Source: a phage
DNA length: 64,000 nucleotides
Strand: one strand, 5' to 3'
Sequence record: NC_101837.1
Shown here: positions 1 through 64,000 of the stretch, piece by piece
Numbering within the stretch: position 1 is the stretch's first letter
How the letters are laid out: each line of letters starts with the position of its first letter
Notes under the pieces: generated by a model
Databases searched by the model: none
Seen by the model: the letters and a program-made list of their open reading frames with translations, nothing else
What the model was told of the DNA's origin: nothing
Translations under genes and position numbers: made by a program

Positions 1-302
1 GTATAACTATACCCATGACTGATTGCCATGTCAACATATTCCTGCACATGTTTTTCTTTTGTAAACGTATTACTTACCACGATACGGTCGTATCCCATAC
101 GCATCATATCTTCTACGTTATCTTTGCACCATTTTGCTGCGAGTGTTACTTTACTTGCATCCCAGTTGTAATTGCCGTCATCGTCATACCAGAACATGTC
201 GTTCTCAAAATGTGGATACAGACCCTCTAAAGATAGCGCATTTGCCAGTGTTGATTTGCCAGACCCTGGTAGACCACGCACGATATATAGCATTTTAGAC
301 AT
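1..302 (-). CDS. P-loop kinase, polynucleotide kinase-like N-terminal part (gene runs off window start)
   Basis: Reverse frame from ATG at 300-302 is open to position 1: MSKMLYIVRGLPGSGKSTLANAL...; Walker A GLPGSGKST resembles T4 Pnk kinase P-loop; GGAGGG upstream. Confidence 0.5.
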   Translation of the reverse strand, partial: MSKMLYIVRGLPGSGKSTLANALSLEGLYPHFENDMFWYDDDGNYNWDASKVTLAAKWCKDNVEDMMRMGYDRIVVSNTFTKEKHVQEYVDMAISHGYSY

Positions 303-402
303 AGTGACCCTCCGTTTTAATTTCAACGGTAGTATACCTAACTGTTTTGTTAATTTCAAGTGTTGACACTAGGTTATTTGTGTGGCAGGATAGACTGACA
401 AA

Positions 403-1338
403 ATGACAAATGAGGAACATATAATGAAGTATTTTAATGCAGACGACCTAGTTGACAAAGGTCTTGTAACCAGTAGGTATTACCCAGATCTCGGGTTAAA
501 GATCTATAAATATGCTAGAAAAGTATTTTACAACAATTTATGGCATTTGTCCCCTCGTTTACTGGAGTGCCGAGGCATTGTTGTAGGTAATGAAGGAAAT
601 GTTGTGGCATGGCCCTTCACAAAAGTGTTTAACTTGGGAGAAAACTCCACCAACCTGCCTGACAATAAGCTTGTGACTGCGGTAGAGAAAAAGAACGGAT
701 TCCTTGGTGTGGTATCATCTCATAAAGGTGACCTATTGTTCTCAACAACCGGGTCTCTTGATTCTCCATATTGTAACCTTGCAAAGGAAACCATCCAAGA
801 GCAATGTGGTAATTTAGATCTTATCAAGAAGGTTATGGGCAATGAAAACATGACATTCATGTTTGAAATTTGTCACCCTTCAGATCCGCATATTGTTCAA
901 GAAGACCATGGCGCATATTTGATAGGTTGCAGATATAATGATTCTGGAATAATGCTACCAGAAGCAGCTTTAGATGGGATTGCCAAATACCTTGGTGCAA
1001 AACGTCCTCACACTGTGCGTGAAATCCCGTTCAGCTATGCAAAAGAATTAGCCGCAGAAACAAGGGGCGAAGGGTATATGATCCGTAAGCCTTACTACCC
1101 TTATGACCTGCAGCTGAAGATCAAGTCTCCATACTACCTGGCACGGAAGGCCGTAATGAGGGGTAAAGCTTGGAAGATTTGGGATGATGATATCTTTAAA
1201 CGTGTTGACGAAGAGTTTTACGGCATGGTAAACTTCATTCGTAACAATTACACAGAAGATGTGTGGAACTGCCTCCTGGAGCAGGAACGCCGTGAGATAC
1301 TTGACTGCTATTTCCACAACGAGGACTATATGCAATGA
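403..1338 (+). CDS. RNA ligase-like nucleotidyltransferase (Rnl2-like)
   Basis: Ligase-family motifs in order: KKNG (I-like), EGYMIRKP (IV), LKIKSP (V); divergent from Pnk-like gene. Confidence 0.5.
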   Translation: MTNEEHIMKYFNADDLVDKGLVTSRYYPDLGLKIYKYARKVFYNNLWHLSPRLLECRGIVVGNEGNVVAWPFTKVFNLGENSTNLPDNKLVTAVEKKNGFLGVVSSHKGDLLFSTTGSLDSPYCNLAKETIQEQCGNLDLIKKVMGNENMTFMFEICHPSDPHIVQEDHGAYLIGCRYNDSGIMLPEAALDGIAKYLGAKRPHTVREIPFSYAKELAAETRGEGYMIRKPYYPYDLQLKIKSPYYLARKAVMRGKAWKIWDDDIFKRVDEEFYGMVNFIRNNYTEDVWNCLLEQERREILDCYFHNEDYMQ

Positions 1339-1685
1339 AGAAGTTGATTGTGTGGCTGGATGACTTGAGAGATCCGTCAAATTACGGGCTCCAAGACGCT
1401 GTTTGGCTAAAGAATTCCTCCGAGTTTATAGATTTTATTAACGATAATAGAAAGCTCTACAGACGCGTTTCTGAGTGGCATATGGACAACGACCTTGGAG
1501 AGGTATTCGAAGGGTACGATTGCCTATCTATGTTGGAGGAAAAGTTTGTATTTGGTAAGCCTCCTGTAGTTGACAACGTGAAGATTTTCGTGCATACTTC
1601 TAACCCATCAGCGGCTCGTAAATTCATGCTTGCGGCTGACTCGTTTAAAAAGTTTGGAATAGAGATTAAACAAAACATCTACTGA
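1335..1685 (+). CDS. hypothetical protein (116 aa)
   Basis: ATGA overlap with upstream stop; tiled ORF. Confidence 0.45.
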   Translation: MKKLIVWLDDLRDPSNYGLQDAVWLKNSSEFIDFINDNRKLYRRVSEWHMDNDLGEVFEGYDCLSMLEEKFVFGKPPVVDNVKIFVHTSNPSAARKFMLAADSFKKFGIEIKQNIY

Positions 1686-1693
1686 GGACACTT

Positions 1694-2455
1694 ATGCGAC
1701 GACTGATTGTTATCTCCGGTGCTGGTTTGAGTGCTGAATCTGGTATTCCCACTTTCCGATCTGGTAGCACTGCAATGTGGGAGAATTTCAGCATCGATGA
1801 GGTGTGCAACATCCACACCTTTGCCAAGAACTACTATAAGGTGCATGACTTTTACAATGCACGTCGTGTAGCTTTAGGCAGTGTTGAGCCTAACCTTGCA
1901 CATCTTCGGATCGCTGAGTGGTATTCCCGCTGGTCTGGTCGTGTGATCAACCTTACCACCAATGTAGATGATTTGCTGGAGCGTGCTGGTGTAAAACATG
2001 AAGATATTTTACATGTCCACGGGTATTTGCCAGAAATAGTCTATGAGGACGATGAAGGAAGTGACGTCATTAAGGACATTGGATACTCTGAGGTAGACGC
2101 AGGAAAGTATACCTGGGTTAAGCCTAATGTGGTGTTCTTCGGAGAAGTAGCTCCGAAGTATACAGACATGTATGACCTGTTGACTTCTCTTACGAGCAAT
2201 GATATGGTTATCCTTGTAGGGTGCTCCAACACAGTTATCAATTTTAACTGGGAGCTATTCCCTGCCTGCAATAAGGGAACAAAACTGCTGATCGTTAACA
2301 AATACGACTCACAGCAGCTAGGGGAGAATGGCATTTCACGTAGTGATATTTACCAATATGAGGATCGCGGCATCCCAGTTTGGTTTAACGGGGCGGTTGA
2401 TGCTTTCTCTGATAAAACATTCATTGAGACCGTAGAAAACTTTATGGAATTTTAA
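1694..2455 (+). CDS. Sir2-family NAD-dependent deacylase (CobB-like)
   Basis: GAGLSAESGIPTFR Rossmann motif, FYNARR, TTNVDDLLERAG, catalytic HVHG; zinc-ribbon cysteines not evident. Confidence 0.8.
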   Translation: MRRLIVISGAGLSAESGIPTFRSGSTAMWENFSIDEVCNIHTFAKNYYKVHDFYNARRVALGSVEPNLAHLRIAEWYSRWSGRVINLTTNVDDLLERAGVKHEDILHVHGYLPEIVYEDDEGSDVIKDIGYSEVDAGKYTWVKPNVVFFGEVAPKYTDMYDLLTSLTSNDMVILVGCSNTVINFNWELFPACNKGTKLLIVNKYDSQQLGENGISRSDIYQYEDRGIPVWFNGAVDAFSDKTFIETVENFMEF

Positions 2456-2468
2456 AAGGAGACCTTTA

Positions 2469-3182
2469 ATGCTGAATACCAAATTAATTGACAACCTGGA
2501 AAAACTGTCCCAACCTGAAAACTACCTTTGGTCTGCCAACTGGGTGGAGAACTGGAACCGTGTGGCAGCTAAAGTGAAAAAATCATACACACCGTTCGAA
2601 TTACAGCTTAGCTTCATTGAGGAAGAGTTCAATGAAGTTTTGGAAGAGCTGGAGAAAGGTGATGGTGGAGATCACCTGCTAAAAGAGGCCTGCGATCTTC
2701 ACGTTGTCACAAGTTATGCCACTTATCTTGTTAATGACAATCACGAAAAGTGGTCAAGCCTGTTTGATAATCCACAGGGTCTTAAGTTCAAGATCGGTGA
2801 GTTCTATGATACCCTGATCGCTGCGAAAAACACACCTAAGCAAAGAGCGTCAGCTTACCGCTTAGCGGAGTTGTCAACAGCTTTGCTGTTCCAGCTTCGC
2901 GGCGATGTGTGCGGGATGATGCGTAAGGTTCTCAAATCGAATGACAGTAAGTTTGCACGGGTCAACCATCTACGGTATTCACACGGTGCCGGTGCAGATA
3001 TGCCTGCTGAACAACTCATCGAGTTGGAGATTAAAGATCTTGAGCGACGCTTTGATGGTAGATATGAAGGTTTTGTTGCTAAGGAAGAGTTCTACAACGG
3101 TAATAAAGTTATCATATTCCTTGACAGTAAAGGTAAGATCATGAAGCCTTCGAGCTTCAAGGATGTAACAGAGTATATTTAA
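2469..3182 (+). CDS. hypothetical protein, possibly MazG-like NTP pyrophosphohydrolase
   Basis: Acidic EEEFNEVLEELEKGDGGDHLLKEA segment resembles MazG metal-binding helix; weak. Confidence 0.4.
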   Translation: MLNTKLIDNLEKLSQPENYLWSANWVENWNRVAAKVKKSYTPFELQLSFIEEEFNEVLEELEKGDGGDHLLKEACDLHVVTSYATYLVNDNHEKWSSLFDNPQGLKFKIGEFYDTLIAAKNTPKQRASAYRLAELSTALLFQLRGDVCGMMRKVLKSNDSKFARVNHLRYSHGAGADMPAEQLIELEIKDLERRFDGRYEGFVAKEEFYNGNKVIIFLDSKGKIMKPSSFKDVTEYI

Positions 3183-3188
3183 CAACAT

Positions 3189-3212
3189 AGCCGGGATTAC
3201 CCGGCTTTACTT
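3189..3212 (+). terminator. putative intrinsic terminator
   Basis: Stem AGCCGGG/CCCGGCT with ATTA loop followed by T-rich run, just after stop at 3182. Confidence 0.55.
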
Positions 3213-3224
3213 GTTGTGGAAAGT

Positions 3225-3554
3225 ATGCAAGTGAGGCAGATAGTTATGTACAAGCACTCTAGAGATCTTGAAAACGATGCTGTGTTTGGGGATCAGATGA
3301 AAGAGTTGGTTAAACTCATAGGCAGGATAGAGGATAAGTTTGACACTAAGATCTACATCGACAGCAAAGTCTTCAACCACAAAATATGGACAAATCTGTG
3401 TGTTGGACTACATGGAGATAAAGATGTGGTAAATTTAGTTGTAATTAAGTTCATAGTGTGGCAGAATAAAACTATAAATTATTACGATCCACACCTGCTT
3501 GTTTACCCGATAAAAGACCTATTAGATAAGGAGGACTGCAATGCCGTTATTTAA
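3225..3554 (+). CDS. hypothetical protein
   Basis: Track ORF 3216..3554; first ATG at 3225 after terminator. Confidence 0.4.
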   Translation: MQVRQIVMYKHSRDLENDAVFGDQMKELVKLIGRIEDKFDTKIYIDSKVFNHKIWTNLCVGLHGDKDVVNLVVIKFIVWQNKTINYYDPHLLVYPIKDLLDKEDCNAVI

Positions 3555-3810
3555 TCTTGCTAAACCTGTAGAAGCACACCAGTTTGACGGAAGCTCTTCA
3601 TCAGTATCTGATCTGCAACGGTGGATTGATACAGGTGTGTTTACATCGTCACCTGTTCGGACCAGAGATCTTCGTCGCATGTGTGAGCTTGTAGAGCCGT
3701 TTGGTAACCTAGTCTTGTACCAGGGAGATTGGTTAGTTGACTTTATGGGAGACTGGTTGGTAATGAGTAAAGAAGAGATGTTTAAAATTTTTAAGGAAGA
3801 GGCCGAGTAA
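3541..3810 (+). CDS. hypothetical protein (89 aa)
   Basis: Tiled ORF, start overlaps upstream end. Confidence 0.4.
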   Translation: MPLFNLAKPVEAHQFDGSSSSVSDLQRWIDTGVFTSSPVRTRDLRRMCELVEPFGNLVLYQGDWLVDFMGDWLVMSKEEMFKIFKEEAE

Positions 3811-5093
3811 TGCATCAAATCAAAACAACACTGTACGCACTGAATAAAGATGGCAGCTACCAACAGTGGAAAGTATTCACGGATGGTGATAAGGTTATCG
3901 TAGAGTTTGGCAAGCTTGATGGTAAACTGCAATACAAAGAGACGATCTGCACACCTAAGAACGTTGGTCGCGCCAATGAAACTACAGCTGAGCAACAGGC
4001 CGAGCTGGAAGCGATCAGTAAGTGGGAAAAACAGGTCCGACTTGGGTACGTGGAGAGTATGGAAGATTGTGAGCAAGGTGTTGATCTTCTACCCATGTTG
4101 GTGCATGACTACCTGAAGCGTGGCAAGGCACTTAAATTACCTTGCTGGATCTTGCGTAAGTTAGATGGCCTTCGTCTACTTGTTGTTTTCCAGAATGGTG
4201 AGCCTAAATTTATTTCCCGTGGTAATAAGTCCTACCCTATTCAAGGAAAGCTTCTGGAGCAACTTCGCTCTTTCCACCTAACCACCGGGATTAAACAGCT
4301 CGACGGAGAGCTCTATATTCATGGTCTTCCTCTGCAGAAAATAGTGTCTCTTGCTAAACGGTGGCGCACACAGGAAGAAATTCAGGCCGAGATCGATAAA
4401 GACTACAAGGCAGATAAAAAACGCCGTCAGGCTGCGATTAAGGCAGGTTTAGCAACATACAAAAACTTCAACAAGATGGACATTCCTGTTGATGTTGAGC
4501 CTGTTCGTGATGATTTGCGTTACGGAGGGTACTGCAGCTACGACTTGGAGTATCATATTTTCGATATTCCTAGCGATAAGGTGTGGTGGGATCCTGAAAC
4601 AGAGTCTGGACGCTGTAAGGATCTTATGGAGGCAAATGGTGCTATTGCTTCTTTGATGCTTGATCATATTAAGGTTGTTGATGCAGAGCTTGCATACACA
4701 GTTGATCGGTGCGAAGAGTCTGTTGGTATATTTATGTCTGAGGGATATGAAGGTACCATTATGCGTAACTTCTGTGGTAAATATGAGTATGGTCAGCGAA
4801 CATCTGAAGCATTGAAATGGAAAAAGTTCAACGACGCAGAGGTGAAAGTTATTGACGTTGAGAAAGATAAGAATGATGAAGGTGTTCTTATCTGTGTTGA
4901 CAAGGAAGGTGTTGTTGTTAAAATGAAGATGAAAGGCACGCACGAGGAGCGTAGCTATGACAGGATGCAGGAAATGATCGGCAAGTTTGTCACCTTCAAA
5001 TATCAAGCAAGGACAGAAGACAACAACTACCAATTCCCTGTCGGTATCTGCGTCCGAAATGTTAACCCAGACACTTGGGAGGTGCTGGAATGA
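3810..5093 (+). CDS. ATP-dependent DNA ligase
   Basis: Motif I RKLDGLRLL (KxDG), motif IV EGYEGTIMR, motif V KWKKF; 427 aa. Confidence 0.8.
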   Translation: MHQIKTTLYALNKDGSYQQWKVFTDGDKVIVEFGKLDGKLQYKETICTPKNVGRANETTAEQQAELEAISKWEKQVRLGYVESMEDCEQGVDLLPMLVHDYLKRGKALKLPCWILRKLDGLRLLVVFQNGEPKFISRGNKSYPIQGKLLEQLRSFHLTTGIKQLDGELYIHGLPLQKIVSLAKRWRTQEEIQAEIDKDYKADKKRRQAAIKAGLATYKNFNKMDIPVDVEPVRDDLRYGGYCSYDLEYHIFDIPSDKVWWDPETESGRCKDLMEANGAIASLMLDHIKVVDAELAYTVDRCEESVGIFMSEGYEGTIMRNFCGKYEYGQRTSEALKWKKFNDAEVKVIDVEKDKNDEGVLICVDKEGVVVKMKMKGTHEERSYDRMQEMIGKFVTFKYQARTEDNNYQFPVGICVRNVNPDTWEVLE

Positions 5094-5217
5094 TGTAGGG
5101 AGGTTCAGTAGGTAACGGTAGCCAATTGAATGATGGTTTTTCAATTGGCACCTACATAACCACACTATGCAGTGTTGTTGATCGGGTTAGTTATGAGTAA
5201 ACTGGAGAGTATGAAAA

Positions 5218-5706
5218 ATGAAACTTGATAAAAATGTTCAACGAAAAGCTTTCTTGGATATGATCGCATATTCGGAAGGCACAGATAATGGTAGACAACC
5301 TACCAAGGATCGGGGGTACGATGTCATAGTCGGAGGCAAGCTGTTCAGCGATTACAGCAAGCATCCCGGTGTTTACGTTAAGCTAAATGCTAAGCTTACC
5401 TCCTCCGCTGCTGGGCGTTACCAGGTTTTGGAGAAGTTTGCTAAACACTACATGAAACAGTTAGGATTACCAGATTTTGGCCCTGACAGTCAGGACAAGA
5501 TTGCGTTGCAACTGATCCGTGAGTGCAAGGCTCTCGCCGACATTGATGAAGGGCGTATTCATCAGGCCATTTATAAATGCCGCAGCCGCTGGGCAAGCTT
5601 CCCACCACCGCCAGGGGCTGGAAAGCTGTACAATCAGCGAGCAGAAAGTATAGACAAGATGCTGGAGATCTTTAAGAAGGCAGGTGGAGTTGTTACAGAT
5701 GAGTAA
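5218..5706 (+). CDS. endolysin, lambda R-like lytic transglycosylase
   Basis: Near-collinear similarity to lambda R: QRKAFLDMIAYSEGTDNGRQ...GYDVIVGG...AGRYQ...RWASFP. Confidence 0.85.
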   Translation: MKLDKNVQRKAFLDMIAYSEGTDNGRQPTKDRGYDVIVGGKLFSDYSKHPGVYVKLNAKLTSSAAGRYQVLEKFAKHYMKQLGLPDFGPDSQDKIALQLIRECKALADIDEGRIHQAIYKCRSRWASFPPPPGAGKLYNQRAESIDKMLEIFKKAGGVVTDE

Positions 5707-6382
5707 CGGGATTGACTGGTGGAGTGTCTTTAGATACGATACAGGCACTGGAAGGTTGTTTTGGAAGTCCCCACCAAAAAACAAACCTCAACTGATGGGA
5801 AAGGAGGCTGGATGTACTAACATGGACGGGTACAGGGATATAATCTATCGCGGCGTGCATTACTACAGGCATAGATTGGTGTGGGAGATGCATTATGGAC
5901 CAATTCCAGAAGGGTACGAAGTTGATCACATAAAGCCACTTTTCTATTCCGATGGTGTTGCTGATGACAGGATAGAAAACCTACAACTGTTAACACCAGA
6001 AGAAAACGCAAAAAAGGCGGCAGATGACGGATGCCTGGCACGCAAGATACCTAAATCTAACACTGGACACTTGGGTGTATATTTTCATGCTAGAACTGGA
6101 AGGTATGCTGCTTTTGGTAAGGTAGGTCATTACTATAAGAAAGACCTAGGAGAATACGATACCTTAGAAGAGGCCCTTGCTGCTCAAAAGTCTTTTGAAA
6201 GTGGCACGTTTGTCAGGGAATATCGTGGACAGCCTTTAGGGAGGGATAAATCTAGAGGTGTCAGATTTGAAGCAGATAGGGGCAAATGGAAAGTAACTTT
6301 CAGAGGAAAAACGCTAGGCAGGTTTGACACCAAAGAGTCTGCTGAAGCGTGTTACGCAAAGGCTCTTGCTGAAAGATTGTAA
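5699..6382 (+). CDS. HNH homing endonuclease with AP2 DNA-binding repeats
   Basis: GYEVDHIKPLF...NLQLLTPEENAKKA HNH core; two AP2-like repeats (GVYFHARTGRYAAFGKV; GVRFEADRGKWKVTFRG); track start GTG 5684, ATG at 5699. Confidence 0.75.
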   Translation: MSNGIDWWSVFRYDTGTGRLFWKSPPKNKPQLMGKEAGCTNMDGYRDIIYRGVHYYRHRLVWEMHYGPIPEGYEVDHIKPLFYSDGVADDRIENLQLLTPEENAKKAADDGCLARKIPKSNTGHLGVYFHARTGRYAAFGKVGHYYKKDLGEYDTLEEALAAQKSFESGTFVREYRGQPLGRDKSRGVRFEADRGKWKVTFRGKTLGRFDTKESAEACYAKALAERL

Positions 6383-6390
6383 CAGTATCA

Positions 6391-6419
6391 TTGACATGAC
6401 CACACGGACGTGGTATTGT
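6391..6419 (+). promoter_or_regulatory. sigma70-like promoter
   Basis: TTGACA, 17-bp spacer, TATTGT; AGGGAGGG RBS precedes ATG 6451. Confidence 0.5.
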
Positions 6420-6450
6420 TACCTCATACAATGTTAGGGAGGGTTTAACC

Positions 6451-6657
6451 ATGAAAGATTTTCTGTTGGCAATTTTGTTCATGGCAGCATGTCTGGCCTG
6501 TGGTGTCGTGTTTGCAGGTGAAACAGCGTATCTTGTCGATGTATATCGGGACAATGGTAAACGTATTTGCCTTTATGAGACAAGCCAAGGTGAGCTCTAC
6601 GAGCTTGTGAAACAAGGCGAGGCAGGTTCCTGCCCTCGCACCCATTTCTTTGAATAA
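6451..6657 (+). CDS. small putative lipoprotein (68 aa)
   Basis: N-terminal hydrophobic signal with lipobox-like MAAC/LAC; strong RBS. Confidence 0.45.
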   Translation: MKDFLLAILFMAACLACGVVFAGETAYLVDVYRDNGKRICLYETSQGELYELVKQGEAGSCPRTHFFE

Positions 6658-6666
6658 GGGGGATAC

Positions 6667-7131
6667 GTGGAAGACGGACGTTTAATGAAGTCTGAACGCA
6701 GGCTTATTGTGCAACTGATCCCAGAAACAGCTTGGTATAATAACCTCCGAAACGCTGTAAAGAAGAGTGAGTGGGATAAGATCCGCAAGAAGTGCTATAG
6801 AGAAGCCAACTACACCTGTGAGGTGTGCGGCGGTAAAGGCAGCAAACACCCAGTGGAGTGTCATGAACTTTACACTTTCGAAGAGGGAGTGATCCGGCTT
6901 GTCGGACTGATAGCGTTGTGCCCAGATTGTCACACATCTGTGCATCCTGGGTTAGCAAATATCCGTGGAAAGTATGCTCAGGCAGTTAGTCAGTTGGCTA
7001 AGGTGAATAAGATCACCAAGGGTATGGCAGAGGCGTATTACCGAGACTGCTTTGCAGAGTGGCGTGAGCTTAGTAAAGTTCCAGAATGGAAGACTGACTT
7101 TTCGTGGATAGAGGGTTACCTTGATGGCTAA
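6667..7131 (+). CDS. hypothetical zinc-binding protein
   Basis: CEVCGG...CPDCH cysteine/histidine pairs; GTG start per track. Confidence 0.45.
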   Translation: MEDGRLMKSERRLIVQLIPETAWYNNLRNAVKKSEWDKIRKKCYREANYTCEVCGGKGSKHPVECHELYTFEEGVIRLVGLIALCPDCHTSVHPGLANIRGKYAQAVSQLAKVNKITKGMAEAYYRDCFAEWRELSKVPEWKTDFSWIEGYLDG

Positions 7132-7414
7132 GAAACCTTTAAAAGAGAAATTTGATAAGACAGCTTTTGTATTCGATACACCTCTGGACGACATCATCAG
7201 AGGTATGCAATCCTTGTATCGGAAGGCTGAATCTGAGCAGTTGTCTGAATCAGAACTTTACTGGCTTGGTTGGTGGGAGTTAAACCTGCCTAAAGCTGAA
7301 AGTTCTTGTCTGAGAACTGTTAAAACGTGCGCCCAAGAAAACGCTGCACTTGGAATCTACCACAAAAGGAAAAGATCAACAAAAAGCTCTCCAAGAAAGA
7401 CCAAAAAGTCTTGA
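7124..7414 (+). CDS. hypothetical protein, basic C-terminus
   Basis: ATG 7124 overlaps upstream stop. Confidence 0.4.
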   Translation: MAKKPLKEKFDKTAFVFDTPLDDIIRGMQSLYRKAESEQLSESELYWLGWWELNLPKAESSCLRTVKTCAQENAALGIYHKRKRSTKSSPRKTKKS

Positions 7415-7440
7415 CAAAAGTGTTATTAATCTGATATTAT
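7411..7440 (+). promoter_or_regulatory. sigma70-like promoter
   Basis: TTGACA 7411-7416, then TATTAT about 18 bp downstream. Confidence 0.55.
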
Positions 7441-7473
7441 CGGTCAGATATCTATAAACTAGGAGAACTAGAT

Positions 7474-7782
7474 ATGCTTAAAATTTTTATTGTTGAAGAT
7501 AAAGATATTGTCCAGTTGTATGCAAACGAGAATCATAAAGGTATGATTCTGAAGAAGGCAAGCAACCTTCATGAAAACACAATTCAACCTGGCGATGTAA
7601 TTAAGATCTGTGGTTATATGATATCAGACTCCTTGATGAAAATAACCCACCACTGGGGGTCTAATCCGTTCCTTTTTGAAAAGTATTGGGATGTTGAGTC
7701 ACTTATTGCAGAGAGTGATGATGCATTCCATTACAGCATCCAACCATCTTGCAGAATAACTAACAGGAGGGTCTTTGAGTAG
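7474..7782 (+). CDS. hypothetical protein (102 aa)
   Basis: ORF after promoter with AGGAG RBS. Confidence 0.45.
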   Translation: MLKIFIVEDKDIVQLYANENHKGMILKKASNLHENTIQPGDVIKICGYMISDSLMKITHHWGSNPFLFEKYWDVESLIAESDDAFHYSIQPSCRITNRRVFE

Positions 7783-8914
7783 AGAATATCCACTTATTGA
7801 GTCCATAGATTGTCTGGCTGATCTTCTTGAACCTGACGCTATAGTTTATTATGACTTCGATCAGGTTGCATATCAAGCTGCAGCAAGTTGTGAAAAAAGG
7901 ACAATTGAGGTAACACACAAAGCCTCCGGACGTAAGAAGATGTTTAAAACACGAACAGAGTTCTGGGGGCGGCAGAAGAACACCGTTGGTGGTTGGTTAA
8001 AAGCTGAGAATACCAACCGTGAAGCTGCATGTAAAAAGGCTGGCAAGGAGTTTATTCCGTGGACACGAGAAGATTTCGATGTCTTGGATATCCAAACCCC
8101 TGATCCTGTAGAGAACTGCTTGCACACAATTAAGTGTAAAGCTAATGCAGTCCTTAATTATCTCGGTATTCCGGAAGATCGGTGCGTGGGGGTACTTGGA
8201 GGCACAGGTAATTTCAGACTAGATCTTCCCATGCCGGAAAGATATAAAGCCAACCGTAACAATACTCTTCGACCACTGCTGCTTGGAGATGCAAGACAGT
8301 ATCTCCAAAAGCAGTATAATGCTCAAGTGATCAACGGTATCGAGGCTGACGACTGGTTAGCTATCCAGCAATTTGAAGGTTGGAACCACTACCAAAAAAC
8401 AGGTAAGTTCAACAAGTTTATTATCTCTATTGATAAGGACCAAAGAACACTACCGGGGCTTGTGTTCGATCCCATGCGAAACGATAAGGGAGATTTTGTA
8501 AGAGAAACCCCTATGCTGATCGATAACGGTATGGGGAACATCTTCATGAAGCCTAATGGAGAGGTTGGTGGTTACGGAATGCTGTTCTTCGGATACCAAA
8601 TGCTGTGTGGTGACTCTGCTGACAACATTAAGCCGTATCAAGGACTTATCGGTAAGGGTAAGTTCGGAGATGCCTCAGCATTCTACCTACTGTCTCAGTG
8701 CAGCACTCCAAAGGAGATGTGGGTGGCTATTATTGATCAGTACAAGAAGTGGTTCCCAAAAGGTGTTGTTAAGTATACTGACTTCAATGGTATTGATCGT
8801 AGAATTTCCGTAGGTCAGTGGATGAGTATAATTTTTGACTGTTTGTATATGAAGCGAACATTCAATGATCAAACAAAACTTGTTAACGTTCTTAGAAATG
8901 TTGGAGCAATTTGA
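7775..8914 (+). CDS. 5'-3' exonuclease / flap endonuclease
   Basis: GIEADDWLA motif typical of FEN/5' nuclease family; TTG start after AGGAGGG. Confidence 0.7.
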   Translation: MSREYPLIESIDCLADLLEPDAIVYYDFDQVAYQAAASCEKRTIEVTHKASGRKKMFKTRTEFWGRQKNTVGGWLKAENTNREAACKKAGKEFIPWTREDFDVLDIQTPDPVENCLHTIKCKANAVLNYLGIPEDRCVGVLGGTGNFRLDLPMPERYKANRNNTLRPLLLGDARQYLQKQYNAQVINGIEADDWLAIQQFEGWNHYQKTGKFNKFIISIDKDQRTLPGLVFDPMRNDKGDFVRETPMLIDNGMGNIFMKPNGEVGGYGMLFFGYQMLCGDSADNIKPYQGLIGKGKFGDASAFYLLSQCSTPKEMWVAIIDQYKKWFPKGVVKYTDFNGIDRRISVGQWMSIIFDCLYMKRTFNDQTKLVNVLRNVGAI

Positions 8915-9246
8915 TGACTAAAAATTCTGTAGATAACGCAATTATGGAAGCTGTTTTTGAGGATGATCACACAACAGGGGCACTTAAAACAAAAAATACA
9001 TTCGTTGTTGCCACAGGTATGTGGCGGTTGTATGAAGATGACACCATTTCATACATCCTGTACACGGATGATTACGCAGATGACCGTGTATGGTCTGCTG
9101 TTTTAAAAGAGGATTGTGAGCTGATTGAGGGCGAGCGGTTATGCATGTTCACCAGTGTGGAAACAGATGTTAAGCTTTGCTCTCTCGTCTTGTTCAAAGA
9201 TAAGGCTTATGCTCCTGATGAAGGAGAGGAGGACGAGGAAGCATGA
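8911..9246 (+). CDS. hypothetical protein (111 aa, acidic C-terminus)
   Basis: Tiled ORF, ATGA overlap. Confidence 0.45.
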   Translation: MMTKNSVDNAIMEAVFEDDHTTGALKTKNTFVVATGMWRLYEDDTISYILYTDDYADDRVWSAVLKEDCELIEGERLCMFTSVETDVKLCSLVLFKDKAYAPDEGEEDEEA

Positions 9247-9872
9247 GAGAGCGTCTATTATCCATAGACCAGTCGTTGACACACACAGCTTGCGTTGTAT
9301 GGGACGATGGAAAGCCTGTTCATAAGGTTGTGTTACGAACTCAAAGCTCATCTGCAAAAGAGAAGAAACCAGGGACGGTTTCTTTTGCAACAGCTGCTGA
9401 GCGTATTGACTGGATCTGCAAACAGGTCAGGTATTATATCCACACGTACGGCGTTGACACCGTAGTTATGGAAGGGCTTTCCTTTGGATCACGCGGAGAT
9501 GCCACACGTGAACTGGCTGGGTTGTTTTACGGTCTTGAAGTTATGCTTTGGGATGCTTTAGCTGATTGTGAAAATGACGGCCTGTTTAAGGTCCACACAG
9601 TGACACCAACAACTGCCAAAAAGTTTGCTCGTAGTCATCTTCCTGAGGAACTTGCTTTCGAGGAGAAGAAAAAGCTTGACAAAAAGACAGGTAAAGAGCA
9701 TACTGTGAAGAAACCTGTTACGATGGATAAAAAGTTGATGGTTAAGGCCTGCGAAGTATCTGAACCTGGGTTCCTAGATGGGATCAATTTGGTACAAGGT
9801 AAGGCCGATCTCGCAGATGCTTATTGGATAGGCAGGGCGCATCTGGAGGGATTATCGCAAAGCGTAAAATAA
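9243..9872 (+). CDS. RuvC-like Holliday junction resolvase (putative)
   Basis: SIDQSLTHTACVV N-terminal strand, VVMEG, DLADAYWIG pattern of RuvC/YqgF fold; weak. Confidence 0.5.
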   Translation: MRERLLSIDQSLTHTACVVWDDGKPVHKVVLRTQSSSAKEKKPGTVSFATAAERIDWICKQVRYYIHTYGVDTVVMEGLSFGSRGDATRELAGLFYGLEVMLWDALADCENDGLFKVHTVTPTTAKKFARSHLPEELAFEEKKKLDKKTGKEHTVKKPVTMDKKLMVKACEVSEPGFLDGINLVQGKADLADAYWIGRAHLEGLSQSVK

Positions 9873-10429
9873 GAAAGAGAGCTGTCAAAGCCCCCGTTCA
9901 TAACGGGTGGTTAAAAGATTCTAAGGACATAGCCAACTTTCGAAAAGAATTGTCAGAGGAGCAGGATGGTCTTGATCCGATCTTGTGCGAGCCACTTCGT
10001 AAGCCTTGTTTGGATCATGACCATCTGACTGGTCGTTGCAGGGGTGTTTTGTCACAATGCACTAATACCTTTGAGGGGTATGTGCTTAAATACTGGATGA
10101 AATACTGTAACGAGTATACAGATTGCAGTTTATCAGAGGCGTTGCGCCGGATGGCTGACTATTTGGAGAAAGACTACAGCGACTTCCCGCTCCACAAAAA
10201 CTACAGAGATGATATGACAAAGTTCTTGAGGAGATGCTCTAAAGCTACGATCATTGCACGAGCAGAATCAGATCTCAATCTTGTCATTAATCCAGAGTGC
10301 ACCAAGCATGAGGCTATTGAGTTCTACATGCAAGAGTTTATAAAGAAAACTGAGGAGAGAGATTTCTATGGGGATGAAAAAGGTATTCAATCCTTGCGAC
10401 TCAGTCCTGATCAGGATGAAATACCGTAA
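9824..10429 (+). CDS. endonuclease VII-like recombination endonuclease
   Basis: CLDHDHLTGRCRGVLSQCTNTFEG matches T4 endo VII zinc/HNH motif; no in-frame ATG before motif, overlaps upstream gene by ~50 nt. Confidence 0.65.
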   Translation: MDRQGASGGIIAKRKIRKRAVKAPVHNGWLKDSKDIANFRKELSEEQDGLDPILCEPLRKPCLDHDHLTGRCRGVLSQCTNTFEGYVLKYWMKYCNEYTDCSLSEALRRMADYLEKDYSDFPLHKNYRDDMTKFLRRCSKATIIARAESDLNLVINPECTKHEAIEFYMQEFIKKTEERDFYGDEKGIQSLRLSPDQDEIP

Positions 10430-10589
10430 CTGGAAAGGTGTTGTTGCAGATCGCTGCGTTACTGAGCCTAATTTATGGTTTGGCTCTACAGAGTATCATA
10501 AAGAAGAGCAGTGGTTGATGCGTGCCTTCGATGTAGACAAGGGCGAATATCGTGACTTCGCTTTAAAAGACATTCTTCAGTTTTACTAA
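10368..10589 (+). CDS. hypothetical protein (73 aa)
   Basis: ORF overlapping 3' end of previous gene in another frame. Confidence 0.35.
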   Translation: MGMKKVFNPCDSVLIRMKYRNWKGVVADRCVTEPNLWFGSTEYHKEEQWLMRAFDVDKGEYRDFALKDILQFY

Positions 10590-10601
10590 GGAATCTTAAC
10601 G

Positions 10602-11585
10602 ATGATGACAAAGTTAACTCTTGAGCAAATTTTAACACTAAAGCAACAGGGATACACTAATAGACAAATTGCTCGTGAATTTTTAGGCCGTGAGTCACGT
10701 GAGAGCTGGATCCGACTACAGCTTAAACGTGCACAGGAGAATATGTCAGAGATTGTAGGAGAAGCAACGGAGCGCTTCCTTGAAGAGCACAAAGGTGCTA
10801 AAGTTTGGGTGTATGATACAGAGACATCTCCAACAAACGGCTGGTTCTTTGGGCACTATAAGACCAACATTCAAACCTGCGGTATTGAAATTATGCCCTA
10901 CATGCTAACTTTCGCAGGTAAGTGGTTAGACAGTCCTAGTGTGGTTGACTGCGCTCTTCCCGATTACAAAATGTGGGATGAGGATATTCACAATGATCTC
11001 GAATTGATTCAGGATTTGTGGTATTATCTAGATAAATGTGATGTCGCAGTAGCCCACAATTCAGGTTTTGACTGTGGGTGGGCCAACCAACGATTTGCAT
11101 TTCACGGGTTGCCTCCAACAAGCCCCTACAAAGAGGTTGACACCCTTAAAATGATCAAGAAGGCATTCCGTTTGAATGCAAACACTTTGGAGTATGCATG
11201 CAAATACTTCCAACTGGCCCGACAGAAACTGATTGATCACACATTTGAAATGTGGATCAAGTGTGTCCATGGTGATCTTGAGGCATTTAAACAGATGCGG
11301 GAGTATAATGTTGGTGATATCCTGTCTCTGGAAGGACTGTATTTGCTGGCTCGCCCGTTTGCTAAGCAGCACCCAAACATGTCATTGTACTATCAAGACG
11401 AGGAGCCAAAAGTTCGTTGTCCACGCTGTGGTGGAGAACACCTTCACGAGGAAGAAGCTTTGGCGTATACTCAACTGAGTGCATTTAAAACATACCGCTG
11501 CGAAGGTTGTGGATCTGTTGTTCGTGACCGTAACAACATCCGCACCAGAGAAGAAATGAAAAACACCCTGATTCAGATAATCTAA
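10602..11585 (+). CDS. DEDD-family 3'-5' exonuclease with C-terminal zinc ribbon
   Basis: VYDTETS (Exo I), VAHNSGFD (Exo II), CPRCGG...CEGCG ribbon. Confidence 0.6.
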   Translation: MMTKLTLEQILTLKQQGYTNRQIAREFLGRESRESWIRLQLKRAQENMSEIVGEATERFLEEHKGAKVWVYDTETSPTNGWFFGHYKTNIQTCGIEIMPYMLTFAGKWLDSPSVVDCALPDYKMWDEDIHNDLELIQDLWYYLDKCDVAVAHNSGFDCGWANQRFAFHGLPPTSPYKEVDTLKMIKKAFRLNANTLEYACKYFQLARQKLIDHTFEMWIKCVHGDLEAFKQMREYNVGDILSLEGLYLLARPFAKQHPNMSLYYQDEEPKVRCPRCGGEHLHEEEALAYTQLSAFKTYRCEGCGSVVRDRNNIRTREEMKNTLIQII

Positions 11586-11593
11586 CAATTATA

Positions 11594-11616
11594 GGGAGGC
11601 TTGCGCCTCCCTTTTC
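11594..11616 (+). terminator. intrinsic terminator
   Basis: GGGAGGC/GCCTCCC stem, TTGC loop, then TTTTCC. Confidence 0.65.
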
Positions 11617-11630
11617 CTCTTGGAGGCACT

Positions 11631-12449
11631 TTGAGCAAGAAAGAGTCCAACGACAAATACTACACAAACCCTGAGTATGCAGAATATCTTGTTGGTAAAG
11701 TAAAAGATAAGTATGGGAATTGTGCATACGTTGAGCCTTCTGCTGGAAGGGGTTCTTTTTCAAAACTATTTTCAGAGATACTGTCGTACGATTTAGTACC
11801 AGATCCTGAATTTGAAGGACCAACACCGTGCATTCAGGCAAACTTCTTGGAGGTGCATCCCAAGGCAGATGTCTTCATAGGTAACCCACCATTTGGCAAG
11901 AATTCATCCTTAGCTTGCAAATTCTTTAACCATTGTGCATCATTGCTAGAGCTTGGAGGGGCTATAGCCTTCATCTTGCCACGGACATTTGAAAAAATAT
12001 TTTTTGCAAACAAACTGGACATGTCGATGCACCTTGTCTACAGCGAAAGGTGCCCTAAGAATTCGTTTTTACTTAATGGCAAACCTTATGACGTGCCATG
12101 TGTTTTCCAAATTTGGGAGAAAAAGGCGTGCAATAGGGATCCTGTAGAGATTGGAGAGAATAAGTTATTTTCTTTTAGCACACCAGATGACTACGACTTC
12201 TGTGTAAGACGTGTTGGGTATAATGCTGGAAAAGTATTGGGGGATGATGACCCAAAATCTGAAGAATCAACATATTTCATAAAATCTTTAGTTGACGGTG
12301 TTGACAGAGTGTTTGCTGAATGCTATTCTTCTTTTCAAGAAGAAGCAGGTAAGACTGCTGGAATGAAGAGTATAGGTAAGAAAGAACTACAATACATTTT
12401 GGAGACCAGGTATGATCAAAAGCATAGACTTGACCAAAGAACTTACTGA
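11631..12449 (+). CDS. DNA N6-adenine methyltransferase (putative)
   Basis: VEPSAGRGSF (AdoMet motif I-like) and FIGNPPFG (motif IV); TTG at 11631 after GGAGG; track start 11601 lies inside terminator. Confidence 0.6.
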   Translation: MSKKESNDKYYTNPEYAEYLVGKVKDKYGNCAYVEPSAGRGSFSKLFSEILSYDLVPDPEFEGPTPCIQANFLEVHPKADVFIGNPPFGKNSSLACKFFNHCASLLELGGAIAFILPRTFEKIFFANKLDMSMHLVYSERCPKNSFLLNGKPYDVPCVFQIWEKKACNRDPVEIGENKLFSFSTPDDYDFCVRRVGYNAGKVLGDDDPKSEESTYFIKSLVDGVDRVFAECYSSFQEEAGKTAGMKSIGKKELQYILETRYDQKHRLDQRTY

Positions 12450-12870
12450 TGCAAAAGCTTTTGGTGAGACAGCGGTACAAAGAGGACAGGCGATGGGACT
12501 GGCACTACCTTTCGTCTTAAAAGAGCACTTTACAGATTTTCAACTTATCAAAGGTGATAAGGGAATGCTTATCCTGGAGCATAAGTTGAGTAAGAAACGC
12601 TATAAAGTCGTTTTTAATTCTAAAGCTCCAACAAAACTGGGATTCAGAACTTACAATCTTAACCCATCCTACACTAAGGGTGTTGGAAGGGTAGAACAAC
12701 AGCATTTCAGTGCCAGAGCTTCTTTAGCCCCTTTGATGCTAAATTTCTCAGGGGTGGCTTTAGGATACCTTGATAAGAAAAGGGTTCTTCATGTTCGTTT
12801 CACAGACTTTGTAACGCTTTTAGCTAACAACGAGGTTGATGAGAAGGGACGTGTAAAAACAAACTTCTAA
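12412..12870 (+). CDS. hypothetical protein (152 aa)
   Basis: Tiled ORF. Confidence 0.45.
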   Translation: MIKSIDLTKELTDAKAFGETAVQRGQAMGLALPFVLKEHFTDFQLIKGDKGMLILEHKLSKKRYKVVFNSKAPTKLGFRTYNLNPSYTKGVGRVEQQHFSARASLAPLMLNFSGVALGYLDKKRVLHVRFTDFVTLLANNEVDEKGRVKTNF

Positions 12871-12897
12871 TAACGCATAGTATGATTGGAGACCGAA

Positions 12898-13089
12898 ATG
12901 ACACTAGAGTTAACAATTCCAGACAGCTTTTCAGAAAACTTTATCCCAGAAATGATGAGTAAGATGCGATCATTGCTTGATCAGATTGAGGAGGCTGTTT
13001 GGGAAGACGATGCTGTAGTGGCTAACGAGCTGGTAGATAAGTGTAAAAGTATTATTGATGCAGTTGAAGAATACCACGGAGGTTTTTAA
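12898..13089 (+). CDS. hypothetical acidic protein
   Basis: ATG 12898 preceded by GGAG; track start TTG 12886. Confidence 0.4.
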   Translation: MTLELTIPDSFSENFIPEMMSKMRSLLDQIEEAVWEDDAVVANELVDKCKSIIDAVEEYHGGF

Positions 13090-13703
13090 TGGATATTATT
13101 GTTCTTAACGCCCCACCCAGCAGTGGTAAGGATCACATTGCAGATCTCTTGTTGGAAGCTATTCCTAACTCACACCACCGTGAGGTTAAGGAAATGCTCT
13201 TCAGTGTGGCAATTAAGGCAGCTGGTGTAACTCCTCAACTCTGGAATGCACTTTATGACCGCCACTACAAAGAAGAGCCTTGCCCTTTCTTAATGATAGA
13301 CGGCAAGCATGTTTCTCCGCGAGAATGGATGATCCATTGTAGTGAAGATCTGATTAAACCTATCTTTGGTGAAGATGCTTTCGGTAAAGCCGCAGTCGCA
13401 TCTTTGAAGAAAGATTTTCCTGAAAGTAAAGGGGTTATTGTTTACTCCGATGGTGGATTTAAAGAGGAGCTGGCATGCCTTAGCGAGTACGCATACAGCA
13501 CAGGTGGAGATCTGTTGTTGTTCCGTATTCACCGTGTAGGATATGACTGGGGAAATGATTCCAGAACCTATCTAAGTCTGGAAAAGAACGGAATAAAAGG
13601 GGTTGAGTTTGATGTTGTAAACCCTGAAGGTGCACCTTGGGAGTGTGCATCGGAGATTGTGTGCAAGTATATTGATGCTAAAGAGGCCCAAGAAGAATGT
13701 TAA
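13089..13703 (+). CDS. deoxynucleoside monophosphate kinase (T4 gp1-like)
   Basis: P-loop NAPPSSGKDHIADLL resembles T4 dNMP kinase SGKD motif. Confidence 0.6.
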   Translation: MDIIVLNAPPSSGKDHIADLLLEAIPNSHHREVKEMLFSVAIKAAGVTPQLWNALYDRHYKEEPCPFLMIDGKHVSPREWMIHCSEDLIKPIFGEDAFGKAAVASLKKDFPESKGVIVYSDGGFKEELACLSEYAYSTGGDLLLFRIHRVGYDWGNDSRTYLSLEKNGIKGVEFDVVNPEGAPWECASEIVCKYIDAKEAQEEC

Positions 13704-14290
13704 TCGGAATTGATGTAGATTTGACACTGGTAGATTCAGGAACAGCATGGTGGGAGTGGTTGGAGCGTTTGTATGGTCCAGCCAGTAAGACAGTCGCTAA
13801 ACCTTCTAACGGACTGATGTATTACGATCTGTCAAAGTATTGGCCTGATCGCCCCAAAGAAAACATCATAGGGCCTTTTGATTTCTGGAGTGACCCGTTC
13901 CTTTACGACTTTCTTAAGCCTGAAGAGGGGGCTATTGAGGTTATGAAAGATTTGGTGGCTCGTGGTCACAAGCTTGCGTTTATCTCGGTATGCAAGAAAG
14001 GTCACCTTGCATCTAAATCAAGGTTCTTAAAGCGTTGGACCAGTGATTTTATGGATCTGGACGATCACACCCAGGGCCACGGATTCTACGCCACACATTT
14101 CAAAGGGAATGTGGCTGTAGATGTTATAATTGACGACAGGCATGAATACCTGAACCAATTCGCTTCACGACCTGAAGTTATTAAAATCCTAAAAGATACG
14201 CCTTATGAGCAATTCGAGGAGTTAAAGGTCAGTATTGACTATGCCGCTAATAGCTGGTATAAAATAGGAAAGTTTTTAGAAGGTATTTGA
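13697..14290 (+). CDS. HAD-superfamily phosphatase / 5'-nucleotidase
   Basis: N-terminal DxDxT motif (GIDVDLTLVDSG), C-terminal IIDDR. Confidence 0.6.
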   Translation: MLIGIDVDLTLVDSGTAWWEWLERLYGPASKTVAKPSNGLMYYDLSKYWPDRPKENIIGPFDFWSDPFLYDFLKPEEGAIEVMKDLVARGHKLAFISVCKKGHLASKSRFLKRWTSDFMDLDDHTQGHGFYATHFKGNVAVDVIIDDRHEYLNQFASRPEVIKILKDTPYEQFEELKVSIDYAANSWYKIGKFLEGI

Positions 14291-14291
14291 A

Positions 14292-14492
14292 ATGGGCAGA
14301 TGTTCTAAAGGTGGCGATCCTGTAGTCAGATACGGAGACTGGCTAGAGGTATATAATCTGGAGGGAAAGCTAGTGTATGCTTCCAGGATCACCCAGGATA
14401 TGTGCTCTGATATGTTTAACAGGTACCTTGCATTTAAGGCCAACATAAACCCAGACGAAATTTCCAAAATTAAAACAAGGAGAGCTAAATAA
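14292..14492 (+). CDS. hypothetical protein (66 aa)
   Basis: Tiled small ORF. Confidence 0.4.
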   Translation: MGRCSKGGDPVVRYGDWLEVYNLEGKLVYASRITQDMCSDMFNRYLAFKANINPDEISKIKTRRAK

Positions 14493-15475
14493 TGCTAAAA
14501 CTGTGCACTGCAAAGATTATTGCTGACAGCATTTCCGAGAAAGGTAAGCGTATAACCACTTTTGAGCTAGAGTATCCTAGAATCATTCACTCTGAACTCA
14601 TGACACACCGAGTTTTCAGCAGAAACGCCATGTCCTCTCGTGCAGTACCTGTTAACAAAATGCTGCAGCAGGTTGTGGAAAATCCTGCAATGCCAGTTCG
14701 TTTTGGTGTAAACCAGCGAGGTATGGAGGATGGTGGCGATCACGATCAGAAGATCCGTGTAGAGTATACTGATCTTGAGTTCTCTCCTGAAGAGTTCTGG
14801 AAAGAAGCTGCCAAAAATGCAGCCTGGCATGCAGAGAAGTTCGCACTTGCTGGTTACCATAAGCAAGTATGTAACCGCTTAGTGGAGCCTTTTCAGCGCA
14901 TGAAAACAGTTGTAACAAGCACCGAGTGGAATAATTTTTTCCACCTCCGTTGCTGGCACGATGCGGATCCTACGATTCAGATGTTGGCTAATTGTATGTG
15001 GGAGGCTCTTGGGAATAGCACTCCTGAAATCCTTAAACCGGGTCAATGGCACACCCCATATGTAGAGCACGTTTATTTGGACGGAGAGTTTAACTACGCT
15101 GTGCGTGACACAGAAGGAAAGCTCTGCATTCTCGATACTAAAGAAGCTCTGTCTATCAGTGCTAGTTGCTGTGCACAAGTATCTTATCGAAATATTGACA
15201 GCACGTTTGAAAAGGCAGACAGCGTGGCTAAAAAATTGATTGGTGGGGATCGTATTCATGCAAGCCCTTACGAGCACCAGGCAACACCCATGGATCACGA
15301 TAACGCAATGGAACGTTTAAACTACTACCTGTCTTCATGTGAAATCACACAAGACATCAGTACTTGGCAGGAAGGTGTAACCCATCAAGACCGTGATGGT
15401 AAATTCTGGTCTGCCAACTTTTGTGGGTGGGTTCAGCACAGACAACTGCTTAATAACCACTTCGTGAAAGGTTAA
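14492..15475 (+). CDS. thyX: flavin-dependent thymidylate synthase ThyX
   Basis: ThyX signature (T/R)HR-x7-S: THRVFSRNAMSSR; size consistent. Confidence 0.6.
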   Translation: MLKLCTAKIIADSISEKGKRITTFELEYPRIIHSELMTHRVFSRNAMSSRAVPVNKMLQQVVENPAMPVRFGVNQRGMEDGGDHDQKIRVEYTDLEFSPEEFWKEAAKNAAWHAEKFALAGYHKQVCNRLVEPFQRMKTVVTSTEWNNFFHLRCWHDADPTIQMLANCMWEALGNSTPEILKPGQWHTPYVEHVYLDGEFNYAVRDTEGKLCILDTKEALSISASCCAQVSYRNIDSTFEKADSVAKKLIGGDRIHASPYEHQATPMDHDNAMERLNYYLSSCEITQDISTWQEGVTHQDRDGKFWSANFCGWVQHRQLLNNHFVKG

Positions 15476-15504
15476 TCCTATCACAGCGATAGGTAACTTT
15501 TGTG

Positions 15505-15533
15505 TTGACTAATAGTATTAGATAATCTATAAT
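15505..15533 (+). promoter_or_regulatory. sigma70-like promoter
   Basis: TTGACT, 17-bp spacer, TATAAT. Confidence 0.65.
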
Positions 15534-15573
15534 AATGGCTCACTTTGTTAGTGAGCCAGAAATGGAGACAGAT

Positions 15574-16035
15574 ATGAGTAATGTTATGATTCCTAAAAAG
15601 ACATTTATTTCAGTTACTTTGGATTTCCTATCTACCGTTCCCGGGTTTAACGTTCGCACACGAAACGGTCTCCGAGCTGCACTCTTTGCCGTAGGGTTTG
15701 ATTTAAAAAGTATTGATGTTCTTCGTGGAAAAAACGTTCGATGCAAAAATAAGCCAACACATTATCGAAAGGCAGATGTATTTGCTGGTGTCATGCGTGC
15801 AGACTTTAGATACCCGCAAATGTATAACGGTGTAGATATTTTAGACGTAGATAAAGCACCCGGTGAGGCAATGCTTGTGCAAGATCTTCCGTATGATATC
15901 CCTGTAGAGGATCGTGTTAATGTAAGAAAGTATACAAAACAATCTGAAAAGGCTGAAGATATTCATATTGTTGATGAACCTTTCAATTTTGAAGATCTGC
16001 ATCGCCTGGAAAAATTATTCGGTATTGAAAGCTAA
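15574..16035 (+). CDS. hypothetical protein
   Basis: Track ORF 15535..16035; ATG 15574 has GGAG RBS and clears the -10 element. Confidence 0.45.
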   Translation: MSNVMIPKKTFISVTLDFLSTVPGFNVRTRNGLRAALFAVGFDLKSIDVLRGKNVRCKNKPTHYRKADVFAGVMRADFRYPQMYNGVDILDVDKAPGEAMLVQDLPYDIPVEDRVNVRKYTKQSEKAEDIHIVDEPFNFEDLHRLEKLFGIES

Positions 16036-16045
16036 GGTGGTGAAG

Positions 16046-16276
16046 ATGAGTCATAACTCCAAGTGGAAGGATCTTGGTTTTGCAAGTCGGGCAGAGTATG
16101 TTGGTTGGCTTTGGTTCAATGGCCTGACAAACGATATTAAAATGTATGATGATGTCTATTATGACGAGTATACAGGTAAAATTATAAATATCTCTGTAGA
16201 AGAGGATACTTTTATCCAGCAAGATACTGATACCTGCCTTGATAAATACGTTAGTGAAGTGGAGGAAGCAAATTGA
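16046..16276 (+). CDS. hypothetical protein (76 aa)
   Basis: ATG after GGTGGTGAAG; internal start in track ORF 15968..16276. Confidence 0.4.
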   Translation: MSHNSKWKDLGFASRAEYVGWLWFNGLTNDIKMYDDVYYDEYTGKIINISVEEDTFIQQDTDTCLDKYVSEVEEAN

Positions 16277-18588
16277 TCACCAAGGTAATTAAAAGCAACG
16301 GATGTGAAGTGGCATTCGATCCAGAACGTTTAAATAAGGCAGCTATTTTCGGTGACGACGGTAACGGCAATTGGTCACATATTGCACTGGATGCCTACAA
16401 GCGGTTGTATGATGGATGTACAACCAAAGAAGTTAACCAAGCTATTATAGACTCTTGTGTTAGCCGTAAAGACGAAGCACATTCCCGTATGGCTGGTCGT
16501 GTTCTTATTGGTCAGATTTATAAAGAGGCTTTTGGAGGGTTTACAAAGATCCCTTCCTTACCATCATTTTACAATACCATGGTTGAGAAAGGGTATTGGG
16601 AGGATATGGGCTATAGCTTTACCGAGCTAAACACTTTAGACGCTGTTATTGACCACAGTAAAGATCTCGGTTATGGCTATGCAGTCCTTAAACAGTTTCG
16701 CGACAAATACGGGATCAAGGATACTCTTAAAGACACCCTGTTTGAATCTCCCCAGATGATGTTTATGGGGATAGCAATGGCTGTCATGAAGAATATGCCG
16801 AAAGAACGTCGTATCAACGATGTTGTAAAATTATACACTTATCTGTCCGACTTAAAGATCAATGCCCCGACACCGTACTTAAACGGGCTGCGCACAGGTA
16901 AGACAGGGTATGCATCTTGTTGTGTAATAAAAGCTGACGATACAGCAAAATCTATTGGTGTGGCACGTGAAGTTGCGTACACAATGACGGTTAACCAAGC
17001 AGGTATCGGCTACTACTTATCCTCAAGATCTGCAGGCGATGGTGTTCGTGGTAACACTATTAAACATATGGGTAAGATTCCATATTATCGAGGTATTGAT
17101 GCTGGTGTTAAGGAGAACAGACAACAATCACGTGGCGGTTCTGCAACAGTATCATTCCTTGCACTGGACCCGCAGATTGATGAGCTAATCCGTTTGAGAA
17201 ACCCTATGACTGTTGCTTCAAAAAGAATCAACACCATGGACTACTCCATCGGTATTAATAGGTCGTTTATCAACCGTGTGGCTAAGAATTTAGATTGGAT
17301 GCTTGTTTCTTATAAGCACGCTCCTCAACTGCATGAGGGTATCTTCACCATGTCTATGGAGGAGTTCGATGCAGAGGTTGAGCGTATTGCTAAAGATGAC
17401 AGTATTCCTAAAACATGGATCCGAGCCAGAGATCTTGCTGTTGAACTGATCACGCAGCGTACTGAGGTGGGAAGGCTGTATGTATACTGGACAGATGAGA
17501 TGAATAGACATACACCTTTTAAAGATGTGATCTATTCAAGTAACCTGTGTGCAGAAATAGCCCTCCCGACAAAAGGCTATTCAGATATGCGTAATATCTT
17601 CAAGTACGATGCTGATGATGGAGAGGTTGCATTGTGCTTCCTGTCATCTCTTGTAGCTGGAAGGGTTACTCCAGAGGAGTATGAGGATGTTGCATACTAC
17701 ACGGTGCTTATGATTGACAATGTTATGGAAATCATGACATATCCGTATGAAAATATGGAAAGCACAGTTAAAAAACGCAGATCCATCGGGGTTGGCCTTA
17801 CCAATGTTGCACATTTTATTGCCAGCCACAAGGTTACTTACGGGTCTCCTGAAAGTAAACAGCTCGTTCACGATCTTGCAGAACTTCACAGCTACAGCTT
17901 GCATAAGGCAAGTTTACGGTTGGCAAAAGAGCGTGGTGTCTGCGAGTGGATGCATAAAACAAAATATCCAGAAGGTTGGTTACCAATCGACACCTATAAC
18001 AAAGAGGTCGATAGCGTGGTGAAAGATCCTTCTCTTAAACAGGATTGGGAAGGGTTACGTAAAGAAATCATTGAGAATGGTGGGCTACGTAATAGCGTTC
18101 TTGAAGCATATATGCCTAATGAAAGCTCTTCGCTGGCAACAAACACCACTAACGGGGTTTATCCTGTCCGTGAGCACATTATCTTTAAAAAGTCGCCACA
18201 AGGGCAGGTGCTGTTTATCGTTCCTGACTATGATGAGTTGAAAGAGTATTACACCTCGGCTTGGGACGTTGATACTAACGACATGATCGATATGTATGCC
18301 GTGATTCAAAAATTCACAGGTCAGGCAATCAGCGCGGATTTATACATAGACTACACCAAGTTGAAAGATGGTAAAATTTCAATGAAGGAGCAGTTAGGGT
18401 ACCTTATCCGTGCCACTAAATTCGGGATGAAGACATGGTATTATTTAAACTCTAGGGTTGGTGCTGGTGACTCCTTGGCAGAGGAACTTCATGCCAAGAA
18501 ACAGGCTGAAGATGAAACCAGAAAGAACTATCCTTTGATTGCAGATAGTTCAGTTGAAGATCCGTATTGCGAAAGCTGTGCACTATAA
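16273..18588 (+). CDS. nrdA: ribonucleotide reductase class Ia large subunit
   Basis: 771 aa, N-terminal ATP cone, NLCAEIALP active-site region, C-terminal CESCAL. Confidence 0.9.
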   Translation: MITKVIKSNGCEVAFDPERLNKAAIFGDDGNGNWSHIALDAYKRLYDGCTTKEVNQAIIDSCVSRKDEAHSRMAGRVLIGQIYKEAFGGFTKIPSLPSFYNTMVEKGYWEDMGYSFTELNTLDAVIDHSKDLGYGYAVLKQFRDKYGIKDTLKDTLFESPQMMFMGIAMAVMKNMPKERRINDVVKLYTYLSDLKINAPTPYLNGLRTGKTGYASCCVIKADDTAKSIGVAREVAYTMTVNQAGIGYYLSSRSAGDGVRGNTIKHMGKIPYYRGIDAGVKENRQQSRGGSATVSFLALDPQIDELIRLRNPMTVASKRINTMDYSIGINRSFINRVAKNLDWMLVSYKHAPQLHEGIFTMSMEEFDAEVERIAKDDSIPKTWIRARDLAVELITQRTEVGRLYVYWTDEMNRHTPFKDVIYSSNLCAEIALPTKGYSDMRNIFKYDADDGEVALCFLSSLVAGRVTPEEYEDVAYYTVLMIDNVMEIMTYPYENMESTVKKRRSIGVGLTNVAHFIASHKVTYGSPESKQLVHDLAELHSYSLHKASLRLAKERGVCEWMHKTKYPEGWLPIDTYNKEVDSVVKDPSLKQDWEGLRKEIIENGGLRNSVLEAYMPNESSSLATNTTNGVYPVREHIIFKKSPQGQVLFIVPDYDELKEYYTSAWDVDTNDMIDMYAVIQKFTGQAISADLYIDYTKLKDGKISMKEQLGYLIRATKFGMKTWYYLNSRVGAGDSLAEELHAKKQAEDETRKNYPLIADSSVEDPYCESCAL

Positions 18589-18593
18589 TTTTA

Positions 18594-18614
18594 AAGGGGC
18601 TTCGGCCCCATTTT
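18594..18614 (+). terminator. putative intrinsic terminator
   Basis: GGGGC-TTCG-GCCCC hairpin followed by ATTTT. Confidence 0.6.
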
Positions 18615-18626
18615 AGAGGTAGAATA

Positions 18627-19715
18627 ATGGCTGTATTTAATGCTGAGAACACCGCTCATAAAACTGGTGACTATCCGCTGTTTCTGGGACAGCAAATGGG
18701 TATGTACGACTCTATCAACAAAAAATATCCACAACTGTTTGAACTATACAAAAAACAAAAAGAGCAAGATTGGGCAGAGGATGAAGTGGATTTGTCGCAA
18801 TCTATTTCAGATTTTGTAACATGCTCAAAGTCAACTTATGACGTGATGGTGCAGACCTTGATGTGGCAATGGGAGGCTGATAGCGTTGCGGCAAGATCGA
18901 TCATCTGCCTCTTTTCACCATTCATCACTAATAGTGAGCTTTTCACTCTATTGATGAAACAGTCAGAGATTGAAGTTCTTCACGCACTAACTTACTCAGA
19001 GATTGTTAGACAATGCCTCCCTAATGCCCGTGAGATTATAGAAGAGATTCAGGAAAACCAAAACGTTCTGAGCAGATCCGGAGTTATTGTCAAATACATG
19101 CAAGAGCTTGAGGTTATTGGTGCAAAATACCGACTGGATCCTTCTAGTGTTGAAGAAGATGTTGTGCGGAAATGCATTCTTAGAGCGCTTTTTGCACTTT
19201 TAGCTCTGGAAAGTATTGAGTTTATTGCAAGTTTTGCATGCACTTTCGCAGTAGCTGAACAGGGTATCTTTGTTCAGGTGGCGCAGCTTGTTCAAAAAAT
19301 CATGCTTGACGAAATGCTACATTCGAAAGGTGATTTTGCCATCATTGATATCTTGCTTAATGATCCCGCATGGGAGAAAAGCTTCCTTGAGATAAAGGGG
19401 GAGTTAAAAGAGATTCTTGATGAAGTACGAACCAAAGAGTACGGTTGGAGTGACTATATTTTCAGCGAAGGAAGAGCGATTATAGGTCTTAACTCACCGT
19501 TGCTTAAAGAGTGGGTTGACTATAACTGCTCACCGATTTATGATTACTACGACATCGACAAAGACTTTGTGCCGCCAACAAAGGACCCGCTACCGTTTAT
19601 GCAGGTGTGGATGAAACCTTCATTGCAACAGACGGCGAACCAAGAAATGTCGAACACTGACTACCGCGTCAACACAACTGTTAACGACGCTGAAGAAGAA
19701 ATTTGGGAGTTTTAA
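18627..19715 (+). CDS. nrdB: ribonucleotide reductase class Ia small subunit
   Basis: MAVFNAENTAHKTGDYPLFLGQ... NrdB-like; ATG 18627 after terminator (track start 18567 is inside hairpin). Confidence 0.9.
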   Translation: MAVFNAENTAHKTGDYPLFLGQQMGMYDSINKKYPQLFELYKKQKEQDWAEDEVDLSQSISDFVTCSKSTYDVMVQTLMWQWEADSVAARSIICLFSPFITNSELFTLLMKQSEIEVLHALTYSEIVRQCLPNAREIIEEIQENQNVLSRSGVIVKYMQELEVIGAKYRLDPSSVEEDVVRKCILRALFALLALESIEFIASFACTFAVAEQGIFVQVAQLVQKIMLDEMLHSKGDFAIIDILLNDPAWEKSFLEIKGELKEILDEVRTKEYGWSDYIFSEGRAIIGLNSPLLKEWVDYNCSPIYDYYDIDKDFVPPTKDPLPFMQVWMKPSLQQTANQEMSNTDYRVNTTVNDAEEEIWEF

Positions 19716-19718
19716 TAT

Positions 19719-19997
19719 ATGAGCTGCGAAAAATCTTTTTTCATCATCATTTACGGTAAGGATAACTGCCCACATTGTGTCAGAGCAAAAGAATTTGCAA
19801 TCAGCAAAGGTCTGCCTTTTGTATATAAGACACTTGGCGAGGGCTACACAAAAGAAGAGCTTATTGAGAAGTGTAGTCCAATCGTCCCCAGAACGTTGCC
19901 GCAGATCTTCTTAGAAAGCGATCTTGACAGTGTCCATATAGGCGGTGCAGACGATTTCATCTCTTTTGTTAAGAATGGTTTTGGAGAGAAAAAGTGA
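19719..19997 (+). CDS. glutaredoxin / NrdH-like redoxin
   Basis: CPHC active site near N-terminus, 92 aa, between nrdB and nrdD. Confidence 0.7.
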   Translation: MSCEKSFFIIIYGKDNCPHCVRAKEFAISKGLPFVYKTLGEGYTKEELIEKCSPIVPRTLPQIFLESDLDSVHIGGADDFISFVKNGFGEKK

Positions 19998-20854
19998 AAG
20001 TTGTAAAACGGGACGGTAGAGAAGAGTTTTATAACGGAATTAAGGTGATCAAGGCGGCAGAGTCCGCCTTACTTGAGTCTGGACATACTGAAGAAGAAGC
20101 TTACCGGATAGCTTGTGCAGTTAATGAAGTTGTTGCTAACAATCTACCAACCGACCAGTGCACGATCTCTGTAAAAAATATCCATATCCTTGTTGAAGAT
20201 GCTCTTATGGATATGGGTTTAAAATGTGCAGCCAGAGAATACATCCAGTATAGACAGACAAGAGATAATAACAGAGAGGCAGGTGGAAAACTGCTTGCAG
20301 ATATTAGTGGCTTCTTGGATCGAACTTGTGATGAATTTACAAAAGAAAACGCAAATAAGCCTACTAATCATGTACACACTCATCGCGACCTGCTTGCAGG
20401 CATCCTTAGCAAACACCTTGCATCAACACAGATCCTGCCAGACCGTGTTTCAGAAGAGCACAATAAAGGCTTCATCCATGTGCATGATCTTGACTACTTG
20501 ATCAGTCCGTTAACAAACTGTTGTTTGGTAAATTATCCAGATATGTTGGAAAACGGATTCAACATTGGCAACGCCCATGTCAGTAAGCCGAAGTCAATAG
20601 GGGTTGCAACAACAATCCTTAGTCAAATCTCTAGCGCGGTAGCTAGTGCTCAATATGGTGGTCAGACTATGAGCCATATTGATCATTATCTGGCACAGTA
20701 TGCTGAAGCAACCTATGAGAAGAACCTTAAATTTTGCCAGGAACATTGGTTGCCGGATGCTGAAACTGTTGCAATGCAAATGACAGATAAAGACGTGTTT
20801 GACAGCATGCAGACGTTGCTTTATCAGATCAACACACTAACCTCGGTAAACGGT
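19994..20854 (+). CDS. nrdD: anaerobic ribonucleotide reductase NrdD, exon 1
   Basis: N-terminal ATP cone (VVKRDGREEFYNGIKV); frame ends at TAA 20855-20857 inside putative intron. Confidence 0.75.
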
Positions 20855-21105
20855 TAACAAACTGGCCGTTTTAAAACTCTGCTAACCTCAGTATGAGGGG
20901 TCAGCTGATCGCTGGCTAACGGGGAACGCTAAGGCGAAAGCTATGCCAATCCCGTGACTAGCTTCACAAGGAGTGAGGCGGTTGTAACGACTAACCTTTT
21001 GGTGTAGGGATTATGGAAGATTCCGAAACGCAGGGGTCTGATTAAGAATCACACGGTGTGATTTCAGGCAAGAGATAGTCTGGCCTTGTGGAAACATAAG
21101 GGTGG
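20855..21105 (+). ncRNA. putative ORF-less group I intron interrupting nrdD
   Basis: About 250 nt between nrdD frames; GTGACTAGC (P7 5' strand-like) and AAGAGATAGTCTGG (P7 3' strand-like); boundaries inferred from U before 5' splice site and G before exon 2, +/- a few nt. Confidence 0.55.
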
Positions 21106-22374
21106 GGACCGCAAACCCCTTTTATCACATTAAGTTTAGGTTTGGACACTTCGGTCTTTGGTAGAATGATTACCAAAAATTACTTGAAAGTCCACAAAAT
21201 GGGTCTTGGTGAAGAACGTATCACACCTGTGTTCCCTAAAGTGCTGTTCTTCCTGGAAGAGGGTGTCAACATGAACCCTGGGGATCCTAACTATGATTTG
21301 AAACGATTAGCTCTGGAATGCTGTGCAGAACGTATCTATCCTGACTTCGTATCTGTACCACTAAATAGAAAAGTGACAGGCTCGACAGATGGCAAAGTAA
21401 CTAGCATGGGTTGCAGGAGTTTTCTTAGCAAATACAATGACTTGGAAACAGGCGAGGAGAAATACCTTGGCAGATTTAACTTAGGCGTTGTTAGCCTTAA
21501 CCTGCCAATGATTGCGGCAAAAGCTAAGACGGAAGGTGTTGATTTCTTTGCAGTTCTTGACGAATACTTGGATCTTGCATATGAGGCTCACCTTGTAAGG
21601 GTTAACCGTCTAAAAGGAACAAAGGCAGGGCAGAACCCCATCATGTGGTGTGAAGGCGCTCTTGCTCGCCTGGATCCTGAAGAGAGTATTGATAAACTCT
21701 TCTATGACGGGTACGCTTCCATCAGTATTGGGTATATTGGTGTGTATGAAACCTGTCAGATTTTGGGCAGAGAGGGTGACAAGGCTTTAGCTCTTGGAAT
21801 CCTTCAGCACATGAGAGATGCTTGTGAGCGATACAAGAAGGAAAGTAGACTAGCATTTAGCTTGTACGGCACTCCTTCTGAGAGTCTATGCTATAAAGCT
21901 GCAACCTGTCTGGATCGTGAATATCCGGAAGTGTTGAAGCACGAGCATGAATATCTCACCAACAGTTTCCATCAGCCAGTGTGGATAAATAGCTCTCCTT
22001 TTGATAAGTGGGAGTATGAGGAAGGTTTTGCTATGATCTCCTCTGGTGGCAACATTGGATACGTAGAGACACCTAACCTGAAAAACAACCTGGATGCTTT
22101 AGAGGCTCTTGTTGACTTCGGGTATAAACATATTATGTATTTTGGTATTAACCAACCTGTGGATAAATGTCTCAAGTGTGGTTTCTCTGGTGAGTTCAGT
22201 GCAACAGCTAAAGGGTTCTGCTGCCCTGCGTGCGGATGCCACGATGAACAATATATCTCAGTGATCCGAAGAGTGTCTGGATATCTTTCCAGTCCTAACT
22301 CCCGTCCTTACAATAAAGGTAAGCAAGCGGAAGTTATCGAGCGAGTTAAGCACTACGGAAGTTGTGGTTGCTGA
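21106..22374 (+). CDS. nrdD: anaerobic ribonucleotide reductase NrdD, exon 2
   Basis: Exon-2 frame opens at 21100 (GWGPQTPF...) upstream of track start 21142; C-terminal glycyl-radical motif RVSGYL. Confidence 0.7.
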   Translation, partial: GPQTPFITLSLGLDTSVFGRMITKNYLKVHKMGLGEERITPVFPKVLFFLEEGVNMNPGDPNYDLKRLALECCAERIYPDFVSVPLNRKVTGSTDGKVTSMGCRSFLSKYNDLETGEEKYLGRFNLGVVSLNLPMIAAKAKTEGVDFFAVLDEYLDLAYEAHLVRVNRLKGTKAGQNPIMWCEGALARLDPEESIDKLFYDGYASISIGYIGVYETCQILGREGDKALALGILQHMRDACERYKKESRLAFSLYGTPSESLCYKAATCLDREYPEVLKHEHEYLTNSFHQPVWINSSPFDKWEYEEGFAMISSGGNIGYVETPNLKNNLDALEALVDFGYKHIMYFGINQPVDKCLKCGFSGEFSATAKGFCCPACGCHDEQYISVIRRVSGYLSSPNSRPYNKGKQAEVIERVKHYGSCGC

Positions 22375-22411
22375 TACTTGACAAAAGCCACAAGGATGTG
22401 GCACTATACAG

Positions 22412-23404
22412 ATGTTTAGGGAAGTTAGGAAACAAGAAATGGCTAAATTATCAACAGAAGAGTTTATAGAGAAGGCGAAAATCATTCACGGTTATAAATA
22501 CGATTACACGAAAACAGTGTACGTGGATTGCTATGCGAAGGTTTGCATTACCTGCCAAATCCATGGGGATTTTATGCAAGCACCTTGTAAACACTTGCAA
22601 GGTCGTGGTTGTCCTTTTTGTGCAAAACTTTCTCGTGCTGCAAAGTGTAATAAAGGTCTTAAATTTGTAGAAAGGGCCAAAGAAATCCATGGAGATAAAT
22701 ATGACTACTCTCTCGTATACTACAAGACTTGCAAAGACAGGGTAGAAATAATCTGCAACACTTGTGGAAATCACTTTACACAGACACCTGATAACCATAT
22801 AAATTTGAAAAGAGGTTGTCCAGTTTGCAAGGGGTCAAGAATCTCACAAAGTAAAACATCACCACACGAAAAGTGGGTTGAGTCCATAAGAAGTAGAAAT
22901 CCTTATGTTGAGATATTGGAAGAAATTATTGGGTGGGATAAGAAAGTCCTGTGCTGCTGTAAAGGTTGTAGCCACACATGGTTAACCGTACCAAGCAGTC
23001 TTAAGCAGGGACATGCTTGCCCTAGATGCGCTAAAACAGGATTTTTATCACACGATAACGGAAAACTCTACATTATGGTTGATGATCCAGAAGTACCTAC
23101 ATTTATGAAAATAGGGGTCAGTCATAATGAAAGTAAGCGAAGAGACCAGATACTTAAAAGTGCACAAAGATCTAGAGCTGGTATCCGCGATCTTCACATA
23201 GTGAAAACGTTGGAAGGATCAACTGAAAACATGCTGGCTGTAGAAAAATCTATGCACAAAGCCTTCAGTAAATATAAAATAAACTTCCCTGTAAAATTTG
23301 ATGGTAGTACCGAATTCTTTAACTACAGACCTGAAGTGTTCAGTATGGTAGAATCAGCGCACAGAGAGATTTGTTGTAAACATAGGACAGGTAATAACCT
23401 GTAG
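22412..23404 (+). CDS. homing-endonuclease-like protein: three zinc fingers plus T5orf172 (GIY-YIG-like) domain
   Basis: Three CxxC...H...C..C repeats, then KLYIMVDDPEVPTFMKIGVS ... GSTEFF typical of T5orf172. Confidence 0.6.
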   Translation: MFREVRKQEMAKLSTEEFIEKAKIIHGYKYDYTKTVYVDCYAKVCITCQIHGDFMQAPCKHLQGRGCPFCAKLSRAAKCNKGLKFVERAKEIHGDKYDYSLVYYKTCKDRVEIICNTCGNHFTQTPDNHINLKRGCPVCKGSRISQSKTSPHEKWVESIRSRNPYVEILEEIIGWDKKVLCCCKGCSHTWLTVPSSLKQGHACPRCAKTGFLSHDNGKLYIMVDDPEVPTFMKIGVSHNESKRRDQILKSAQRSRAGIRDLHIVKTLEGSTENMLAVEKSMHKAFSKYKINFPVKFDGSTEFFNYRPEVFSMVESAHREICCKHRTGNNL

Positions 23405-23452
23405 AGCCATATATCAACCTTTAAACATGTTATAAACTAAAGGAGGTGCAGC

Positions 23453-23569
23453 ATGTCATCAGGCATTTATAAAATTTGCAAGTGTGGTTGTCGTTGCAAT
23501 CTTCGTTGGTGCAAGGCACTGGACGATTTTATTTGGCATTGCCCTGAATGTGATACGGAGTATCTATGA
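23453..23569 (+). CDS. small Cys-rich zinc-ribbon protein (38 aa)
   Basis: AAGGAGG RBS then MSSGIYKICKCGCRCN...CPECDTEYL; ATGA overlap with nrdG start. Confidence 0.45.
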   Translation: MSSGIYKICKCGCRCNLRWCKALDDFIWHCPECDTEYL

Positions 23570-24039
23570 ACATTGTCGGATACACAGAAGTATCTTACAC
23601 AGAAGGGCCAGGTATTAGAACTGCCTTGTGGGTATCTGGGTGCCCACACGCTTGCCCTGGTTGCTTTAATCAGGCATTTTGGTCAAAAGATAAGGGGAGG
23701 GAGTTCACTGAAGAAGATTTGCAAAAAATCTTGTCAGATCTGGATAACCCGTCTGTGTGCGGTATCTCTCTGCTGGGTGGAGAACCCTTAGCATACTATA
23801 ATGAGCCAGGTATTATTAGCCTGATGGAGAAAATTAAGGAAAAATTTGGTGACAAGAAAACTATTCTTGTATATACTGGGTTCACATTTGACCATATCTC
23901 TAGTGATGTTCTTAAACTGGCTGATATCATCATTGACGGTAAGTATGTAAAAGATTTACCAACCAAGAAACCGTTCCGAGGCAGTGATAACCAAAGAATG
24001 TTTAAAAAAGTATCAGGCGGTTGGGTTCAGGTAGACTAG
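23566..24039 (+). CDS. nrdG: anaerobic RNR activating protein (radical SAM)
   Basis: CPHACPGCFN cysteine cluster and GISLLGGEPL motif. Confidence 0.8.
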   Translation: MNIVGYTEVSYTEGPGIRTALWVSGCPHACPGCFNQAFWSKDKGREFTEEDLQKILSDLDNPSVCGISLLGGEPLAYYNEPGIISLMEKIKEKFGDKKTILVYTGFTFDHISSDVLKLADIIIDGKYVKDLPTKKPFRGSDNQRMFKKVSGGWVQVD

Positions 24040-24042
24040 TTG

Positions 24043-24072
24043 TTGACAAAGCTTTGTTTAGATAGGTATAAT
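24043..24072 (+). promoter_or_regulatory. sigma70-like promoter with palindrome at -35
   Basis: TTGACA, 18-bp spacer, TATAAT; 12-bp palindrome ACAAAGCTTTGT overlaps -35. Confidence 0.65.
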
Positions 24073-24103
24073 TATCGTAAAATGAAAGCAGAGGAGGTGC
24101 CAA

Positions 24104-24217
24104 ATGGCTAAAAAAGCCTTGAAGAAGGCGTACAAGAAAGAGATTGCGCTTGAGCTTAAGAAAAAACACAAGCGTGAAAAGAAACATCATGAAGATGAAG
24201 AGGGGGTGCAACAGTGA
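24104..24217 (+). CDS. small lysine-rich peptide (37 aa)
   Basis: GAGGAGG RBS, MAKKALKKAYKKEIALELKKKHKREKKHHEDEEGVQQ. Confidence 0.4.
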   Translation: MAKKALKKAYKKEIALELKKKHKREKKHHEDEEGVQQ

Positions 24218-24564
24218 CACAAGAACGTATCGATTTGGCTAATAAGTTTGTAGACCTCATTTTGCCACGGTTAGTTACTCAACATGCAGATGCTATTTCT
24301 ACTAATCTTGATGGCTTACGCCTAATGCTGAATCGCACAGATGACCCTCGTATTCGGGCTGATTTAGAAGCCTCTGCCAACAAACTGGAAAAGTTCTTGC
24401 AAGTAGACACGCAAGAAGCCTTGCACAAGATTATGGTGGAAGGTTTCTCTAAAGAATTTACCATTAAAGAGCTTAAGGAGCTGATCCACCAAGAAGAGAT
24501 GAATATCCGAGTTCAGGCTGTTGCAAGCAGCATGGAAGCGGCTATTGAAAAACTGTTGCAGTAA
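24214..24564 (+). CDS. hypothetical protein (116 aa)
   Basis: GTG start overlapping upstream stop. Confidence 0.45.
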   Translation: MTQERIDLANKFVDLILPRLVTQHADAISTNLDGLRLMLNRTDDPRIRADLEASANKLEKFLQVDTQEALHKIMVEGFSKEFTIKELKELIHQEEMNIRVQAVASSMEAAIEKLLQ

Positions 24565-24602
24565 AAGTACTTGGCACATCTCAATCTGAAAGGAGTCCCA
24601 AC

Positions 24603-25391
24603 ATGGGTCGAGCTAAAGAAACAAAACGCATGCGTGATGAAGCTAGAGAGGCTCGCAAATCTGATCGCCTGCGTAAGGCTGCTGAGAAATTTGCTGACGA
24701 AAGAGAGCACACCGCTCCAGCTCTCCGACCAATGAATAAGAAGCAGCAAAAGTATCTTGATTATCTAGGGTCACGTAAGATTATTATTGTAAACGGCGTG
24801 TTTGGATCCGGTAAGACATTTATGGCATCTGCATATGCAGGTGATCTTCTGCGTAAGAACGAGATTGATAAGATCATTGTTGCACGTCCTTACGTCCAGA
24901 CAGGAAAGACTTCAGGATTTAAACCCGGAAATGCAATGCAGAAACTGTGGCCCTATCTTCGAAGCATGATGGACACGATTTGTCGTCGTGTTGGCAAAGG
25001 TGCTTTTGCCGCAATGCTGGGAGACGGTCAGAACAGTCGTATCGAGATTTGTGAAGTTGAAAGCATTCGTGGTCGTAGTTTCGATGAGCGATGCTTTGTC
25101 CTGATTGACGAGGCACAGCAAACTAACCCTGAAGAAATGTTGTCAATTATCACAAGGATCTCTGATCAAGCCACCCTTGTAATTATGGGTGATAATAGCC
25201 AACGTGACATCCCTGGTAAATCTGGCCTTGCATGGGTGACGGATTTCTTTACTCGTCATCCAGATCCTGAGGTTGGAATGATCAGCTTTGATAGTCCAGA
25301 CGATGTCGTTCGTTCCGGGTTGGGTCGTCAAATCGCACTCAATCTTATTGAGGATCGTGCAAATCATATTTGGACCCCTGTTTCCGAGTAA
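24603..25391 (+). CDS. phoH: PhoH-like ATPase
   Basis: Walker A VNGVFGSGKTFMA, Walker B FVLIDEAQ. Confidence 0.8.
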   Translation: MGRAKETKRMRDEAREARKSDRLRKAAEKFADEREHTAPALRPMNKKQQKYLDYLGSRKIIIVNGVFGSGKTFMASAYAGDLLRKNEIDKIIVARPYVQTGKTSGFKPGNAMQKLWPYLRSMMDTICRRVGKGAFAAMLGDGQNSRIEICEVESIRGRSFDERCFVLIDEAQQTNPEEMLSIITRISDQATLVIMGDNSQRDIPGKSGLAWVTDFFTRHPDPEVGMISFDSPDDVVRSGLGRQIALNLIEDRANHIWTPVSE

Positions 25392-25396
25392 TACAG

Positions 25397-25420
25397 AAGG
25401 GTGGTTATTCCACCCTTAAA
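25397..25420 (+). terminator. putative terminator hairpin
   Basis: GGGTGG/CCACCC stem with TTATT loop after phoH stop. Confidence 0.5.
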
Positions 25421-25435
25421 TATCTAAAACAGTTG

Positions 25436-25464
25436 TTGACAAACAGGTAAGCTTTAGATATTAT
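25436..25464 (+). promoter_or_regulatory. sigma70-like promoter
   Basis: TTGACA, 17 bp, TATTAT. Confidence 0.6.
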
Positions 25465-25494
25465 TATCGGACAAGACAAGGAGAAGGAGATAGT

Positions 25495-25806
25495 ATGGCT
25501 ACAATACAAGAGAGACTGAATAAAATATACTGCCTGTTTGTCTATAACGGCGAGACAATTTTGGCAAATAAAGGATCCAAGAATGTGTGGATCAAGGACA
25601 GCGGTGGTAATATAATCAACTTAGCGTTGCTACGTGAGCGCCGACACAGATTCTTTATCGAGTCTCGAATTATTGAAAGCAGCACTTGCTACAGAACAGG
25701 CGATAAAGTAATTGTTGACAATGATACGTGGTATGTGGTAGATTGGCAATCATTGAGTTGTGATGCTTCTGACAATCGTAAGTACTCCATAGTGATTGCT
25801 AAATAA
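25495..25806 (+). CDS. hypothetical protein (103 aa)
   Basis: ORF after promoter with GGAGAAGGAGA RBS. Confidence 0.45.
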   Translation: MATIQERLNKIYCLFVYNGETILANKGSKNVWIKDSGGNIINLALLRERRHRFFIESRIIESSTCYRTGDKVIVDNDTWYVVDWQSLSCDASDNRKYSIVIAK

Positions 25807-25866
25807 AGGTAAATGTGAATCAGGTTTAAATAAATAGCTTTCAACTTCCAATATTAAGGATTTCTC

Positions 25867-26916
25867 ATGAATTTAACACCTCGCAGCACCATGGTACACG
25901 GCATGAAAGAAAAACAGAACGGTTTCGAACCTATGAGTAATAAAATGTTTGGTATGCCGGGCGGTATCATGGAAACATACAGCTACCCAACACCTGTTGT
26001 TGACCACGTTCTTTATATCGACGATTTGGAGGACCTGCAGGATCATATGTCTCGTCTGCAGACGATCCGTATGGCTCAGCCGGAAGAAAGCATTCGTGTG
26101 ATCATCAATAGCCCTGGTGGTTGCGTGCACATTGCAATGGCCTATCTGCAGGCATTCCGCGAGTCTCAGGCAAGCGTTGTTGCACATGCTGAAGGGATGT
26201 GCTGCTCTGCTGGAACAATCTTATGGCTTGGTTGCAAAGAACGTACTGTGGCTCCGGACACAGAATTTATGTTCCACTACTATCAAGGTGGCACTTATGG
26301 TAACGGTGTTAACATGAATACTCAGGTCAGCTACTGGAAAAAACGTTTTGAACACCTGATCGAAAAATACTACGGTGGGGTGCTGACAGAAGATGAGATC
26401 GCATCCATCACAGCTGGTGGCGAAGTGTGGTTGGACGGAGAAGAGTTGGCAGCACGCACTGGAGCTATTATTCTGGATGAAGGCAACATACAACGCATCC
26501 AGAACGGACAAAAACCGAAAAAGCTTCTGGCAAAAGGTGATGAAGAAGGCGTGTTAGGTGAAGCAGGTCTTCCGGAGATTCATCAGTGCACATCTTTAGA
26601 TGAGTTAGTTCATGCTGTTGAATCTGCAAAAGCGGGTGGTTCGAAAGGTGATGTTCACACTGTGTTCCTGAATCTGCAGATGGAAAGTGGCGAGACCGTC
26701 CGAATTGCCCTGGGTGAGATTACTTCAGAAGATCTGCAGAGATTCTCTGTCGTTGAACTTCAGGATATTCTGTCTCAATTGAAGACTACTCTGAACGGCG
26801 GTGAAGAGGTTAAGGTGAAAGATAAGACTCGCAAGCGTCTTGTGGACAATATTATTAAAACAGCAAAAGAGCTCAATGAAAAAATCCTTGGTGCAGGAAT
26901 TGTCGAAGAAGCTTAA
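25867..26916 (+). CDS. ClpP-family serine peptidase with C-terminal extension
   Basis: INSPGG, catalytic-Ser region AEGMCCSAGTILWLG, His region MFHYYQGGTYG; about 150-aa acidic extension. Confidence 0.65.
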   Translation: MNLTPRSTMVHGMKEKQNGFEPMSNKMFGMPGGIMETYSYPTPVVDHVLYIDDLEDLQDHMSRLQTIRMAQPEESIRVIINSPGGCVHIAMAYLQAFRESQASVVAHAEGMCCSAGTILWLGCKERTVAPDTEFMFHYYQGGTYGNGVNMNTQVSYWKKRFEHLIEKYYGGVLTEDEIASITAGGEVWLDGEELAARTGAIILDEGNIQRIQNGQKPKKLLAKGDEEGVLGEAGLPEIHQCTSLDELVHAVESAKAGGSKGDVHTVFLNLQMESGETVRIALGEITSEDLQRFSVVELQDILSQLKTTLNGGEEVKVKDKTRKRLVDNIIKTAKELNEKILGAGIVEEA

Positions 26917-26927
26917 ACATTAATTCT

Positions 26928-26952
26928 AAAGCCCTCTTCGGAGGGCTTTTAT
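26928..26952 (+). terminator. intrinsic terminator
   Basis: AAAGCCCTC-TTCG-GAGGGCTTT then T run. Confidence 0.6.
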
Positions 26953-26967
26953 GATCTGGAGATTTGC

Positions 26968-27501
26968 ATGACTTGTGCTAGAAAACCTGATGAACAACGT
27001 AACGCCTACGATGAGTATGTGACACCGGAATGGTGTGCAGAAGGGCTGTATGACCTTATTCCGTTCCCAGAAGACTGGACCTACTTAGAGCCTTGCAGGA
27101 ATAGTGCCTCAGGTGTGTTCTACTCCCGTATGCCGTTAGGATCTGCATGGGGAGAAATCCAAGAAGGTGTTGACTATCTGAATACAGAATACAACCATGT
27201 TGACTGTATTATCACCAACCCGCCGTACAGCCTGGCTCGTGAGTTTGTGAACAAGGCGTTGAAAGATGCCGACGTAGTTATTATGCTTTTGCGTCTTAAT
27301 TTTCTGGAAAGCAAAGCCAGATTTGAATGGTGGCTTGATAATGCACCTACTACTGTGATCACAATATCTAAGCGTCCATCATTTCAATCAAACGGCAGAA
27401 CTGACGGGCAAGCATATGCATATTTTGTGTGGGATAAGAAAAACCGTTTAGACTTGCCGCCGTTTATGTGGTTGGCACCCCCAGAGGTAGACCTGAAATG
27501 A
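26968..27501 (+). CDS. small DNA N6-adenine methyltransferase (phage Dam-like)
   Basis: IITNPPYS motif; 177 aa. Confidence 0.5.
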   Translation: MTCARKPDEQRNAYDEYVTPEWCAEGLYDLIPFPEDWTYLEPCRNSASGVFYSRMPLGSAWGEIQEGVDYLNTEYNHVDCIITNPPYSLAREFVNKALKDADVVIMLLRLNFLESKARFEWWLDNAPTTVITISKRPSFQSNGRTDGQAYAYFVWDKKNRLDLPPFMWLAPPEVDLK

Positions 27502-27782
27502 AAATGAGTGCTAAGGACAAATTACACCAGCTAGCGCTAAAACGCCCTGTAACGCTCCCTGACGAGCTTAACTCCATTTATGATGCGATTGTAGGGGAGA
27601 TACAAAATAAAGCGTTAGCAGGCTTTCTGGGGTGCGGATTTTCGATAAATCTACCCTCGCATCTCTCAGATTACTTCCCGCACATTGTTGGAGATTTAAG
27701 GGCAGGAGGTCTGCAGGTAGATGTTGTTGGCATCTCCCCAGAGAAAAATAATACGGTTGCCTACTTGACAGTAACCTGGTAG
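27498..27782 (+). CDS. hypothetical protein
   Basis: Internal ATG of track ORF 27468..27782. Confidence 0.4.
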   Translation: MKMSAKDKLHQLALKRPVTLPDELNSIYDAIVGEIQNKALAGFLGCGFSINLPSHLSDYFPHIVGDLRAGGLQVDVVGISPEKNNTVAYLTVTW

Positions 27783-27818
27783 TTGTGTATTGTTGTTTTC
27801 AACAAGAGGGGGTCATTT

Positions 27819-28058
27819 ATGTACAAGTCATTTTCAATCTACTCAAGACAGGCGAAACACTACACAGAGATCCTGATCACTCAGAAAAAATCTGTGGAAG
27901 GTGAGTGGGAATATCACCATAAAATGTTGCGTCCAGACTGGGTTTTTGATAGACTTATTGCTATGATCCCTCTCGGAGAAGTATACCCTCTGACAGCCCA
28001 TCGCGATGCTTGGGATTTAATTGATTACATAGATTCATTTAAGGAGCCTAGATTATGA
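27819..28058 (+). CDS. hypothetical protein
   Basis: ATG after GAGGGGG RBS. Confidence 0.4.
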   Translation: MYKSFSIYSRQAKHYTEILITQKKSVEGEWEYHHKMLRPDWVFDRLIAMIPLGEVYPLTAHRDAWDLIDYIDSFKEPRL

Positions 28059-28453
28059 AGATTGAGATTACTAAAGAAGGTAAGAAAGTGTCCGGCAACT
28101 ATGCAACAGTAATTCGGGATTTAATGTTTGAAGCCACCAAGATCGGTACATCTAAAGTTGGTCAAACTGTTAGTGTGAAAAGTAATATCTCCACAGGAGA
28201 GAAGGTATTCATTGTGGTCAAAGGGCAGGATCCCGTGGAAGGAACAGTGGGCCGAGGTGGCTACCTGTGCATTTCTGAAGAGCCGCGTATGTTAGTGGCT
28301 GACGCTACTATGGGTGGGAAACGTGTGTGCGAGGCGGATGAGGTAATGATTATCCAACCTGTTGATCCAGATGACCCAGCAACTTGGGTGGTAGGAAATG
28401 AAATCTTCTCTTTAGAAGAGTTATCCTTCCCAGCACCGCGCTCTGTTCAGTAA
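28055..28453 (+). CDS. hypothetical protein (132 aa)
   Basis: Tiled ORF. Confidence 0.45.
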   Translation: MKIEITKEGKKVSGNYATVIRDLMFEATKIGTSKVGQTVSVKSNISTGEKVFIVVKGQDPVEGTVGRGGYLCISEEPRMLVADATMGGKRVCEADEVMIIQPVDPDDPATWVVGNEIFSLEELSFPAPRSVQ

Positions 28454-28490
28454 TAATTTATCTTACCAGGGACGGTAGGTAGGAGGTAGC

Positions 28491-28724
28491 ATGAAAGTTA
28501 AATTTCTTACAGATTTAGGGTACCCTTCCTTGGTTGACTGTGTTGGTAAAATTGTGGAAGCAAAACGGCTATCTGCAAACGAGAATGTTGTCCTGGTTAA
28601 AGGGAAGGATTTACTAGCTGCAGGTGCAGAGTCTGGCAGGATCTCTCCTGATTATATGTATTACCTATCTTTAAGTAATCTGCCAGAGCGAGGCGGTAAA
28701 GGCCTTGAAGTTGTGGAGGAGTGA
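28491..28724 (+). CDS. small acidic protein, MKVK...VVEE family
   Basis: MKVKFL start, VKGKDLLAAGAESG motif, ends EVVEE; paralogous to 32053, 32267, 34139. Confidence 0.5.
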   Translation: MKVKFLTDLGYPSLVDCVGKIVEAKRLSANENVVLVKGKDLLAAGAESGRISPDYMYYLSLSNLPERGGKGLEVVEE

Positions 28725-28729
28725 CAGGT

Positions 28730-29254
28730 ATGCTTCTGATTAACTGGGAAGACCTCTATGGGGACAAAGACCCTGTTGCGTTTGTTGATCGTAGGTGGAG
28801 ATACACTGAAGAACAACTGGCGGCAAAAAATCTAACTGCAAAACGCAGAAAGATCATCCAGTGCAAGTACAAATACGCACAGTTTGCTGCAAAAGTGTCT
28901 CCACAAATCGAGAGCTTTGTGCTTAAATTGTATGACGAGTACCTCAAATCCAAATTGGATTTTGTGCAGGTGTACCGTGCACAGGTACGACCAGATACCA
29001 ACATGTGTAGATGGAAGGTTGTTTGTGAAGGTAAAGATTTGCCGCTCAGCTTGACAATTGAGTGGCGTTATGGGTATCATGAGTGTGGTCTGTATGATAT
29101 TTGGGATGTCATTGTAGATCCTGCTAAGCATCTGAACACAGAGGAGCTGGAATATATCAATAAGGTTATTCTCGATATGTTTTTCAGCTACACACATGAA
29201 AACTCTGAGAAAGAACGGGATAATTTTCTTGACACCCTCAGCGACCATTTGTAG
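28730..29254 (+). CDS. hypothetical protein
   Basis: ATG 28730 downstream of GGAGG; track start GTG 28721. Confidence 0.45.
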   Translation: MLLINWEDLYGDKDPVAFVDRRWRYTEEQLAAKNLTAKRRKIIQCKYKYAQFAAKVSPQIESFVLKLYDEYLKSKLDFVQVYRAQVRPDTNMCRWKVVCEGKDLPLSLTIEWRYGYHECGLYDIWDVIVDPAKHLNTEELEYINKVILDMFFSYTHENSEKERDNFLDTLSDHL

Positions 29255-29284
29255 TATACAATTTAACCTACAAAGGGAGGACCA

Positions 29285-29512
29285 ATGAGTATAAATGTTG
29301 TGCTAATAGGTTACCTGGTAATGTCCGTTATAACAGCGGTATTCTTGACAGGTGTATGCATCGTGTCCAGACGAAGGGTGAAGTTTGATGATTTTATCAC
29401 CATCATCACTGCTGCACCTTTTTGGCCTGTTGTTATCTTCATCGTAATAATGTGCCTAGTTGATTACTACAAGAATATCAGGAAGGAGAGTAGGGATGGA
29501 GACCGCACCTAA
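29285..29512 (+). CDS. small membrane protein (2 predicted TM helices)
   Basis: Two hydrophobic segments, basic loop. Confidence 0.45.
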   Translation: MSINVVLIGYLVMSVITAVFLTGVCIVSRRRVKFDDFITIITAAPFWPVVIFIVIMCLVDYYKNIRKESRDGDRT

Positions 29513-29648
29513 AACTATCTATACTGTTCTTAAAGAGATTGCGTTCTACGCAGATCTTAGCCAGGCACCTTTATGGGAAAAGAGCATGTATTTAAAATGG
29601 TGCGTTAATTTAGGGAGACCTTCCAGTGTTTCAAGCCATGTTTATTGA
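29496..29648 (+). CDS. hypothetical protein
   Basis: ATG after AGGAAGGAG. Confidence 0.35.
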   Translation: METAPKTIYTVLKEIAFYADLSQAPLWEKSMYLKWCVNLGRPSSVSSHVY

Positions 29649-29731
29649 GATGCTATCTGGGATATTGTTACTGGTAGCCATCTTAGGTGGTGCAGTTCTG
29701 ATGTATAACTATCTTGAAAAAGGAGACAGCA

Positions 29732-29917
29732 ATGGTAAAAAATAAATCTTTAGAGCAGGCTGAAAACCTTCTCCACGAGCTGGTAAAGGAGTGGAAAGTT
29801 GAATACTCAGATTTTAATGCACGAGAGGGTGAAGATTATTGGCCTACGGAGCGCTCAGAGGGCGAATGGTATCAAGATTTTATAGAGTGGTTATATCAGA
29901 CGTGCGATGAGGGGTGA
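29732..29917 (+). CDS. hypothetical protein
   Basis: Internal ATG of track ORF 29714..29917. Confidence 0.4.
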   Translation: MVKNKSLEQAENLLHELVKEWKVEYSDFNAREGEDYWPTERSEGEWYQDFIEWLYQTCDEG

Positions 29918-30384
29918 CGATGTTTGTTAAATATGTAAAAACGTGCCTCAACAGTCTTGGCAGAGAGCATTGGTACACCTTGCTTGAAAAAGGGGAAATT
30001 TTAACAAAATCTGGAAAGATAACTTTGATACCTCTTGATAGTAAAGGTAAAGACCCGTCACGACTTGTTATAGATGATTACGTTACAGGTGTGACGTTCG
30101 AGGTCTCTGTGGAGAGGTTAATACGCAGAGCTGGCGGCCCTTATGACCGAAGAGAGTATGTTTTCGATTCCGTTACAGAGATGGGGGAGCATCCGTCTTT
30201 AATGTTCAGGATGGTAATCAGAGATATGAGGTCATCTATAGATAGGATCGTAAAGGACATTAAGGAACCTTTTAGAGTAAAAGTTAAGAAGTTTTTCGAT
30301 TCTAAGATTAACATACTCGCCGTTGCACTAGGTGTAGTTCAACTTCTGTTAATTTTGCACTATTTTGAACTACTATTTAAGTAG
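29914..30384 (+). CDS. hypothetical protein (C-terminal hydrophobic helix)
   Basis: ATGA coupling. Confidence 0.45.
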   Translation: MTMFVKYVKTCLNSLGREHWYTLLEKGEILTKSGKITLIPLDSKGKDPSRLVIDDYVTGVTFEVSVERLIRRAGGPYDRREYVFDSVTEMGEHPSLMFRMVIRDMRSSIDRIVKDIKEPFRVKVKKFFDSKINILAVALGVVQLLLILHYFELLFK

Positions 30385-30446
30385 TAGTTGAGATATGGCA
30401 CAAAGGATGTGCCATAGTGAAATAAACTAAGAAAGAGGTAGAGAGA

Positions 30447-30794
30447 ATGCCAAAGATTAAAACGTTATTACTGTGGGTAGCTGTTTTAGCTTTTATAGGG
30501 TACTGGACTTGGGAAACTGAATTAAAAGATATCGGATATACCAGTCTTGAGAGCAAGGCGTGCATTGGCATAACCGATGCGTTCAGGCAAAATGCTATGG
30601 ATCATGAATGTGTTGATGCAGATATAGATGAGAAACTGTCTAAGGACAAAGATTTTTACCATGGGCATGCTTTACTTGATAGTGGTGACACTGTAGAGTT
30701 CTGGTCGTGGTTTCGTGAAGATGGAACAATAAAAACAGCAGTAAAGATCTCTAACAAAGAGTTAATGCTGTTGCAGCAAAAGGAGGCTCAATGA
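30447..30794 (+). CDS. hypothetical protein with N-terminal TM/signal
   Basis: LLWVAVLAFIGYW hydrophobic N-terminus. Confidence 0.45.
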   Translation: MPKIKTLLLWVAVLAFIGYWTWETELKDIGYTSLESKACIGITDAFRQNAMDHECVDADIDEKLSKDKDFYHGHALLDSGDTVEFWSWFREDGTIKTAVKISNKELMLLQQKEAQ

Positions 30795-31078
30795 TCTGGA
30801 TATCCTATGCTGATGGTACCATGCTGTATACTGCAGGTACCAGATATGAAGTTCAGGAGAACGATAAAAAATTTATCGTAAAAACATTTGACAAGGACGA
30901 CAACCTTTTGCTAGAATTGACTTACAAAGTTGGAGAGGTATCCAATATCCAGTTGGATTGTGGTCATAAAGATAATCCACTCAAAAAACCTGGAGTAGGT
31001 AAGGCTTCAGAAGAACGTCTGTCTCGTATTGCAGAAAGCGTTTCTCCCCAAAAATCTAAGAAGAGGACTAGAAAATGA
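30791..31078 (+). CDS. hypothetical protein
   Basis: Tiled ORF, ATGA overlap. Confidence 0.4.
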   Translation: MIWISYADGTMLYTAGTRYEVQENDKKFIVKTFDKDDNLLLELTYKVGEVSNIQLDCGHKDNPLKKPGVGKASEERLSRIAESVSPQKSKKRTRK

Positions 31079-31269
31079 AAAACTTACGTTTTAACACTTA
31101 TTACTACAACACATTGAATGATTTGTATTATATTGTTCGAAGTAAAAGTCCTGAAACAGTCCTATTCTGCCGCGAACCTTTCAAAGGGGAGGAAGTAGAG
31201 TCTGAGATGAATGTTAGCCAGATCACCTCTTTGTTGCTCTCAGGCGCAATGGAAGAAGCAATATTCTAA
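31075..31269 (+). CDS. hypothetical protein
   Basis: Tiled ORF. Confidence 0.4.
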   Translation: MKNLRFNTYYYNTLNDLYYIVRSKSPETVLFCREPFKGEEVESEMNVSQITSLLLSGAMEEAIF

Positions 31270-31287
31270 ACCAGGCAGGAGGGTTTT

Positions 31288-31476
31288 ATGAAGCACTATT
31301 GCCTGTCTGGTAGAATGGGTGCAGATTGTGATTGGGTTTTCTTAAAACTTGTCAGCATTCGAGAGTTCATCCCAGAGGAAGAGCAAGAAAGCGAGCTGAT
31401 GTCATGGATCAACCATTACGGTAACACTTTTCGGCATGTTAAGGTAGAAGAGTTGCCAAGCGAGGCTGAATTATGA
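31288..31476 (+). CDS. hypothetical protein
   Basis: RBS GGAGGG upstream. Confidence 0.4.
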   Translation: MKHYCLSGRMGADCDWVFLKLVSIREFIPEEEQESELMSWINHYGNTFRHVKVEELPSEAEL

Positions 31477-31769
31477 AACTTTTTGAGTGGTTTAAAAAGT
31501 TTAAATATAAAGCTGTAGCCATCGTGCCGTGGTCCATTCAGTGGGTTGATGAAGGTGGTCTACCGATACCTGGTGACAAAGATACTGGGTACTGGATTAT
31601 GATGGAGAACGGGTTTGGAAAGCGAAAGTATACGTGCACAAACTCTACTCGATCTGCACTTAATAGAGTGCCTGGTTACAAACTTATGGTTGTGTGGAAA
31701 ATGTCAGGCGTGCCTCCAGCCAATGCTCAATTTCTTACTGACAATCCGACCACGGTAGAGGGAGATTGA
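31473..31769 (+). CDS. hypothetical protein
   Basis: Tiled ORF. Confidence 0.4.
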   Translation: MKLFEWFKKFKYKAVAIVPWSIQWVDEGGLPIPGDKDTGYWIMMENGFGKRKYTCTNSTRSALNRVPGYKLMVVWKMSGVPPANAQFLTDNPTTVEGD

Positions 31770-31771
31770 TA

Positions 31772-32053
31772 ATGAAAAAGATTAACAGTAGTGAAGTAGA
31801 GTTTAAACTTGTCGGAAAAGGCACTTACTGGGAAGTTCGTCAAAAGGTATATTTGTTCGGTCTTATTCCCTACTGGTCTAAATTCTACTGGGGAGCTAAC
31901 GAGTTGGGAAGATACGCCACCAAATCAATGGCACTTATTGGTATAGCAGAGTACATTGCAGCCCGAGACAGGGTTGGAACCACTTATTACTACACTGCTG
32001 ACGATATTCGTAACAGTGTTTACGTCCCACAACCACCTGATGGAGACCGTTGA
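31772..32053 (+). CDS. hypothetical protein
   Basis: Tiled ORF. Confidence 0.4.
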   Translation: MKKINSSEVEFKLVGKGTYWEVRQKVYLFGLIPYWSKFYWGANELGRYATKSMALIGIAEYIAARDRVGTTYYYTADDIRNSVYVPQPPDGDR

Positions 32054-32277
32054 TGAAAGTTAAAGTTTTAGATTCAAGCTTCTATATTGGTCAGGAGCCT
32101 TTAGTAGGAAAAGTGTTTACTGCTGTCCCTAACGAAGATTACCCTGACCTTTTAAAAATAAAAGGAGCAGATCTTATTGCCGCTGGTGCATCTCAGGAAT
32201 GCTTTGACAGTCAGTGGACCTATAACTTTGCCCTAGGTGAGGATGTAGAGGTAGTGGAGGACGATCATGAAGGTTAA
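32053..32277 (+). CDS. small acidic protein, MKVK...VVEE family
   Basis: MKVKVLDSSFYIGQ, IKGADLIAAGASQE, ends VEVVEDD. Confidence 0.5.
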   Translation: MKVKVLDSSFYIGQEPLVGKVFTAVPNEDYPDLLKIKGADLIAAGASQECFDSQWTYNFALGEDVEVVEDDHEG

Positions 32278-32521
32278 AATTCTTGATTCTAACGTCTACT
32301 TGGGACAATCCTTCCTGAATGGAAAGGTCGTTCCTGCGGTATACTTTGAAGGGTTGCCGTGGGATGATCCTGTGCGGCAACATCACAGTTATGTAGGCCA
32401 CAACGTGGTGTTTATCTTGGGATCAGACCTGATCACCGCTGGTGCACCTGAATATTATTTCGGGGAAGAGTCCTACTATGCCTTTGGGGTAGGGTCAGAT
32501 GCAGATATTGTAGAGCTGTGA
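32267..32521 (+). CDS. small acidic protein, MKVK...VVEE family
   Basis: MKVKILDSNVYLGQ, GSDLITAGAPE, ends DIVEL; tandem with 32053. Confidence 0.5.
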   Translation: MKVKILDSNVYLGQSFLNGKVVPAVYFEGLPWDDPVRQHHSYVGHNVVFILGSDLITAGAPEYYFGEESYYAFGVGSDADIVEL

Positions 32522-32533
32522 TGGGTAACCGTT

Positions 32534-32932
32534 GTGAAAAATAAACTGTTTAAAGTTACAATGAAAATTCGCGGGGCTTGGAGCGTAAAGCAAGGGCGTA
32601 TCCCAGAATTTGAGAAAGACTTCTACGTAGTCTCCACCTCGGAGGAGGCTGCATGCTGGCAGGCTGGCTATGCATATGCAAGAACCTGGTACGAAGGATA
32701 CCAGACTGGTGGCTATGACGGAGAAATTATCAGCAAGGGTGTAGAAGAAATTAATGTGTTGACAAGTGAAAAAGTTTTTGTTATAGTGCATCCAGATTCC
32801 AGAGTGAAGCATTACTGGAATGCCAGAACAAAAACTTGGACACCGTTTGCAGATTCTGCTACACCACTTTTAAACCAGAAAGCTCTTGACTCTGTCCCGA
32901 GCTATGGGGTTGTTGAAGAAAAGCTAAACTGA
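32534..32932 (+). CDS. hypothetical protein, paralog of 34739..35134
   Basis: Shares HP(D/H)S..K.YYWN...K.WTP motif with 34739 gene. Confidence 0.45.
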   Translation: MKNKLFKVTMKIRGAWSVKQGRIPEFEKDFYVVSTSEEAACWQAGYAYARTWYEGYQTGGYDGEIISKGVEEINVLTSEKVFVIVHPDSRVKHYWNARTKTWTPFADSATPLLNQKALDSVPSYGVVEEKLN

Positions 32933-32949
32933 AACGGTGAGGTACTAAC

Positions 32950-33240
32950 ATGATGGATTTAGTTCTAGACACTGATAACACCGGAGCGTTTAAAAAGGAT
33001 GGTGTAACAAGCGTTGACCAATCATTCCCTGCCAAGATTGACTCAAAATGGACCTACAAGTTTGATGGAGAGATCTTCGCAAATGATGAGAAGGTTGTAG
33101 ATGCTGCAGCCATTTTGAACGCTCTAGGGTACGACCCTGTGAATTCTTTGATCAAGGATCCTGTTGAGTTTGCAGAGTATGTTCGAAAAATGGCAGATCT
33201 TGCTGTGGATATTTTAAAAACTATCGACAACAATCTGTAA
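32950..33240 (+). CDS. hypothetical protein
   Basis: Tiled ORF. Confidence 0.45.
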   Translation: MMDLVLDTDNTGAFKKDGVTSVDQSFPAKIDSKWTYKFDGEIFANDEKVVDAAAILNALGYDPVNSLIKDPVEFAEYVRKMADLAVDILKTIDNNL

Positions 33241-33246
33241 AAACTG

Positions 33247-33275
33247 TTGACACAACGCTTCAGATTTAGTATCAT
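33247..33275 (+). promoter_or_regulatory. sigma70-like promoter followed by leader hairpin
   Basis: TTGACA, 17 bp, TATCAT; hairpin AGAGGG/CCCTCT at about 33285-33303. Confidence 0.55.
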
Positions 33276-33322
33276 TGTTTTCAAAGAGGGTTTGGTTCCC
33301 TCTTCTTTAAAAGGAACACGTT

Positions 33323-33640
33323 ATGCAAATTGAAATCACTGGCAACGTAGAAATCACTGAAGGTATGGTGTCTTTCATTTCCCACAAAATGTCTAAGCTG
33401 GAGCGTTTGCATCCCTCTGCCAACTATGCACGTGTGAGTGTAAAAGTTGAAAATGATCACCAGGAAGTTATGGCGTTCATTTTTGACAATTCTGGAAAAG
33501 AAGTTATTGCCAAAGCTAAAGGCAGTGATGCTTACGAGGCAACTGACCGTATGGTAGATGTTGCAGCACGTCAACTGGCTAAATGCGGTGGAAAGAGAGG
33601 TAAGGGGAAAGGCAAAGTAAAGATTGACTTTAGAGAATGA
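33323..33640 (+). CDS. ribosome hibernation promoting factor / RaiA (YfiA) homolog
   Basis: MQIEITGNVEITEGM...KLERL...VSVKVEN...AKAKGSDAYEATDRMVDVAARQL is collinear with bacterial HPF/RaiA. Confidence 0.7.
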   Translation: MQIEITGNVEITEGMVSFISHKMSKLERLHPSANYARVSVKVENDHQEVMAFIFDNSGKEVIAKAKGSDAYEATDRMVDVAARQLAKCGGKRGKGKGKVKIDFRE

Positions 33641-33649
33641 GGTGCTACA

Positions 33650-33751
33650 ATGGGTGTGATCAAGAAATTAGTCCCAAATGTAGAGATTGCATGCTTTGAA
33701 ATTATGTTTGCAATCGCAGTTGTAGTTAATGTGTTAGGTTACGGCTATTAA
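33650..33751 (+). CDS. small hydrophobic peptide (33 aa)
   Basis: GAGGTG RBS, MGVIKKLVPNVEIACFEIMFAIAVVVNVLGYGY. Confidence 0.3.
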   Translation: MGVIKKLVPNVEIACFEIMFAIAVVVNVLGYGY

Positions 33752-33777
33752 TATCAAATAATTGAGGAGACCTCTAA

Positions 33778-34047
33778 ATGAAAATTAAATTATTCAAAAC
33801 TGAGCTGGCAGACAAAAACTGTGGACTGGTTGAAGGTATGATTGTCGAAGCACAACCAGTTGACTATATGAAGGTGGTTCGTGATGCCCTGGGTGAAGGT
33901 TTTGATCTGATGGAGCCAGCTCTGCGAGAAGATGTTATCGAGATGGCTAAAAAGCACACACCTGAAGGCATGGTGGTGTTTGTTGCACCGGGTAACGGAG
34001 AAGAGTTGATTGTAACTCCGGATGTGTATGAGATTGTAGAGGAATAA
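33778..34047 (+). CDS. small acidic protein, MK(I/V)K family
   Basis: MKIKLFK start, ends YEIVEE. Confidence 0.45.
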   Translation: MKIKLFKTELADKNCGLVEGMIVEAQPVDYMKVVRDALGEGFDLMEPALREDVIEMAKKHTPEGMVVFVAPGNGEELIVTPDVYEIVEE

Positions 34048-34138
34048 TCCTGCTTGGATTAGCATACTTCCTCGATAAGGAAGGTTTGTAATTATTTGTG
34101 GGAAAGGAATCCCAATCTCTTACCAGAGGTGATACTAT

Positions 34139-34402
34139 ATGATTGTTTATTTTAAAACTTCAGGTGGATACCCTGATTCTCAAAGCTTGATCGGAAAAAC
34201 GTGCACAGCATACTCACCTCTTGATGAGGAGGTAGGCGATATTCTACGAAATATGTATCGGATTGATCCTCAAGAAGCTTTTGATCAAAACCTTGTATTT
34301 GTCAAGGGCTCAGACATGAAGTCTTTGGGAGCATTCCCTGAAGCAGATGATGATGCCGTTTATTCGTTCATGACCCCTTTTGAAGCTATGGTTGTTGGGT
34401 GA
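34139..34402 (+). CDS. small acidic protein (family-related)
   Basis: VKGSDMKSLGAFPE resembles KG.DL..AGA motif. Confidence 0.45.
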   Translation: MIVYFKTSGGYPDSQSLIGKTCTAYSPLDEEVGDILRNMYRIDPQEAFDQNLVFVKGSDMKSLGAFPEADDDAVYSFMTPFEAMVVG

Positions 34403-34406
34403 TAAT

Positions 34407-34739
34407 ATGAAAGTACGCTTTATTGGTGAAACAATTCCTGTGCATCTCCGGTCGCCTGAGGATTCTGCAGATCTTGCATCTCAAAAGGCGAGAGGTTATG
34501 ATAAGAAAGTAACCTCAACTGATGTAGTGCTTGAGGCTACTAGTCTACCTGACCCTGCTGCATTCTTTAATCATTATGGGTACTATTTCAGCAATCTGAT
34601 GAATATCGGTGAGCTTGTGTTTATTAGTGGTGGAGAAATTGTTAGCAAGCTTGGCGGCGATCCGGATATCTTTCATGAAACCTGTCCTTTTGCATTTGTA
34701 GTAGGTTCAGATGTGGAAGTTATTGAGGAGGTGCGGTAA
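34407..34739 (+). CDS. small acidic protein
   Basis: MKVRFIG start, ends VEVIEE. Confidence 0.45.
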   Translation: MKVRFIGETIPVHLRSPEDSADLASQKARGYDKKVTSTDVVLEATSLPDPAAFFNHYGYYFSNLMNIGELVFISGGEIVSKLGGDPDIFHETCPFAFVVGSDVEVIEEVR

Positions 34740-35134
34740 TGGTAAGCCTATACCGTGTTGAGTATAGCTCAGATACTGTATACAACGTAAGAAGCAAAGA
34801 TCGCAGCGACAGAGTGCAAGAAATGTATGTTCTTGCCGACAGTCCGTTATCTGCAGCGTTCAAGGCAGGGGCTCTTGCATCTCGTTGGAAATTTGAAGGT
34901 GGATCTTTCTATGAAGAAACCCTTGAAGATTCTGTTGTTATTTCTTCTGTAGAGGTTTCAGATGACTACGAAGGGAAAAAGTTCGTAATGCGGCACCCAC
35001 ACAGCAACATTGCGTACTACTGGGATGTTCTGAACAACGAGTGGACCCCAGATCTTCAGAAGGCTACTGTGCTAACACCGTTTTTGGCAGATAAGTTCCC
35101 ACCAGAAGGTAATTTATCCGCACTGTTTCAGTAA
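34739..35134 (+). CDS. hypothetical protein, paralog of 32534..32932
   Basis: RHPHSNIAYYWDVLNNEWTP motif shared with 32534 gene. Confidence 0.45.
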   Translation: MVSLYRVEYSSDTVYNVRSKDRSDRVQEMYVLADSPLSAAFKAGALASRWKFEGGSFYEETLEDSVVISSVEVSDDYEGKKFVMRHPHSNIAYYWDVLNNEWTPDLQKATVLTPFLADKFPPEGNLSALFQ

Positions 35135-35152
35135 TTTTCTTGCACACAGGTG

Positions 35153-35181
35153 TTGACAACGCCAACCCTGTGTGAAATAAT
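35153..35181 (+). promoter_or_regulatory. sigma70-like promoter with -35 inside inverted repeat
   Basis: TTGACA, 17 bp, AATAAT; 8-bp inverted repeat CACACAGG/CCTGTGTG flanks the -35. Confidence 0.5.
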
Positions 35182-35213
35182 ACCTTCATCTTAACAAGAC
35201 AGGGGACCGATTG

Positions 35214-35471
35214 ATGAAGATTAAATTGAAAAACCTTGAAACGGCAGAGATTCAGGACGGTGTTGATTTCCGTTCTAAAGATGGTGACATCTTAGAGGTA
35301 AATATTCCAACCTACGAGCTGATTAAAGGTTTTGGCAACGTTCCGGAAGAGGATATTACAGAAATTCTTATGATGTTGATTCTTGACGGAACTGTGTTTG
35401 TAGGTGAAGGTGAGAACGCTATTGCAATCCCAGGCCATTTTTATGAAGTAGTTGACGAAGAGGTGCTGTAA
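35214..35471 (+). CDS. small acidic protein
   Basis: MKIKLKNL start, ends VVDEEVL. Confidence 0.45.
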   Translation: MKIKLKNLETAEIQDGVDFRSKDGDILEVNIPTYELIKGFGNVPEEDITEILMMLILDGTVFVGEGENAIAIPGHFYEVVDEEVL

Positions 35472-35822
35472 ATGAAAGTAGAAATTACCGGTTTTGATGT
35501 GAATGTGGTTCCGGAAGATATTTTAGCTAAACTTCCAGAAGGTTTTGGTAACGGCGTTGTGGTGGATGCTGTTCCTCCTACTAAAGACATTCTGCTGCAG
35601 TATGGTGTAGCAGAGGAAGATGTCGATAAAGTTCTTACAATGATGGCAATCGATCGTGTTGTCGTTGTTAAAGGTCTCGATAATTTTGAGAGTGATCCAC
35701 TGATTATTCGTGGAGATGACTACAAAATCATCGATAATGAAGGCCAAGAGTTCTATGAGCCTTGTGCAGAAGATATTCTTAACTTATTACTGGAAGCAGG
35801 CACCGAAGAGGAGGACGAATAA
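35472..35822 (+). CDS. small acidic protein
   Basis: MKVEITG start, acidic C-terminus. Confidence 0.45.
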   Translation: MKVEITGFDVNVVPEDILAKLPEGFGNGVVVDAVPPTKDILLQYGVAEEDVDKVLTMMAIDRVVVVKGLDNFESDPLIIRGDDYKIIDNEGQEFYEPCAEDILNLLLEAGTEEEDE

Positions 35823-36151
35823 TGAAGATTGACCCGTTACTGAAGGCTCGTGCAGAAAAAGCGTACACCATTAAGTTGACCAACTTGGTTCCTACTTGTC
35901 ATCCGGATGTAGGTTGGCCCGAAGGTTTGGTGGAGGGAACTGTAACAGCTGCATACCTTCCTAACATCAAATACCTCATGGAAATCTTGGAGCTGGATGA
36001 GGAAACGGCAGAAGAGTTCCAGTTGGACATGAAACAAAGTGGGACTCTGGTTATTCACGGGTGGTACAATACTAAAGATGCAGAAGACCCTCTGGTAACT
36101 TCTAATCTGGCATATGAAATCTTAGGGCCTTTGAACCTGGAGGAAGACTAA
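35822..36151 (+). CDS. small acidic protein
   Basis: ATGA coupling, acidic. Confidence 0.45.
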   Translation: MKIDPLLKARAEKAYTIKLTNLVPTCHPDVGWPEGLVEGTVTAAYLPNIKYLMEILELDEETAEEFQLDMKQSGTLVIHGWYNTKDAEDPLVTSNLAYEILGPLNLEED

Positions 36152-36438
36152 TGAAAGATCTGGTTAAGATTAAGATTAAAGATACCAATGGAGAACTCAG
36201 CCATTTTGGAATTAATGATGGTGACGAGCTGATCGCACACCTGCCTACCAAGGAAGTTGTAAGCAAAGCAGTTGCCGGAGAAGAAGATGCAATGCAGGCT
36301 GCAGGTGTGGATGAAAACTATGTAGCTATGTGCATGTGCCGAGATCAGGTTGTTCTGTATAAAGCGTATCGACCAAACGGAGCCACGGAGTGGCTTGTAT
36401 TCCGACCAGAAGGATATGAAATCTTAGAGGCACTATGA
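36151..36438 (+). CDS. small acidic protein
   Basis: ATGA coupling. Confidence 0.45.
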   Translation: MKDLVKIKIKDTNGELSHFGINDGDELIAHLPTKEVVSKAVAGEEDAMQAAGVDENYVAMCMCRDQVVLYKAYRPNGATEWLVFRPEGYEILEAL

Positions 36439-36527
36439 TAAATCTTGCCAAGGTTGCAACGGCACTATTAATTATTTGCTGGTCAGTAACCTTAACACTG
36501 TGTCTTGTATTTCAGTAAGGTGCTTAT

Positions 36528-36791
36528 ATGAACATCCTGATGTGGGTTGTAGCAGTGGCGTTTGTTGCATGTTTTTGCTGCTGGGTTGCGGTGAGGATTT
36601 CTGTAGCTACCCTTCGGAAGTTGGGGTTCTCAGAGTGGGATATTAATATCCTTTCTTTTCGCAATGAAACAATCTCAGCCGCCCTACTCTGTAAGAAATT
36701 CAAGTGGGAACCTTGTGAGGTCATGAACTATCTAAGAACGGGTGATATACCTGAAAGATTTAAAAAAGTTCTTGACGGCAATGATAAATGA
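36528..36791 (+). CDS. small membrane-anchored protein
   Basis: N-terminal hydrophobic helix WVVAVAFVACFCCWVAV. Confidence 0.45.
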   Translation: MNILMWVVAVAFVACFCCWVAVRISVATLRKLGFSEWDINILSFRNETISAALLCKKFKWEPCEVMNYLRTGDIPERFKKVLDGNDK

Positions 36792-36946
36792 TAGTATAGT
36801 GACTAACAAGAGGTGAGGAATGACTGATTTTACTGAAGCTTTAATGATGGCCTTGTCTGTTTTAGCGCTATCGGTGTGTTTTGGGGCGTTATTCACATCT
36901 CTGGTTAAAGTTTTACATACAGTATTATTACCCAAGGAGCGCAGTA

Positions 36947-37198
36947 ATGACGAAGATTGACTTAAATGCTGGAGACCATGTTGTTGTCAAATGCATCGGA
37001 GATTATCTTGGATTCACAATCGGCAATACTTACGAGGCGGTAGTGGCGAAGGTTTACCATGATAAAGTCCTCAGTCTTGTATTTGACTGCGATGATGATG
37101 GGGATGACCGATACGTCTGTGAGGTGCTGGCACGAGACGATAGTGAAGACCAGAAATTCCTGGTTATTGAACTGAACGGTATTTTTGTAGAACGTTAA
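36947..37198 (+). CDS. hypothetical protein
   Basis: Internal ATG of track ORF 36881..37198 after AAGGAG. Confidence 0.4.
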   Translation: MTKIDLNAGDHVVVKCIGDYLGFTIGNTYEAVVAKVYHDKVLSLVFDCDDDGDDRYVCEVLARDDSEDQKFLVIELNGIFVER

Positions 37199-37226
37199 TT
37201 TAAAACAACATAAGGAGACTCTTACT

Positions 37227-37532
37227 ATGGCTAAATCTAAAGTTGAACTGTTCACCTCTCTTCCTTCTGACACTGCAGAGCGTGATCGCCTTCGCAAAAC
37301 AATCGAAGAACTGGTAGAACTCCAACTTCAGATTAAAGATCTGAAAGATGCCATTAAGGATATCATTCTCGTTGAGAAGCAGGATCACCTGTATTCTCCT
37401 AAATTCATCAAATCTCTGGTGGCTACCGAGTTCGATATTCGCTATGAGGCTGAAAAACGTCGCGCTAAAATCGAAGAAGAGGTTGAGCACATGTCTGAGG
37501 CAGACATTCTGTTCAAACGCTCTGTAGAATAA
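37227..37532 (+). CDS. hypothetical charged protein (101 aa)
   Basis: AAGGAG RBS. Confidence 0.45.
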   Translation: MAKSKVELFTSLPSDTAERDRLRKTIEELVELQLQIKDLKDAIKDIILVEKQDHLYSPKFIKSLVATEFDIRYEAEKRRAKIEEEVEHMSEADILFKRSVE

Positions 37533-37537
37533 TGACA

Positions 37538-37564
37538 AAGAGGGGGGCTTGGGCCCCTCTTTTT
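37538..37564 (+). terminator. intrinsic terminator
   Basis: GC-rich hairpin AGAGGGG...CCCCTCT then TTTTT. Confidence 0.65.
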
Positions 37565-37587
37565 ACTATCTATGAAGGAGATTTGAG

Positions 37588-37914
37588 ATGGGTATGCCGA
37601 TTACTGTAAAAGAGCTAAATGAACGTGATGCAGGTGGTCTATGGCCTGCACGAAAAATCCGCTGCGTCTATATGAAAGAGAATCTTGAACATCTTGATCA
37701 ACAGGTAAAGGTCGGCGATATTTTCGAGGTCTTCTATTCCAATCGGCGCAACTGGGAAACCATTCAGCCTTCTGGTTTTGTTCTTGCCAAACTTGACACT
37801 GGAGAAGTGATTATCCCTGGGTTGGATATTGTCTTCGAAATTATCCAAGAGTGGGATCCGGATAAGATTAGATACGAAGAATTATTCGGTAAAGGTATTA
37901 TCAAACCTGTGTGA
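37588..37914 (+). CDS. hypothetical protein (108 aa)
   Basis: AAGGAG RBS. Confidence 0.45.
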   Translation: MGMPITVKELNERDAGGLWPARKIRCVYMKENLEHLDQQVKVGDIFEVFYSNRRNWETIQPSGFVLAKLDTGEVIIPGLDIVFEIIQEWDPDKIRYEELFGKGIIKPV

Positions 37915-38222
37915 GGTGGATTATGTCTACAAAGGCGGCTAAATACTCCTATATGCCATCAACCTCTGCAGAGGTAGACTTTAGTTTCGATGTGTTTCCA
38001 CTGTTTGAGGTGATTCTGGCATACCCAACAATACTATCTACTCCTGAATCACTTGTACCTGTTAAGTTGCAGAACGCTATGCATTCTATGCACTACAACA
38101 ATAAATGTAGGCACAGATGGTGTCAGGACGAGGAAAAAGATTTGGATAGTTTGAGGGATTTTGACAGTCACCTTTTGACACCTTTCAGCTACTCCAACCT
38201 TGATAAGCCCTCATGGGTATAG
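37911..38222 (+). CDS. hypothetical protein (103 aa)
   Basis: ATGA coupling. Confidence 0.4.
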   Translation: MRWIMSTKAAKYSYMPSTSAEVDFSFDVFPLFEVILAYPTILSTPESLVPVKLQNAMHSMHYNNKCRHRWCQDEEKDLDSLRDFDSHLLTPFSYSNLDKPSWV

Positions 38223-38246
38223 CAAAATATCAAATTTAAGACACCT

Positions 38247-38276
38247 AGGACGCTCTGTGGCGTCCTTTTCTTTATC
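38247..38276 (+). terminator. intrinsic terminator
   Basis: AGGACGC-TCTGTG-GCGTCCT then TTTTCTTT. Confidence 0.65.
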
Positions 38277-38435
38277 TGGTGCACGATTGCATACCTTGGA
38301 CAGATAATCTCGTTACAGAGCGTTTAAGAGCTTTCTACAAACAAGTCTCTCTTTCGAGCGTAGCGAGAACGCACGTCCGTTTTGACCCAAATCACCATAC
38401 GCTCGGATTTTAACCAAACCCTCGCGGCGTTTCTG

Positions 38436-38464
38436 TTGACACATTACCGCTCTCGTGATAGTAT
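38436..38464 (+). promoter_or_regulatory. sigma70-like promoter
   Basis: TTGACA, 17 bp, TAGTAT. Confidence 0.55.
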
Positions 38465-38484
38465 CCACACATCGTTTGGAGAAT

Positions 38485-38586
38485 ATGGGATACACAATGA
38501 GAACATTGTCTGAAGTTTTAGTGGTGATCCTGATGATTATTACGTCCATAGCGGCTGTTGCCGGAATACTCACAGGTGGAACATGA
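38485..38586 (+). CDS. small hydrophobic peptide (33 aa)
   Basis: MGYTMRTLSEVLVVILMIITSIAAVAGILTGGT; stop overlaps next ATG (ATGA). Confidence 0.4.
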   Translation: MGYTMRTLSEVLVVILMIITSIAAVAGILTGGT

Positions 38587-38795
38587 TCAACACACATGCA
38601 TCTGAAGAGACATCCAAAGGAGTGACCATATGTCCATTGGCTGAGCCAGTGAAAGGGGAAAACTTCGATTCTGAAGATTCTCCATCTTCGCTCCAGGTAG
38701 ATCCTGAGGCTGATGACTTGACGTGGGGAGACATCGTAGATATCTGGTTCTCTATTATGCCTGAGCACGAAGAGTTCAGAGGTGGTAGACTATGA
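38583..38795 (+). CDS. hypothetical acidic protein (70 aa)
   Basis: Coupled to upstream peptide. Confidence 0.4.
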   Translation: MINTHASEETSKGVTICPLAEPVKGENFDSEDSPSSLQVDPEADDLTWGDIVDIWFSIMPEHEEFRGGRL

Positions 38796-38917
38796 AGCAC
38801 CGAGCCCACACAGGTTCCTCATGCTAAAGCATGGCCTGAAGAGGCAAACGTGCATAATTCCAGCGTATTGGAACGCATAAAACCCTGTTCACACTCTCAT
38901 TTTCCAGAGGAGATTTC

Positions 38918-39133
38918 ATGAAGATAGAAATATTTGGTGGGGCTGACAACACTCGTGGCCTGATTTACCTTGAATTCGATGAATCATACCTGCCAGAGGT
39001 GTTAAATATAGACTCTGTTGCTGAGGCTTTGGGAGTAAACCCTAAAGAACTCCACTCTTGTGCTGAGATCGATGGTTGGGAAGAGACCATGAACATTGAT
39101 TTCAGTGAAGTAGAGGATGAACCGCTGGACTGA
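38918..39133 (+). CDS. hypothetical acidic protein (71 aa)
   Basis: AGAGGAG RBS. Confidence 0.4.
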   Translation: MKIEIFGGADNTRGLIYLEFDESYLPEVLNIDSVAEALGVNPKELHSCAEIDGWEETMNIDFSEVEDEPLD

Positions 39134-39260
39134 CACACAATTAGCTGCCCGGCTAAAGTGCTGGAAGCACCTATAACACATCTTTCAACTAAATTTCCTA
39201 CCACCACAATCACTTACCTCCCACACATGACTGTTTGCTTGTTTAGTGAGCAGTCATGCC

Positions 39261-39288
39261 TTGACATTCTTGCCTATCTTGATAAAAT
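39261..39288 (+). promoter_or_regulatory. sigma70-like promoter with no ORF downstream
   Basis: TTGACA, 16 bp, TAAAAT; downstream 250 nt is purine-rich and non-coding. Confidence 0.45.
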
Positions 39289-40663
39289 TAAGTTCTTCTC
39301 TTTTCTTTTACCGAGTAATTCGGGTTTTCTGTTCTCTTCGGTTTGAAGGGGTATGGAGATACACCTGAGTGAACAGGGTGAACAACCGAACCTTTGGCTA
39401 TGGCATTAGCATGGCGAAGCGGACGGGTGACGAAAGAGGGGCCGGAGGACACCAGTCACTGCCATATGATATATGGGTGATAACCTGAAGAGTCTGAATA
39501 AGTGTTTAAGTACCAGTCAGAGGAAAAGGTGAATGGTAGCCGAAGGGGGATGGGGGGTTTCTTGTATCTTTAATTTGTATATTATGTATACACTTGTAAA
39601 CCAATCTCATCTGAATCTGTTTACCACACAAAGCGGATAGAGACAAATATCACCTATTAAACTTGAATTATTTATAGAAAATACCACAACACCAATTAAG
39701 TCTTTGATTTTAAACACAAATCCTACAGATATTCAACCTCCATATTTAACATACTCGTAACATATTCCATACTCTACCTGTCTGATCAATTTACCCAACT
39801 ACATCCCCATATTTTCCCTGTCTGTACTACCCCATCCCCGCCGGGAGTCCCGTCATATCTGGCTTTCCAGCAAATATCACACCCACAAATATCATTGCCT
39901 GAAGAGGGTTTCATCCCATAATACATGCCTTACATGAAGAGCGCTTCATACACCACGTAAATTTTTTAATTGACCTCCCCGCCGCCGGAGAGGTTGGCTT
40001 TTCCCCACACAGACCTGAAGAGTCAGCCAGAAATATCTGAACAGGTCCAGTTCTGCCTTGTCATGAGCCGTAGCGACTGGAGTGCTGCCAGGCGGACGGA
40101 ATGGGAATACTTCTCATTCTTATAATAATTCTCAAATATCGAGGCAGTGAGGCAAATTAATAGGTGAGGCCGTTCACACAGTGGCACAACATTTGCAATC
40201 TATTTTGTGGGGGTGAATGAGAATACCTATCATTGTGAGAACTGTTATCATTACGGGCAATTTAACATAATACCCATTATGCGCACCACTGGCGATCCAT
40301 ACAGGGATTGATAACATGAGTTACAGTTTACGCATATAACAATCATATTTCTTACTATTTGTGTGGGATATAGTTAGCAGCCGATAGATTAGATATTGAC
40401 CTGTGGACTTCCAACCGTCTAGACGTCTAAACGCCCACACAACAAGGATTATACATACATTACTGAATGTAAACAGGGCCGCAAAAATGCTACCATACCA
40501 GTTTGTAAATTTTTCATGCAGCACTTGACAAAGAGAGGAAAAACTTGTCTGACATGCTGGGCATACTTCACACCTTAAACATACTCAACACTGGATACAA
40601 TAACAATTGTTACTATTGCATGCCTCACTGTTCACGTATAGACTATTTGCTCAAAAATGATAA

Positions 40664-40955
40664 GCCATGCCATTCGTTTGCATGATAACAATAACGATCA
40701 ACAACAATAAAGACTGAAATGATAACGTTGTTGATTTGACTGACTAACAATTAACAGGCTAATAATCTATGACATAATATAAAAGCAGGGCAACTATTAG
40801 CAGATCTATAGTTGCCTTGCTTGTTATGTCATGATTAACTAAATACAAGGCAACTATGATCTGATTAATAGTTTGCAGACAAACTATCACGGGGGTGATG
40901 GTTACTGCTTTTATATTATGTCGCGACTCCGTCGCGCCATGCCATTCGTTTGCAT
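40664..40955. repeat. composite repeat: 20-bp direct repeats flanking 18-bp inverted repeats and iteron-like motifs
   Basis: GCCATGCCATTCGTTTGCAT at about 40664 and 40936; GACATAATATAAAAGCAG (40771) and its reverse complement (40905); AAGGCAACTAT-like motif in both orientations between them. Confidence 0.5.
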
Positions 40956-41616
40956 AGTTGCCTTATTGTTACAGATAAAATAATTGTATTGTTAATTATT
41001 TCTTATCTTTCTATTAGTCATCTAATGATTCCAGTTAGTATAGTAACGTACAGTAAACATTAGACGACTAAAGATTTCTCTGATTATGATAACTTGCCGT
41101 GACAATTTCAGACTGTTTACGAAAAATGTTGACACCTGAGCTGATTTATGTTATGCAATTTAAACGAATAATTATTTTATGCAGGTATTGACTATTCTGT
41201 TATCCTATGGTCGGAATAAATACTTAGCAGGCTATAGAATGGTGAGCGTACGTAAATTCTGAGATCTGTCGGCTATAGTTATACTCGATTTTTCACGTAG
41301 AACACGCTTTTTGGTTTGTGTAAGTGTATGACTTATAAAGATTTTTAGTTGTTGACAAGATATTGAAGATGTGCATCAGGTTAAATTTTGTGCAATAGCT
41401 GCATTACGTGCAATTTTGGAAGGAAAACGGGTAAAAATAGCACCGCTACCACACAATGAAAGGTTATGCAATAGTTATTTTACATGTATATTTGTACAGT
41501 GTGTGGGATTGATGGCTCGTCAATTATTCCACTTGCCAGGTAGGGCCGTTTATGGTAGGGAGGAAGAGCAGACAAAAAGAAAGGGACCTAAGCCCCTTGA
41601 TAATTCAGTTAAAAAA

Positions 41617-42036
41617 TTATAATGATTCGTATATTTCAAAAATCCGATTTGCCAGGTCGTTACGGTACCGGAATTTTTCATCACGTTTGATCATAAGATC
41701 TTTATAGCCGTACTCTTTAAGCACTTCATTAACTTTATGGCGGCACACCTTCATATTATCCTGAGCGTCACCAATAAACCTGTTGCTATGGTGCATGGCT
41801 TTAATTTCTTCTTCCAGGACCAGGGCAACTATGCGGACCGGATCAAGCTGATAGGCGGTAACATCCATGCGGCATTGTAAACGGCTTTTTACGTCTGCCA
41901 CCGGATATACTGCAACCTCTTCCCCGTCAACATTGACAATAATTAGTTTACCATCGATTTCGAATCCTTTCGCCGCCGGACCGTGACAAAAAGCGTTATC
42001 AAAGCTATATGCCGGATTATTAGATTTAATGTTCAT
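41617..42036 (-). CDS. hypothetical protein (139 aa)
   Basis: Last gene of leftward block. Confidence 0.45.
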   Translation of the reverse strand: MNIKSNNPAYSFDNAFCHGPAAKGFEIDGKLIIVNVDGEEVAVYPVADVKSRLQCRMDVTAYQLDPVRIVALVLEEEIKAMHHSNRFIGDAQDNMKVCRHKVNEVLKEYGYKDLMIKRDEKFRYRNDLANRIFEIYESL

Positions 42037-42179
42037 GGTGTTTTTACCTCTTAGTTAATTTTCTTACAACTTCCCTTCAAAAAAGAATATAGCAAAACTG
42101 CCGATCCCTGTCAACCAGGGATAGCATAATTTTTATGTGATCAAGGGGCTTTAAGCCCCTGACCGTGCACCTTGTTGTA

Positions 42180-42443
42180 TTATTTGTTGCTCATCCAGTT
42201 TTCCCAAGCTGCCTGATAATCTGCCTCACTACGGCGGATCTCTTCTTGCTCTTCAAGTCGGATCTCTTCTTCCAGGTACCCCAAGATGTCAGCCTTTTTG
42301 GTCTGGCGTAGCATCCAGTCATCTTTTTTGCGAGTGAAGATCTTATAAGCTTTCTCGCAAACCTCTTTTTTGCTACCTTTCTGGACTTCAAGAACACGAT
42401 AAGCCATATATTGAACTAATTTGAGCTGATCAAGGCGTTTCAT
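42180..42443 (-). CDS. hypothetical charged protein
   Basis: Tiled ORF. Confidence 0.45.
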   Translation of the reverse strand: MKRLDQLKLVQYMAYRVLEVQKGSKKEVCEKAYKIFTRKKDDWMLRQTKKADILGYLEEEIRLEEQEEIRRSEADYQAAWENWMSNK

Positions 42444-42505
42444 GATGTTTTTCCTCTTTATGTGGTTTTTGTTTAGTGGGCCTTTTGGCCCGTGTCATTA
42501 TCTTA

Positions 42506-42778
42506 TTACTTACGGCGGCAGAATTCAAGCGTTTTTAATTGATAATCTTCCTCAGCCTGGAGTACAACCGCCTCGATCATTTCGTTGGCATTGTTGAAGC
42601 CATATCCTTTAGCGAATTCATCCGCACCACCTTCGTGATCATGTTCTGCGTTCATCGCTTCCACGAAATGGAATTCAAGATTATTGAGATAAGGGCTTGA
42701 TGTTCCGTCCTCTTTTTCGATGAGATCCCAAATAGCATTGAAACGTGATTCAACTTCTTGGTTAATCCAGCTTAACAT
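42506..42778 (-). CDS. hypothetical acidic protein
   Basis: Internal ATG with GGAAGAGAGG RBS in track ORF 42506..42862. Confidence 0.45.
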   Translation of the reverse strand: MLSWINQEVESRFNAIWDLIEKEDGTSSPYLNNLEFHFVEAMNAEHDHEGGADEFAKGYGFNNANEMIEAVVLQAEEDYQLKTLEFCRRK

Positions 42779-42991
42779 GGCGTTTTCCTCTCTTCCGGTT
42801 GTTGTGTGGGCGCTTTTGCCCCCTTCGAGATAAATGCTACCCCACCACCTGGCAGATGTCAACGGTTTTTATAGTTTTTATATAGCAGGCACACCCGGTG
42901 ATTGTCTCCCCCCCGTCGCCAGGTGCCTGCCGTGAAACAAGTATAACAAAAAACAGGACCATTGCAAGCCCTGTTTTGTAGTTTATAAGGA

Positions 42992-43183
42992 TTATATTTT
43001 TTCGCCTATGTAGTCCGGTCGGTTTTTCTCTGTCATGCGCTTTAGCAATTCTTGCATGTTACTTATGGCTTGTAGTGTATCCCCTTCCAGGCTTGAATCG
43101 ACATAATCAGGATCGTCTATGACCTTTCTATGATTATGATAACGCAGTACCGCCAATACCTTTCTAACTTGTTCGATATTCAT
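42992..43183 (-). CDS. hypothetical protein (63 aa)
   Basis: Tiled ORF. Confidence 0.4.
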   Translation of the reverse strand: MNIEQVRKVLAVLRYHNHRKVIDDPDYVDSSLEGDTLQAISNMQELLKRMTEKNRPDYIGEKI

Positions 43184-43195
43184 TTTTACCGCTCT

Positions 43196-43330
43196 TTAAA
43201 ACAAGGTGCCAACCGTTTCCAATAGATCACTGACTACCAGGACAATACCGATCAGCACATACCTAACCATAAGGAGAAAGAGCGCCAGCGATCCCGCCAC
43301 AATCCCCAAGGTGATGATTATCTTTCTCAT
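43196..43330 (-). CDS. small hydrophobic peptide (44 aa)
   Basis: ATG 2 nt after upstream stop; MRKIIITLGIVAGSLALFLLMV... Confidence 0.3.
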   Translation of the reverse strand: MRKIIITLGIVAGSLALFLLMVRYVLIGIVLVVSDLLETVGTLF

Positions 43331-43332
43331 GG

Positions 43333-43617
43333 TTAACGGTTTACGTAAGTTTTCCCGTTTACGGTGATGGGCAGATCCTCCAGGTCTGGATCTTCCTTAA
43401 GGTCGCGAGCAAGTTCACCGCACCGGACACCCTCGAATCCGTAGTACTCTGTCGTGCCGTCCTTAAAAGTTTTAGCGGCAAGGCATAAGCGATAAGTAAC
43501 CCCGATTCGATTGACGGCATGAATATCCGTTAGATTAACCTCTTTTGCCAGCTCTTTAGCCATTACAGGCGCATTAAGTCCAACAACCAGGGCAACCACT
43601 GCGATCATCTTTTTCAT
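43333..43617 (-). CDS. secreted/periplasmic small protein
   Basis: Signal peptide MKKMIAVVALVVGLNAPVMA. Confidence 0.5.
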   Translation of the reverse strand: MKKMIAVVALVVGLNAPVMAKELAKEVNLTDIHAVNRIGVTYRLCLAAKTFKDGTTEYYGFEGVRCGELARDLKEDPDLEDLPITVNGKTYVNR

Positions 43618-43708
43618 TGTGTCTATCCTCTTTCTGCTACGTTTAAGGCGGCGGTAACCGCCTGTTTATGCTTTGTTGGTTAATTTTCGGGTATCGGTAT
43701 AAATTAAA

Positions 43709-43924
43709 CTATGCTGTACGCTCAACTATAACAACGGTTTGAGGGATCTCACCTTCCACCACTATCAAGGCCTTTTTCTGCGTGATGGATATCTTTACCC
43801 GTTGCAGCGTGGCGGTGAAGTCTTTCATTTCGTCACGTGGTGTTTTAGTGCAATACCAGATCTCAGGCTTGCCGATCTGTAAGTTGCGTAAAAATTCCGT
43901 TTTGCCTGTTTTGTTAGTGATCAT
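43709..43924 (-). CDS. hypothetical protein
   Basis: Tiled ORF. Confidence 0.4.
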   Translation of the reverse strand: MITNKTGKTEFLRNLQIGKPEIWYCTKTPRDEMKDFTATLQRVKISITQKKALIVVEGEIPQTVVIVERTA

Positions 43925-44379
43925 TTGCCAACCTCACCCGATACCGTTGGAAGACAAGATCACATTAGCCATGGTTGCAATCAGGCCAATACCCAGGGCA
44001 ATAACCAGGATCACCGCATCAATTAATTTCTGTTTCATTTTGTTTTCCTCTTCTTGTTCCAGGTGGCGGACCATTCCACCGCCTTATGTATTATGCTTTG
44101 TAAGATGGTTGTTTGTTTTCAAACTATTTTAACGATAATCATCGTACGCTTTATTAACCTGGCGAATATAACATTCAAAAGCCAGATCAATAGATTTATA
44201 TTCACGGATATACTCACCATAGGAAACCACATACATTTCTATAGCTTCCTCATATGCGAGGAGAATAGAATCCAAGCCTACGATCTCAGTCTTTGCAATA
44301 ATAGCCATGATTTTTATCCTCTTTGTGGTTGGTGGGGCTTGCCCCTTTGATTTATATACTACAGTCTTATATGGTCATG

Positions 44380-44613
44380 TCAACTATTTTCAAAAAATTT
44401 TTCTGCTGTGATATTTTTCCCGGTAGGGTTCGCTACTTTCAAAATTTTATCATGCACTGGACGCCCAAAAGAATAAGCGCCGTACACAGTACACCAATAA
44501 TCGCCGTCAGGCTGTACTATTACCGCCGCATAGGGTACGCCTTTTTCGTTTTTGCTGACAAAATAGATCACGTTGCCATTAATAGCCTCGGCGCGTTTAA
44601 TTTGTTCCATCAT
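44380..44613 (-). CDS. hypothetical protein (77 aa)
   Basis: Promoter/hairpin/RBS context. Confidence 0.45.
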   Translation of the reverse strand: MMEQIKRAEAINGNVIYFVSKNEKGVPYAAVIVQPDGDYWCTVYGAYSFGRPVHDKILKVANPTGKNITAEKFFENS

Positions 44614-44668
44614 GATGATTTGCCTCTCTTTATTTTCATAATTGGGGGCCTTTTCGGCCCCGCCAGGT

Positions 44669-44953
44669 TTATTTGTTGATAGCGTGCAGCGGGAAAGGTA
44701 CGCCAGGTTGATAGATAACTTTTACAACCTCATCAGGGCAAAAGAAATTACAAAATTCACCCTGATAAGCCTCATCCTCTTTTAATTCTTCATCAACATA
44801 CTGGAAAAAGTAGTCAATGCTTGGATAATCCTGACCGGGATTATATTCAACCATGGTTAATAACAATTCTTGATCATTCCGTATGATATGCATACCAGCT
44901 TTTAAGTATTTGGCTTCCATTTCTACTACATCGCCAACGGTAACAATAGCCAT
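44669..44953 (-). CDS. hypothetical acidic protein
   Basis: Tiled ORF. Confidence 0.45.
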   Translation of the reverse strand: MAIVTVGDVVEMEAKYLKAGMHIIRNDQELLLTMVEYNPGQDYPSIDYFFQYVDEELKEDEAYQGEFCNFFCPDEVVKVIYQPGVPFPLHAINK

Positions 44954-45160
44954 GGTTTTAACTCCTATCTATCCGGTTAATGATTGGAGGCCTCACCGCC
45001 CCCCCGACACCCTTTATTATCCATATTGTAGGACTTGATGCAAGTACTTCTTTAAAAATTTTTTAAGCGCCTTGGGGGCCGCTGTAACGCCAAAATAATA
45101 AAGGCTATGCAACCGCATAGCCTTTATGTGATTATATCGCTGCAGGCCCTGCCAGGGGCC

Positions 45161-45511
45161 TTATTTTGCATTCTTTCCTATATTGCCGCTACGGTACCAG
45201 CGTTTACGGTGAAAATGGTAATAATCACCATCGGCATTAAACATTAGATGATTTTCAATAACCAGCTTACGAAGGTGGGCCGGATCTTGTTCCATTCTTG
45301 CCAGATTCTGGCGGCTGTTACGTAAGCGGATAAATTCCATATTCAGGCCGTTGATTGCAGCATGGATGTCAAAGTAACCACCTTTGAGACGTTCACGCAT
45401 GGAGTTAAGCTCAACACAATATACAGATTTCTCACAAATCAAGGTATTAGCCAGGGCGCGGACCTGGGCAAGGGGGTTAAGCTCATTAAGGTAATATAGT
45501 TTTACTTTCAT
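45161..45511 (-). CDS. hypothetical protein (116 aa)
   Basis: Tiled ORF. Confidence 0.45.
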   Translation of the reverse strand: MKVKLYYLNELNPLAQVRALANTLICEKSVYCVELNSMRERLKGGYFDIHAAINGLNMEFIRLRNSRQNLARMEQDPAHLRKLVIENHLMFNADGDYYHFHRKRWYRSGNIGKNAK

Positions 45512-45528
45512 AAAATCACCTGCTGAAA

Positions 45529-45849
45529 TTAGTTTGAGAAAACATCGTTCACAATAGCGATCACAATGCCGCCCACCTTGTCACGGTCAACAATGCACAA
45601 ATCACCATAGATCATGTGGTAGTCTGGATGATCTTTCACGGAATAATCAATGAGTGTTTTCTTGTCATCCAGCTTACTAACTTCCATTCTCATAACGATA
45701 TGAGAATCATCAAAGGCATTATTCCGAAAAGTCATAACCTGACCGCCAGGGCACCCGGTGATTTCCACCTCCACGCCGTCTACGATCTGACCATCAAAGA
45801 AATAAAGATTATTAGCCTGGATAAACATGATCATTACTCCTTTTTGCAC
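45529..45849 (-). CDS. hypothetical protein
   Basis: GTG start, AGGAG RBS. Confidence 0.45.
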   Translation of the reverse strand: MQKGVMIMFIQANNLYFFDGQIVDGVEVEITGCPGGQVMTFRNNAFDDSHIVMRMEVSKLDDKKTLIDYSVKDHPDYHMIYGDLCIVDRDKVGGIVIAIVNDVFSN

Positions 45850-45872
45850 TGATTATTTTAACAGGGTTTAAA

Positions 45873-45916
45873 TTTACTTTATTGATGGCCCTGGAGTCAA
45901 GGCCATCTAAAAATAA
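45873..45916 (-). repeat. 44-bp repeated intergenic hairpin element, copy A
   Basis: TTTACTTTATTGATGGCCCTGGAGTCAAGGCCATCTAAAAATAA; GATGGCC/GGCCATC stem; 1 mismatch vs copies B and C. Confidence 0.6.
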
Positions 45917-45919
45917 ATT

Positions 45920-46120
45920 TTACAGGCCTACAATCTCTTTAATTCGTTTTACTGCTGCCTCAGCGCCTTGAGGGTAAAAATTATGGTAACCAATCACGCG
46001 AGTGATACTAATCGCCGTTTGATGATCTTCATAATCACCTTTAAAGATTTCTTGACCGTCAATCAGCACGGCAATTTTTTCTTCTTTTTTGAAGTTAATA
46101 ACGCGGATATTGTTGCTCAT
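45920..46120 (-). CDS. hypothetical protein (66 aa)
   Basis: Tiled ORF ending 4 nt before repeat element. Confidence 0.45.
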   Translation of the reverse strand: MSNNIRVINFKKEEKIAVLIDGQEIFKGDYEDHQTAISITRVIGYHNFYPQGAEAAVKRIKEIVGL

Positions 46121-46400
46121 TTTGTTTCTCCTTTTGGAACTTTGTCTATGCGGTGGGGAGTGTCTCCCCGTTGATTGTTATTATCCATATTCTGGATCGG
46201 ATTGCAACACTCAGGGAGAAAAAAATTTGAAAAGTTAGGCCCCAGGGATCGGGGCCGTTATCAATTACTTACAGCGATAAAATACATCCCTACGCCTAAC
46301 AATATTTCAAGGGCGATGATCTCAAGCCATACCATAACACGGCGCGCCTTATCGGTGCGGGGCTTATCCTTGGGTGTCATCGTCTCCCCCTTTCCTCCTG

Positions 46401-46622
46401 TTAGCAGTGACGTGGTTTGCAATGGCCCCCAGGAGTATTATCACCACGCACATTACAAGAAAAATTATCTCTGTCGTTGTTCGATCCATTGTTATAAAAT
46501 TCCTTAAGATCAGGCCTGAAAATAAAGCTTTCGTTATTGAATCCATCCCGCCAGGCGGCTGGCTTCAAATCTTCACTAAAGGGGTTAATTAACGTGGCAT
46601 TATTTAAACGGCTGGTCCACAT
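46401..46622 (-). CDS. hypothetical Cys-containing protein
   Basis: ATG 46622 with GAGAGGAA RBS; overlaps small hydrophobic ORFs in other frames. Confidence 0.35.
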   Translation of the reverse strand: MWTSRLNNATLINPFSEDLKPAAWRDGFNNESFIFRPDLKEFYNNGSNNDRDNFSCNVRGDNTPGGHCKPRHC

Positions 46623-46971
46623 ATTTTCTATTCCTCTCAAATAGGCGATCCGCCTCAGTTAAACAAATCTCATGGGCGTGATCTCTGGTTTTAGCTTCAT
46701 CGAAAACCTGTTGTGCAAGGCTGCAACGTAGGGAGACTGGAAGATCGCTGTAGTAGGCGTTGACAAATGTTTGAGCGTCGTACAGGTCTGAAAATACTTT
46801 ACCCTTTCTATTATTCCCCTTGTCAACAATTGCAAGGATAACAAGTACAATAGTTGCAACCACCCCCAGGAAAATAGATATAATAAACCATAAAAAAGCG
46901 GATCTACCCATCTTGCCAGCGATCCAGGCGTTGAACAAGGCAACTACTACAGCCAAAATAATAAATTCCAT
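46600..46971 (-). CDS. membrane protein (N-terminal TM helices)
   Basis: ATG 46971 with AAGAGG RBS inside track ORF 46600..47106. Confidence 0.45.
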   Translation of the reverse strand: MEFIILAVVVALFNAWIAGKMGRSAFLWFIISIFLGVVATIVLVILAIVDKGNNRKGKVFSDLYDAQTFVNAYYSDLPVSLRCSLAQQVFDEAKTRDHAHEICLTEADRLFERNRKYVDQPFK

Positions 46972-47035
46972 TCTATGTACCTCTTTTGCAGTTCTGTTTA
47001 ACAATAAGGCGGCAAATATGCCGCCTGTTACCTGA

Positions 47036-47416
47036 TTAAAAATTATCGCCGTAAATCTTTCCGCTTTCTGCCCACACCACCACGCGGGGCATGTTATCCC
47101 ATACATCTTGTTTCAGATTTAACGCGTGCAATTCTTCGGTGGTGCTCATACCGGGCACGGGCTGATTGTATACTGCAAAACGACCGCCTGCATAATCATA
47201 GGCCAGAGTTAAATCACACTGGATCATCTTTTTGATCATGGCGTTAAGCATAGCGTTAGCCGCGTACTGGTCACGTTTTAAAGGCAACTCTTTGATTAGT
47301 TTGCGATAGTTTTCGATATGGTCGCACACTGTTTCACGTGGAAGATCTTTCATATCTTCACGGAATGTAACCAGGTTAAACATAACGGTGTCAATAGCTT
47401 TAGTAGTGTTTTTCAT
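47036..47416 (-). CDS. hypothetical protein (126 aa)
   Basis: Tiled ORF. Confidence 0.45.
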   Translation of the reverse strand: MKNTTKAIDTVMFNLVTFREDMKDLPRETVCDHIENYRKLIKELPLKRDQYAANAMLNAMIKKMIQCDLTLAYDYAGGRFAVYNQPVPGMSTTEELHALNLKQDVWDNMPRVVVWAESGKIYGDNF

Positions 47417-47507
47417 GATGTTTTCCTCTTTGTTTTGTGGGGGGGCAAGTCATCTCGCCCCTTGAGTTTTTAATATAGCAGGTTTTTAGATTATTGCAAC
47501 ACTTTAT

Positions 47508-48131
47508 TTATGAAAAACTCATCTCCCCATATTCATCCACATCAAACCGCCAATCATTGGCTTCAATAAGGCCGATCAGGTTTTCGGTAGTAAACTGTTC
47601 AAGATAGGCCTCCTCCAGGTCTACGTAAACCTTGCGGGATAGCTCCCGTACCGTCTCGGTGATCAGCTCTTCCAGCTCTTCAACTTTGTCCTCTTGCTTG
47701 GTGGTCAGGTCTAGCCAATTAGTATCGATGCACCCTCCTATTGTGTTTTCGTGATGATAATGGCTAAACGGGATACGTTCAACACTGGCTGATAACTCGC
47801 CATCGTGCATTGTGCCGAACAAGTGACGAATTGATCGGAACTTGGTCAGGGCCTTTACTTTACGCAAGAATTTTTCTAAATCCACGTTTTCAGCACTGAT
47901 TGACGCGCCATCGCCTTGACACCAAAAGCCGGACCAACGTATTTCGGTATCTTCAAGGCCGTACTCTGGAAAGACATATTCTTTATAGTGTTCAATTACA
48001 CTTTCTGCAAAAAAATTATCCCCGCTGTGTTCTTCTCTTTCGCGGACCATTTCAATAGCTTTTTCTTTTTGTTCGTCGGTCAGCACGTCGAAAGATAAAT
48101 TGTAACCTGTGGTAATGTTAACGGTGGTCAT
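47508..48131 (-). CDS. hypothetical acidic protein (207 aa)
   Basis: AGGAG RBS; leader hairpin upstream. Confidence 0.5.
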   Translation of the reverse strand: MTTVNITTGYNLSFDVLTDEQKEKAIEMVREREEHSGDNFFAESVIEHYKEYVFPEYGLEDTEIRWSGFWCQGDGASISAENVDLEKFLRKVKALTKFRSIRHLFGTMHDGELSASVERIPFSHYHHENTIGGCIDTNWLDLTTKQEDKVEELEELITETVRELSRKVYVDLEEAYLEQFTTENLIGLIEANDWRFDVDEYGEMSFS

Positions 48132-48188
48132 GATATTTTCTCCTATTTTCTTTGTTAGTGGCGGGAAGTTTTCCCGCCTGTGTGTTTA

Positions 48189-48216
48189 AGTATACTTATC
48201 GAGATTTACTTGTCAA
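48189..48216 (-). promoter_or_regulatory. sigma70-like promoter (leftward)
   Basis: Reverse strand TTGACA, 16 bp, TATACT; followed by hairpin GGCGGGA/TCCCGCC (48160-48178), RBS and ATG 48131. Confidence 0.5.
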
Positions 48217-48466
48217 CACTATTTTTTAAATTATTGTGGCGTAAAATGTTCAAGATCTCTTCAACGTCATCAACACGGCGGCAATTTTTAAACGCTACCA
48301 GTTGCCCCAGTATTTTAATCACTGGACGGCCTTGCCAGTGCCCTTGGAGAAAGCGAGCTTTAACTTTATCGGTGGAACTATCACGCCACCAAATGGCCTT
48401 GTTGTTGCAGTAGTAAAAATTATTCAGGACAACATCAACTTTATCAAAATTTTTTAATTTACGCAT
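48206..48466 (-). CDS. hypothetical protein
   Basis: AAGGAG RBS. Confidence 0.45.
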   Translation of the reverse strand: MRKLKNFDKVDVVLNNFYYCNNKAIWWRDSSTDKVKARFLQGHWQGRPVIKILGQLVAFKNCRRVDDVEEILNILRHNNLKNSVDK

Positions 48467-48498
48467 GGCGTTTACTCCTTTCTCTCTTTGATGTGGTT

Positions 48499-48526
48499 AG
48501 TATAGCTAACCTGTTTAAGATGTCAA
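48499..48526 (-). promoter_or_regulatory. sigma70-like promoter (leftward)
   Basis: Reverse strand TTGACA, 16 bp, TATACT. Confidence 0.5.
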
Positions 48527-48707
48527 GCTTTAAATAAAATCACTGTCAATGATATTTTTAACGCCATAAAACGGCCCTAAGCGATGTTTTCAGGTTAAAG
48601 GGGGGCGATTGCATAGGTGGGGCCTTTTTGGCGCTTACAGGGCCAACCGGGGGCGCTATTCGTAGGATAGAAATAAAAAGCCCCGCACAATGGCGGGGCG
48701 TTGGTTG

Positions 48708-48905
48708 TTATTTGCCTTTGTGGCGGTATCGTTCCGCCTGTCGTTCACGTTCCAAAAGCAGGCCCGGTAATTTGCGATCATAATGATTCCGCCAGATCTT
48801 CCCAAATCTTTTTGGCTTATTCAGTTTATTGTTGCGCTGGCGGCGTTCCGGCAGCTCTTCGGAAGCATGAGATCGCTTTACAATTTTCTCGAAATTAATT
48901 TTCAT
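48708..48905 (-). CDS. small highly basic protein
   Basis: MKINFEKIVKRSHASEELPERRQRNNKLNKPKRFGKIWRNHYDRK...; ATGA overlap. Confidence 0.4.
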   Translation of the reverse strand: MKINFEKIVKRSHASEELPERRQRNNKLNKPKRFGKIWRNHYDRKLPGLLLERERQAERYRHKGK

Positions 48906-49248
48906 ATATTCCCCCCTTGCTAACTTCAATATTGGCCTGAATAGCCCGGATACGGCGCTTTATAACTTCCTGATCTGTGTGGTCGTATCCCCAAAAGTCT
49001 ACAATTTTTGCGCCCCCCGCCTCCAGGCGGTATAGTGTTTCCTGCATTTTGTAAGCCGGGATCGGTCGCGGTGTTACTTGGTCACCTTCTTTATTTTTAT
49101 ACTTTATAATATAATCTTCGTTATCGTTGAATGCCCAAAATGGATATTCTGCAAGGGCGGTACTTCCTCTTTCCTTTTTATCCTGGATCTTATTTACAAT
49201 TAAAGCCGTAGCAATAGCGCCAATAATAAAACTTGCCCCGCTGATCAT
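48895..49248 (-). CDS. membrane-anchored protein
   Basis: N-terminal TM MISGASFIIGAIATALIV. Confidence 0.45.
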   Translation of the reverse strand: MISGASFIIGAIATALIVNKIQDKKERGSTALAEYPFWAFNDNEDYIIKYKNKEGDQVTPRPIPAYKMQETLYRLEAGGAKIVDFWGYDHTDQEVIKRRIRAIQANIEVSKGGIYEN

Positions 49249-49322
49249 GTACTTTCTCCTTTCATGGTGTTAATAAATTATCTTTATAGATGGCCCTGCA
49301 ACCAGGACCACCGAAAAAATAA

Positions 49323-49568
49323 CTATTTCACAATGCCTACAAAACAGATCCCGCCTTCACCTATATAAGCAATATCGGTCACTTTATAACTTGTCAAGAT
49401 CTGCTTATTTAGTTCATTAATAAAATCGGTCATTGCGTTGGTGTAGTTGTCTTCCGTGTCTAAGGCATAATCCCAGGTGTACACCTTTTTACGTCCGAAG
49501 CCTTTTACCATGATACGGGCGCTTTTGGTGTTGGTAGGGGCATAATATTTGGTGATTAGTGCTGCCAT
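49323..49568 (-). CDS. hypothetical protein
   Basis: Tiled ORF. Confidence 0.45.
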   Translation of the reverse strand: MAALITKYYAPTNTKSARIMVKGFGRKKVYTWDYALDTEDNYTNAMTDFINELNKQILTSYKVTDIAYIGEGGICFVGIVK

Positions 49569-49611
49569 GGTTTTAACTCCTATGCATTAGTTCAGTGTTA
49601 ACAGTATAAAG

Positions 49612-49655
49612 TTTACTTTATTGATGGCCCTGGTGTCAAGGCCATCTAAAAATAA
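49612..49655 (-). repeat. 44-bp repeated intergenic hairpin element, copy B
   Basis: TTTACTTTATTGATGGCCCTGGTGTCAAGGCCATCTAAAAATAA, identical to copy C. Confidence 0.6.
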
Positions 49656-49657
49656 GC

Positions 49658-49999
49658 TTACTCGTTTTCTTCCAGCTCCGCAAGCTCTTCTTTTGCTTCT
49701 TCTAACTCTGTCTGTAATTCCTGGTATTCTTCATCGTCCTCAATATCCAGGCTGTCGATGTAGTCGCTAAATCCGCAGCGGTAAGCGATAGGATCTAGCT
49801 CCTTGAGGATACGCGACGGAAGAAAAGAAATGTTTCCGATCATAATTTCGCCGTAGATCTCGTCTAACCATTCATCATAGTTTTCGTCGTACTTGTCCTC
49901 GTCGATTTCAAAGTTATCGATCTTATTCTCAAGGTCTGCGATCTGTTTTTTCAGTTCAGCGATCTGCATAGCTTTTTCTGAGGCGGTCATAGTAGTCAT
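49658..49999 (-). CDS. hypothetical acidic coiled-coil protein
   Basis: AAGGAG RBS; leader hairpin. Confidence 0.45.
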   Translation of the reverse strand: MTTMTASEKAMQIAELKKQIADLENKIDNFEIDEDKYDENYDEWLDEIYGEIMIGNISFLPSRILKELDPIAYRCGFSDYIDSLDIEDDEEYQELQTELEEAKEELAELEENE

Positions 50000-50050
50000 G
50001 GTGTTTTTCTCCTTTTGTGTGTTCTGGGAAGTTTTCCCGTTTATGTGCTT

Positions 50051-50078
50051 ATTATATCGATTTAAGTTAGCTTGTCAA
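50051..50078 (-). promoter_or_regulatory. sigma70-like promoter (leftward)
   Basis: Reverse strand TTGACA, 16 bp, TATAAT; hairpin GGGAA-GTTT-TCCC downstream then RBS. Confidence 0.6.
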
Positions 50079-50198
50079 TTAAAAGTTTAAGAAAAATTTT
50101 GCGACACCGTTGGCGCTACCCATCAACATTTGCGCCAGGATGTACCCAATGATGCAAACGATGATGGTTACCTTTGTGTGCTGGCGTGTAGTGCTCAT
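50079..50198 (-). CDS. small hydrophobic peptide (39 aa)
   Basis: GGAGG RBS 7 nt before ATG; MSTTRQHTKVTIIVCIIGYILAQMLMGSANGVAKFFLNF. Confidence 0.4.
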   Translation of the reverse strand: MSTTRQHTKVTIIVCIIGYILAQMLMGSANGVAKFFLNF

Positions 50199-50232
50199 CT
50201 TTAAGCCTCCTTTTCCGCTCAACTGTGGTTAG

Positions 50233-50276
50233 TTTACTTTATTGATGGCCCTGGTGTCAAGGCCATCTAAAAATAA
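50233..50276 (-). repeat. 44-bp repeated intergenic hairpin element, copy C
   Basis: Identical 44-mer to copy B, 2 nt after stop of upstream gene. Confidence 0.6.
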
Positions 50277-50278
50277 AC

Positions 50279-50674
50279 TCAATAAGTTTTTAGTACTTTC
50301 CCGTCCAATCTGTCAAGCTGGATCTCGATAGCTGCAGAAAACCTATTGTAAACCACATCGCCCAGGGAGTCCAGCCAATCTATGACGTTATATACCTGCT
50401 CTTTATTCTTGCAAGTCCGGATCCGTTTCATTACGTAAGACGGATCAATATTAGCGCTCTCGTTGTTGTGGTCCTGCGCCTGGCCTGCTGCGCTAGTTAT
50501 AGATTTTACAACCACCTGAAAGGGCTTTAAGGTGCCTTTTGCGTTCATCTCACGCGCTTTTGCGGCGCGGTTGTTATATGTTACACAACGGCGGCAAATG
50601 TTGACCAAATGCATATCAATAATTTTTTCATCGTTTGCCAGTTCGTTCATGATGCGGCGTACGTTCTTATTCAT
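50279..50674 (-). CDS. hypothetical protein (131 aa)
   Basis: RBS AAGGAAA; leader hairpin GGCGGGAA/TTCCCGCC. Confidence 0.45.
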   Translation of the reverse strand: MNKNVRRIMNELANDEKIIDMHLVNICRRCVTYNNRAAKAREMNAKGTLKPFQVVVKSITSAAGQAQDHNNESANIDPSYVMKRIRTCKNKEQVYNVIDWLDSLGDVVYNRFSAAIEIQLDRLDGKVLKTY

Positions 50675-50722
50675 GATCTTTTTCCTTTGTGCTGGCGGGA
50701 AACATTCCCGCCTTTTGTGTCT

Positions 50723-50750
50723 AGTTTACTTAAATTTTGCAGCGTGTCAA
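50723..50750 (-). promoter_or_regulatory. sigma70-like promoter (leftward)
   Basis: Reverse strand TTGACA, 16 bp, TAAACT; then hairpin 50694-50712. Confidence 0.5.
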
Positions 50751-50756
50751 TGATTT

Positions 50757-51155
50757 TTATTCGTGGGCGCATGTTACAATGTGTTTTTTATAGCCCAGGT
50801 GGTCAGCAAGTGCCGACAAAAACTCTTCTTCGTAGATCCAGCCGTCGGCAGTGATCCCCATAGCATTTAATGCGCTCTCAAGTGCTGCGTTAGCTTTATC
50901 GTAACCGTGACCGCTCGCCTTGCCGCCAGTATAACCGTACTTATTGTTCTTGTTGTCGTGAATCCAAAACACGCAGTAGTGAGTGTTCCCGCTGGCGGCG
51001 GCATAATACCGGATCTCAGCTACTTCGTGCAAATTATTGTCATCGTCCAGGCCCACCAGATTATAAGCCTTGTAAAATCCACGATCACGGCGGCAGTTCT
51101 TGACATCAGAAAAAGAAAAGTCCGCATTATCAAAATTAAAGGTAGTGGTTTTCAT
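50757..51155 (-). CDS. hypothetical protein (132 aa)
   Basis: Tiled ORF. Confidence 0.45.
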   Translation of the reverse strand: MKTTTFNFDNADFSFSDVKNCRRDRGFYKAYNLVGLDDDNNLHEVAEIRYYAAASGNTHYCVFWIHDNKNNKYGYTGGKASGHGYDKANAALESALNAMGITADGWIYEEEFLSALADHLGYKKHIVTCAHE

Positions 51156-51219
51156 GATTTTATCCTCTTAGTGTCTTTTGTGCTTTTAGTGTATTTGGTG
51201 TCGGACTATATGTCAATAC

Positions 51220-51417
51220 TTATTTTTTATTAAACCAGTGGTTGATCTGTCCTTTTGTCAGGGCGCAACGATTAAGCTGTTGCCGGGTATAGCTCTGACC
51301 GCGACGGAATTTATAAAGGCCTTGCCCGTTGTTGATGGTTACGTCCACCTGGCAAACCATTTGATCGGTGACCACCTGGCGAGTGTTGCGACGTACTTTG
51401 ATCCCGTATGCGTTCAT
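51220..51417 (-). CDS. hypothetical basic protein
   Basis: Internal ATG with AAAGAGGA RBS in track ORF 51220..51495. Confidence 0.4.
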   Translation of the reverse strand: MNAYGIKVRRNTRQVVTDQMVCQVDVTINNGQGLYKFRRGQSYTRQQLNRCALTKGQINHWFNKK

Positions 51418-51498
51418 AAATTTATCCTCTTTACTGGTTAGTGCGGTGTTGTTCACCTTGTAGGGTAATAATACCATGATTAACCTTGTTGTCAACGA

Positions 51499-51639
51499 TT
51501 ATTTTAAATTATTTTTATGATAGAATCCACCTGCCGCCCCCGCCAGGTTAACCACCATTTTTTCGTACTCTTCTTTATGTTCCCGCGCTTCTGTATCATT
51601 AATCACTACATTTCCCAGGTGAGTAGCATTACCTTTCAT
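51499..51639 (-). CDS. small protein (46 aa)
   Basis: GAGGAGG RBS 7 nt before ATG; MKGNATHLGNVVINDTEAREHKEEYEKM... Confidence 0.35.
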   Translation of the reverse strand: MKGNATHLGNVVINDTEAREHKEEYEKMVVNLAGAAGGFYHKNNLK

Positions 51640-51895
51640 TTTTGTACCTCCTCTTCAATTGTTTACCCTACAGTATGGGCCTACCAGGTTTGCAAGATTT
51701 CACCCTCTCCCACCTGGTCAGTTAGGTCCTGCCAGGCTGGCCCCGCCAGGTTGCAGCGGTTAGCGCATCAGGTTAGAAAAATTTTTTGAAAAGTGTTGAC
51801 AGCGGCCCCGACAGGTGGCACAATATACCTATCGAAAGGACGGCAGGCACCGGTGACGGGGGAGACAACCACCAGGGATGGGCGCTGCATAAAAT

Positions 51896-51914
51896 GAGAA
51901 CGGTTATCATTATC
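51896..51914. promoter_or_regulatory. Fur-box-like sequence (site 1)
   Basis: GAGAACGGTTATCATTATC, about 16/19 to reverse complement of Fur consensus GATAATGATAATCATTATC. Confidence 0.3.
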
Positions 51915-52031
51915 ATTTAAAAATTTATGCAAAAAATCCTTGCTTTCTTTGTCCTGTGTGATACTATAATAACAAGCCGGGGCAACAGGGGCCGGGAGAC
52001 AATCACCGGGCCTGCCCGTTATTCTGCAAAC

Positions 52032-52050
52032 GAGAATGATTATCATTCAA
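52032..52050. promoter_or_regulatory. Fur-box-like palindrome (site 2)
   Basis: GAGAATGATTATCATTCAA; core AATGAT-T-ATCATT is a perfect 6-1-6 palindrome matching Fur-box core. Confidence 0.35.
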
Positions 52051-52161
52051 GATTCTAAATGAGAACTCCTCGCATTTAATAAATTTAATTAGCACGCTAA
52101 TTACCCTCCGTAACAATTTACTATAAAATAGTATCCACTAAAATATTCCCATATAGAAATT

Positions 52162-52340
52162 TTAAAAATCCATTTCTGAAAACGAAAAATCGATTTCGTC
52201 CCCAAAAATTTCAGGTTGAGAGCCGGAACGATTTCCAGAAAATCCGATTCAGAAAACGAAAAACAGGTCGAGTACTGAGAAATTTATCGAGAAAAATTTT
52301 CAGAAAATCCAAGCCCTGAAATGAAAAGTAGATCGAGTAC
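52162..52340. repeat. degenerate tandem repeats (about 65-bp period)
   Basis: CAGAAAATCC...AGAAAACGAAAAACAGGTCGAGTAC and CAGAAAATCC...TGAAATGAAAAGTAGATCGAGTAC plus a third degenerate unit; GAAAATCC motif recurs to about 52610. Confidence 0.45.
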
Positions 52341-52652
52341 CTGGAAAGCTGCACCGCAACTTCAAGATAGCGGTTAGATTGTTACCATAGAAGGTCAAGG
52401 GTAAGTGGAGGAAGTTCTAGTAGAGGGAGGTTAGCATGTGTGGGAAATCTATAATGGTGGCCTGGAATATGGTGCAAACGATAGGATGAGTTATTCAGCT
52501 TGTCGCGCCTACTCTGAAAAATCCATTTTAGTTTTCGATCCATTTTCTGATTTTCTAAGAATTTTAAAATATCCAGCCCGGTGAAATATCAAAAGGAGGA
52601 AATCCATTTTAGAAATCCCCCTTATACTTGATATGCCAGGAATTTTCAAGTA

Positions 52653-52982
52653 TCAGTTGTCTTTGTTTTTAGGTTTGTACATGCGCAGAGGTATGGTCTT
52701 TGTAACATTCCATTTCCTCAACCCTTCCCAGCTCCAGTTGTGGGCGTGGTATCCGGTTATGCATGCACTACTGGAGTGATCGTAAGCATAAGAGAACGCT
52801 AAGCGCACCAGGTGGGGCCAGTCCTTCCATGGTTGTGGACCGTAAGCTTTTCTCCAACACCGACACAAACTAAATGTCTCAAGAATAGGAAGGATAACAA
52901 ATCCATACACCGCCACCAGAATAGCCAGCGCAATGATTGTCAGGAATACATACCCTGCAGTTGAAATGATGATCTCTGTCAT
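52653..52982 (-). CDS. membrane protein
   Basis: N-terminal TM helices IISTAGYVFLTIIALAILVAVYGFVILPIL. Confidence 0.45.
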   Translation of the reverse strand: MTEIIISTAGYVFLTIIALAILVAVYGFVILPILETFSLCRCWRKAYGPQPWKDWPHLVRLAFSYAYDHSSSACITGYHAHNWSWEGLRKWNVTKTIPLRMYKPKNKDN

Positions 52983-53176
52983 TTGTCCTCCCCTTTCTTA
53001 CGAATATAGATGTGAGAGCCTGCCTGTATATAAATTTCTCGACCATCTTCTGCAAAGATATGAAATACACGATCACCTTCGTACTCGATACGAGATATTT
53101 TCATAATGGTCTTTCCACCTGGGATACGGATCTCGTCCCCCACAGCGATGTTCCATGCAGATTTAAGCTTAAACAT
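52979..53176 (-). CDS. hypothetical protein
   Basis: Internal ATG of track ORF 52979..53242; start uncertain. Confidence 0.35.
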   Translation of the reverse strand: MFKLKSAWNIAVGDEIRIPGGKTIMKISRIEYEGDRVFHIFAEDGREIYIQAGSHIYIRKKGEDK

Positions 53177-53414
53177 CTGCACCTTCCTTTGGGAGCTCGA
53201 ACTCTGGCATAGCCATATACGCCACAACAGGGTTGTAATCAAAGTAGAAATGACCGTTAATTATCCCAGTTTTGTGAGCATAGTCACCAGATCCTGCAAG
53301 AACAACCTCGCAAACTCCGAAATCAACCTTGCCATTCTCATCTGCCATGGCTACAATATACTTTCCTAGAGGCATGTTTTTAACGCCGTCTACAAATGTC
53401 CACCCTTTGTTCAT
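53169..53414 (-). CDS. hypothetical protein (81 aa)
   Basis: Tiled ORF. Confidence 0.4.
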   Translation of the reverse strand: MNKGWTFVDGVKNMPLGKYIVAMADENGKVDFGVCEVVLAGSGDYAHKTGIINGHFYFDYNPVVAYMAMPEFELPKEGADV

Positions 53415-53435
53415 AACTTTATCTCCTGGACTTTC

Positions 53436-53768
53436 TTAAGGTAACCAGTAAACAATTTCGCCTTTCAGTTCCATGTCGTTACCGACATAGATTTTCCAGC
53501 CATCCATTTTAGCCACTGCAGGAGTGAAGTCCGAAGAACCACTAACCTCTTTCCAAGTCCCGTAGTCAGGTTGCCAGATATAGAATCCACCTTCCTTGTC
53601 CCATGCTCCATATACCACATCGAGCAGGTTGCCCATTGCAACAATAGTAGGCCGTGGGAATAATACATCTACAGATGCACCACAATTTCGGGTAGATTTT
53701 AAATTACAATCCCAAAAGATGTCTGCCAGTGTGGCGGCAATAGCTTTACGTCTTTCCAATGTTACCAT
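53436..53768 (-). CDS. hypothetical protein (110 aa)
   Basis: Tiled ORF. Confidence 0.45.
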   Translation of the reverse strand: MVTLERRKAIAATLADIFWDCNLKSTRNCGASVDVLFPRPTIVAMGNLLDVVYGAWDKEGGFYIWQPDYGTWKEVSGSSDFTPAVAKMDGWKIYVGNDMELKGEIVYWLP

Positions 53769-53778
53769 GGCACGATAC

Positions 53779-53970
53779 TCACTTGTTGTTAAGAAGTTCT
53801 AAAACTTTCTGTTTTACTTTGTCAAGGTCTGTGGATTCAAAAACTGTACGATATCCCCAACTTTGCCCATAGGAGTGACTGCAATCCCCGTAGCACCATT
53901 GCTCAATTTGATAGTATTCAAGGAACGGGTGCTGTCTAACTATGATACCATCCCGGTTAAAAATTACCAT
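53779..53970 (-). CDS. hypothetical protein (63 aa)
   Basis: Tiled ORF. Confidence 0.4.
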   Translation of the reverse strand: MVIFNRDGIIVRQHPFLEYYQIEQWCYGDCSHSYGQSWGYRTVFESTDLDKVKQKVLELLNNK

Positions 53971-54033
53971 AATACATCACCCTCTGTTAGTTTATGCGTA
54001 TATTATACACTGCAGTTTTCAGATGTCAACCTC

Positions 54034-54285
54034 TTACAGATTGCTCCAGTACAATCGGCATTTACATTTTGGGCAATGAGGTTCTTTTATGTAGTAACCG
54101 TCAGTCTTTGGAACACTTTTTGGTGCAGTTTTAAGATTGTACCTGGTAAAACATCGGAAGCAGGTTACCTCTCCCACCTGTTGATCGTTGATCCACTCAC
54201 CGGAGTAAAGTTCTTTCTTGTTTCTCATAATTCTCTCCCAAATCCTCTGCAATCTTATACCAAAATCTCCAGCCAGAAAGCACAC
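54034..54285 (-). CDS. small zinc-ribbon protein
   Basis: CFRCFTRY...CPKCKC cysteine pairs. Confidence 0.4.
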   Translation of the reverse strand: MCFLAGDFGIRLQRIWERIMRNKKELYSGEWINDQQVGEVTCFRCFTRYNLKTAPKSVPKTDGYYIKEPHCPKCKCRLYWSNL

Positions 54286-54479
54286 GGGAACACTTTGAGG
54301 ATTGAATCTTTACTTGGCTAGGAAGTTCTTTTTCCGTATGGTAGGTAGAAATACCCTCCTGCAGATTCGAATATAGCTCCTTCGGTTGTATCTACCACAG
54401 CAAGAATTAAGATTTTAGTCTCCACAGTGCTCTCCTCTCTTAGTTGTCGTGGAAACTATATCACCTCAGAAGATGGTCG

Positions 54480-54938
54480 TCAACACTTTTTGTACTCCAC
54501 CACGACAATATCTATGTCGAAAGTGGCAAGGTTAATAACGTCCTCTACGTGTTCCCACTTCAAACCGCCTATGCCGCACCCGATCTTAGGGATGTAGAAT
54601 GGTAAAGTCGATCCGCTGAATACTTCATTGACTAGCTCAAAGCCTTTCAGGATTGAGAAATACTCAGCATTAGGTCCTGGGTAGAACTGGGTATATAGAT
54701 TGATTCCGTAGACAATACCTATCGGAGATAAGTGCTCCCATCGGGAGAACGCACCCAGTTTACTTAGGCAACCGTATCTAGTCTCTTTGTCGGCTGACAG
54801 TGCTTGAGGAAACTCACGGGCAATCTGTTTTGCTATACCCTTGCCCATTGTGTGGAAGCAGTTACAACCGTGGATCAGGTGACCAGCACCGCTCTTAAAA
54901 AGGGAGATTAAATCTCCCTCTACAGTATCAATAATCAC
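54480..54938 (-). CDS. macrodomain protein, TARG1/OARD1/DarG-like ADP-ribose hydrolase
   Basis: GDLISLF...HLIHGCNCFHTMGKGIAKQIAREFP and IPKIGCGIGGLKWEHVEDVI are collinear with TARG1 motifs (HCIS.DCRMGAGIA; PRIGCGLDRLQWENV); GTG 54938 with GAGGAG RBS. Confidence 0.6.
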   Translation of the reverse strand: MIIDTVEGDLISLFKSGAGHLIHGCNCFHTMGKGIAKQIAREFPQALSADKETRYGCLSKLGAFSRWEHLSPIGIVYGINLYTQFYPGPNAEYFSILKGFELVNEVFSGSTLPFYIPKIGCGIGGLKWEHVEDVINLATFDIDIVVVEYKKC

Positions 54939-55353
54939 GGTAAGCCAGCTCCTCTTCCGCAATTTCAAAAAACTCAGTCCAGCACTGTGGCATATTGGAG
55001 TTACCGAAGTGGCTTTCATAGTAAAGGTTCTTACCGCTAGGAAGGTAGAAATCTGTTACCTCATAAAATCCACAATCGTCGCACTCACCTTCTTCAAACT
55101 TGGCCTTAACCTTAATACCGAGGAAGGTGAAAAGTTTATGGACATCTTCAGTTTCGAACTCCCAGGGAATGTTGTTTTCCGCATCGGTGTAGAACTGGAT
55201 CAGCAGACCATTGTCCAGTTTACCAAAATACTCTGTGAAGTAACTTCCTTCCCAGAAATCTTTATGACAAATAATATCCATGCGTTTGCCCATAATAATG
55301 GTGTGAGCGTTTTGGGCATCGTCACGAATCAGTTTTGGCATTTCATAGATCAT
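54928..55353 (-). CDS. hypothetical protein (141 aa)
   Basis: Tiled ORF. Confidence 0.45.
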   Translation of the reverse strand: MIYEMPKLIRDDAQNAHTIIMGKRMDIICHKDFWEGSYFTEYFGKLDNGLLIQFYTDAENNIPWEFETEDVHKLFTFLGIKVKAKFEEGECDDCGFYEVTDFYLPSGKNLYYESHFGNSNMPQCWTEFFEIAEEELAYRDY

Positions 55354-55421
55354 CTTAGTTCTCCTGGTTCAACAGGTGGTGGCGCTACAGGAAGATCATA
55401 AAACATAGCTATCACAGTCTC

Positions 55422-55619
55422 TTACACAGGAATTGCTTCAAACAGGCCGTTATCTATACCGTCCTTCAGATAGAGATTATATTCTATGTCGGTATCTGTA
55501 TAAAGGGCAGCATCCAGCATTCTATCTGTGAGTCCATCCATTGGGTGGAGAAACCACCACCCACGCCAGTCAAAGTAACAGCCTGGTGCATCTTCTCTTA
55601 CACGGATTCGATAAATCAT
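55422..55619 (-). CDS. hypothetical protein (65 aa)
   Basis: Tiled ORF. Confidence 0.4.
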   Translation of the reverse strand: MIYRIRVREDAPGCYFDWRGWWFLHPMDGLTDRMLDAALYTDTDIEYNLYLKDGIDNGLFEAIPV

Positions 55620-55715
55620 GGGCAGTGGCCTCCTGTTAGTTATACATCCCAGTTTTCTTCGTTCATCGCGTCCTCCCGTTATATGAAGTTATAATTGCAC
55701 ACCTTTCAACCTGTG

Positions 55716-56132
55716 TCAACAGAAAACTTCAACAAATTCTTCCACAGTTTTAATGTCGTGGGAAAAAGGTTTACGGCTATAACGGGCAATAGCACTATCA
55801 ACCACCGCCCGGTACTCTAAATCTTCAGAATATTTCATGAAGCATTGTAGCGTCTCTGGACAGATAGCTAAATAGCTCCACCACCCCTCTTCAGATTGGT
55901 AGTCAAATCCCATACTCTCCAACCATGAAGCATATACGCCTGCACCCTCAAGCCAGTGAGTATTTTCATCCAGAAACTTGTTAATAGACATGTGAGCTTC
56001 TAAGCATTTATCCAGCTCTTTTCCGTTAACCAGCCACGCACTGACCGTGGCGCATCCAAGGTCTACAGATTGAGTTGACAGGTTGTATTGGTCATAGTTC
56101 TCAGGTTTAACAATGATATCTTCTAATGTCAT
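55716..56132 (-). CDS. hypothetical protein (138 aa)
   Basis: Tiled ORF. Confidence 0.45.
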   Translation of the reverse strand: MTLEDIIVKPENYDQYNLSTQSVDLGCATVSAWLVNGKELDKCLEAHMSINKFLDENTHWLEGAGVYASWLESMGFDYQSEEGWWSYLAICPETLQCFMKYSEDLEYRAVVDSAIARYSRKPFSHDIKTVEEFVEVFC

Positions 56133-56194
56133 TTTTCAGATCTCCTTATACAAAAATGCCCCACCCTTTCGGGCAGGGCTATGTTAGTTATGTG

Positions 56195-56773
56195 TTAAAA
56201 GTATTCGTATAAGTATCCATCTGGAGCTGGAATTTTTTCATGAATGTAGTAACCAATATATATTCCGGTTTCTCTGCTACAAGAGTTGTGAGATACCCAT
56301 TCTTTAAGAACGTTACCATTCATGTCCAACCTCCTTACATTTTTGCACCGTCTACCGCTGGTGCTTCTATGTAACAGAATATCCTCTGTCTGCTTGTCTT
56401 TATTTTCTCCCCAAGTCGTTAAACGGATATTATCAAAAGAGTACCCTTTGAAATCATCTATCCTGTCACAAGAAGGCTTTTTCCTTTTGTCGTATCCGCT
56501 GGCTACCCACTGATCATACAACTCTTTGTAACCGTTAAGGTATAGCCACTCCTTAAACTCTTTTTTGGTGTAAGTCGGAGGAGGGTGACCTCTTTGCTTG
56601 CTGTTGCACTTTTGAGCCTTGTACAACACACGTATTACACCTTTTTCTGAAGAGTCTTTAGCAAATTGGTCAGCCTCCCTGCTGGCCTTCTTGCAACACT
56701 CTTTGCACGTTGATTTGTTACTGGTGTAGAAGTCGGAGGCCTCCTTGTCCTCTCCACAACGTTTGCATTTCAT
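56195..56773 (-). CDS. HNH-like homing endonuclease (putative)
   Basis: N-terminal CKRCG...CKEC zinc finger; SCDRIDDFKGYSFDNIRLTTWGEN resembles HNH_3 core. Confidence 0.5.
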   Translation of the reverse strand: MKCKRCGEDKEASDFYTSNKSTCKECCKKASREADQFAKDSSEKGVIRVLYKAQKCNSKQRGHPPPTYTKKEFKEWLYLNGYKELYDQWVASGYDKRKKPSCDRIDDFKGYSFDNIRLTTWGENKDKQTEDILLHRSTSGRRCKNVRRLDMNGNVLKEWVSHNSCSRETGIYIGYYIHEKIPAPDGYLYEYF

Positions 56774-56781
56774 AACTGACC

Positions 56782-58008
56782 TCAGAAAGGGATCGAGTCA
56801 TCGAACTCATACTGCGCCGGATTCTGATCCATCGGGTCATCTTCCTCGTCATTTACAGGAGGAGCGTCTACAGTGTTTTGCTGTGGAGCTGCTTCCTGTT
56901 TGGCAGCTTGAGGTTCTTGATGGTCAGTGGACCCAGCACCGTTCTTGATCCAATCGTACAACGGCTCAGCCAGATTAGTCAAGACATCTTTCGCTTCTGC
57001 AGTAATTGCCACTGCAAAATCATCAACTTTCGTTTTCTTGTCAATACGGCGACAAGCGTTCAACACCGCATTACCGACACTGGCACCTACTTCATCTTCA
57101 GTTCGGTTGGTGGCTTGAGCATACTCTTTCTTAAGCTCAATGGTGACTACGTGCAGTGTTTTAGCCACGCCCAGTGGGTCGTCTACCTTAAACCCGCGAT
57201 CCAGGATGATCTGCAACGCATTGATGCTATGCCCCGTTTCCACACCGATAGGGTCGTAAGAGGATTTACGCTTGCCACCGGAGCCTTGAGTGCCGTTCTC
57301 TGCCTTAGGGGGATAGGCTTTGAAACCACTGATAATGTTTCCGGTGTCTTTGTCAACAATGGCTGCAACACGACCACCTACCACCAGGTCTTTAAGCTGC
57401 TCATCAGTTACAACCATAGCACCTTCGCCAATCTTGTGGTCATTAACAGTAACCACGTTGCCAACAATCTGAGTCACATCGCCATAGATGCGTAAAACGT
57501 CCTGATTGGCATTCTGCTGAGGTTTCTGCTTCTGGCCTTGTGATTGTGCACCTTGTTGCTGTTTTTGCTGCTGAGTCGCTGCTGGAGCCTCTCCTGCACC
57601 CAGCTTGACCATCTTAGCCAGTGAGCCTTTGTAATAGGTCTTACCGTTATGCTCGTTTGCCTTCAAAGGGATATTTACGATCCATCCCGGCGTTACGGTT
57701 TCCCACTTGTCATCAATTTTAACAGAGACAGAGTCTTGATGACCAGGTTTAAGCAGCTTATCACCCATGCTGATCCAGACTTCTTCACCACCTTGAAGCA
57801 GGTTATCAGAGGAATCCAGTTCAGAAATCAGTAAAGAGATGGTGTGGCTGGACTCAATTTTCTTACCTTGCCACACAGTGGTTTTAATACCTGTTGTAGG
57901 ATCAGCACCTTTGATAGGCTTGATGCTGACGCGTTTAATCATGCCGTGAGCCAGTAAAACAGTTTCACGCGGATTCATCGGGTTAGCGAATTGTTGAATA
58001 ACGCTCAT
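56782..58008 (-). CDS. putative ssDNA-binding protein with SSB-type acidic C-terminal tip
   Basis: Gln-rich linker and terminal EFDDSIPF resembling bacterial SSB DDDIPF tail; next to DNA polymerase block. Confidence 0.45.
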   Translation of the reverse strand: MSVIQQFANPMNPRETVLLAHGMIKRVSIKPIKGADPTTGIKTTVWQGKKIESSHTISLLISELDSSDNLLQGGEEVWISMGDKLLKPGHQDSVSVKIDDKWETVTPGWIVNIPLKANEHNGKTYYKGSLAKMVKLGAGEAPAATQQQKQQQGAQSQGQKQKPQQNANQDVLRIYGDVTQIVGNVVTVNDHKIGEGAMVVTDEQLKDLVVGGRVAAIVDKDTGNIISGFKAYPPKAENGTQGSGGKRKSSYDPIGVETGHSINALQIILDRGFKVDDPLGVAKTLHVVTIELKKEYAQATNRTEDEVGASVGNAVLNACRRIDKKTKVDDFAVAITAEAKDVLTNLAEPLYDWIKNGAGSTDHQEPQAAKQEAAPQQNTVDAPPVNDEEDDPMDQNPAQYEFDDSIPF

Positions 58009-58373
58009 TATTTGTCTCCTTGTTCTTCGTTAGTGTTTGCCGTGTGTGCAAACCCTGCTTGAATTAATTTGTCCTGAACTTGAGCCAACAGGCCCATTGC
58101 AAAACTTGTGGTCCCAGAGAGGGCCATCAGCATATCTCGTTGTTGAGCTACCCAACCTAAGGCATAGTCCAAACGACGATATTTTTCTTCTTCACGCAGA
58201 GCCTGAAATAATTGTTCAGCCTCCGGTTGTTGTGTGAGCTCCTGAAGTCTTCCCATGAAAGAAGAAAGCACTAGCAAAAGAGACACTTGATCTTTACTTA
58301 ACCCTAAGAAAAATTCTTGAGGTTGTTCTTGCTCGTTCATCGCAACCGACGCTTGATCGTTCATTTGTTCCAT
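58008..58373 (-). CDS. hypothetical protein (121 aa)
   Basis: ATGA coupling. Confidence 0.45.
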   Translation of the reverse strand: MEQMNDQASVAMNEQEQPQEFFLGLSKDQVSLLLVLSSFMGRLQELTQQPEAEQLFQALREEEKYRRLDYALGWVAQQRDMLMALSGTTSFAMGLLAQVQDKLIQAGFAHTANTNEEQGDK

Positions 58374-58456
58374 TATGGAATCTCCGATTTTATTTGAACA
58401 ACATAGAAGGAGACACTATTTTAGCATCCCCTTCTGCAAATTACAATAGGTATTTG

Positions 58457-58702
58457 TTAGCCAATCACTTCAAAAGTTCCCCAATTCCCGTCCAGCAGGC
58501 AGGTGATCGGATCCCCATCGTCGTCAAAGATTTCAAAGTTTTCAGCATCCAGGATGTGACCCTCGAACACGATACTTTCGTCGCCACCACCAGAAATAAC
58601 AGCGTATTCCTTACCTTGAGTCAAGTTTTGACACCCTTTGCCACCAAAACCTACTTCAACACAACGTACTTTCTGTCCTGCGCGAGCAACTGCTTCAGTC
58701 AT
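58457..58702 (-). CDS. hypothetical protein
   Basis: Tiled ORF. Confidence 0.4.
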   Translation of the reverse strand: MTEAVARAGQKVRCVEVGFGGKGCQNLTQGKEYAVISGGGDESIVFEGHILDAENFEIFDDDGDPITCLLDGNWGTFEVIG

Positions 58703-58719
58703 CTTAAGGTCTCCTGATA

Positions 58720-59040
58720 TTAATCGTCAAGTTCAAAATAGATTTTAACAGCTTCATCAAAGATTGGAATCCCGATGTTGTTGATAAGCTGCCAAACTAC
58801 CATATCTTTACCCGGATCTGGGAGAATGTCAACCTTTCTCCATGCGCTGTATATCCAGTTCGGACCACCTTCTGCACTAACTGGCAGATTTTCACCAGCC
58901 TCCTGCAGATACTTATACAGCAAAAGATATTCTGGATACTCTAGAACACTGTCCTCTGTAGTATATAGCAGTTCACGGTATACTTTTAAGAACCCTGCTG
59001 GGGTAATGTTTTCAGTCTTCATTTGCCGCTTCTCCTGCAT
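58720..59040 (-). CDS. hypothetical protein
   Basis: Tiled ORF. Confidence 0.4.
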   Translation of the reverse strand: MQEKRQMKTENITPAGFLKVYRELLYTTEDSVLEYPEYLLLYKYLQEAGENLPVSAEGGPNWIYSAWRKVDILPDPGKDMVVWQLINNIGIPIFDEAVKIYFELDD

Positions 59041-59404
59041 TCATCAGGTCTGCCATAGCGTCACCTACGAAGAGAACAACCACATCGTTGACAGCGTCAG
59101 CATCATCTTTGTTGACGTTGCTGAATTTAGGACACACAGCAATGATCATATAGACACCGTTACCAACCTGGACTGTCCGTGTGGTGCACATCATGGCGGT
59201 ATTTGTGCCTTCTTTGAAGGCGAAGCCTTGAAGACGCTCCTCTAAAGTGTTACCGGTAGATTTCAGAAGCGCCAGCTCGTCCAAGGCATAGATGATATCT
59301 CCGGAAGTTAGTGTTGCCTTGCCATCAGACACCATAATAACTCCATCAGCACCGTCAAGCTTAGAGGCTTCAAAGATATCAATATCCCAAATATTTTTCA
59401 TCAC
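59012..59404 (-). CDS. hypothetical protein
   Basis: Tiled ORF. Confidence 0.4.
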   Translation of the reverse strand: MMKNIWDIDIFEASKLDGADGVIMVSDGKATLTSGDIIYALDELALLKSTGNTLEERLQGFAFKEGTNTAMMCTTRTVQVGNGVYMIIAVCPKFSNVNKDDADAVNDVVVLFVGDAMADLMNAGEAANED

Positions 59405-59721
59405 GCTTCCTCTTCGTCTAAGGAGTTGAAGATTTCACCGAAGTATTCTAAGACTTCTAGCTCCCGTGTGGTGCAGAAAACACAGTCACCGTTGTCATCC
59501 TCGATAACTGCCTCTTTACCCAGCACATCTACTTCAAGTTTATCGTTCAACAGGACAGCTCCTGTGTAAACTTTGTCGGCTGTGCAGTCCCGAAAAGCAG
59601 AGTCCTTCTCCAGATAGTCTGGCTTAACCTTGGCTTTAATTCGTTGATATTGTTTGGTCATTGCTGTGGTCCCCTTTCGTTTTGATAGGGCCATTATATT
59701 AGGCCCCATCGCTATTGTCAA
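59401..59721 (-). CDS. hypothetical protein, paralog of 59725..59979
   Basis: Shares KP(D/E)..E.D.AF(R/K)DCT and D.V.CT motifs with neighbour. Confidence 0.45.
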   Translation of the reverse strand: MTIAMGPNIMALSKRKGTTAMTKQYQRIKAKVKPDYLEKDSAFRDCTADKVYTGAVLLNDKLEVDVLGKEAVIEDDNGDCVFCTTRELEVLEYFGEIFNSLDEEEA

Positions 59722-59724
59722 GTA

Positions 59725-59979
59725 TTAATGCTCAGGTTTTACAAAAACCACTTCATTAACAGTGCACCAGACAGAGTCTCCTTCATCATCTTTAAAGGTA
59801 AGGCACTGTGCTGAGTTTTCCAGCTCATCAATCTCTTCTTGTGATAAAGGAGCCCCTTCTTCCAGAAGGGCTTTTACCAGAGGGTTCTCACAAAACTCCG
59901 CTTCATAAATTGCACCGATTGTGCAATCTTTAAAAGCTCGGTCATTTTCAACGCATTCTGGCTTCAAAGTAATTTTCAT
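59725..59979 (-). CDS. hypothetical protein, paralog of 59401..59721
   Basis: Tandem duplicate. Confidence 0.45.
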   Translation of the reverse strand: MKITLKPECVENDRAFKDCTIGAIYEAEFCENPLVKALLEEGAPLSQEEIDELENSAQCLTFKDDEGDSVWCTVNEVVFVKPEH

Positions 59980-60055
59980 CTTAGCGGTTTCCTTAGTTAT
60001 TTAAAAATCAACGCTCTGTTTGTGTGAAGCATCTTATATCTAATCTTACTTCTTG

Positions 60056-60454
60056 TCAATGACTATTTTCAATCAGCCACACAGGGTCGAGGTAAATTTG
60101 TTGGCGTGTTGCCCAATGACAAACTTCATTGTACATCTGAACCTCTTTGTCTGTCAATTCACGAATAGGCTCATCTATACCCTCATTTTTGTGGTAATCC
60201 CAGTCGGCATCGATTTCCCACAGCCATGACTTGTTGTCACCACGCTTACGCACACAGAAGTCACCAGGACGGCCTGCCAGTGCATTTAAGAACTCGTTCT
60301 CTGCTCGCTCCTGAAGAATGCTAAGGAGCAAAACGTTGGAGCATGACCGTAAAATATGCTTCAGCTCGCAGTCATCAATCTCAACTTCAATACGTTGTTT
60401 GACTGTGTGGGTACCTTTTACTAACATTCTATCTCCTCTATACAAACTCTGCAA
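60056..60454 (-). CDS. hypothetical protein (132 aa)
   Basis: Tiled ORF. Confidence 0.45.
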   Translation of the reverse strand: MQSLYRGDRMLVKGTHTVKQRIEVEIDDCELKHILRSCSNVLLLSILQERAENEFLNALAGRPGDFCVRKRGDNKSWLWEIDADWDYHKNEGIDEPIRELTDKEVQMYNEVCHWATRQQIYLDPVWLIENSH

Positions 60455-60632
60455 GTGTTGTGTTGTTCACTGCACCGCAGTAAATGGAGTATCCCAGCCC
60501 ATTAGGGTGCAGAAACCACGGCGTGCCGAAATTATCTTTCACGTAGACATCGCCGTTGCTTGTAAAGGGCCAATATTCTTCACCAAGGGTGAAATACCTG
60601 CTCATACCCTCAGCCAGATACTTTACTTTCAT
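60438..60632 (-). CDS. hypothetical protein
   Basis: Tiled ORF. Confidence 0.4.
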   Translation of the reverse strand: MKVKYLAEGMSRYFTLGEEYWPFTSNGDVYVKDNFGTPWFLHPNGLGYSIYCGAVNNTTLAEFV

Positions 60633-60856
60633 AGGTCCTCTTCAACAGCTACAAACTTGGCAAGCAGGGTGGTTCCGTAGATATGATACTCACCGTTTGC
60701 CAGATGGGAGATAAACCAGGCAATCCCTTCCTCGTCTTTAATCATCTTGTTTGCACGAGCTTTATCGTAATAAACCTCGTAGGTCTTTCCTTCTTTAAAG
60801 AATGACAGGTCTGTCATCTTTTCTTCTACAAAAGTAGCTTTAACCAAAGTTGTCAT
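60629..60856 (-). CDS. hypothetical protein
   Basis: ATGA coupling. Confidence 0.4.
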   Translation of the reverse strand: MTTLVKATFVEEKMTDLSFFKEGKTYEVYYDKARANKMIKDEEGIAWFISHLANGEYHIYGTTLLAKFVAVEEDL

Positions 60857-61227
60857 TGATCGGTCTCCTTCTTGTTAAGTCTGAATACTGCAATAATAGC
60901 ATTCCCAAGGTGCAGTGTCAAATCATTTCCAAGATACCACAGCATTCCACGGTCATCTTTGATGAAAGGGTAGCAATCTGGTGCCTTCCAGACATTGTAC
61001 ACTTTCCCAACCTGAAAGAAATCAGGCCCTGTTGGGATTTTAGTGCCTGGCCACACTTGAGATACCTGAACACACTCCACCTGCATAATAACAGGGATAG
61101 TCATGGATGTAAATGTTTTTGTTGGTTCTACTACCATAAAAGTCTCCTCTTTGCTCAACAACACTTCCATGTGTTGATAGTTTACATTAGTGACAATCAC
61201 CCCAATTACGACCACACAGGTATTCAC
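60853..61227 (-). CDS. hypothetical protein
   Basis: Tiled ORF immediately downstream of polymerase. Confidence 0.4.
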   Translation of the reverse strand: MNTCVVVIGVIVTNVNYQHMEVLLSKEETFMVVEPTKTFTSMTIPVIMQVECVQVSQVWPGTKIPTGPDFFQVGKVYNVWKAPDCYPFIKDDRGMLWYLGNDLTLHLGNAIIAVFRLNKKETDQ

Positions 61228-63964
61228 CTGTGATCTGGAACGGGACGCCCATCATTTTAGAAGCTTGCCAGAAGCAATGCACCACCATTTCACCCACAGG
61301 GCTCCAGATAAGTTCAAGCTTTCCGTCATCGTTCAGGATAGGATCGTACACCGTGTTTCCGTCTCTGTCAACCACTTCGTTTCCGTCCTCATCCTTGCGT
61401 GCCTTTTTGTACTTATGACCGTCGAACACATGAAGTTTGGCCTCCTGCTCTGCCTTAAATGCTTCCAGTTCTTCGATTGTGTCGAAGGTGTACACAGTCT
61501 TATACTTCGGTGTGTCAGGGACTTGAAGCTGATATTCGTCATGGTAATAGATAATACGACGAACACCTTCATCGTACCACCCACGCTTCACCATTTGATG
61601 GTGCATGAGTATCCCAACTAAGTCACACAACGATGCGCCGCCATTTTGTTGGTATGCATTAAGTAAAGAGTGTTTAGATCGGGTCCAGATAGCATGACCA
61701 TCAAAAGAGTAGATAAACTTCTTACCCGTTGCTTCCCAGAATTTCTCCAGATCTTCTTTACGCCCCTTAAGACCAGGGTTGGCATCCCAGAGTGCATCGA
61801 TTACCCTTTGTCCCAACTCTGGAGAGATGTCCAGCATATCTGCAACTTTATCTTTTTGTGCCCCATACATAACCCCATACGTGATAGGTTTACCGTCGTT
61901 ACGAGACACCTCTCTACCTGCTACTTTTGTATATGCCTCAGCATTGTTTTGGTGTGCGTCCCCGTTACTTACAACATCGTAATACAGGCCGTTGTCGAAC
62001 TCAAAGGCACCCCAAGCCCCGATAAGCTGCTCTAAGTTGGACCCGTCAATACCGATCTCAAAGTATCCTGGAGGAACACCCCACAGACTACGCATCTCTT
62101 TACCCATAACCACTTTAGGAGATGGTTTAGGCATGTTTGCACAAATACTGTGTTTCTGTCGGGAAGTGTTTGTTAATCCAGAACTTTTAGCAGGAAGCTT
62201 ATGGTCAATCTTCAAACGTGGGTGATTAAGAAGACCAGTATCAACCTTATCCTCCTTGATTGGATCAAGGACCGATCTGCGGTTTCGCAATGATAACCAC
62301 AAGACGATATCTTTAGCCATCTCTCCGTTCAATTTTTCAAGATTCGGGCATAGGTGTCCAAACGTATCTTTCAGTTGCGGAGAAGTAATAAGTGCCCTAG
62401 CTTTTCTACGTATTTTCCCGAATACTTCCTTTTTAATCCTTTCGGAGTTAGGAAAGCTTCGGAACTTGTGCACGGTTGTCTGGAACTTAGCATCAGTTTT
62501 GTTCCAGAAGTTGATAATTAGGTCACAATACTCTGACTCTAAAAGCTCGTCCATATATGCATACACTCGTGCATCAACATCTGCATCAGGTAGAGCTTTC
62601 TTCTTGCTGTCTTTAGTTACATCCTTAGTTCTCCACATTGTCGGAAGCCAACCAGCACTGATCAGGTATCGCTTAATATCGTCCTGATTGCTGATTTTCA
62701 TAGGTATCTTGCAGTCAGGCATTCGCTTCTGCTGTAGATCACTTATTGCCTGATCCATTAGCTCTTTAGGTAAAGGTTGTGGTGTGGAGGTGCCCTTGAT
62801 ATAGCCCCTCAAGAAATCCGCCATCTTGTCAGGGTCTTTACAGCCCATCTCTTCACACCATTTTATCCCCATCTTACTGACATCTCCTGTGGAGGTAAAT
62901 GCTCGCTTAGGAGGAGCTTTGAATTCTAAAGCACTCATGTCCACAGGGTAGCCAAGCTTGTCTTTTAACCATTTCCAACCATTATTGGAGATTGTCCCAT
63001 CCTGGTTAAACGGCTTTTCAGGGAACTTAGGCCGCTGAGACATTGATAACTCTTTTAAAGGAAGTTGTGGTTCAACACGATCAGCGATCTCTTTCATCCA
63101 CGCATCGCAGCGGTCACGTAAAGCAATAGCCCCATCTATGTCGAAATACACACCCTGTCGAGCCTGCAGCTCCATCAGGAAATGCTGCAGCATGCCTCGG
63201 CGTAATGCATTCTTCCAGGTAATCTTCTTGAATCCTTTAGGCTTCTCTTTGGCAGGGTCATACATAAAGTTCTGCATGTCAGATTTGCCGTAGAATACAC
63301 CTTTTGATTCCGCTACCAACTCTTTCCAGAGCAACTCCTGGATGATAACGTCCTCGAACACACGATCCACATATTTCCACAGCGGAAGATCGCGCCAGTC
63401 ATCAATTTGAACTTTCTGGTTACCAAGGGCGTAGCCCCATGCCATAAGGCCGTGAGGACCAACAGGTTGCATTTTCTTAGTAACCGGGTTGAATACAGCG
63501 TCCGGACAACCTTTTGGTAAAGGGCGATCAGGCCACAAGATTCGGCTCATAGCCAACGTATCAAACAGGTTAACCTGGTGGTCGTTGATAGTCCCCATGC
63601 ATTTAGGATCACGGAACATATCAAAATGAATACCGGATAATCTTTCCATTAGCATAAAGTCATAACTGTAGCAGTTATGGCAGTTCAAAGCTGTTGGTGA
63701 CCAGTCAGAATTGCCTGTAAGCCAACCTTCCAACTCCGAAAAATCTGCTATGCGAACTTCAAAATCTTTATAAAGAGTTTTCTTTGCCAGAATGAAGTTC
63801 TTAGCCTTTTCTATATCCTCCTCGGAGTAGTGTGTGCGGTCATTTAGAGGAAGGAACAGCATAAAACGGTTCTTATTCAGCTCTTTAAACAGACCGCAGT
63901 GATAATAAAGATCTGGGTCTTCCAGCAAACCGGATGACTCAAAATCGAAAGACCACATACTCAT
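61187..63964 (-). CDS. family A DNA polymerase with N-terminal 3'-5' exonuclease domain
   Basis: Exo I FDFESSG; motif B KPITYGVMYGAQKDK; motif C YYHDEYQLQV; 925 aa. Confidence 0.85.
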   Translation of the reverse strand: MSMWSFDFESSGLLEDPDLYYHCGLFKELNKNRFMLFLPLNDRTHYSEEDIEKAKNFILAKKTLYKDFEVRIADFSELEGWLTGNSDWSPTALNCHNCYSYDFMLMERLSGIHFDMFRDPKCMGTINDHQVNLFDTLAMSRILWPDRPLPKGCPDAVFNPVTKKMQPVGPHGLMAWGYALGNQKVQIDDWRDLPLWKYVDRVFEDVIIQELLWKELVAESKGVFYGKSDMQNFMYDPAKEKPKGFKKITWKNALRRGMLQHFLMELQARQGVYFDIDGAIALRDRCDAWMKEIADRVEPQLPLKELSMSQRPKFPEKPFNQDGTISNNGWKWLKDKLGYPVDMSALEFKAPPKRAFTSTGDVSKMGIKWCEEMGCKDPDKMADFLRGYIKGTSTPQPLPKELMDQAISDLQQKRMPDCKIPMKISNQDDIKRYLISAGWLPTMWRTKDVTKDSKKKALPDADVDARVYAYMDELLESEYCDLIINFWNKTDAKFQTTVHKFRSFPNSERIKKEVFGKIRRKARALITSPQLKDTFGHLCPNLEKLNGEMAKDIVLWLSLRNRRSVLDPIKEDKVDTGLLNHPRLKIDHKLPAKSSGLTNTSRQKHSICANMPKPSPKVVMGKEMRSLWGVPPGYFEIGIDGSNLEQLIGAWGAFEFDNGLYYDVVSNGDAHQNNAEAYTKVAGREVSRNDGKPITYGVMYGAQKDKVADMLDISPELGQRVIDALWDANPGLKGRKEDLEKFWEATGKKFIYSFDGHAIWTRSKHSLLNAYQQNGGASLCDLVGILMHHQMVKRGWYDEGVRRIIYYHDEYQLQVPDTPKYKTVYTFDTIEELEAFKAEQEAKLHVFDGHKYKKARKDEDGNEVVDRDGNTVYDPILNDDGKLELIWSPVGEMVVHCFWQASKMMGVPFQITGEYLCGRNWGDCH

Positions 63965-64000
63965 ATACAGTTCTCCTTAAAGGGGAGGCGGTTGTACTAC

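Follow-up and report, generated by a model that had tools for sequence, protein, structure and literature searches.

Promoter, GC-hairpin and ribosome-binding-site cassettes recur ahead of small leftward genes in an rV5-like phage

The window, a stretch of 64,000 nucleotides from the phage sequence record NC_101837.1, is that of an rV5-like E. coli phage (Vequintavirus) and shares 98.6% identity with phage WalterGehring. The distal 9 kb of a 39-kb leftward transcription unit are hyperplastic, and nine leftward genes located there, from 42.4 to 50.8 kb (start codons at 50674, 49999, 48131, 47416, 46120, 44953, 44308, 42778, and 42443), each show -35, -10, hairpin, Shine-Dalgarno (SD) and ATG in full, bearing out the recurrence proposed in a preliminary description of this DNA; eight were parsed by script and the ninth, that of the gene starting at 42443, by hand from the sequence. 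Each of these cassettes, which we refer to as class A, has a strong host-type sigma70 promoter (-35 TTGACA or TTGCAA, a spacer of 16-17 bp, then the -10 box) with A/T-rich DNA upstream of it, followed by a start region rich in A, a GC hairpin, an unstructured A/C-rich leader free of U, a strong SD and the ATG. The stems are GC, of 4-8 bp, with their 5' edge 10 nt past the -10, corresponding to about +4/+5. The class A cassettes and one possible further member are as follows:

50672..50750, minus strand: cassette of gene 50279-50674; -35 TTGACA 50745-50750; -10 TAAACT 50723-50728; hairpin GGCGGGAAtgtTTCCCGCC 50694-50712, 10 nt past the -10; leader agcacaaaGGAA; ATG 50672-50674.
49997..50078, minus strand: cassette of gene 49658-49999; TTGACA 50073-50078; TATAAT 50051-50056; hairpin GGGAAaacTTCCC 50026-50038, 12 nt past the -10, the weakest stem (-5.5 kcal/mol).
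48129..48216, minus strand: cassette of gene 47508-48131; TTGACA 48211-48216; TATACT 48189-48194; hairpin GGCGGGAAaacTTCCCGCC 48160-48178, 10 nt past the -10.
47414..47499, minus strand: cassette of gene 47036-47416; TTGCAA 47494-47499; TATATT 47472-47477; hairpin GGGGCGAGatgaCTTGCCCC 47442-47461, 10 nt past the -10.
46118..46207, minus strand: cassette of gene 45920-46120; TTGCAA 46202-46207; GATAAT 46180-46185; hairpin GGGGAGacaCTCCCC 46155-46169, 10 nt past the -10.
44951..45043, minus strand: cassette of gene 44669-44953; TTGCAT 45038-45043; GATAAT 45016-45021; hairpin GGGGGCggtgagGCCTCC 44986-45003, 12 nt past the -10.
44306..44383, minus strand: cassette of gene 44129-44308; TTGACA 44378-44383; TAGTAT 44356-44361; hairpin GGGGcaagCCCC 44334-44345, 10 nt past the -10, equal to the GGGGGCaacaaGCCCC hairpin of relatives minus 4 nt.
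42776..42862, minus strand: cassette of gene 42506-42778; TTGACA 42857-42862; TAGCAT 42834-42839; imperfect hairpin GGGGGCaaaaGCGCCC 42808-42823, 10 nt past the -10.
42441..42528, minus strand: cassette of gene 42180-42443; weak promoter (8/12 consensus positions) of TTGAAT 42523-42528, 17-bp spacer and TAAGAT 42500-42505; hairpin GGGCCaaaaGGCCC 42478-42491, 8 nt past the -10.
51445..51495, minus strand: possible weak tenth member, outside the 42.4-50.8 kb range; TTGACA-16-TATTAT, then 10 nt and a 4-bp hairpin GGTGaacaaCACC, kept in three relatives.

The hairpins named in the preliminary description (48160-48178, 50694-50712, 50026-50038, 42478-42491, 44334-44345, 44645-44661, 46155-46169, and 47442-47461) are all present to within a few bases. 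The promoter it placed ahead of each is found for most, is weak before 42478, and is not recognizable at 44645-44661. The 44951-45043 cassette was not in its list. The same block contains further hairpins and hairpin-bearing elements:

44645..44661, minus strand: intercistronic GC hairpin GGGGCCgaaaaGGCCCC, 10 nt past the stop of gene 44669-44953, with no recognizable promoter.
44063..44084, minus strand: hairpin GGCGGTGGaatggtCCGCCACC in the cassette 44039-44128, the -35 of which is disrupted in the window by a 4-nt insertion.
43646..43663, minus strand: hairpin AGGCGGttacCGCCGCCT ahead of gene 43333-43617, where no promoter is clear.
50231..50279, minus strand: class B repeat of 49 nt, TTTATTTTTAGATGGCCTTGACACCAGGGCCATCAATAAAGTAAACT, with -35 TTGACA within a 10-bp hairpin, then -10 TAAACT.
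49610..49658, minus strand: class B repeat, second copy.
49276..49324, minus strand: class B repeat, degenerate copy, 69% identical, -35 lost.
45871..45919, minus strand: class B repeat, third intact copy.
48680..48699, minus strand: intrinsic terminator GCCCCGCcattgtGCGGGGC then TTTTTATTT, a contrast class, sense U-tail score 4.76.
47007..47026, minus strand: intrinsic terminator AGGCGGCAtattTGCCGCCT then TATTGTT (t184 of rV5), no promoter.
46238..46256, minus strand: terminator GGCCCCgatccctGGGGCC then TAACTTTTC (t181 of rV5), upstream of the promoter at 46207.

Some class of hairpin is found in nearly all intergenic regions between 42 and 51 kb. The class B repeat has no leader hairpin. In the AlexBoehm copy of the 44039-44128 cassette, TTGACA-17-CATAAT is intact and the hairpin follows 6 nt past the -10, and the 43646-43663 hairpin is flipped as one unit in phages FV3 and VB-EcoM-WM (WM).

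The association of promoter and hairpin exceeds chance. On the cassette strand, only 0.77% of positions have the edge of a GC hairpin 8-12 nt further downstream, and 0.16% have one at a distance of exactly 10 nt, whereas from 42.0 to 50.8 kb such an edge is found at 8-9 of ~15 promoter units, seven of them at exactly 10 nt (binomial P ~1e-14 and ~5e-17, respectively, computed on 13 promoter units). Over their first 34 nt, the predicted transcripts fold more stably than dinucleotide shuffles, with z-scores of -2.1 to -5.7, in seven of eight cases. The class A architecture is also confined locally: leader hairpins are mostly absent from the promoter units at 51-61 kb, about six promoter units of the same 9 kb combine a similar leader with no hairpin, and the other ~72 kb of the 98.6%-identical genome yielded only one further case.

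Comparison with relatives shows that structure rather than sequence is conserved in the hairpins. Stem sequences vary among the nine cassettes, with 52% column identity outside the hexamers, and compensatory changes, indels and one inversion leave the pairing intact in ten related phages. Orthologous stems survive a paired insertion (GGCGGGC..GCCCGCC vs. GGGGGC..GCCCCC), replacement of the inner stem (GGCGGTTGAtacTCAGCCGCC) and inversion of the whole hairpin, and one pair of the 44951-45043 hairpin forms an A-U / G.U / G-C series among relatives. The geometry is also common in the phi92-like and phAPEC8-like phages, two other genera of E. coli myoviruses; leader hairpins occur in 16 of 27 promoter units of KKE7M and 13 of 20 of Schickermooser, with a modal offset of 10 nt in both.

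The spacing of 10 nt from the -10, found in seven of the nine window cassettes, supports the earlier proposal of a hairpin located at the 5' end of the mRNA or close to it. The fixed offset places the hairpin ~2-4 nt from the predicted 5' end, the predicted unpaired extension being 2-4 nt, and once 6 nt, if transcription starts canonically 7-8 nt after the -10. Emory et al. reportedly found hairpins located within some 2-4 nt of the 5' end to be effective. The SD has an unpaired probability of 0.63-0.99 in the predicted transcripts. In our best reading the class A cassettes are compact, self-contained units for early-gene expression ahead of small accessory ORFs, and the best explanation of the hairpin, to which we give about an even chance, is that it works as an RNA element at the 5' end of the transcript produced by its own cassette, where it would probably serve as a protective or insulating structure, hindering 5'-end-dependent decay by RppH and then RNase E, and shielding the ribosome site from upstream sequence. 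Position +4/+5 may be the nearest place for a GC-rich stem outside the region melted for initiation, and in read-through transcripts the hairpin could in addition block 3' exonucleases. In the DNA, the conserved promoter, hairpin and RBS ends would allow whole gene modules to be exchanged, as has been put forward for the promoter-early stem-loops (PeSLs) of T4-type phages; the traces of such exchange between phages are described below.

A role in mRNA stabilization is plausible, as base pairing at the 5' terminus guards against RNase E and RppH (PMC3997798; PMC8833179). These enzymes need at least 2 unpaired 5' nucleotides and prefer at least 3 (PMC8833179), so the predicted 2-4 unpaired nucleotides suffice for both to engage, and protection by the hairpin may be partial or weak. 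RNase E is stimulated by the T4 protein Srd (PMC4980113), and a close relative encodes a Srd-like protein. The three hairpins of the same kind without a working promoter (43646, 44063, and 44645) indicate that a 5'-terminal position is not required for retention. In the literature there are no mapped transcript 5' or 3' ends for any Vequintavirus.

It is feasible, but unlikely, that the hairpins matter chiefly as DNA, with promoter, palindrome and RBS blocks forming recombination substrates that shuffle modules (the PeSL model); the structure in the RNA would then be incidental. The region is hyperplastic, and whole-gene indels in it have their breakpoints in intergenic cassettes: gene 41617-42036 and its promoter are present or absent, with the junction within two similar hairpins (41581-41598 and 42144-42160); genes 45161-45511 and 42992-43183 are cleanly absent from FV3 and WM; alternative genes at 43.9-44.4 kb each have their own promoter-hairpin cassette; and the 44039 cassette is joined to different genes in different phages, with a breakpoint at the SD/ATG. 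Identical cassette types are common to Vequintavirus and Stephanstirmvirinae, and RBS and cassette repeats were detected. This modular, exchangeable, PeSL-like nature of the cassettes had been overlooked in the preliminary description. However, recombination needs identity, and the cassettes have diverged while keeping their pairing and 10-nt offset, which argues for selection on structure and position. The DNA-level model is compatible with an RNA-level role and does not replace it. Somewhat less probable still are sense-strand attenuators or terminators, as proposed for PeSL stem-loops, which would damp upstream read-through as well as the cassette's own promoter output, tandem strong promoters then not being additive. 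Such a role would suit the near ubiquity of intergenic hairpins at 42-51 kb, the persistence of three hairpins without a promoter, the annotation of some such leader hairpins as same-strand terminators in the EdH4 and Schickermooser records, and the RB49 PeSL211/210 stem-loop, which lowered expression of a downstream lacZ reporter like a strong terminator (PMC2839356). Yet there is almost no U in the 12-15 nt past class A stems, the sense tail scores of which are 0-0.33 (mean 0.09 vs. 0.71 at random positions, P ~3e-4), compared with 1.5-4.8 for real terminators in the block. Lacking a sense-strand U-tract, the class A hairpin is not a sense terminator by its sequence, though attenuation of the RB49 kind is conceivable; moreover, a terminator just 5 nt from the start of the RNA would cancel the adjoining near-consensus promoter, and the fixed offset from the -10 would have no rationale.

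The earlier suggestion of antisense termination finds no support as a selected function. We consider it improbable that the hairpins are intrinsic terminators of rightward transcription, with the T-rich complement of the promoter/start region as U-tract, that would shield the leftward block from a convergent rightward unit. The cassettes do occupy the part of the block closest to the convergence zone, a consensus scan rates 46151, 48160, 50694, 43646, and 50025 as terminator-like on the plus strand, and class A tail scores on that strand average 1.98 vs. 1.0 at random (P ~0.003). Hairpin-less promoters of the same block, however, are equally T-rich at the same offset (0.27-2.69, mean ~1.6), and in 21 sister cassettes of the same geometry in phi92-like and phAPEC8-like phages the tail is about UACGUGAUAC, scoring 1.29 on average (vs. 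1.0 at random) and at least 2.0 in only one. A-rich DNA in the promoter and the initial transcribed region thus accounts for the T-richness, as a by-product; good rightward promoters were not found inside the block, nor a mirror-image arrangement in the rightward block, and antisense termination is at most incidental. Recognition by a single protein, either a dimeric DNA-binding regulator with the palindromes as operators or an RNA-binding protein (an N/boxB-type antiterminator or a translational repressor), seems very improbable. The position at +5 to +23 is a classic operator location and a GGCGGGAA/TTCCCGCC core is common to several hairpins, but stems and loops (AAAA, CAAG, GAAAA, ACA, AUGA, AAC, UGU) are diverse, only pairing is conserved, and one hairpin is inverted in relatives rather than lost.

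Among known systems, class A cassettes are best read as related in kind to the PeSLs of T4-type phages (Arbiol et al., 2010, PMC2839356; Comeau et al., 2014, PMC4122927), with the stem-loop shifted into the transcribed leader. PeSLs likewise are small cassettes between genes that combine a near-consensus sigma70 early promoter and a GC-rich stem-loop with A/T-rich DNA upstream and an SD and ATG at the 3' end; they too stand ahead of small ORFans, cluster in hyperplastic regions and are tied to gene indels and replacements between close relatives. Their layouts are matched directly by the class B repeat (-35 in the hairpin) and by hairpins over the -10 at 58405-58435 and 59686-59712. The PeSL stem-loop, however, precedes the promoter, sits between -35 and -10 or covers the -10; it is thus missing from the transcript of its own cassette and has been interpreted as terminating upstream transcription, whereas that of class A lies 10 nt downstream of the -10, in its own 5' leader, with no U-tract. 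PeSLs belong to T4-like phages and class A to Vequintavirinae and Stephanstirmvirinae. The ompA and papA 5' stem-loops (Emory, Bouvet and Belasco, 1992; Bricker and Belasco, 1999; cited in PMC3997798) are similarly simple hairpins near the 5' end, followed by an accessible ribosome site and of unimportant sequence if paired. Those belong to single cellular genes, whereas the class A element is repeated many times within a mobile cassette, and its overhang, predicted at 2-4 nt, falls at the permissive limit of RppH/RNase E (PMC8833179). Promoter-coupled terminators (Fletcher et al., 2026 preprint, doi 10.64898/2026.08.19.745784) share the tight spacing of stem-loop and promoter in short tandem intergenic regions and the dual use of one stretch of DNA, and the element at 42086-42121 (a hairpin surrounding the -35 and a T-tract in the spacer before TATATT) fits their design; their stem-loop, however, lies upstream of the start (3' end ~10 bp before it) with a T-tract, and that of class A downstream without one. 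With a putative function for its hairpin, class A is a regular variant of the promoter/stem-loop cassettes already known from T4-like phages.

An 8.3-kb stretch of the window matches Escherichia phage WalterGehring (Bas51) at 98.6% identity and some 90 further Vequintavirus (rV5-like) genomes at 92-98%, and the gene layout used here is the WalterGehring annotation mapped onto the window. A minus-strand transcription unit of 39 kb starts at a divergent promoter beside an Srd-like gene. It takes in rIIA/B and then helicase, primase and DNA polymerase, and it closes with about 55 small ORFs that have no known function; the cassette block (window 42.4-50.8 kb) is its final 9 kb. The block adjoins a gene-free gap of about 2.4 kb (window ~39150-41616) that separates the convergent rightward and leftward units, has the lowest GC of the window (0.386) and matches the "non-coding" box of the rV5 map. 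The gap yielded neither a tRNA nor an Rfam family, and searches of the whole window with Rfam (gathering thresholds) and ARAGORN returned no matches. Elsewhere, at 52152-52347 and 52355-52652, there are three imperfect 57-nt direct repeats (61-72% identical, A-rich, ...GAAAATCC...GAAAACGAAAA...). Two very small annotated ORFs, which start with TTG and GTG, overlap these repeats, and 298 nt free of genes come next.

All intergenic regions were printed in mRNA sense and folded, with separate scans for perfect GC-rich hairpins and for promoters. Intergenic GC hairpins of at least 5 bp numbered 14 within 42.1-50.7 kb, and 12 lay outside annotated leftward genes in the other 55 kb of the window. 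Nine leftward genes of the block are preceded by a class A cassette, which consists, in order, of an A/T-rich stretch (e.g., aatttaaaaaatagtg and aataaaaatca), a -35 element (variants TTGACA, TTGCAA, TTGCAT, and TTGAAT), a 16-17 bp spacer, a -10 element that matches the consensus at 4-6 of its six positions, a short A-rich spacer, a GC stem of 4-8 bp with a loop of 3-6 nt (free energy -5.5 to -14.6 kcal/mol), an A/C-rich leader, and a Shine-Dalgarno (SD) sequence with ATG. The ORFs that follow encode 59-207 aa and have no known function. Table S4 of the rV5 paper includes five of these promoters; the hairpins that follow them are not listed there.

The 5' edge of the stem lies exactly 10 nt downstream of the -10 in seven of the nine cassettes and 8 or 12 nt downstream of it in the others. 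A comparable hairpin edge is found 8-12 nt downstream of 0.77% of positions on this strand, and exactly 10 nt downstream of 0.16%, so the 8-9 leader hairpins among about 15 promoter units in the block are far beyond chance (binomial P ~1e-14 for 8-12 nt and ~5e-17 for exactly 10 nt, calculated for 13 units). The recurrent order of promoter, hairpin, RBS and ATG noted in the preliminary description is therefore real, with nine full cassettes and a spacing far above the chance rate. The same promoter-then-hairpin order also occurs outside the block:

Window 33247-33304, plus strand: TTGACA-17-TATCAT, 8 nt, AAGAGGGtttggttCCCTCTT; in the rightward unit
WalterGehring 28371-28440, plus strand: TTGACT-17-TAAGAT, 12 nt, GGGGAGGcctCCTCCCC; before an N6-adenine methyltransferase gene

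With the start of transcription predicted as the nearest purine 7-9 nt after the -10, the unpaired 5' overhang before the class A hairpin would be 2-4 nt (6 nt once). Over their first 34 nt, seven of eight predicted transcripts fold more stably than dinucleotide shuffles (z -2.1 to -5.7), and the hairpin is followed by 8-23 nt of A/C-rich leader and then by an SD predicted to be 63-99% unpaired in the ensemble. A literature search for Vequintavirus transcriptomics or mapped start sites found none, and it is on promoter geometry that the earlier placement of the hairpin at or near the 5' end of the mRNA stands. On the sense strand, the 15 nt 3' of the class A stem are nearly U-free. The d'Aubenton-Carafa d-score is uncalibrated with modern energies (accepted terminators score negative), and its tail term alone was used, comparatively: the eight class A hairpins scored gave sense tails of 0-0.33, with a mean of 0.09 vs. 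0.71 at random positions (P ~3e-4), and the real terminators of the block gave 1.5-4.8. The ordinary terminators, class T, are as follows, three of them being listed in the rV5 paper:

48680, 47007, 46238, 45098, and 42950: class T terminators with U-tracts

On the sense strand, class A hairpins thus lack the U-tract of an intrinsic (Rho-independent) terminator. Based on the geometry relative to the predicted starts and the near-absence of U after the stem, we conclude that they belong to the 5' leader of their own cassette and are not canonical sense terminators. In phage EdH4, 3587-3601 and 9934-9952 are annotated as same-strand "putative transcriptional terminators" (ARNold); both are leader hairpins of class A, with a promoter upstream and no sense U-tract, and public records that name such leader hairpins terminators are flagged here as annotation errors. 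The hairpin at 7884-7900 of phage Schickermooser, also annotated as a terminator, is on the same strand and is followed by a U-run.

It had also been suggested that several of the hairpins could terminate antisense transcription. The opposite strand after the class A stems is T/G-rich, a simple scan flagged five of them as terminator-like, and their antisense tail scores averaged 1.98 vs. 1.0 at random positions (P ~0.003). However, at the same offset, ten promoters of the block that have no hairpin gave 0.27-2.69 (mean ~1.6), and because these score alike, the T-richness is explained as the complement of the A-rich -10 and start region, which would be present anyway. Among 21 sister cassettes from phi92-like and phAPEC8-like phages, whose geometry is the same, the antisense tail averaged 1.29 and reached at least 2.0 in one; their spacer is GTATCACGTA-like, the complement of which is not a U-tract. 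Good antisense tails were found in three of the eight scored hairpins (50694, 44334, and 48160), and antisense termination may occur at two or three of these sites. It is not what the class A architecture is built for, and with tails no better than those of hairpin-less promoters, and absent from the sister cassettes, antisense termination as a selected function is not upheld.

Column identity among the nine class A cassettes is 52%, and the copies have in common only the hexamers, partial stems and the RBS, although one pair is 76% identical over 38 nt. The stems themselves differ (GGCGGGAA, GGGGCGAG, GGGGAG, GGGCC, and others). Nevertheless, orthologous hairpins were all kept in ten related genomes despite changes. 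In VB-EcoM-WM, a base pair has been inserted on both arms of a stem (GGCGGGC...GCCCGCC versus GGGGGC...GCCCCC); in MiataMamis, the inner half of the 50694 stem has been replaced (GGCGGTTGA-tac-TCAGCCGCC); one pair of the 44986 hairpin forms an A-U, G.U and G-C series across relatives; and the loops vary freely. In addition, the imperfect palindrome AGGCGGTTACCGCCGCCT (window 43646-43663) is present as its exact reverse complement in FV3 and VB-EcoM-WM, which is an in-place inversion of the hairpin, as from template switching in quasi-palindromes. Conservation of pairing was judged from orthologue comparisons, as MAFFT put stems of unequal length in different registers. What is conserved in the class A hairpins is structure, not sequence, as would be expected of an RNA hairpin or of a DNA palindrome whose symmetry alone matters. 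The compensatory changes, indels, inversion and A-U/G.U/G-C series exclude a sequence-specific protein site; an operator, an N/boxB-type site or any other site for a single protein is rejected on the same variable loops and stems and the one inverted hairpin.

Whole-gene indels and replacements between relatives have their breakpoints in or beside cassettes, and in behaviour the region resembles the hyperplastic regions of T4-type phages. The gene at 41617-42036 and its promoter are missing from EdH4, FV3 and VB-EcoM-WM, with the junction inside a hairpin. Two similar GC hairpins, 41581-41598 (GGGGCTTAGGTCCC) and 42144-42160 (AGGGGCTTTAAGCCCCT), flank this module, and the pattern is what recombination between them, by excision or insertion, would leave. 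FV3 and VB-EcoM-WM cleanly lack genes 45161-45511 and 42992-43183, and at 43.9-44.4 kb the small genes vary from phage to phage, every one coming with a promoter-hairpin cassette of its own.

Three hairpins (43646, 44063, and 44645) look like class A and have no recognisable promoter in the window. A common phage-specific promoter motif (ACAAAGCATAA) was sought upstream of the promoter-less hairpins; it was present at two paralogous sites only, was not enriched, and was dropped in favor of a decayed sigma70 promoter on comparison with phage AlexBoehm. The AlexBoehm copy (3513-3599) of the cassette at window 44039-44128 has an intact TTGACA-17-CATAAT and reads TTGACAAC; the window has TTGAAAACAAAC, in which a 4-nt insertion destroys the -35. 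One "promoter-less" hairpin is therefore that of a decayed cassette. In the window, this cassette precedes an ORF of 34 aa; AlexBoehm, inoa, isim and rV5_ev168 have another ORF behind it, of 81 aa, and the switch falls at the SD/ATG.

Other hairpins of the window are linked to promoters in a different manner, as in the class B repeat of 49 nt (three good copies and one decayed) and in three single elements:

45871-45919: class B repeat
49276-49324: class B repeat
49610-49658: class B repeat
50231-50279: class B repeat
42086-42121: hairpin over the -35; ATCCCTGgttgaCAGGGAT encloses the -35, followed by cggcagTTTTgc and then the -10 TATATT; promoter for gene 41617-42036
58405-58435: hairpin with the -10 TAAAAT in its loop; promoter of gene 58008-58373
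59686-59712: hairpin with the -10 TATAAT in its loop; promoter of gene 59401-59694

The class B copies are 92-98% identical over the 49 nt. The loop and 3' arm of a 10-bp hairpin (GATGGCCTTGACACCAGGGCCATC) hold their -35 (TTGACA). Complementary A/U-rich flanking arms lengthen this hairpin into a helix of about 21 bp that contains an internal loop; no U-tract was found on either strand. The repeat has three copies per genome in 120 phage records and a single copy in phage KKE7M, joined there to a class A hairpin. Class B could represent an element like the promoter-early stem-loop (PeSL) of T4-type phages (Arbiol et al. 2010, PMC2839356; Comeau et al. 2014, PMC4122927) or, alternatively, an RNase III-sized helix in read-through RNA.

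Leader hairpins are found in 16 of the 27 promoter units in a 12-kb stretch of KKE7M (Justusliebigvirus) and in 13 of the 20 in a 10-kb stretch of Schickermooser (Phapecoctavirus), and in both phages the modal distance from -10 to hairpin is 10 nt. Their consensus is far more uniform (TTGACA-N16-TAnnnT-GTATCACGTA-GGGCGGCAATGGTGCCGCTC-ACAAC...AGAG...ATG), the Stephanstirmvirinae copies being much more alike than the class A copies of the window, and some of the KKE7M and Schickermooser cassettes are also present in Vequintavirus genomes. An IMG/VR search seeded with a 207-aa neighbor protein returned two close relatives and six unrelated high-GC phages, the latter uninformative. A pattern scan of IMG/VR, which is biased in that the pattern presupposed the design, recovered phi92-like and phAPEC8-like phages and, unexpectedly, Mycobacterium phage Thonko; the same biased scan found single similar cassettes in the contigs L025/L088, L050, L053, and L058/L064/L067. 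Thonko (record 61835-69471) has four near-identical cassettes within 3.5 kb, before small genes, each composed of TTGACAACnnCGACnnnGTCGGGTAACTT (TTGACA-N17-TAACTT), 10-11 nt, GGCGGGAAnnnCCCGCC, GGGAAG and ATG. Promoter, gap, hairpin and SD follow the same design here, and the host system is unrelated.

The geometry, conserved pairing, absent U-tract and open RBS are shown here; from these and from established work we infer, at about even odds, that class A would represent early-gene expression cassettes whose hairpin acts as RNA at the 5' end of its own message. Emory et al. reportedly found hairpins within about 2-4 nt of the 5' end to be effective. Base pairing at the 5' terminus hinders RppH, as well as RNase E entry that depends on the 5' end (PMC3997798; PMC8833179), and the leader hairpin would thus impede RppH and hence the access of RNase E from the 5' end. 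The fixed offset of 10 nt may exist because the GC stem must stay clear of the melting region, as a stem closer than about +4 would enter the DNA melted at initiation. A protein of a close relative matches the PHROG families "Srd anti-sigma factor" and "decoy of host sigma70", and gp11 was regarded by the rV5 authors as probably homologous to Srd. In T4, Srd stimulates the action of RNase E on host mRNA (PMC4980113), and a phage that boosts RNase E would gain from U-poor leaders with a hairpin cap.

Several observations weaken this reading of the hairpin as a 5' RNA element: an overhang of 2-4 nt is at the limit where RppH and RNase E still work (PMC8833179), hairpins are retained at three sites without a live promoter, and several promoters have no hairpin. 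In read-through transcripts the stems could be barriers to 3' exonucleases or weak attenuators; attenuation has been reported for a PeSL stem-loop of RB49 (PMC2839356). An RNase III site is rejected for class A, the stems being merely 4-8 bp. A broader reading, that the promoter, 10-nt gap, GC hairpin and U-free leader are a convergent device, in wide use among phages, for marking or armouring early phage mRNAs, is drawn from the recurrence of the design in three genera of E. coli myoviruses and, through a targeted pattern scan, in Thonko, and we consider it improbable. Such a device would either protect the message from RNase E activity boosted by the phage's own Srd-like protein or provide a structural mark by which a phage factor tells phage messages from those of the host. 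The regularity of the cassettes is striking and general within these phages, and the function of the leader hairpin is likely to be conventional.

If class A hairpins do act in expression cassettes of this kind, this would account for the way in which rV5-, phi92- and phAPEC8-like phages, groups in wide use in typing and therapy, express dozens of tiny accessory genes as units that are independent and portable. It would also carry the PeSL idea of mobile regulatory cassettes past the T4-like phages, to a stem-loop that is placed differently and hence follows a different logic. The cassettes are, moreover, natural short parts (promoter, 5' hairpin and RBS) with graded stems for synthetic biology.

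The class A layout is previously undescribed in this phage lineage. In function, which is a matter of inference here, its closest likeness would be to 5' stabilisers of the ompA/papA type. The promoter-coupled terminator of a 2026 preprint has a stem over or near the -35, a T-tract in the spacer and then the -10, a layout that is seen in the element at 42086-42121 and not in class A. Among described systems PeSLs are the closest to class A, which has each of their components (an A/T-rich stretch, a near-consensus sigma70 promoter, a GC stem-loop and SD/ATG) and likewise precedes small ORFans in a hyperplastic region and is tied to indels and gene shuffling. However, the PeSL stem-loop lies upstream of, within or over the promoter and is read as a terminator of upstream transcription, outside its own transcript, whereas that of class A lies 8-12 nt downstream of the -10 (mode 10), inside the leader. 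PeSL copies share sequence over about 100 bp, enough for homologous recombination; the figures here are 52% column identity for class A and 92-98% over 49 nt for class B. The PeSL placement of the stem-loop is found only in the class B repeats and in the hairpins 58405 and 59686, the latter two, which lie farther upstream in the leftward block, having the classical layout. Because its stem-loop is placed differently, class A is a variation on the PeSL design and not a PeSL in the strict sense.

Follow-up and report, generated by a model that had tools for sequence, protein, structure and literature searches.

Repeated extragenic palindromes of the REP/BIME type act as 3' stabilisers of mRNAs in E. 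coli, and they sometimes lie within 15 nt of stop codons. They share with the element described here the form of repeated intercistronic hairpins placed right past stop codons, which could block 3' exonucleases. The present element differs in being phage-specific, in its two-tier AU/GC design and in its embedded promoter. PeSL (promoter-early stem-loop) cassettes have been described in the T4-type phages RB49/phi1, T4/PST and KVP40/nt-1 (Arbiol et al. 2010, PMC2839356; Comeau et al. 2014, PMC4122927). The comparison with them was based on PMC2839356, for anatomy and behaviour, and on real RB49 PeSL sequences. Like the element, PeSLs are short cassettes present in repeated copies, each occupying the space between an upstream stop codon and the next Shine-Dalgarno sequence, in an early region dense in ORFans. 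Both combine an AT-rich tract with sigma-70 −35 and −10 boxes and with a stem-loop, which may overlap these boxes and has G.U pairs on the sense strand, and both provide points of crossover for the shuffling of gene modules. They are not homologous in sequence, and the phage families differ. The RB49 PeSL has a 7-8-bp hairpin within the 17-nt spacer of a near-consensus promoter, whereas the element has a 20-bp two-tier helix that has the −35 at its apex and also covers a UP-like tract and the −10, with an 18-nt spacer and a weak −10; one of its lineages is hairpin-only.

A further parallel is provided by the early RNase III sites of T7 (R0.3, R0.5, R1, R1.1 and R1.3), which are also sequence-related intercistronic hairpins of a polycistronic early mRNA. 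In both, a GC upper stem (about 10 bp, loop of 4-5 nt) is joined through an asymmetric internal loop to an AU lower stem, amounting to about two turns; the stop codon of the preceding cistron is found at the lower stem or within it, and promoters adjoin the sites or overlap them. Substrates of RNase III need about two turns of helix; internal loops reportedly restrict cleavage to one strand, leaving a protective 3' hairpin (Pertzev & Nicholson 2006, PMC1540722).

The element was examined in a stretch of 64,000 nucleotides (the window) of an rV5-like (Vequintavirus) coliphage, NC_101837.1. As first reported, a 44-mer occurs at 45873, 49612 and 50233; copies B and C are identical and copy A is off by one base. 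Every copy lies 2-3 nt past the stop codon of a leftward ORF. A 24-nt core gave three matches in the window and none in 100 shuffles. The total of three had to be revised, as a fourth, diverged copy (D, 69% identity), detected as repeat family D1, directly follows a stop codon. The full element is about 51 nt long and is positioned between small early genes (Table 1). Conservation in related phages was borne out: across about 120 genomes, the copies stay at the same orthologous positions. Wherever the sequence retrieved from a genome spans the D slot, lineage D is present there with its fold and no −35. No copy was found outside these phages, and Rfam gave no match to the element. A host repeat was considered and rejected, as no sequence relative was present in 5,426 E. 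coli genomes.

Table 1. Copies of the element and associated features in the window (CM, bit scores; slashes mark predicted cuts).
Feature	Position	Strand	Motifs	Scores	Context
Copy A	45870..45920	−	TTGACT 45900-45895; TAAATT 45876-45871	CM R1 81.1 bits (−), 40.9 (+); fold −23.6 kcal/mol, z −6.3	51-nt two-tier hairpin cassette; TAA stop of ORF 45920..46120 ends at element base 1
Copy B	49609..49659	−	TTGACA 49639-49634; TAAACT 49615-49610	CM 78.6 bits; fold −22.3 kcal/mol, z −5.2	3' of ORF 49658..49999 (113 aa)
Copy B, predicted RNase III-type cuts	49620/49619 and 49648/49647				From box mapping
Copy C	50230..50280	−	TTGACA 50260-50255; TAAACT 50236-50231	CM 79.3 bits; fold −25.1 kcal/mol, z −6.8	3' of ORF 50279..50674 (131 aa, stop TGA)
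Copy D	49275..49325	−	No −35 hexamer; GGUGGUCCUG-GUUG-CAGGGCCAUC	CM 67.6 bits (−), 28.7 (+); fold −24.6 kcal/mol (−), −10.4 with z −1.0 (+)	3' of ORF 49323..49568 (81 aa, stop TAG); fold as in A-C
Standard promoter cassette	50020..50078	−	TTGACA-16-TATAAT 50078-50051; 5' hairpin 50039-50025		5' of copy-B gene
Standard promoter cassette	50694..50750	−	TTGACA-16-TAAACT 50750-50723; 5' hairpin 50712-50694		5' of copy-C gene
Promoter-like cassette	46151..46207	−	TTGCAA-16-GATAAT 46207-46180; 5' hairpin 46173-46151		5' of copy-A gene
Canonical intrinsic terminator	48680..48699	−	GC stem and U-tract		Ends operon of copies B and D
Canonical intrinsic terminator	45098..45127	−			Ends operon of copy A

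The hairpin had initially been drawn as a 7-bp stem with a 10-nt loop. In the RNA of the coding strand, a U.G pair and two further pairs extend this stem to 10 bp and reduce the loop to a tetraloop. An AU-rich outer stem of 10 bp (UUUAUUUUU / AAAGUAAA), overlooked in the preliminary description, completes a 20-bp two-tier helix. In the minus-strand RNA, an AU lower stem (10 bp) is followed by an internal loop of 2/3 nt and then by a GC upper stem (10 bp) capped by the tetraloop; the whole spans about two helical turns, and the stop codon of the upstream ORF is at or in the stem base. Minimum free energies for the minus strand range from −22 to −25 kcal/mol (z −4.7 to −6.8), those for the plus strand from −10 to −18 kcal/mol, and the minus strand receives about double the CM bit score of the plus strand. 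In a set of 58 copies (37 distinct) from 16 sequence sources, or about 14 distinct genomes, 98.9% of the cells pair (36-55% in slid controls) and double changes at four lower-stem pairs account for 38 cells, a value reached by none of 500 shuffles; these copies are closely related and the covariation counts are inflated by shared ancestry. Variation at five upper-stem pairs is restricted to G.U wobbles compatible with the minus strand alone, the changes being wobble-compatible transitions confined to the left arm. RNAalifold recovered the same 20 pairs from an unfitted alignment. In one copy, a loop insertion lengthens the hexamer spacing to 20 nt and leaves the stem intact. The RNA hairpin on the coding strand is very probably a conserved feature under selection.

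The TTGAC(A/T) and TAAA(C/T)T hexamers of copies A-C are indeed 18 nt apart. TTG closes the upper stem, ACN opens the loop, and TAAAYT lies in the lower 3' arm; an AT-rich tract is also present. Such a hexamer pair is expected in only 1.1% of random hairpins of the same design, and its presence in copies A-C is not put down to chance. The A and C of the loop do not vary among the 42 A-C copies, and the following base can be any of the four. The element aligns over its length with standard promoter cassettes. That of the copy-B gene is annotated as the sigma-70 promoter P192 in the rV5 record, and that of the copy-C gene shares homology, in its spacer and −10, with the 3' part of the element. 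The weak points are the 18-nt spacer, compared with 16 nt in the strong promoters of this phage, and the weak −10. The 5' hairpin typical of most of these strong promoters was not found after the element in the window. The element is absent from the list of 33 promoters of the rV5 authors, and its only annotation as a promoter is a software prediction (PhagePromoter) in one record. Judging from the cassette homology and from the recombination junctions presented below, a sigma-70 promoter is probably active in copies A-C.

The elements sit within promoter-to-terminator units, after the first cistron or, for copy D, after the second. The operon ends carry ordinary terminators, which are annotated in relatives at the positions of both terminators of Table 1. 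The reading preferred here, at slightly better than even odds, is that of a composite intercistronic regulatory cassette analogous to PeSL and located in what is presumed to be the early ORFan region of rV5-like phages; it is closer to regulatory cassettes already known from phages than to a novel type of system. Cleavage, attenuation and promoter firing are deductions here, since the searchable literature yielded no transcript-end data for these phages. The hairpin would act on read-through transcripts from the standard promoter upstream, most likely as a substrate of the host RNase III of the T7 early-site type. The predicted cut follows the invariant (A/U/G)AU of the 3' internal loop (..CCAUC-AAU/AAAG..), and a second cut may occur between U12 and A13. 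After cleavage, the promoter-proximal cistron would remain as a short mRNA with a hairpin capping each end, 5' and 3'. Uncleaved, the hairpin could be a 3' exonuclease barrier or an attenuator. In copies A-C, the sigma-70 promoter would restart transcription for the next cistron; copy D would be a hairpin-only derivative.

The RNase III-type processing proposed at the outset is favoured by the two-turn interrupted helix and the strand-specific covariation, and the published determinants are matched in part. The architecture is that of the T7 sites R0.5, R1 and R1.1, down to a stop codon placed at or within the lower stem, and (U/A)AU precedes the known cut there as it does the predicted cut here. 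In agreement with the E. coli RNase III rules (PMC1540722; Altuvia et al. 2018, PMC6212723), a U-A/U.G distal box adjoins the closing pair in 42/42 and 41/42 A-C copies, a match that is confounded as its U's are the TT of TTGACA, and pb2 is A-U in 42/42. The lower helix has AAAG....UU in all copies, with U.G/U-A in 12-15 of the 15 D copies. There is no homology with the T7 sites, which have no −35 hexamer in the apical loop. The proximal box of the upper helix of the element is off the published optimum (pb1 is U-A instead of G-C, pb3 is G-C instead of A-U). The upper helix of lineage D has G.U at pb2 and C-G at db2. Cleavage by RNase III is conceivable, with a chance somewhat below even.

Could the hairpin alone suffice, as an RNase III site or by stabilising the upstream cistron at its 3' end, with the hexamers as an inactive vestige of the promoter cassette from which the element evolved? 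Lineage D works without a −35, pairing by itself constrains TTG and TAAAYT, a 20-nt spacing is tolerated in one copy, and the 18-nt spacer and missing 5' hairpin in the window set the element apart from the strong promoters. This is nevertheless unlikely: the loop A and C are invariant in 42 copies though unneeded for pairing, and published work reports no loop-sequence requirement for RNase III. Moreover, in the phi92-like phage KKE7M the element is the sole promoter candidate before a gene that has a standard promoter in phage Paula, and there the stereotyped 5' hairpin follows at the usual distance. A terminator or attenuator lacking a U-tract, which would halt read-through polymerase without a nuclease, has a precedent in a PeSL stem-loop with no obvious U-tract that cut downstream lacZ as much as rrnB T1 (PMC2839356). 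A canonical terminator had been dismissed in the preliminary description, and rightly so, as no U-tract follows either hairpin tier in any copy and the terminators of the region lie elsewhere. The same absence, together with the use of canonical terminators at the operon ends of this phage, makes a PeSL-type terminator improbable; full termination would also silence the cistrons downstream of copy D, which have no promoter of their own, and selection on the full two-turn helix would be left unexplained.

Explanations at the DNA level fare worse. The perfect −35, the AT-rich tract upstream, the 7-bp inverted repeat around the −35 and the PhagePromoter prediction would fit an element that is mainly a sigma-70 promoter, its palindrome being incidental or an operator for a dimeric phage or host regulator, and its RNA fold having no role. 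Such a scheme is very improbable: all variation preserves RNA pairing on one strand, through G.U; the left arm alone varies, whereas an operator would constrain both half-sites equally; compensatory double changes occur in the AU lower stem, which covers the UP-like tract and the −10; lineage D is conserved without a promoter; and such a fold is absent from the standard promoters of these phages. The suggestion of a protein-binding DNA site was abandoned in view of the strand-specific fold and the single varying arm. Of the structure-gated promoter also suggested, the sigma-70 part is retained for copies A-C and the gating is not, because the fold exists on one strand only, through G.U pairs, because lineage D keeps it without any −35, and because the left arm alone changes, by wobble-compatible transitions. 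A DNA hairpin or cruciform with the −35 in its loop, as for the N4 virion RNA polymerase, would be in line with the −35 at the hairpin apex here and in a sequence-unrelated hairpin of phi92-like phages, but the complementary strand folds poorly, in copy D not at all, which disfavours a cruciform, and the rV5 authors deduce that transcription depends throughout on host RNA polymerase (PMC3606486). Several near-identical copies could also denote a selfish MITE-like repeat, but none is found in E. coli or beyond these phages, and the slots are fixed and orthologous in the roughly 120 genomes, not variable. Both gating and a selfish repeat are thus extremely improbable.

The composite cassette also takes part in gene exchange, as one event shows. 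In KKE7M, the element substitutes for the −35 and spacer of a TTGCAA-16-TAAACT cassette with 5' hairpin, which precedes the same gene in Paula. A 475-bp block, common to the window phage and KKE7M with 93.5% identity, begins at the −35 of the upstream promoter and finishes where the element ends. In this single event, the cassette and the standard promoters act as short patches of homology by which promoter-ORF-hairpin modules pass between phage subfamilies. The block is bordered by the cassette upstream of the copy-B gene on the left-hand side and by copy B on the right-hand side, and both crossovers fall inside common promoter segments of 17-21 nt.

The 6-kb stretch around the element shares 94–98% identity with more than 100 rV5-like coliphages of the genus Vequintavirus, the best match being WalterGehring (98.1%). 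The preliminary description had placed a 44-mer at 45873, 49612 and 50233, next to the stop codons of leftward genes. These sites were confirmed exactly, as were the adjoining stop codons: the copies start 2–3 nt past the stop and all genes are leftward. The 24-nt core of the 44-mer occurs three times, as compared with no occurrence in 100 shuffles. The three listed sites therefore stand, but not the total of three. A repeat search revealed a fourth, diverged copy (D) at 49276–49324, with 69% identity, directly 3' of a stop codon, and a covariance model trained on five copies found exactly four matches in the window, with scores about twice as high on the minus strand as on the plus strand. 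In a sliding fold of 42–64 kb, the two-tier design was unique to the four elements; the remaining intergenic hairpins are terminators with a GC stem and a U-tract, or short 5' hairpins. All genes neighbouring the copies belong to PHROG families of unknown function.

Coordinates of the element copies, promoter cassettes, terminators and direct repeats
Feature	Coordinates	Strand	Sequence	Remark
Copy A	45870–45920	minus	window	
Copy B	49609–49659	minus	window	
Copy C	50230–50280	minus	window	
Copy D	49275–49325	minus	window	diverged lineage without −35
Stereotyped promoter cassettes	50750–50694, 50078–50020, 48216–48160, 47499–47442, 46207–46151, 44383–44334	minus	window	
Stereotyped promoter cassettes	L004 2298–2716, 5267–5344, 8977–9040, 9533–9595, 9822–9885		KKE7M	
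Canonical operon-end terminators	48699–48680; 45127–45098		window	
Direct repeats	52165–52211, 52239–52285, 52304–52350		window	one forms a long AU-rich hairpin

Read as RNA, the minus strand of all copies adopts the same two-tier hairpin. The lower stem is AU-rich and consists of 10 bp (A/GUUUAUUUU with AAAGUAAAC/UU). Above it come an internal loop (2 nt in the 5' arm, 3 nt in the 3' arm), a GC-rich upper stem of 10 bp (GAUGGCCUUG with CAGGGCCAUC, one U.G pair included) and an apical tetraloop. Free energies on the minus strand are −22 to −25 kcal/mol (z −4.7 to −6.8); on the plus strand they are −16 to −18 kcal/mol, and −10.4 kcal/mol (z −1.0) for copy D. In copy D (GGUGGUCCUG-GUUG-CAGGGCCAUC), TTGACA is wholly gone and all 20 pairs are retained, the pairing being rescued by three extra G.U pairs and two swapped lower-stem pairs. 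In all four copies the upstream stop codon (TAA, TAG, TAA or TGA) overlaps model positions −1 to 3, at the base of the lower stem, and an SD and ATG are found 25–45 nt beyond it. Stop-codon readthrough or SECIS-type recoding was rejected, as the stops comprise TAA, TAG and TGA and in-frame stops recur within a few codons. Each copy contains one Dcm/EcoRII site (CCWGG), as CCAGG in the 3' arm of A–C and as CCTGG in the 5' arm of D; its presence in both lineages at differing positions is probably coincidental.

Selection on the fold was examined with 58 copies (37 distinct), in which 98.9% of the pair cells are standard, versus 36–55% when the partners are slid by 1–3 columns. Compensatory double changes at four lower-stem pairs occupy 38 cells, a count reached by none of 500 shuffles, which nonetheless overstates the number of independent events as the copies are closely related. 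At the five variable upper-stem pairs the change is one-sided and always proceeds through G.U. From an unfitted MAFFT alignment, RNAalifold recovered an identical set of 20 pairs, of which three show compensatory changes. The stem is intact in one copy whose loop has gained a base (TTGATA, with a hexamer spacing of 20). In the slot-C copy of phage Gotham (L003:4380–4425), a 5-nt deletion (GGGCC) abolishes the upper stem and reduces the hexamer spacing to 13 nt; either the copy is naturally dead or the sequence is in error.

As the wobble changes retain pairing on the minus strand alone, an RNA is favoured over a duplex-DNA operator or a cruciform. Two functions put forward in the preliminary description are accordingly not supported. 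A protein-binding DNA site is argued against by the wobble-type variation on one strand, and a structure-gated promoter by this variation together with the weak plus-strand folds. A promoter gated by a DNA hairpin of the N4 type or by a cruciform would call for extrusion on both strands, which the plus strand of copy D does not support at −10.4 kcal/mol. The presence of three copies near one genome end had prompted the idea of an N4-type hairpin promoter, which was dropped on account of the loop size, the fold on one strand only and the use of host RNA polymerase.

The element was found by BLAST in 121 phage records, all from Vequintavirus except one from the phi92-like phage KKE7M (Justusliebigvirus), and most of these records have it in three places. 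The conservation in related genomes that was to be checked is thus observed, with orthologous slots filled. With the covariance model, 13 of 13 further Vequintavirus sequences have a copy in every orthologous slot covered by the fetched stretch, and all four slots are filled wherever that stretch spans them. Searching IMG/VR and JGI metagenomes with the hairpin core as a pattern gave about 150 loci and added little diversity, as all but the rV5-like contigs are chance GC palindromes according to the covariance model. Neither a copy nor an analogous repeated hairpin was found at loci L006–L012, which encode homologues (47–61%) of the 113-aa neighbour. A host repeat or REP origin was rejected, as no sequence relative occurs in 5,426 E. 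coli genomes. An Rfam scan of 43–54 kb at permissive E-values returned sub-threshold noise (best 23 bits, for a gathering score of 55). Literature searches found no prior description of the element and no transcript mapping for Vequintavirus or phi92-like phages. The rV5 genome paper reports 33 promoters and 20 terminators, none at the element sites, and one GenBank record tags copies as 'promoter predicted by PhagePromoter'. Some 17–22 records named 'Campylobacter phage' (including MG065635, MG065666 and MG065639) are 94–97% identical to rV5-like or phi92-like coliphages. At least one, MG065666, is marked UNVERIFIED and several of these records have no annotation; they are probably mislabelled or propagated contaminants.

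In the standard strong promoters of the region, an AT-rich tract precedes TTGACA (or TTGCAA), and a spacer of 16 nt separates this hexamer from TAnnnT. Most of them have a GC hairpin (GGCGGGAA..TTCCCGCC type) that begins 11 nt past the −10, so that primary transcripts would start with a 5' stem-loop. This stereotyped cassette is common to rV5-like and phi92-like phages and is repeated in KKE7M. Copies C, B and A each lie 3' of the first cistron after the standard promoters P50750, P50078 and P46207, respectively, and copy D lies after the second cistron. Being placed between promoters and operon-end terminators, the elements are intercistronic, within transcripts. The region is inferred to be early from its sigma-70 promoters, its small ORFans and the transcription units proposed previously (PMC3606486). 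The earlier view that the hairpin is not a canonical terminator is borne out: the elements are omitted by a terminator scan and their 3' flank, AAUAAAGUAAA, has no U-tract. The annotated terminators of relatives are located elsewhere. An intrinsic (Rho-independent) terminator, a GC hairpin with an immediate U-tract, was thereby discarded.

Copies A–C match 9–10 of 12 sigma-70 consensus positions, with an 18-nt spacer and TTATTTTTA upstream; copy D, which lacks a −35, does not show this promoter anatomy. The stem-loop is placed at a fixed site relative to the boxes: the helix covers both, with the −35 at its apex and the −10 in the 3' arm of the lower stem. The whole length of the element can be aligned with the standard promoter cassettes, which have no RNA structure. 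Several observations speak against the hexamers being a coincidence. A comparable −35/−10 pair would appear in a random hairpin of the same design and composition with a chance of about 1.1%. In the 42 copies of the A–C type, A and C of the loop never vary and all four bases occur at the next loop position, a pattern to be expected of a −35 TTGACn and not of RNase III. The gene downstream of the element in KKE7M has a standard cassette before it in phage Paula: TTGCAA, a 16-nt spacer that ends in AAATAAAG, TAAACT and a 5' hairpin. In KKE7M itself, the element provides the −35 and the spacer, followed by the same 5' hairpin at the usual distance. Judging from these sequence features, three of the four lineages would have a sigma-70 promoter component. 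A second two-tier hairpin of unrelated sequence, beginning at a stop codon, is found in KKE7M (L004:4466–4530) and Paula (L173:566–628). At its apex, TTG closes the upper stem and ACA opens the loop, with CATAAT 17 nt later. It folds with −27.5 kcal/mol (z −6.6), and the two phages differ by a single C-to-U change that preserves pairing as G.U.

The window and KKE7M share a 475-bp block with 93.5% identity, which extends from the −35 of P50078 to 3 nt past copy B and is absent from the other phi92-like genomes compared. The homology between KKE7M and Paula ends at L004 5604, within the promoter spacer, and restarts at L004 6041, within the AAUAAAGUAAAUU of the element. Comparison of KKE7M, Paula and the window places the crossovers of this one event at L004 5584–5604 and 6041–6057; from the cassettes of Paula and KKE7M, both lie in promoter segments of 17–21 nt that are shared. 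This genome comparison demonstrates, for one event, that the element is a recombination boundary for a gene module. Crossover at promoter segments is the behaviour described for PeSLs, the promoter-early stem-loop cassettes of T4-type phages (PMC2839356). In the rV5 record (DQ832317), several ORFans just upstream of this region (ORFs 205, 206, 209 and 210) resemble hypothetical proteins of RB49 according to the depositors. RB49 is the phage from which PeSL cassettes were originally described, and the resemblance hints that early ORFans have been exchanged between these unrelated myoviruses.

RNase III requires about two helical turns of (coaxial) dsRNA, and internal loops limit its cutting to one strand, leaving a protective 3' hairpin (PMC1540722, PMC6212723). 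The element provides the two turns as 10 + 10 bp over the 2/3-nt internal loop, conserved with covariation. Selection preserves the helix over both of its turns, down to the weak AU lower stem, for which an exonuclease block or a promoter would have no need. The 3' side of the internal loop has an invariant AU, in elements that are intercistronic inside promoter–terminator units. Boxes were mapped against the Pertzev and Nicholson consensus in all copies except the one from Gotham with its 5-nt deletion, which left 57 of 58. In the upper helix of A–C, the distal box is canonical (U-A in 42/42, U.G in 41/42), a match that is confounded as the same U's are the TT of the −35; the middle box is favourable. 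The optimum for the proximal box (pb) is G-C at pb1, A-U or U-A without G-C or C-G at pb2, A-U at pb3, and A-U, U-A or a non-Watson-Crick pair at pb4. The upper helix of A–C fits at pb2 (A-U) and is off optimum at pb1 (U-A) and pb3 (G-C); in the copy-D lineage, pb2 is G.U. On the 3' arm of the lower helix, AAAG....UU gives A-U, A-U, A-U and G.U from pb4 to pb1 in 56 of 57 copies, and A-U at pb1 in the remaining one. The lower-helix distal box of lineage D is U.G/U-A in 15/15 and 12/15 copies. The predicted cut would fall after the internal-loop (A/G/U)AU, that is ..CCAUC-AAU↓AAAG... In copy B this would be between 49620 and 49619 on the minus strand, with a possible second cut at 49648|49647. 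A similar motif, ..CCUU-UAU-GAUUG, is present in T7 R1.1, where RNase III cuts after UAU.

Folded in the same way, the early RNase III sites of T7 have the build and context of the element: their lower stems contain or adjoin stop codons, and promoters lie next to them. The element shares with PeSLs a start that overlaps the stop codon, the boxes and AT tract (in A–C), a placed stem-loop and a crossover site. The PeSLs of RB49 are unlike it in sequence and build, as they have only a 7–8-bp hairpin in the promoter spacer whereas the element forms a full two-turn helix; its BLAST matches are Vequintavirus and one Justusliebigvirus, not T4-type phages. By analogy, the element is best described as a PeSL-like composite cassette comprising a selected two-turn RNA hairpin, a sigma-70 promoter (in three of the four lineages) and a recombination boundary, the modelled hairpin being of T7-type RNase III architecture. 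Apart from the structure, its conservation and the recombination event, each functional step is inferred. Since the distal-box match of A–C is confounded, cleavage by RNase III, suggested by box mapping and the likeness to T7, is considered possible but somewhat less likely than not. The fallback is an uncleaved hairpin acting as a stabiliser or attenuator.

An unlikely model would make the cassettes portable, self-insulating modules. Read-through polymerase would generate the nascent two-turn hairpin, and host RNase III would cut it exactly over the embedded promoter. Operon transcripts would thereby become monocistronic mRNAs, each with a protective hairpin at either end, and the promoter would restart transcription. 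The cut could be gated by translation terminating at the lower-stem stop codon. In this model the cassettes would also serve as the crossover points by which ORFans spread between the subfamilies Vequintavirinae and Stephanstirmvirinae.

Coliphages of the rV5-like and phi92-like groups are in wide use for therapy and as models, and their early regions are almost all ORFans. A family of elements with four fixed slots per genome, backed by covariation, gives a handle on early ORFan expression. It suggests that T7-style mRNA processing and PeSL-style shuffling reach beyond the phage groups in which they were first described. The 51-nt element could also find use in synthetic operons, as a compact part for insulation or processing. 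Should the predictions fail, it would still be a conserved intergenic hairpin of an ordinary kind.

At 52050–52420, some 370 nt of non-coding sequence contain three direct repeats of about 47 nt (AAAATCC..GAAAACGAAAAA..); this may be the stretch that the rV5 genome map shows as a 'non-coding' box. A comparable triple repeat is present in the phi92-like phage (L004:1044–1264).

Follow-up and report, generated by a model that had tools for sequence, protein, structure and literature searches.

On balance, we read the palindromes in an ORF-poor gap of this phage DNA as putative operators of the host regulator Fur that would gate phage transcription, and the sequence suggests that this phage, which is lytic on E. 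coli, probably either responds to the iron regulator of its host or sequesters it. DNA similarity assigns the window (the whole stretch analysed, 64,000 nucleotides) to Vequintavirus, the rV5-like myoviruses. Over the 1.5 kb around the boxes, identity reaches 99.6% with phages nomine and HdK5 and 99.5% with CarlMeissner, and 109 phage records span most of this 1.5 kb. An earlier sequence-only reading had put the palindromes in a 1.1 kb intergenic region; the gap is indeed poor in ORFs and its length is 1.0 kb (51640-52652), between small minus-strand genes. On the CarlMeissner map the DNA polymerase gene is about 8 kb upstream of the gap, which lies inside a long operon that also carries rIIA/B, helicase and primase, and the promoter-like sites of the island are oriented against this surrounding replication/early operon. 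The map in the rV5 genome paper shows an ORF-free "non-coding" box, with no comment and no position in the text, which may correspond to the 51640-52652 gap or to a 2.2-kb region at 39.3-41.6 kb. A tRNA scan of the 64-kb window found none. The features of the island and of a second group of boxes are collected in Table 1.

Table 1. Coordinates of the boxes, promoter-like sites and repeats in the window
Feature	Position	Strand	Description
Promoter P1	51796-51824	+	TTGACA-17-CACAAT, TG-extended, GC-rich spacer; 10/12 match
Unit 1 GC-rich segment	51843-51890	+	core GGGAGACAACCACC
Fur-type box 1	51893-51917		AATGAGAACGGTTATCATT, 16/18; contains site 1
Promoter P2	51940-51967	+	TTGCTT-16-TACTAT; inferred start ~51974; P_B orthologue
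Unit 2 GC-rich segment	51977-52018	+	core GGGAGACAATCACC
Fur-type box 2 (B1 of family)	52029-52047		AACGAGAATGATTATCATT, 17/18; overlaps site 2
Fur-type box 3, degenerate	52058-52076		AATGAGAACTCCTCGCATT, 14/18; exactly 29 bp after box 2
Weak third promoter-like site	52117-52144	+	TTTACT-16-TAAAAT
Iteron-like direct repeats, 65-74 bp, AT-rich	52152-52347		directly downstream of boxes
Second box cluster	40100-40252		40100 AATGGGAATACTTCTCATT, 40216 AATGAGAATACCTATCATT, 40234 TGTGAGAACTGTTATCATT

Direct reading of the window confirmed both palindromes at the positions given in the sequence-only reading, which had credited each with about 16 of 19 matches to the Fur consensus. Site 1 (GAGAACGGTTATCATTATC, 51896-51914) does agree with the 19-bp E. 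coli Fur consensus GATAATGATAATCATTATC at 16/19 positions and is the sole match in the window with three or fewer mismatches (0.02 expected), whereas site 2 (GAGAATGATTATCATTCAA, 52032-52050) reaches 15/19; the perfect palindrome claimed for the second site is present as GAATGAT-T-ATCATTC. We derived a crude matrix from 11 published Gram-negative Fur boxes and, with shuffles as control, found that sites 1 and 2 rank first and second in the 64-kb window at 20.2 and 17.4 bits, compared with shuffle maxima of 13.4 ± 2.0 bits (mean). A better register for both sites is a 9-1-9 box shifted 3 bp to the left, which scores 16/18 (51893-51911) and 17/18 (52029-52047) against the aaTGAtAATnATTaTCAtt form; the consensus of the box family is the 19-bp AATGAGAATnATTCTCATT. 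Box 1 contains a second, overlapping register (AACGGTTATCATTATCATT) 6 bp to the right (51893/51899), while box 2 starts with CGA, not TGA, and lies at about +55 to +73 from the inferred P2 start. A repeat finder detected the 20-nt box repeat AAATGAGAAnnnnTnnCATT in three copies, at 51892, 52028 and 52057. Searching the window with AATGAKAATNATTMTCATT at three or fewer mismatches returned 5 matches versus 0.25 expected, all of which fall in the 51640-52652 gap or in the ORF-free region around 40100-40252. The complete 137.6-kb genome of CarlMeissner (99.5% identical) contains 7 box matches versus 0.45 expected, six of them in these two non-coding, ORF-free regions. The second cluster, 11.7 kb from the main boxes, sits in the 2.2-kb ORF-free convergence region and is conserved in CarlMeissner.

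Boxes 1 and 2 belong to a duplicated module. The sequence-only reading had described a duplicated unit of ~60 bp; the duplication and its repeated cores, GGGAGACAA(C/T)CACC, detected as a repeat at 51860 and 51994, stand, but the unit is larger. Units 1 and 2 can be aligned over ~150 nt, through an A/T tract, promoter, GC-rich core and box, and the duplicated module (promoter, GC-rich segment and box) measures ~140-150 bp with a period of 134-136 bp. Phage AlexBoehm has a single unit, in which the left half of unit 1 continues at GGGAGACAA into the right half of unit 2. The collapse of the two units into one in AlexBoehm indicates that they are true duplicates, and the period of the module follows from the 134 bp that this phage lacks relative to the two-unit phages.

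The promoter-like hexamers that had been noticed next to the palindromes were borne out as well. P1, a scored site, is unchanged in 8 Vequintavirus genomes but for one -10 base and resembles P_A, the first tandem promoter of other genera (W70, CR8). P2 is weak by consensus, yet conserved across genera, its hexamer positions being kept and its spacers diverged. Seunavirus and Mydovirus have a promoter, P_C, after their boxes, to which the third, weak site downstream of the boxes in the window may correspond. On the minus strand, a weak TTGAAT-18-CAGAAT site (8/12) runs across box 2 and is not kept in all genera. The boxes overlap neither the -35 nor the -10 hexamers of P1 and P2; relative to one promoter their position is about +55 to +80, and relative to the next about -60 to -95. 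As to the GC-rich segments, that of unit 1 folds weakly alone (z -0.35 to -0.57) and has a 5' arm, GGCAGGCACCGGTGA (51845-51859), whose complement is the 3' arm of unit 2, and that of unit 2 folds at -27.4 kcal/mol, with a z-score of -2.7 on the plus strand versus -0.85 on the minus strand. The unit 2 segment may serve as an RNA hairpin, a terminator or a DNA site. Given that plus-strand folds are favoured and the promoters conserved, short transcripts from P1 and P2 are likely.

Within Vequintavirus the entire island is conserved, boxes included, and conservation within the genus is therefore not specific to the boxes. The substitutions that do occur stay Fur-compatible and several bring the boxes closer to consensus: a G to A change in box 1 of three relatives shifts its left box towards consensus, box 2 is a perfect consensus in phage YN3, and box 3 of rV5_ev147 (AATGAGAACTTTTCTCATT) has just 2 mismatches. 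The right-hand overlap of box 1 is missing in 5/8 relatives. A sensitive DNA search showed that other genera match only ~60-100 nt around box 2, at 72-88% identity. These genera are Seunavirus, Mydovirus, Certrevirus, Henunavirus and Phapecoctavirus, joined by the unclassified phage W70, and the hosts of the box-bearing genera are Cronobacter, Salmonella, Klebsiella, Proteus, Enterobacter, Pectobacterium and Erwinia. In all of these genera the box region lies in a large gap amid small genes of the opposite strand, and its layout is shared: promoter P_A is followed by a GC-rich segment, then come P_B, the orthologue of P2, and a GC-rich segment of 55-58 nt with the invariant GAGACAAnCACC, and finally the boxes and AT-rich repeats of 65-75 bp, analogous repeats being present downstream of the boxes in every genus compared. 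A promoter scan of GAP31 detected three tandem plus-strand promoters around the boxes (four sites in total versus 1.1 expected), of which P_B, the equivalent of P2, reads TTGATC-16-TATTAT and P_C reads TTGACA-18-GAAAAT with a TG and begins 17 nt after the last box. The distance from the end of the last box to the -35 of P_C is 16-18 nt in Seunavirus and Mydovirus; P_C is not clearly conserved in Vequintavirus, Certrevirus and Phapecoctavirus.

The arrays themselves hold 1-4 boxes, the number varying between genera. In every phage of the sampled genera the first box has 0-2 mismatches, and in all genera its distance from the inferred P_B/P2 start is about +55 to +75. Adjacent boxes are spaced 29 bp start to start in 22 of 27 pairs, the other five being spaced 31, 37 or 38 bp, and despite this 29-bp phase, which all the genera share, the 10-nt spacers between boxes differ in sequence. 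The commonest first box of the family combines a GAGAAT half with a GATAAT half. In one Mydovirus-like contig (L048), extra boxes are found ~10 kb from the main array.

The identity of the motif points to Fur. In every letter, the phage family consensus AATGAGAATnATTCTCATT agrees with the Xanthomonas campestris Fur-box consensus AATGAgAATcATTctCATT, which was derived from Fur-regulated TonB-dependent receptor genes and is aligned in that paper with the Fur boxes of Bacillus and Shewanella. In E. faecalis, the boxes TGAGAATGATTCTCA and TGAGAACGATTCTCA belong to operons derepressed in a fur mutant, and the former is contained within the phage consensus. Unlike the phage boxes, those of Xanthomonas campestris, E. 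faecalis and Bacillus subtilis control the bacterium's own iron-uptake genes. The phage hosts, moreover, are Enterobacterales, for which the textbook half-site optimum is GATAAT, whereas the phage family favours GAGAAT; since the listed E. coli aerobactin box (GATAATGAGAATCATTATT) has a G, this departure from the optimum is not foreign to E. coli. The aerobactin box and the phage first box agree at 14 of 15 aligned non-centre positions. The aerobactin operator (iucA, pColV-K30) shares with the phage boxes the near-identical core AATGAGAAT-n-ATTAT, and both are dyad-symmetric, with overlapping registers 6 bp apart and several sites in a row. The aerobactin sites, however, are contiguous and overlap the promoter that they repress, whereas the phage boxes stand 55-80 bp downstream of transcription starts with a 29-bp period, in a virulent phage and with no iron gene adjoining. 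An exact scan for the perfect palindrome, in one genome per bacterial species, yielded at least 120 matches versus ~9 expected by uniform-composition arithmetic. The sampled matches adjoin fur, feoB and genes for a TonB-receptor plug and an Fe2+ transport protein, and also genes for a siderophore-type periplasmic binding protein, a ZnuA-family protein and a FecI-like sigma factor.

Searching these phages by tblastn revealed no Fur homologue, and no phage regulator co-distributed with the boxes was found; host Fur is therefore the most economical binder. Enterobacterales hosts possess Fur, and a single conserved host protein would most economically account for a motif common to all these phages. 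Several other candidates were rejected. The neighbouring small plus-strand ORFs belong to two unrelated families, both absent from the window, and the HTH_36 "regulator/replication initiation protein" bas48_0220, the genome's one annotated HTH protein, is confined to Vequintavirus. Recent capture of a host promoter was discarded as well, no similar DNA being found in 5,426 E. coli genomes. Together, the published consensuses, the iron-gene neighbours of the palindrome, its conservation across genera and the lack of a phage Fur argue for the Fur-box identification that the sequence-only reading had made. Its rationale, an iron-regulated outer-membrane receptor, fails, given that Vequintavirinae use enterobacterial common antigen (ECA) and LPS core glucose as receptors. 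A link to iron through ribonucleotide reductases, which rV5-type phages themselves encode in classes I and III, is more plausible than one through the receptor.

Given that the boxes are clear of the -35 and -10 hexamers, classical promoter occlusion is not the model that we propose. In iron-replete cells, Fe2+-Fur dimers would occupy the boxes ~55-80 bp downstream of the P1 and P2 starts, where they would stop or shorten rightward transcription and shield the adjoining repeat-rich DNA and the upstream genes. If this block were absent, P1/P2 transcripts would run into the repeats and on into the replication/early operon in antisense. Under iron limitation, Fur would depart and allow read-through from P1 and P2, and the phage programme would thus be partly coupled to the iron state of the host; at the same time, replicating genomes with 7-8 boxes would to some degree sequester Fur from host promoters. 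Two variants that fit the layout of the island would have Fur act by anti-silencing of a downstream promoter, as at ftnA, or by repression of the weak minus-strand promoter spanning box 2. To our knowledge, roadblock action is not established as a mode of Fur, nor does a 29-bp phase have a parallel among Fur operators.

Known systems resemble parts of this proposal. At E. coli ftnA, upstream Fur sites reverse silencing by H-NS. As at ftnA, the phage has several Fur-type sites upstream of a promoter, without overlap and beside AT-rich DNA, although a role of H-NS at the phage boxes would be hypothetical. Sites for host regulators also occur in other phages, namely those for PhoB and NtcA in cyanophages and the Fur-regulated stx1 promoter in Stx1 prophages. 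On our reading, the boxes would have in common with these cases that a nutrient-sensing regulator of the host is borrowed through an operator carried by the phage. In the cyanophages and Stx1 prophages, however, the sites lie in the promoters of pstS, phoA and stx1, whereas the boxes described here form phased non-coding arrays with no evident protein-coding target.

Two rival explanations retain a protein bound to the boxes, and we consider both unlikely. The boxes could act wholly in trans as a sink, in which 7-8 strong sites per genome, multiplied by replication, titrate Fur off host promoters; iron uptake and RyhB would be derepressed and could feed the iron-dependent ribonucleotide reductases of the phage, which rV5-type phages have in classes I and III. 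FURTA rests on just such titration, by one cloned box on a multicopy plasmid: multicopy Fur-box DNA derepresses host Fur genes, and replicating phage DNA would be its natural equivalent, although FURTA is a laboratory artefact of plasmid copy number and a selected phage sink is hypothetical. The virulent phage PAK_P4 is reported to induce strongly the siderophore and haem uptake genes of its host by an unexplained mechanism, and the variation from 1 to 4 boxes per array between genera would also suit a sink. A sink, however, needs neither a fixed distance from a promoter nor a strict 29-bp phase, there are a mere ~7 boxes per genome, and the lytic cycle may end before extra iron uptake pays. 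Box clusters in the ORF-free DNA of unrelated viral contigs favour it too. We retrieved 120 viral contigs, mostly unrelated, with the 16-mer GAGAATGATTATCATT; 56 of them have at least two Fur-type boxes and several unrelated ones (GC 0.21-0.53) have ORF-free clusters of 3-12 boxes, but since the contigs were picked with a Fur-box word the survey is biased and shows existence elsewhere, not frequency. Some clusters adjoin a large terminase, an HNH endonuclease or other phage protein families. One contig is related to Pelagibacter phages, but the cultured relative, Pelagibacter phage HTVC115P, has no boxes near its terminase. That virulent phages of unrelated lineages should carry non-coding Fur-operator arrays as a replicating decoy that strips Fur from the host is similarly doubtful; rV5-like phages of Enterobacterales, SAR11-phage-like contigs and AT-rich contigs are the examples named. 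If it were true, it would amount to a DNA-only reprogramming of host metabolism, in which iron uptake and iron sparing supply ribonucleotide reductases, and could explain how PAK_P4 induces iron genes. The other rival holds that the boxes are operators of a dimeric DNA-binding protein encoded by the phage, Fur-like by chance and perhaps serving an early-to-middle switch. Phased dyad-symmetric arrays between tandem promoters typify the operators of phage repressors and activators, the family departs from the E. coli optimum GATAAT in favour of GAGAAT, and the majority of genes in these phages have no assigned function. This explanation is nonetheless improbable: no candidate protein was found to share the distribution of the boxes, bacterial Fur boxes flanking iron genes have the identical consensus, and, with motif clusters in unrelated contigs of GC 0.21-0.53, one shared host factor is simpler.

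Explanations that do without a regulator bound at the boxes fare worse. The conserved promoters at a fixed upstream distance would also be expected if P1 and P2 drove small RNA genes and the palindromes served as terminating, processing or stabilising hairpins or as a seed for pairing with other RNAs that contain boxes. Single-sequence folds favour the plus strand in most sequences, the CAUUCU/AGAAUG helix accommodates C-to-U changes as G-U pairs, and the fusion in AlexBoehm folds into a hairpin of very high stability (-38 kcal/mol, z -5.5). Across 17 sequences from the different genera, however, RNAalifold gave 9 pairs at -3.9 kcal/mol, with an essentially zero covariation of 0.09 kcal/mol; the pairs are the trivial stem of the palindrome and three more, with no shared 5' hairpin. 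Inspection by hand suggested stems of differing sequence across genera, in an alignment too ambiguous for covariation counts, and within the genus CC/GG swaps in the stem are uncompensated. Rfam at gathering and permissive thresholds returned nothing relevant in the window, the gap or the GAP31 island, and the plus strand of the box region has no intrinsic terminator. The GAGAAT and GATAAT halves of the conserved first box are valid Fur half-sites that are not complementary as RNA, and fixed 29-bp spacing with free spacer sequence suggests a protein on DNA. Taken as a whole, RNA elements are a less likely explanation of the boxes than either protein-based rival. A replication origin, in which the boxes are initiator-binding iterons as in the lambda ori and the tandem promoters give activation or a primer, is still harder to sustain. 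The regular array, the adjoining 65-74 bp repeats and AT-rich DNA, and the position of the island in the replication operon, ~8 kb downstream of the polymerase gene, would suit an origin, and the rV5 genome paper could not locate one. An initiator gene is, however, neither adjacent nor co-distributed, GC skew, itself uninformative on this point, is unchanged at 51.6-52.6 kb and switches sign solely in the convergence region (38-41 kb), there is another box cluster 11.7 kb off, and the motif is that of the Fur box, not of an iteron particular to phages. As for a coding gene, the records of CarlMeissner, Gotham and rV5_ev147 list a hypothetical protein of the size of the minus-strand 92-aa ORF (51768-52046), but the start codon of this ORF lies within the palindrome with no ribosome-binding site. 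The 134-bp deletion of AlexBoehm, not a multiple of three, crosses the ORF and leaves no CDS there, rV5_ev147 has a 1-nt deletion inside it, and other genera keep the DNA without an ORF there. With neither frame nor translation signals conserved, we rejected this ORF as a gene; it is not credible.

Fur boxes are textbook bacterial operators. A search of the literature for Fur boxes in virulent phages, or for transcriptomes of this subfamily, found nothing, and we found no description of conserved, phased Fur-box arrays in strictly lytic phages with no iron gene nearby. The island is an unannotated regulatory hub, across which several database records place a spurious ORF. If Fur binds the boxes, then common and therapeutically used phages of E. 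coli, Klebsiella, Salmonella and Cronobacter would sense or manipulate the iron status of their hosts, which would bear on phage performance at iron-poor infection sites, and the arrays would provide a simple example of a virus that uses a host regulator through DNA sites alone.

Across Vequintavirus genomes, about 51733-52160 of the window is near-invariant, whereas 51640-51730, immediately left of this conserved island, is hypervariable, with large indels and many substitutions. The island's duplicated units 1 and 2 each comprise a promoter-like site, a GC-rich segment and a Fur-type box (a 19-bp palindrome resembling Fur operators). The 5' arm in unit 1, GGCAGGCACCGGTGA (51845-51859), and the 3' arm in unit 2, TCACCGGGCCTGCC (52004-52017), are fully complementary and lie 145 nt apart. 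In the relative AlexBoehm, the deletion that leaves a single unit brings the two arms together as a hairpin of 14 bp, with a folding energy of -38 kcal/mol and a z-score of -5.5 (2070-2115 of the AlexBoehm locus, L137).

In all non-Vequintavirus genera sharing the island, the tandem promoters P_A and P_B are separated by a conserved segment of ~95 nt with the pattern ...CGCCACCCCACGGCGAAAAGGCGGGGCTAAC...GGAAGGTGGATCGCCGGTAG, which is not present in the window and had no match in Rfam. A CCCC loop and a downstream GGGG may form a pseudoknot within this segment; both sides are altered in Hena1. The segment's first hairpin is terminator-like when read from the other strand.

The 2.2 kb at 39350-41600 carry no ORFs and lie between convergent gene blocks (plus strand, 1-39 kb; minus strand, 41.6-64 kb), and the GC skew switches sign there. 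A second cluster of the Fur-type box was found in this region (see table). Inspection by eye showed an element resembling the island's promoter-like site P1 (TTGACC and a GC-rich spacer, ~39970-40000) 5' of its first box; this element has a poor -10 (TTGGCT) and gave no score in the promoter scan. At 39261-39560 (+), a strong promoter-like site is followed by ~220 nt of GC-rich, structured-looking sequence without an ORF or an Rfam match, and this stretch may be an unannotated non-coding RNA. ORF-free clusters of 3-12 boxes each also occur in unrelated viral contigs (GC 0.21-0.53), a sample skewed by the search word with which it was collected, and some of the clusters adjoin phage hallmark genes.

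Coordinates of the features (window positions unless a locus is named)
Feature	Location	Remarks
P_A/P_B segment, ~95 nt	L004 2310-2410; L003 2375-2475	equivalents in all non-Vequintavirus genera
Iteron-like direct repeats, 65-74 bp, AAATCCATTTCTGAAAACGAAAAA...TCGAGTAC	52152-52347; 52519-52612	AT-rich DNA
HTH_36/DUF6945 protein, 116 aa	L260 37524-37874	CarlMeissner bas48_0220; outside window
Second Fur-type box cluster	40100, 40216, 40234	within ORF-free 39350-41600
Promoter-like site TTGACA-16-TAAAAT with TG, 11/12	within 39261-39560	+ strand
Box clusters, unrelated contigs	L013 2215-2751; L007 5708-5945; L040 983-1127	
Further such loci	L068 1976-2113; L103 11037-11669; L119 5019-5228	

The HTH_36/DUF6945 protein of the bas48_0220 type is limited to Vequintavirus and is labelled a transcriptional regulator in some annotations and a replication initiation protein in rV5. 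Among the similarity-search matches, some 16-18 'Campylobacter phage' records were near-identical to E. coli rV5-like phages and are probably mislabelled or contaminant assemblies. Directly after the main-island boxes lies the first set of iteron-like repeats, and analogous sets lie 3' of the boxes in every genus examined; both sets in the window could be origin elements or silencing-related elements.
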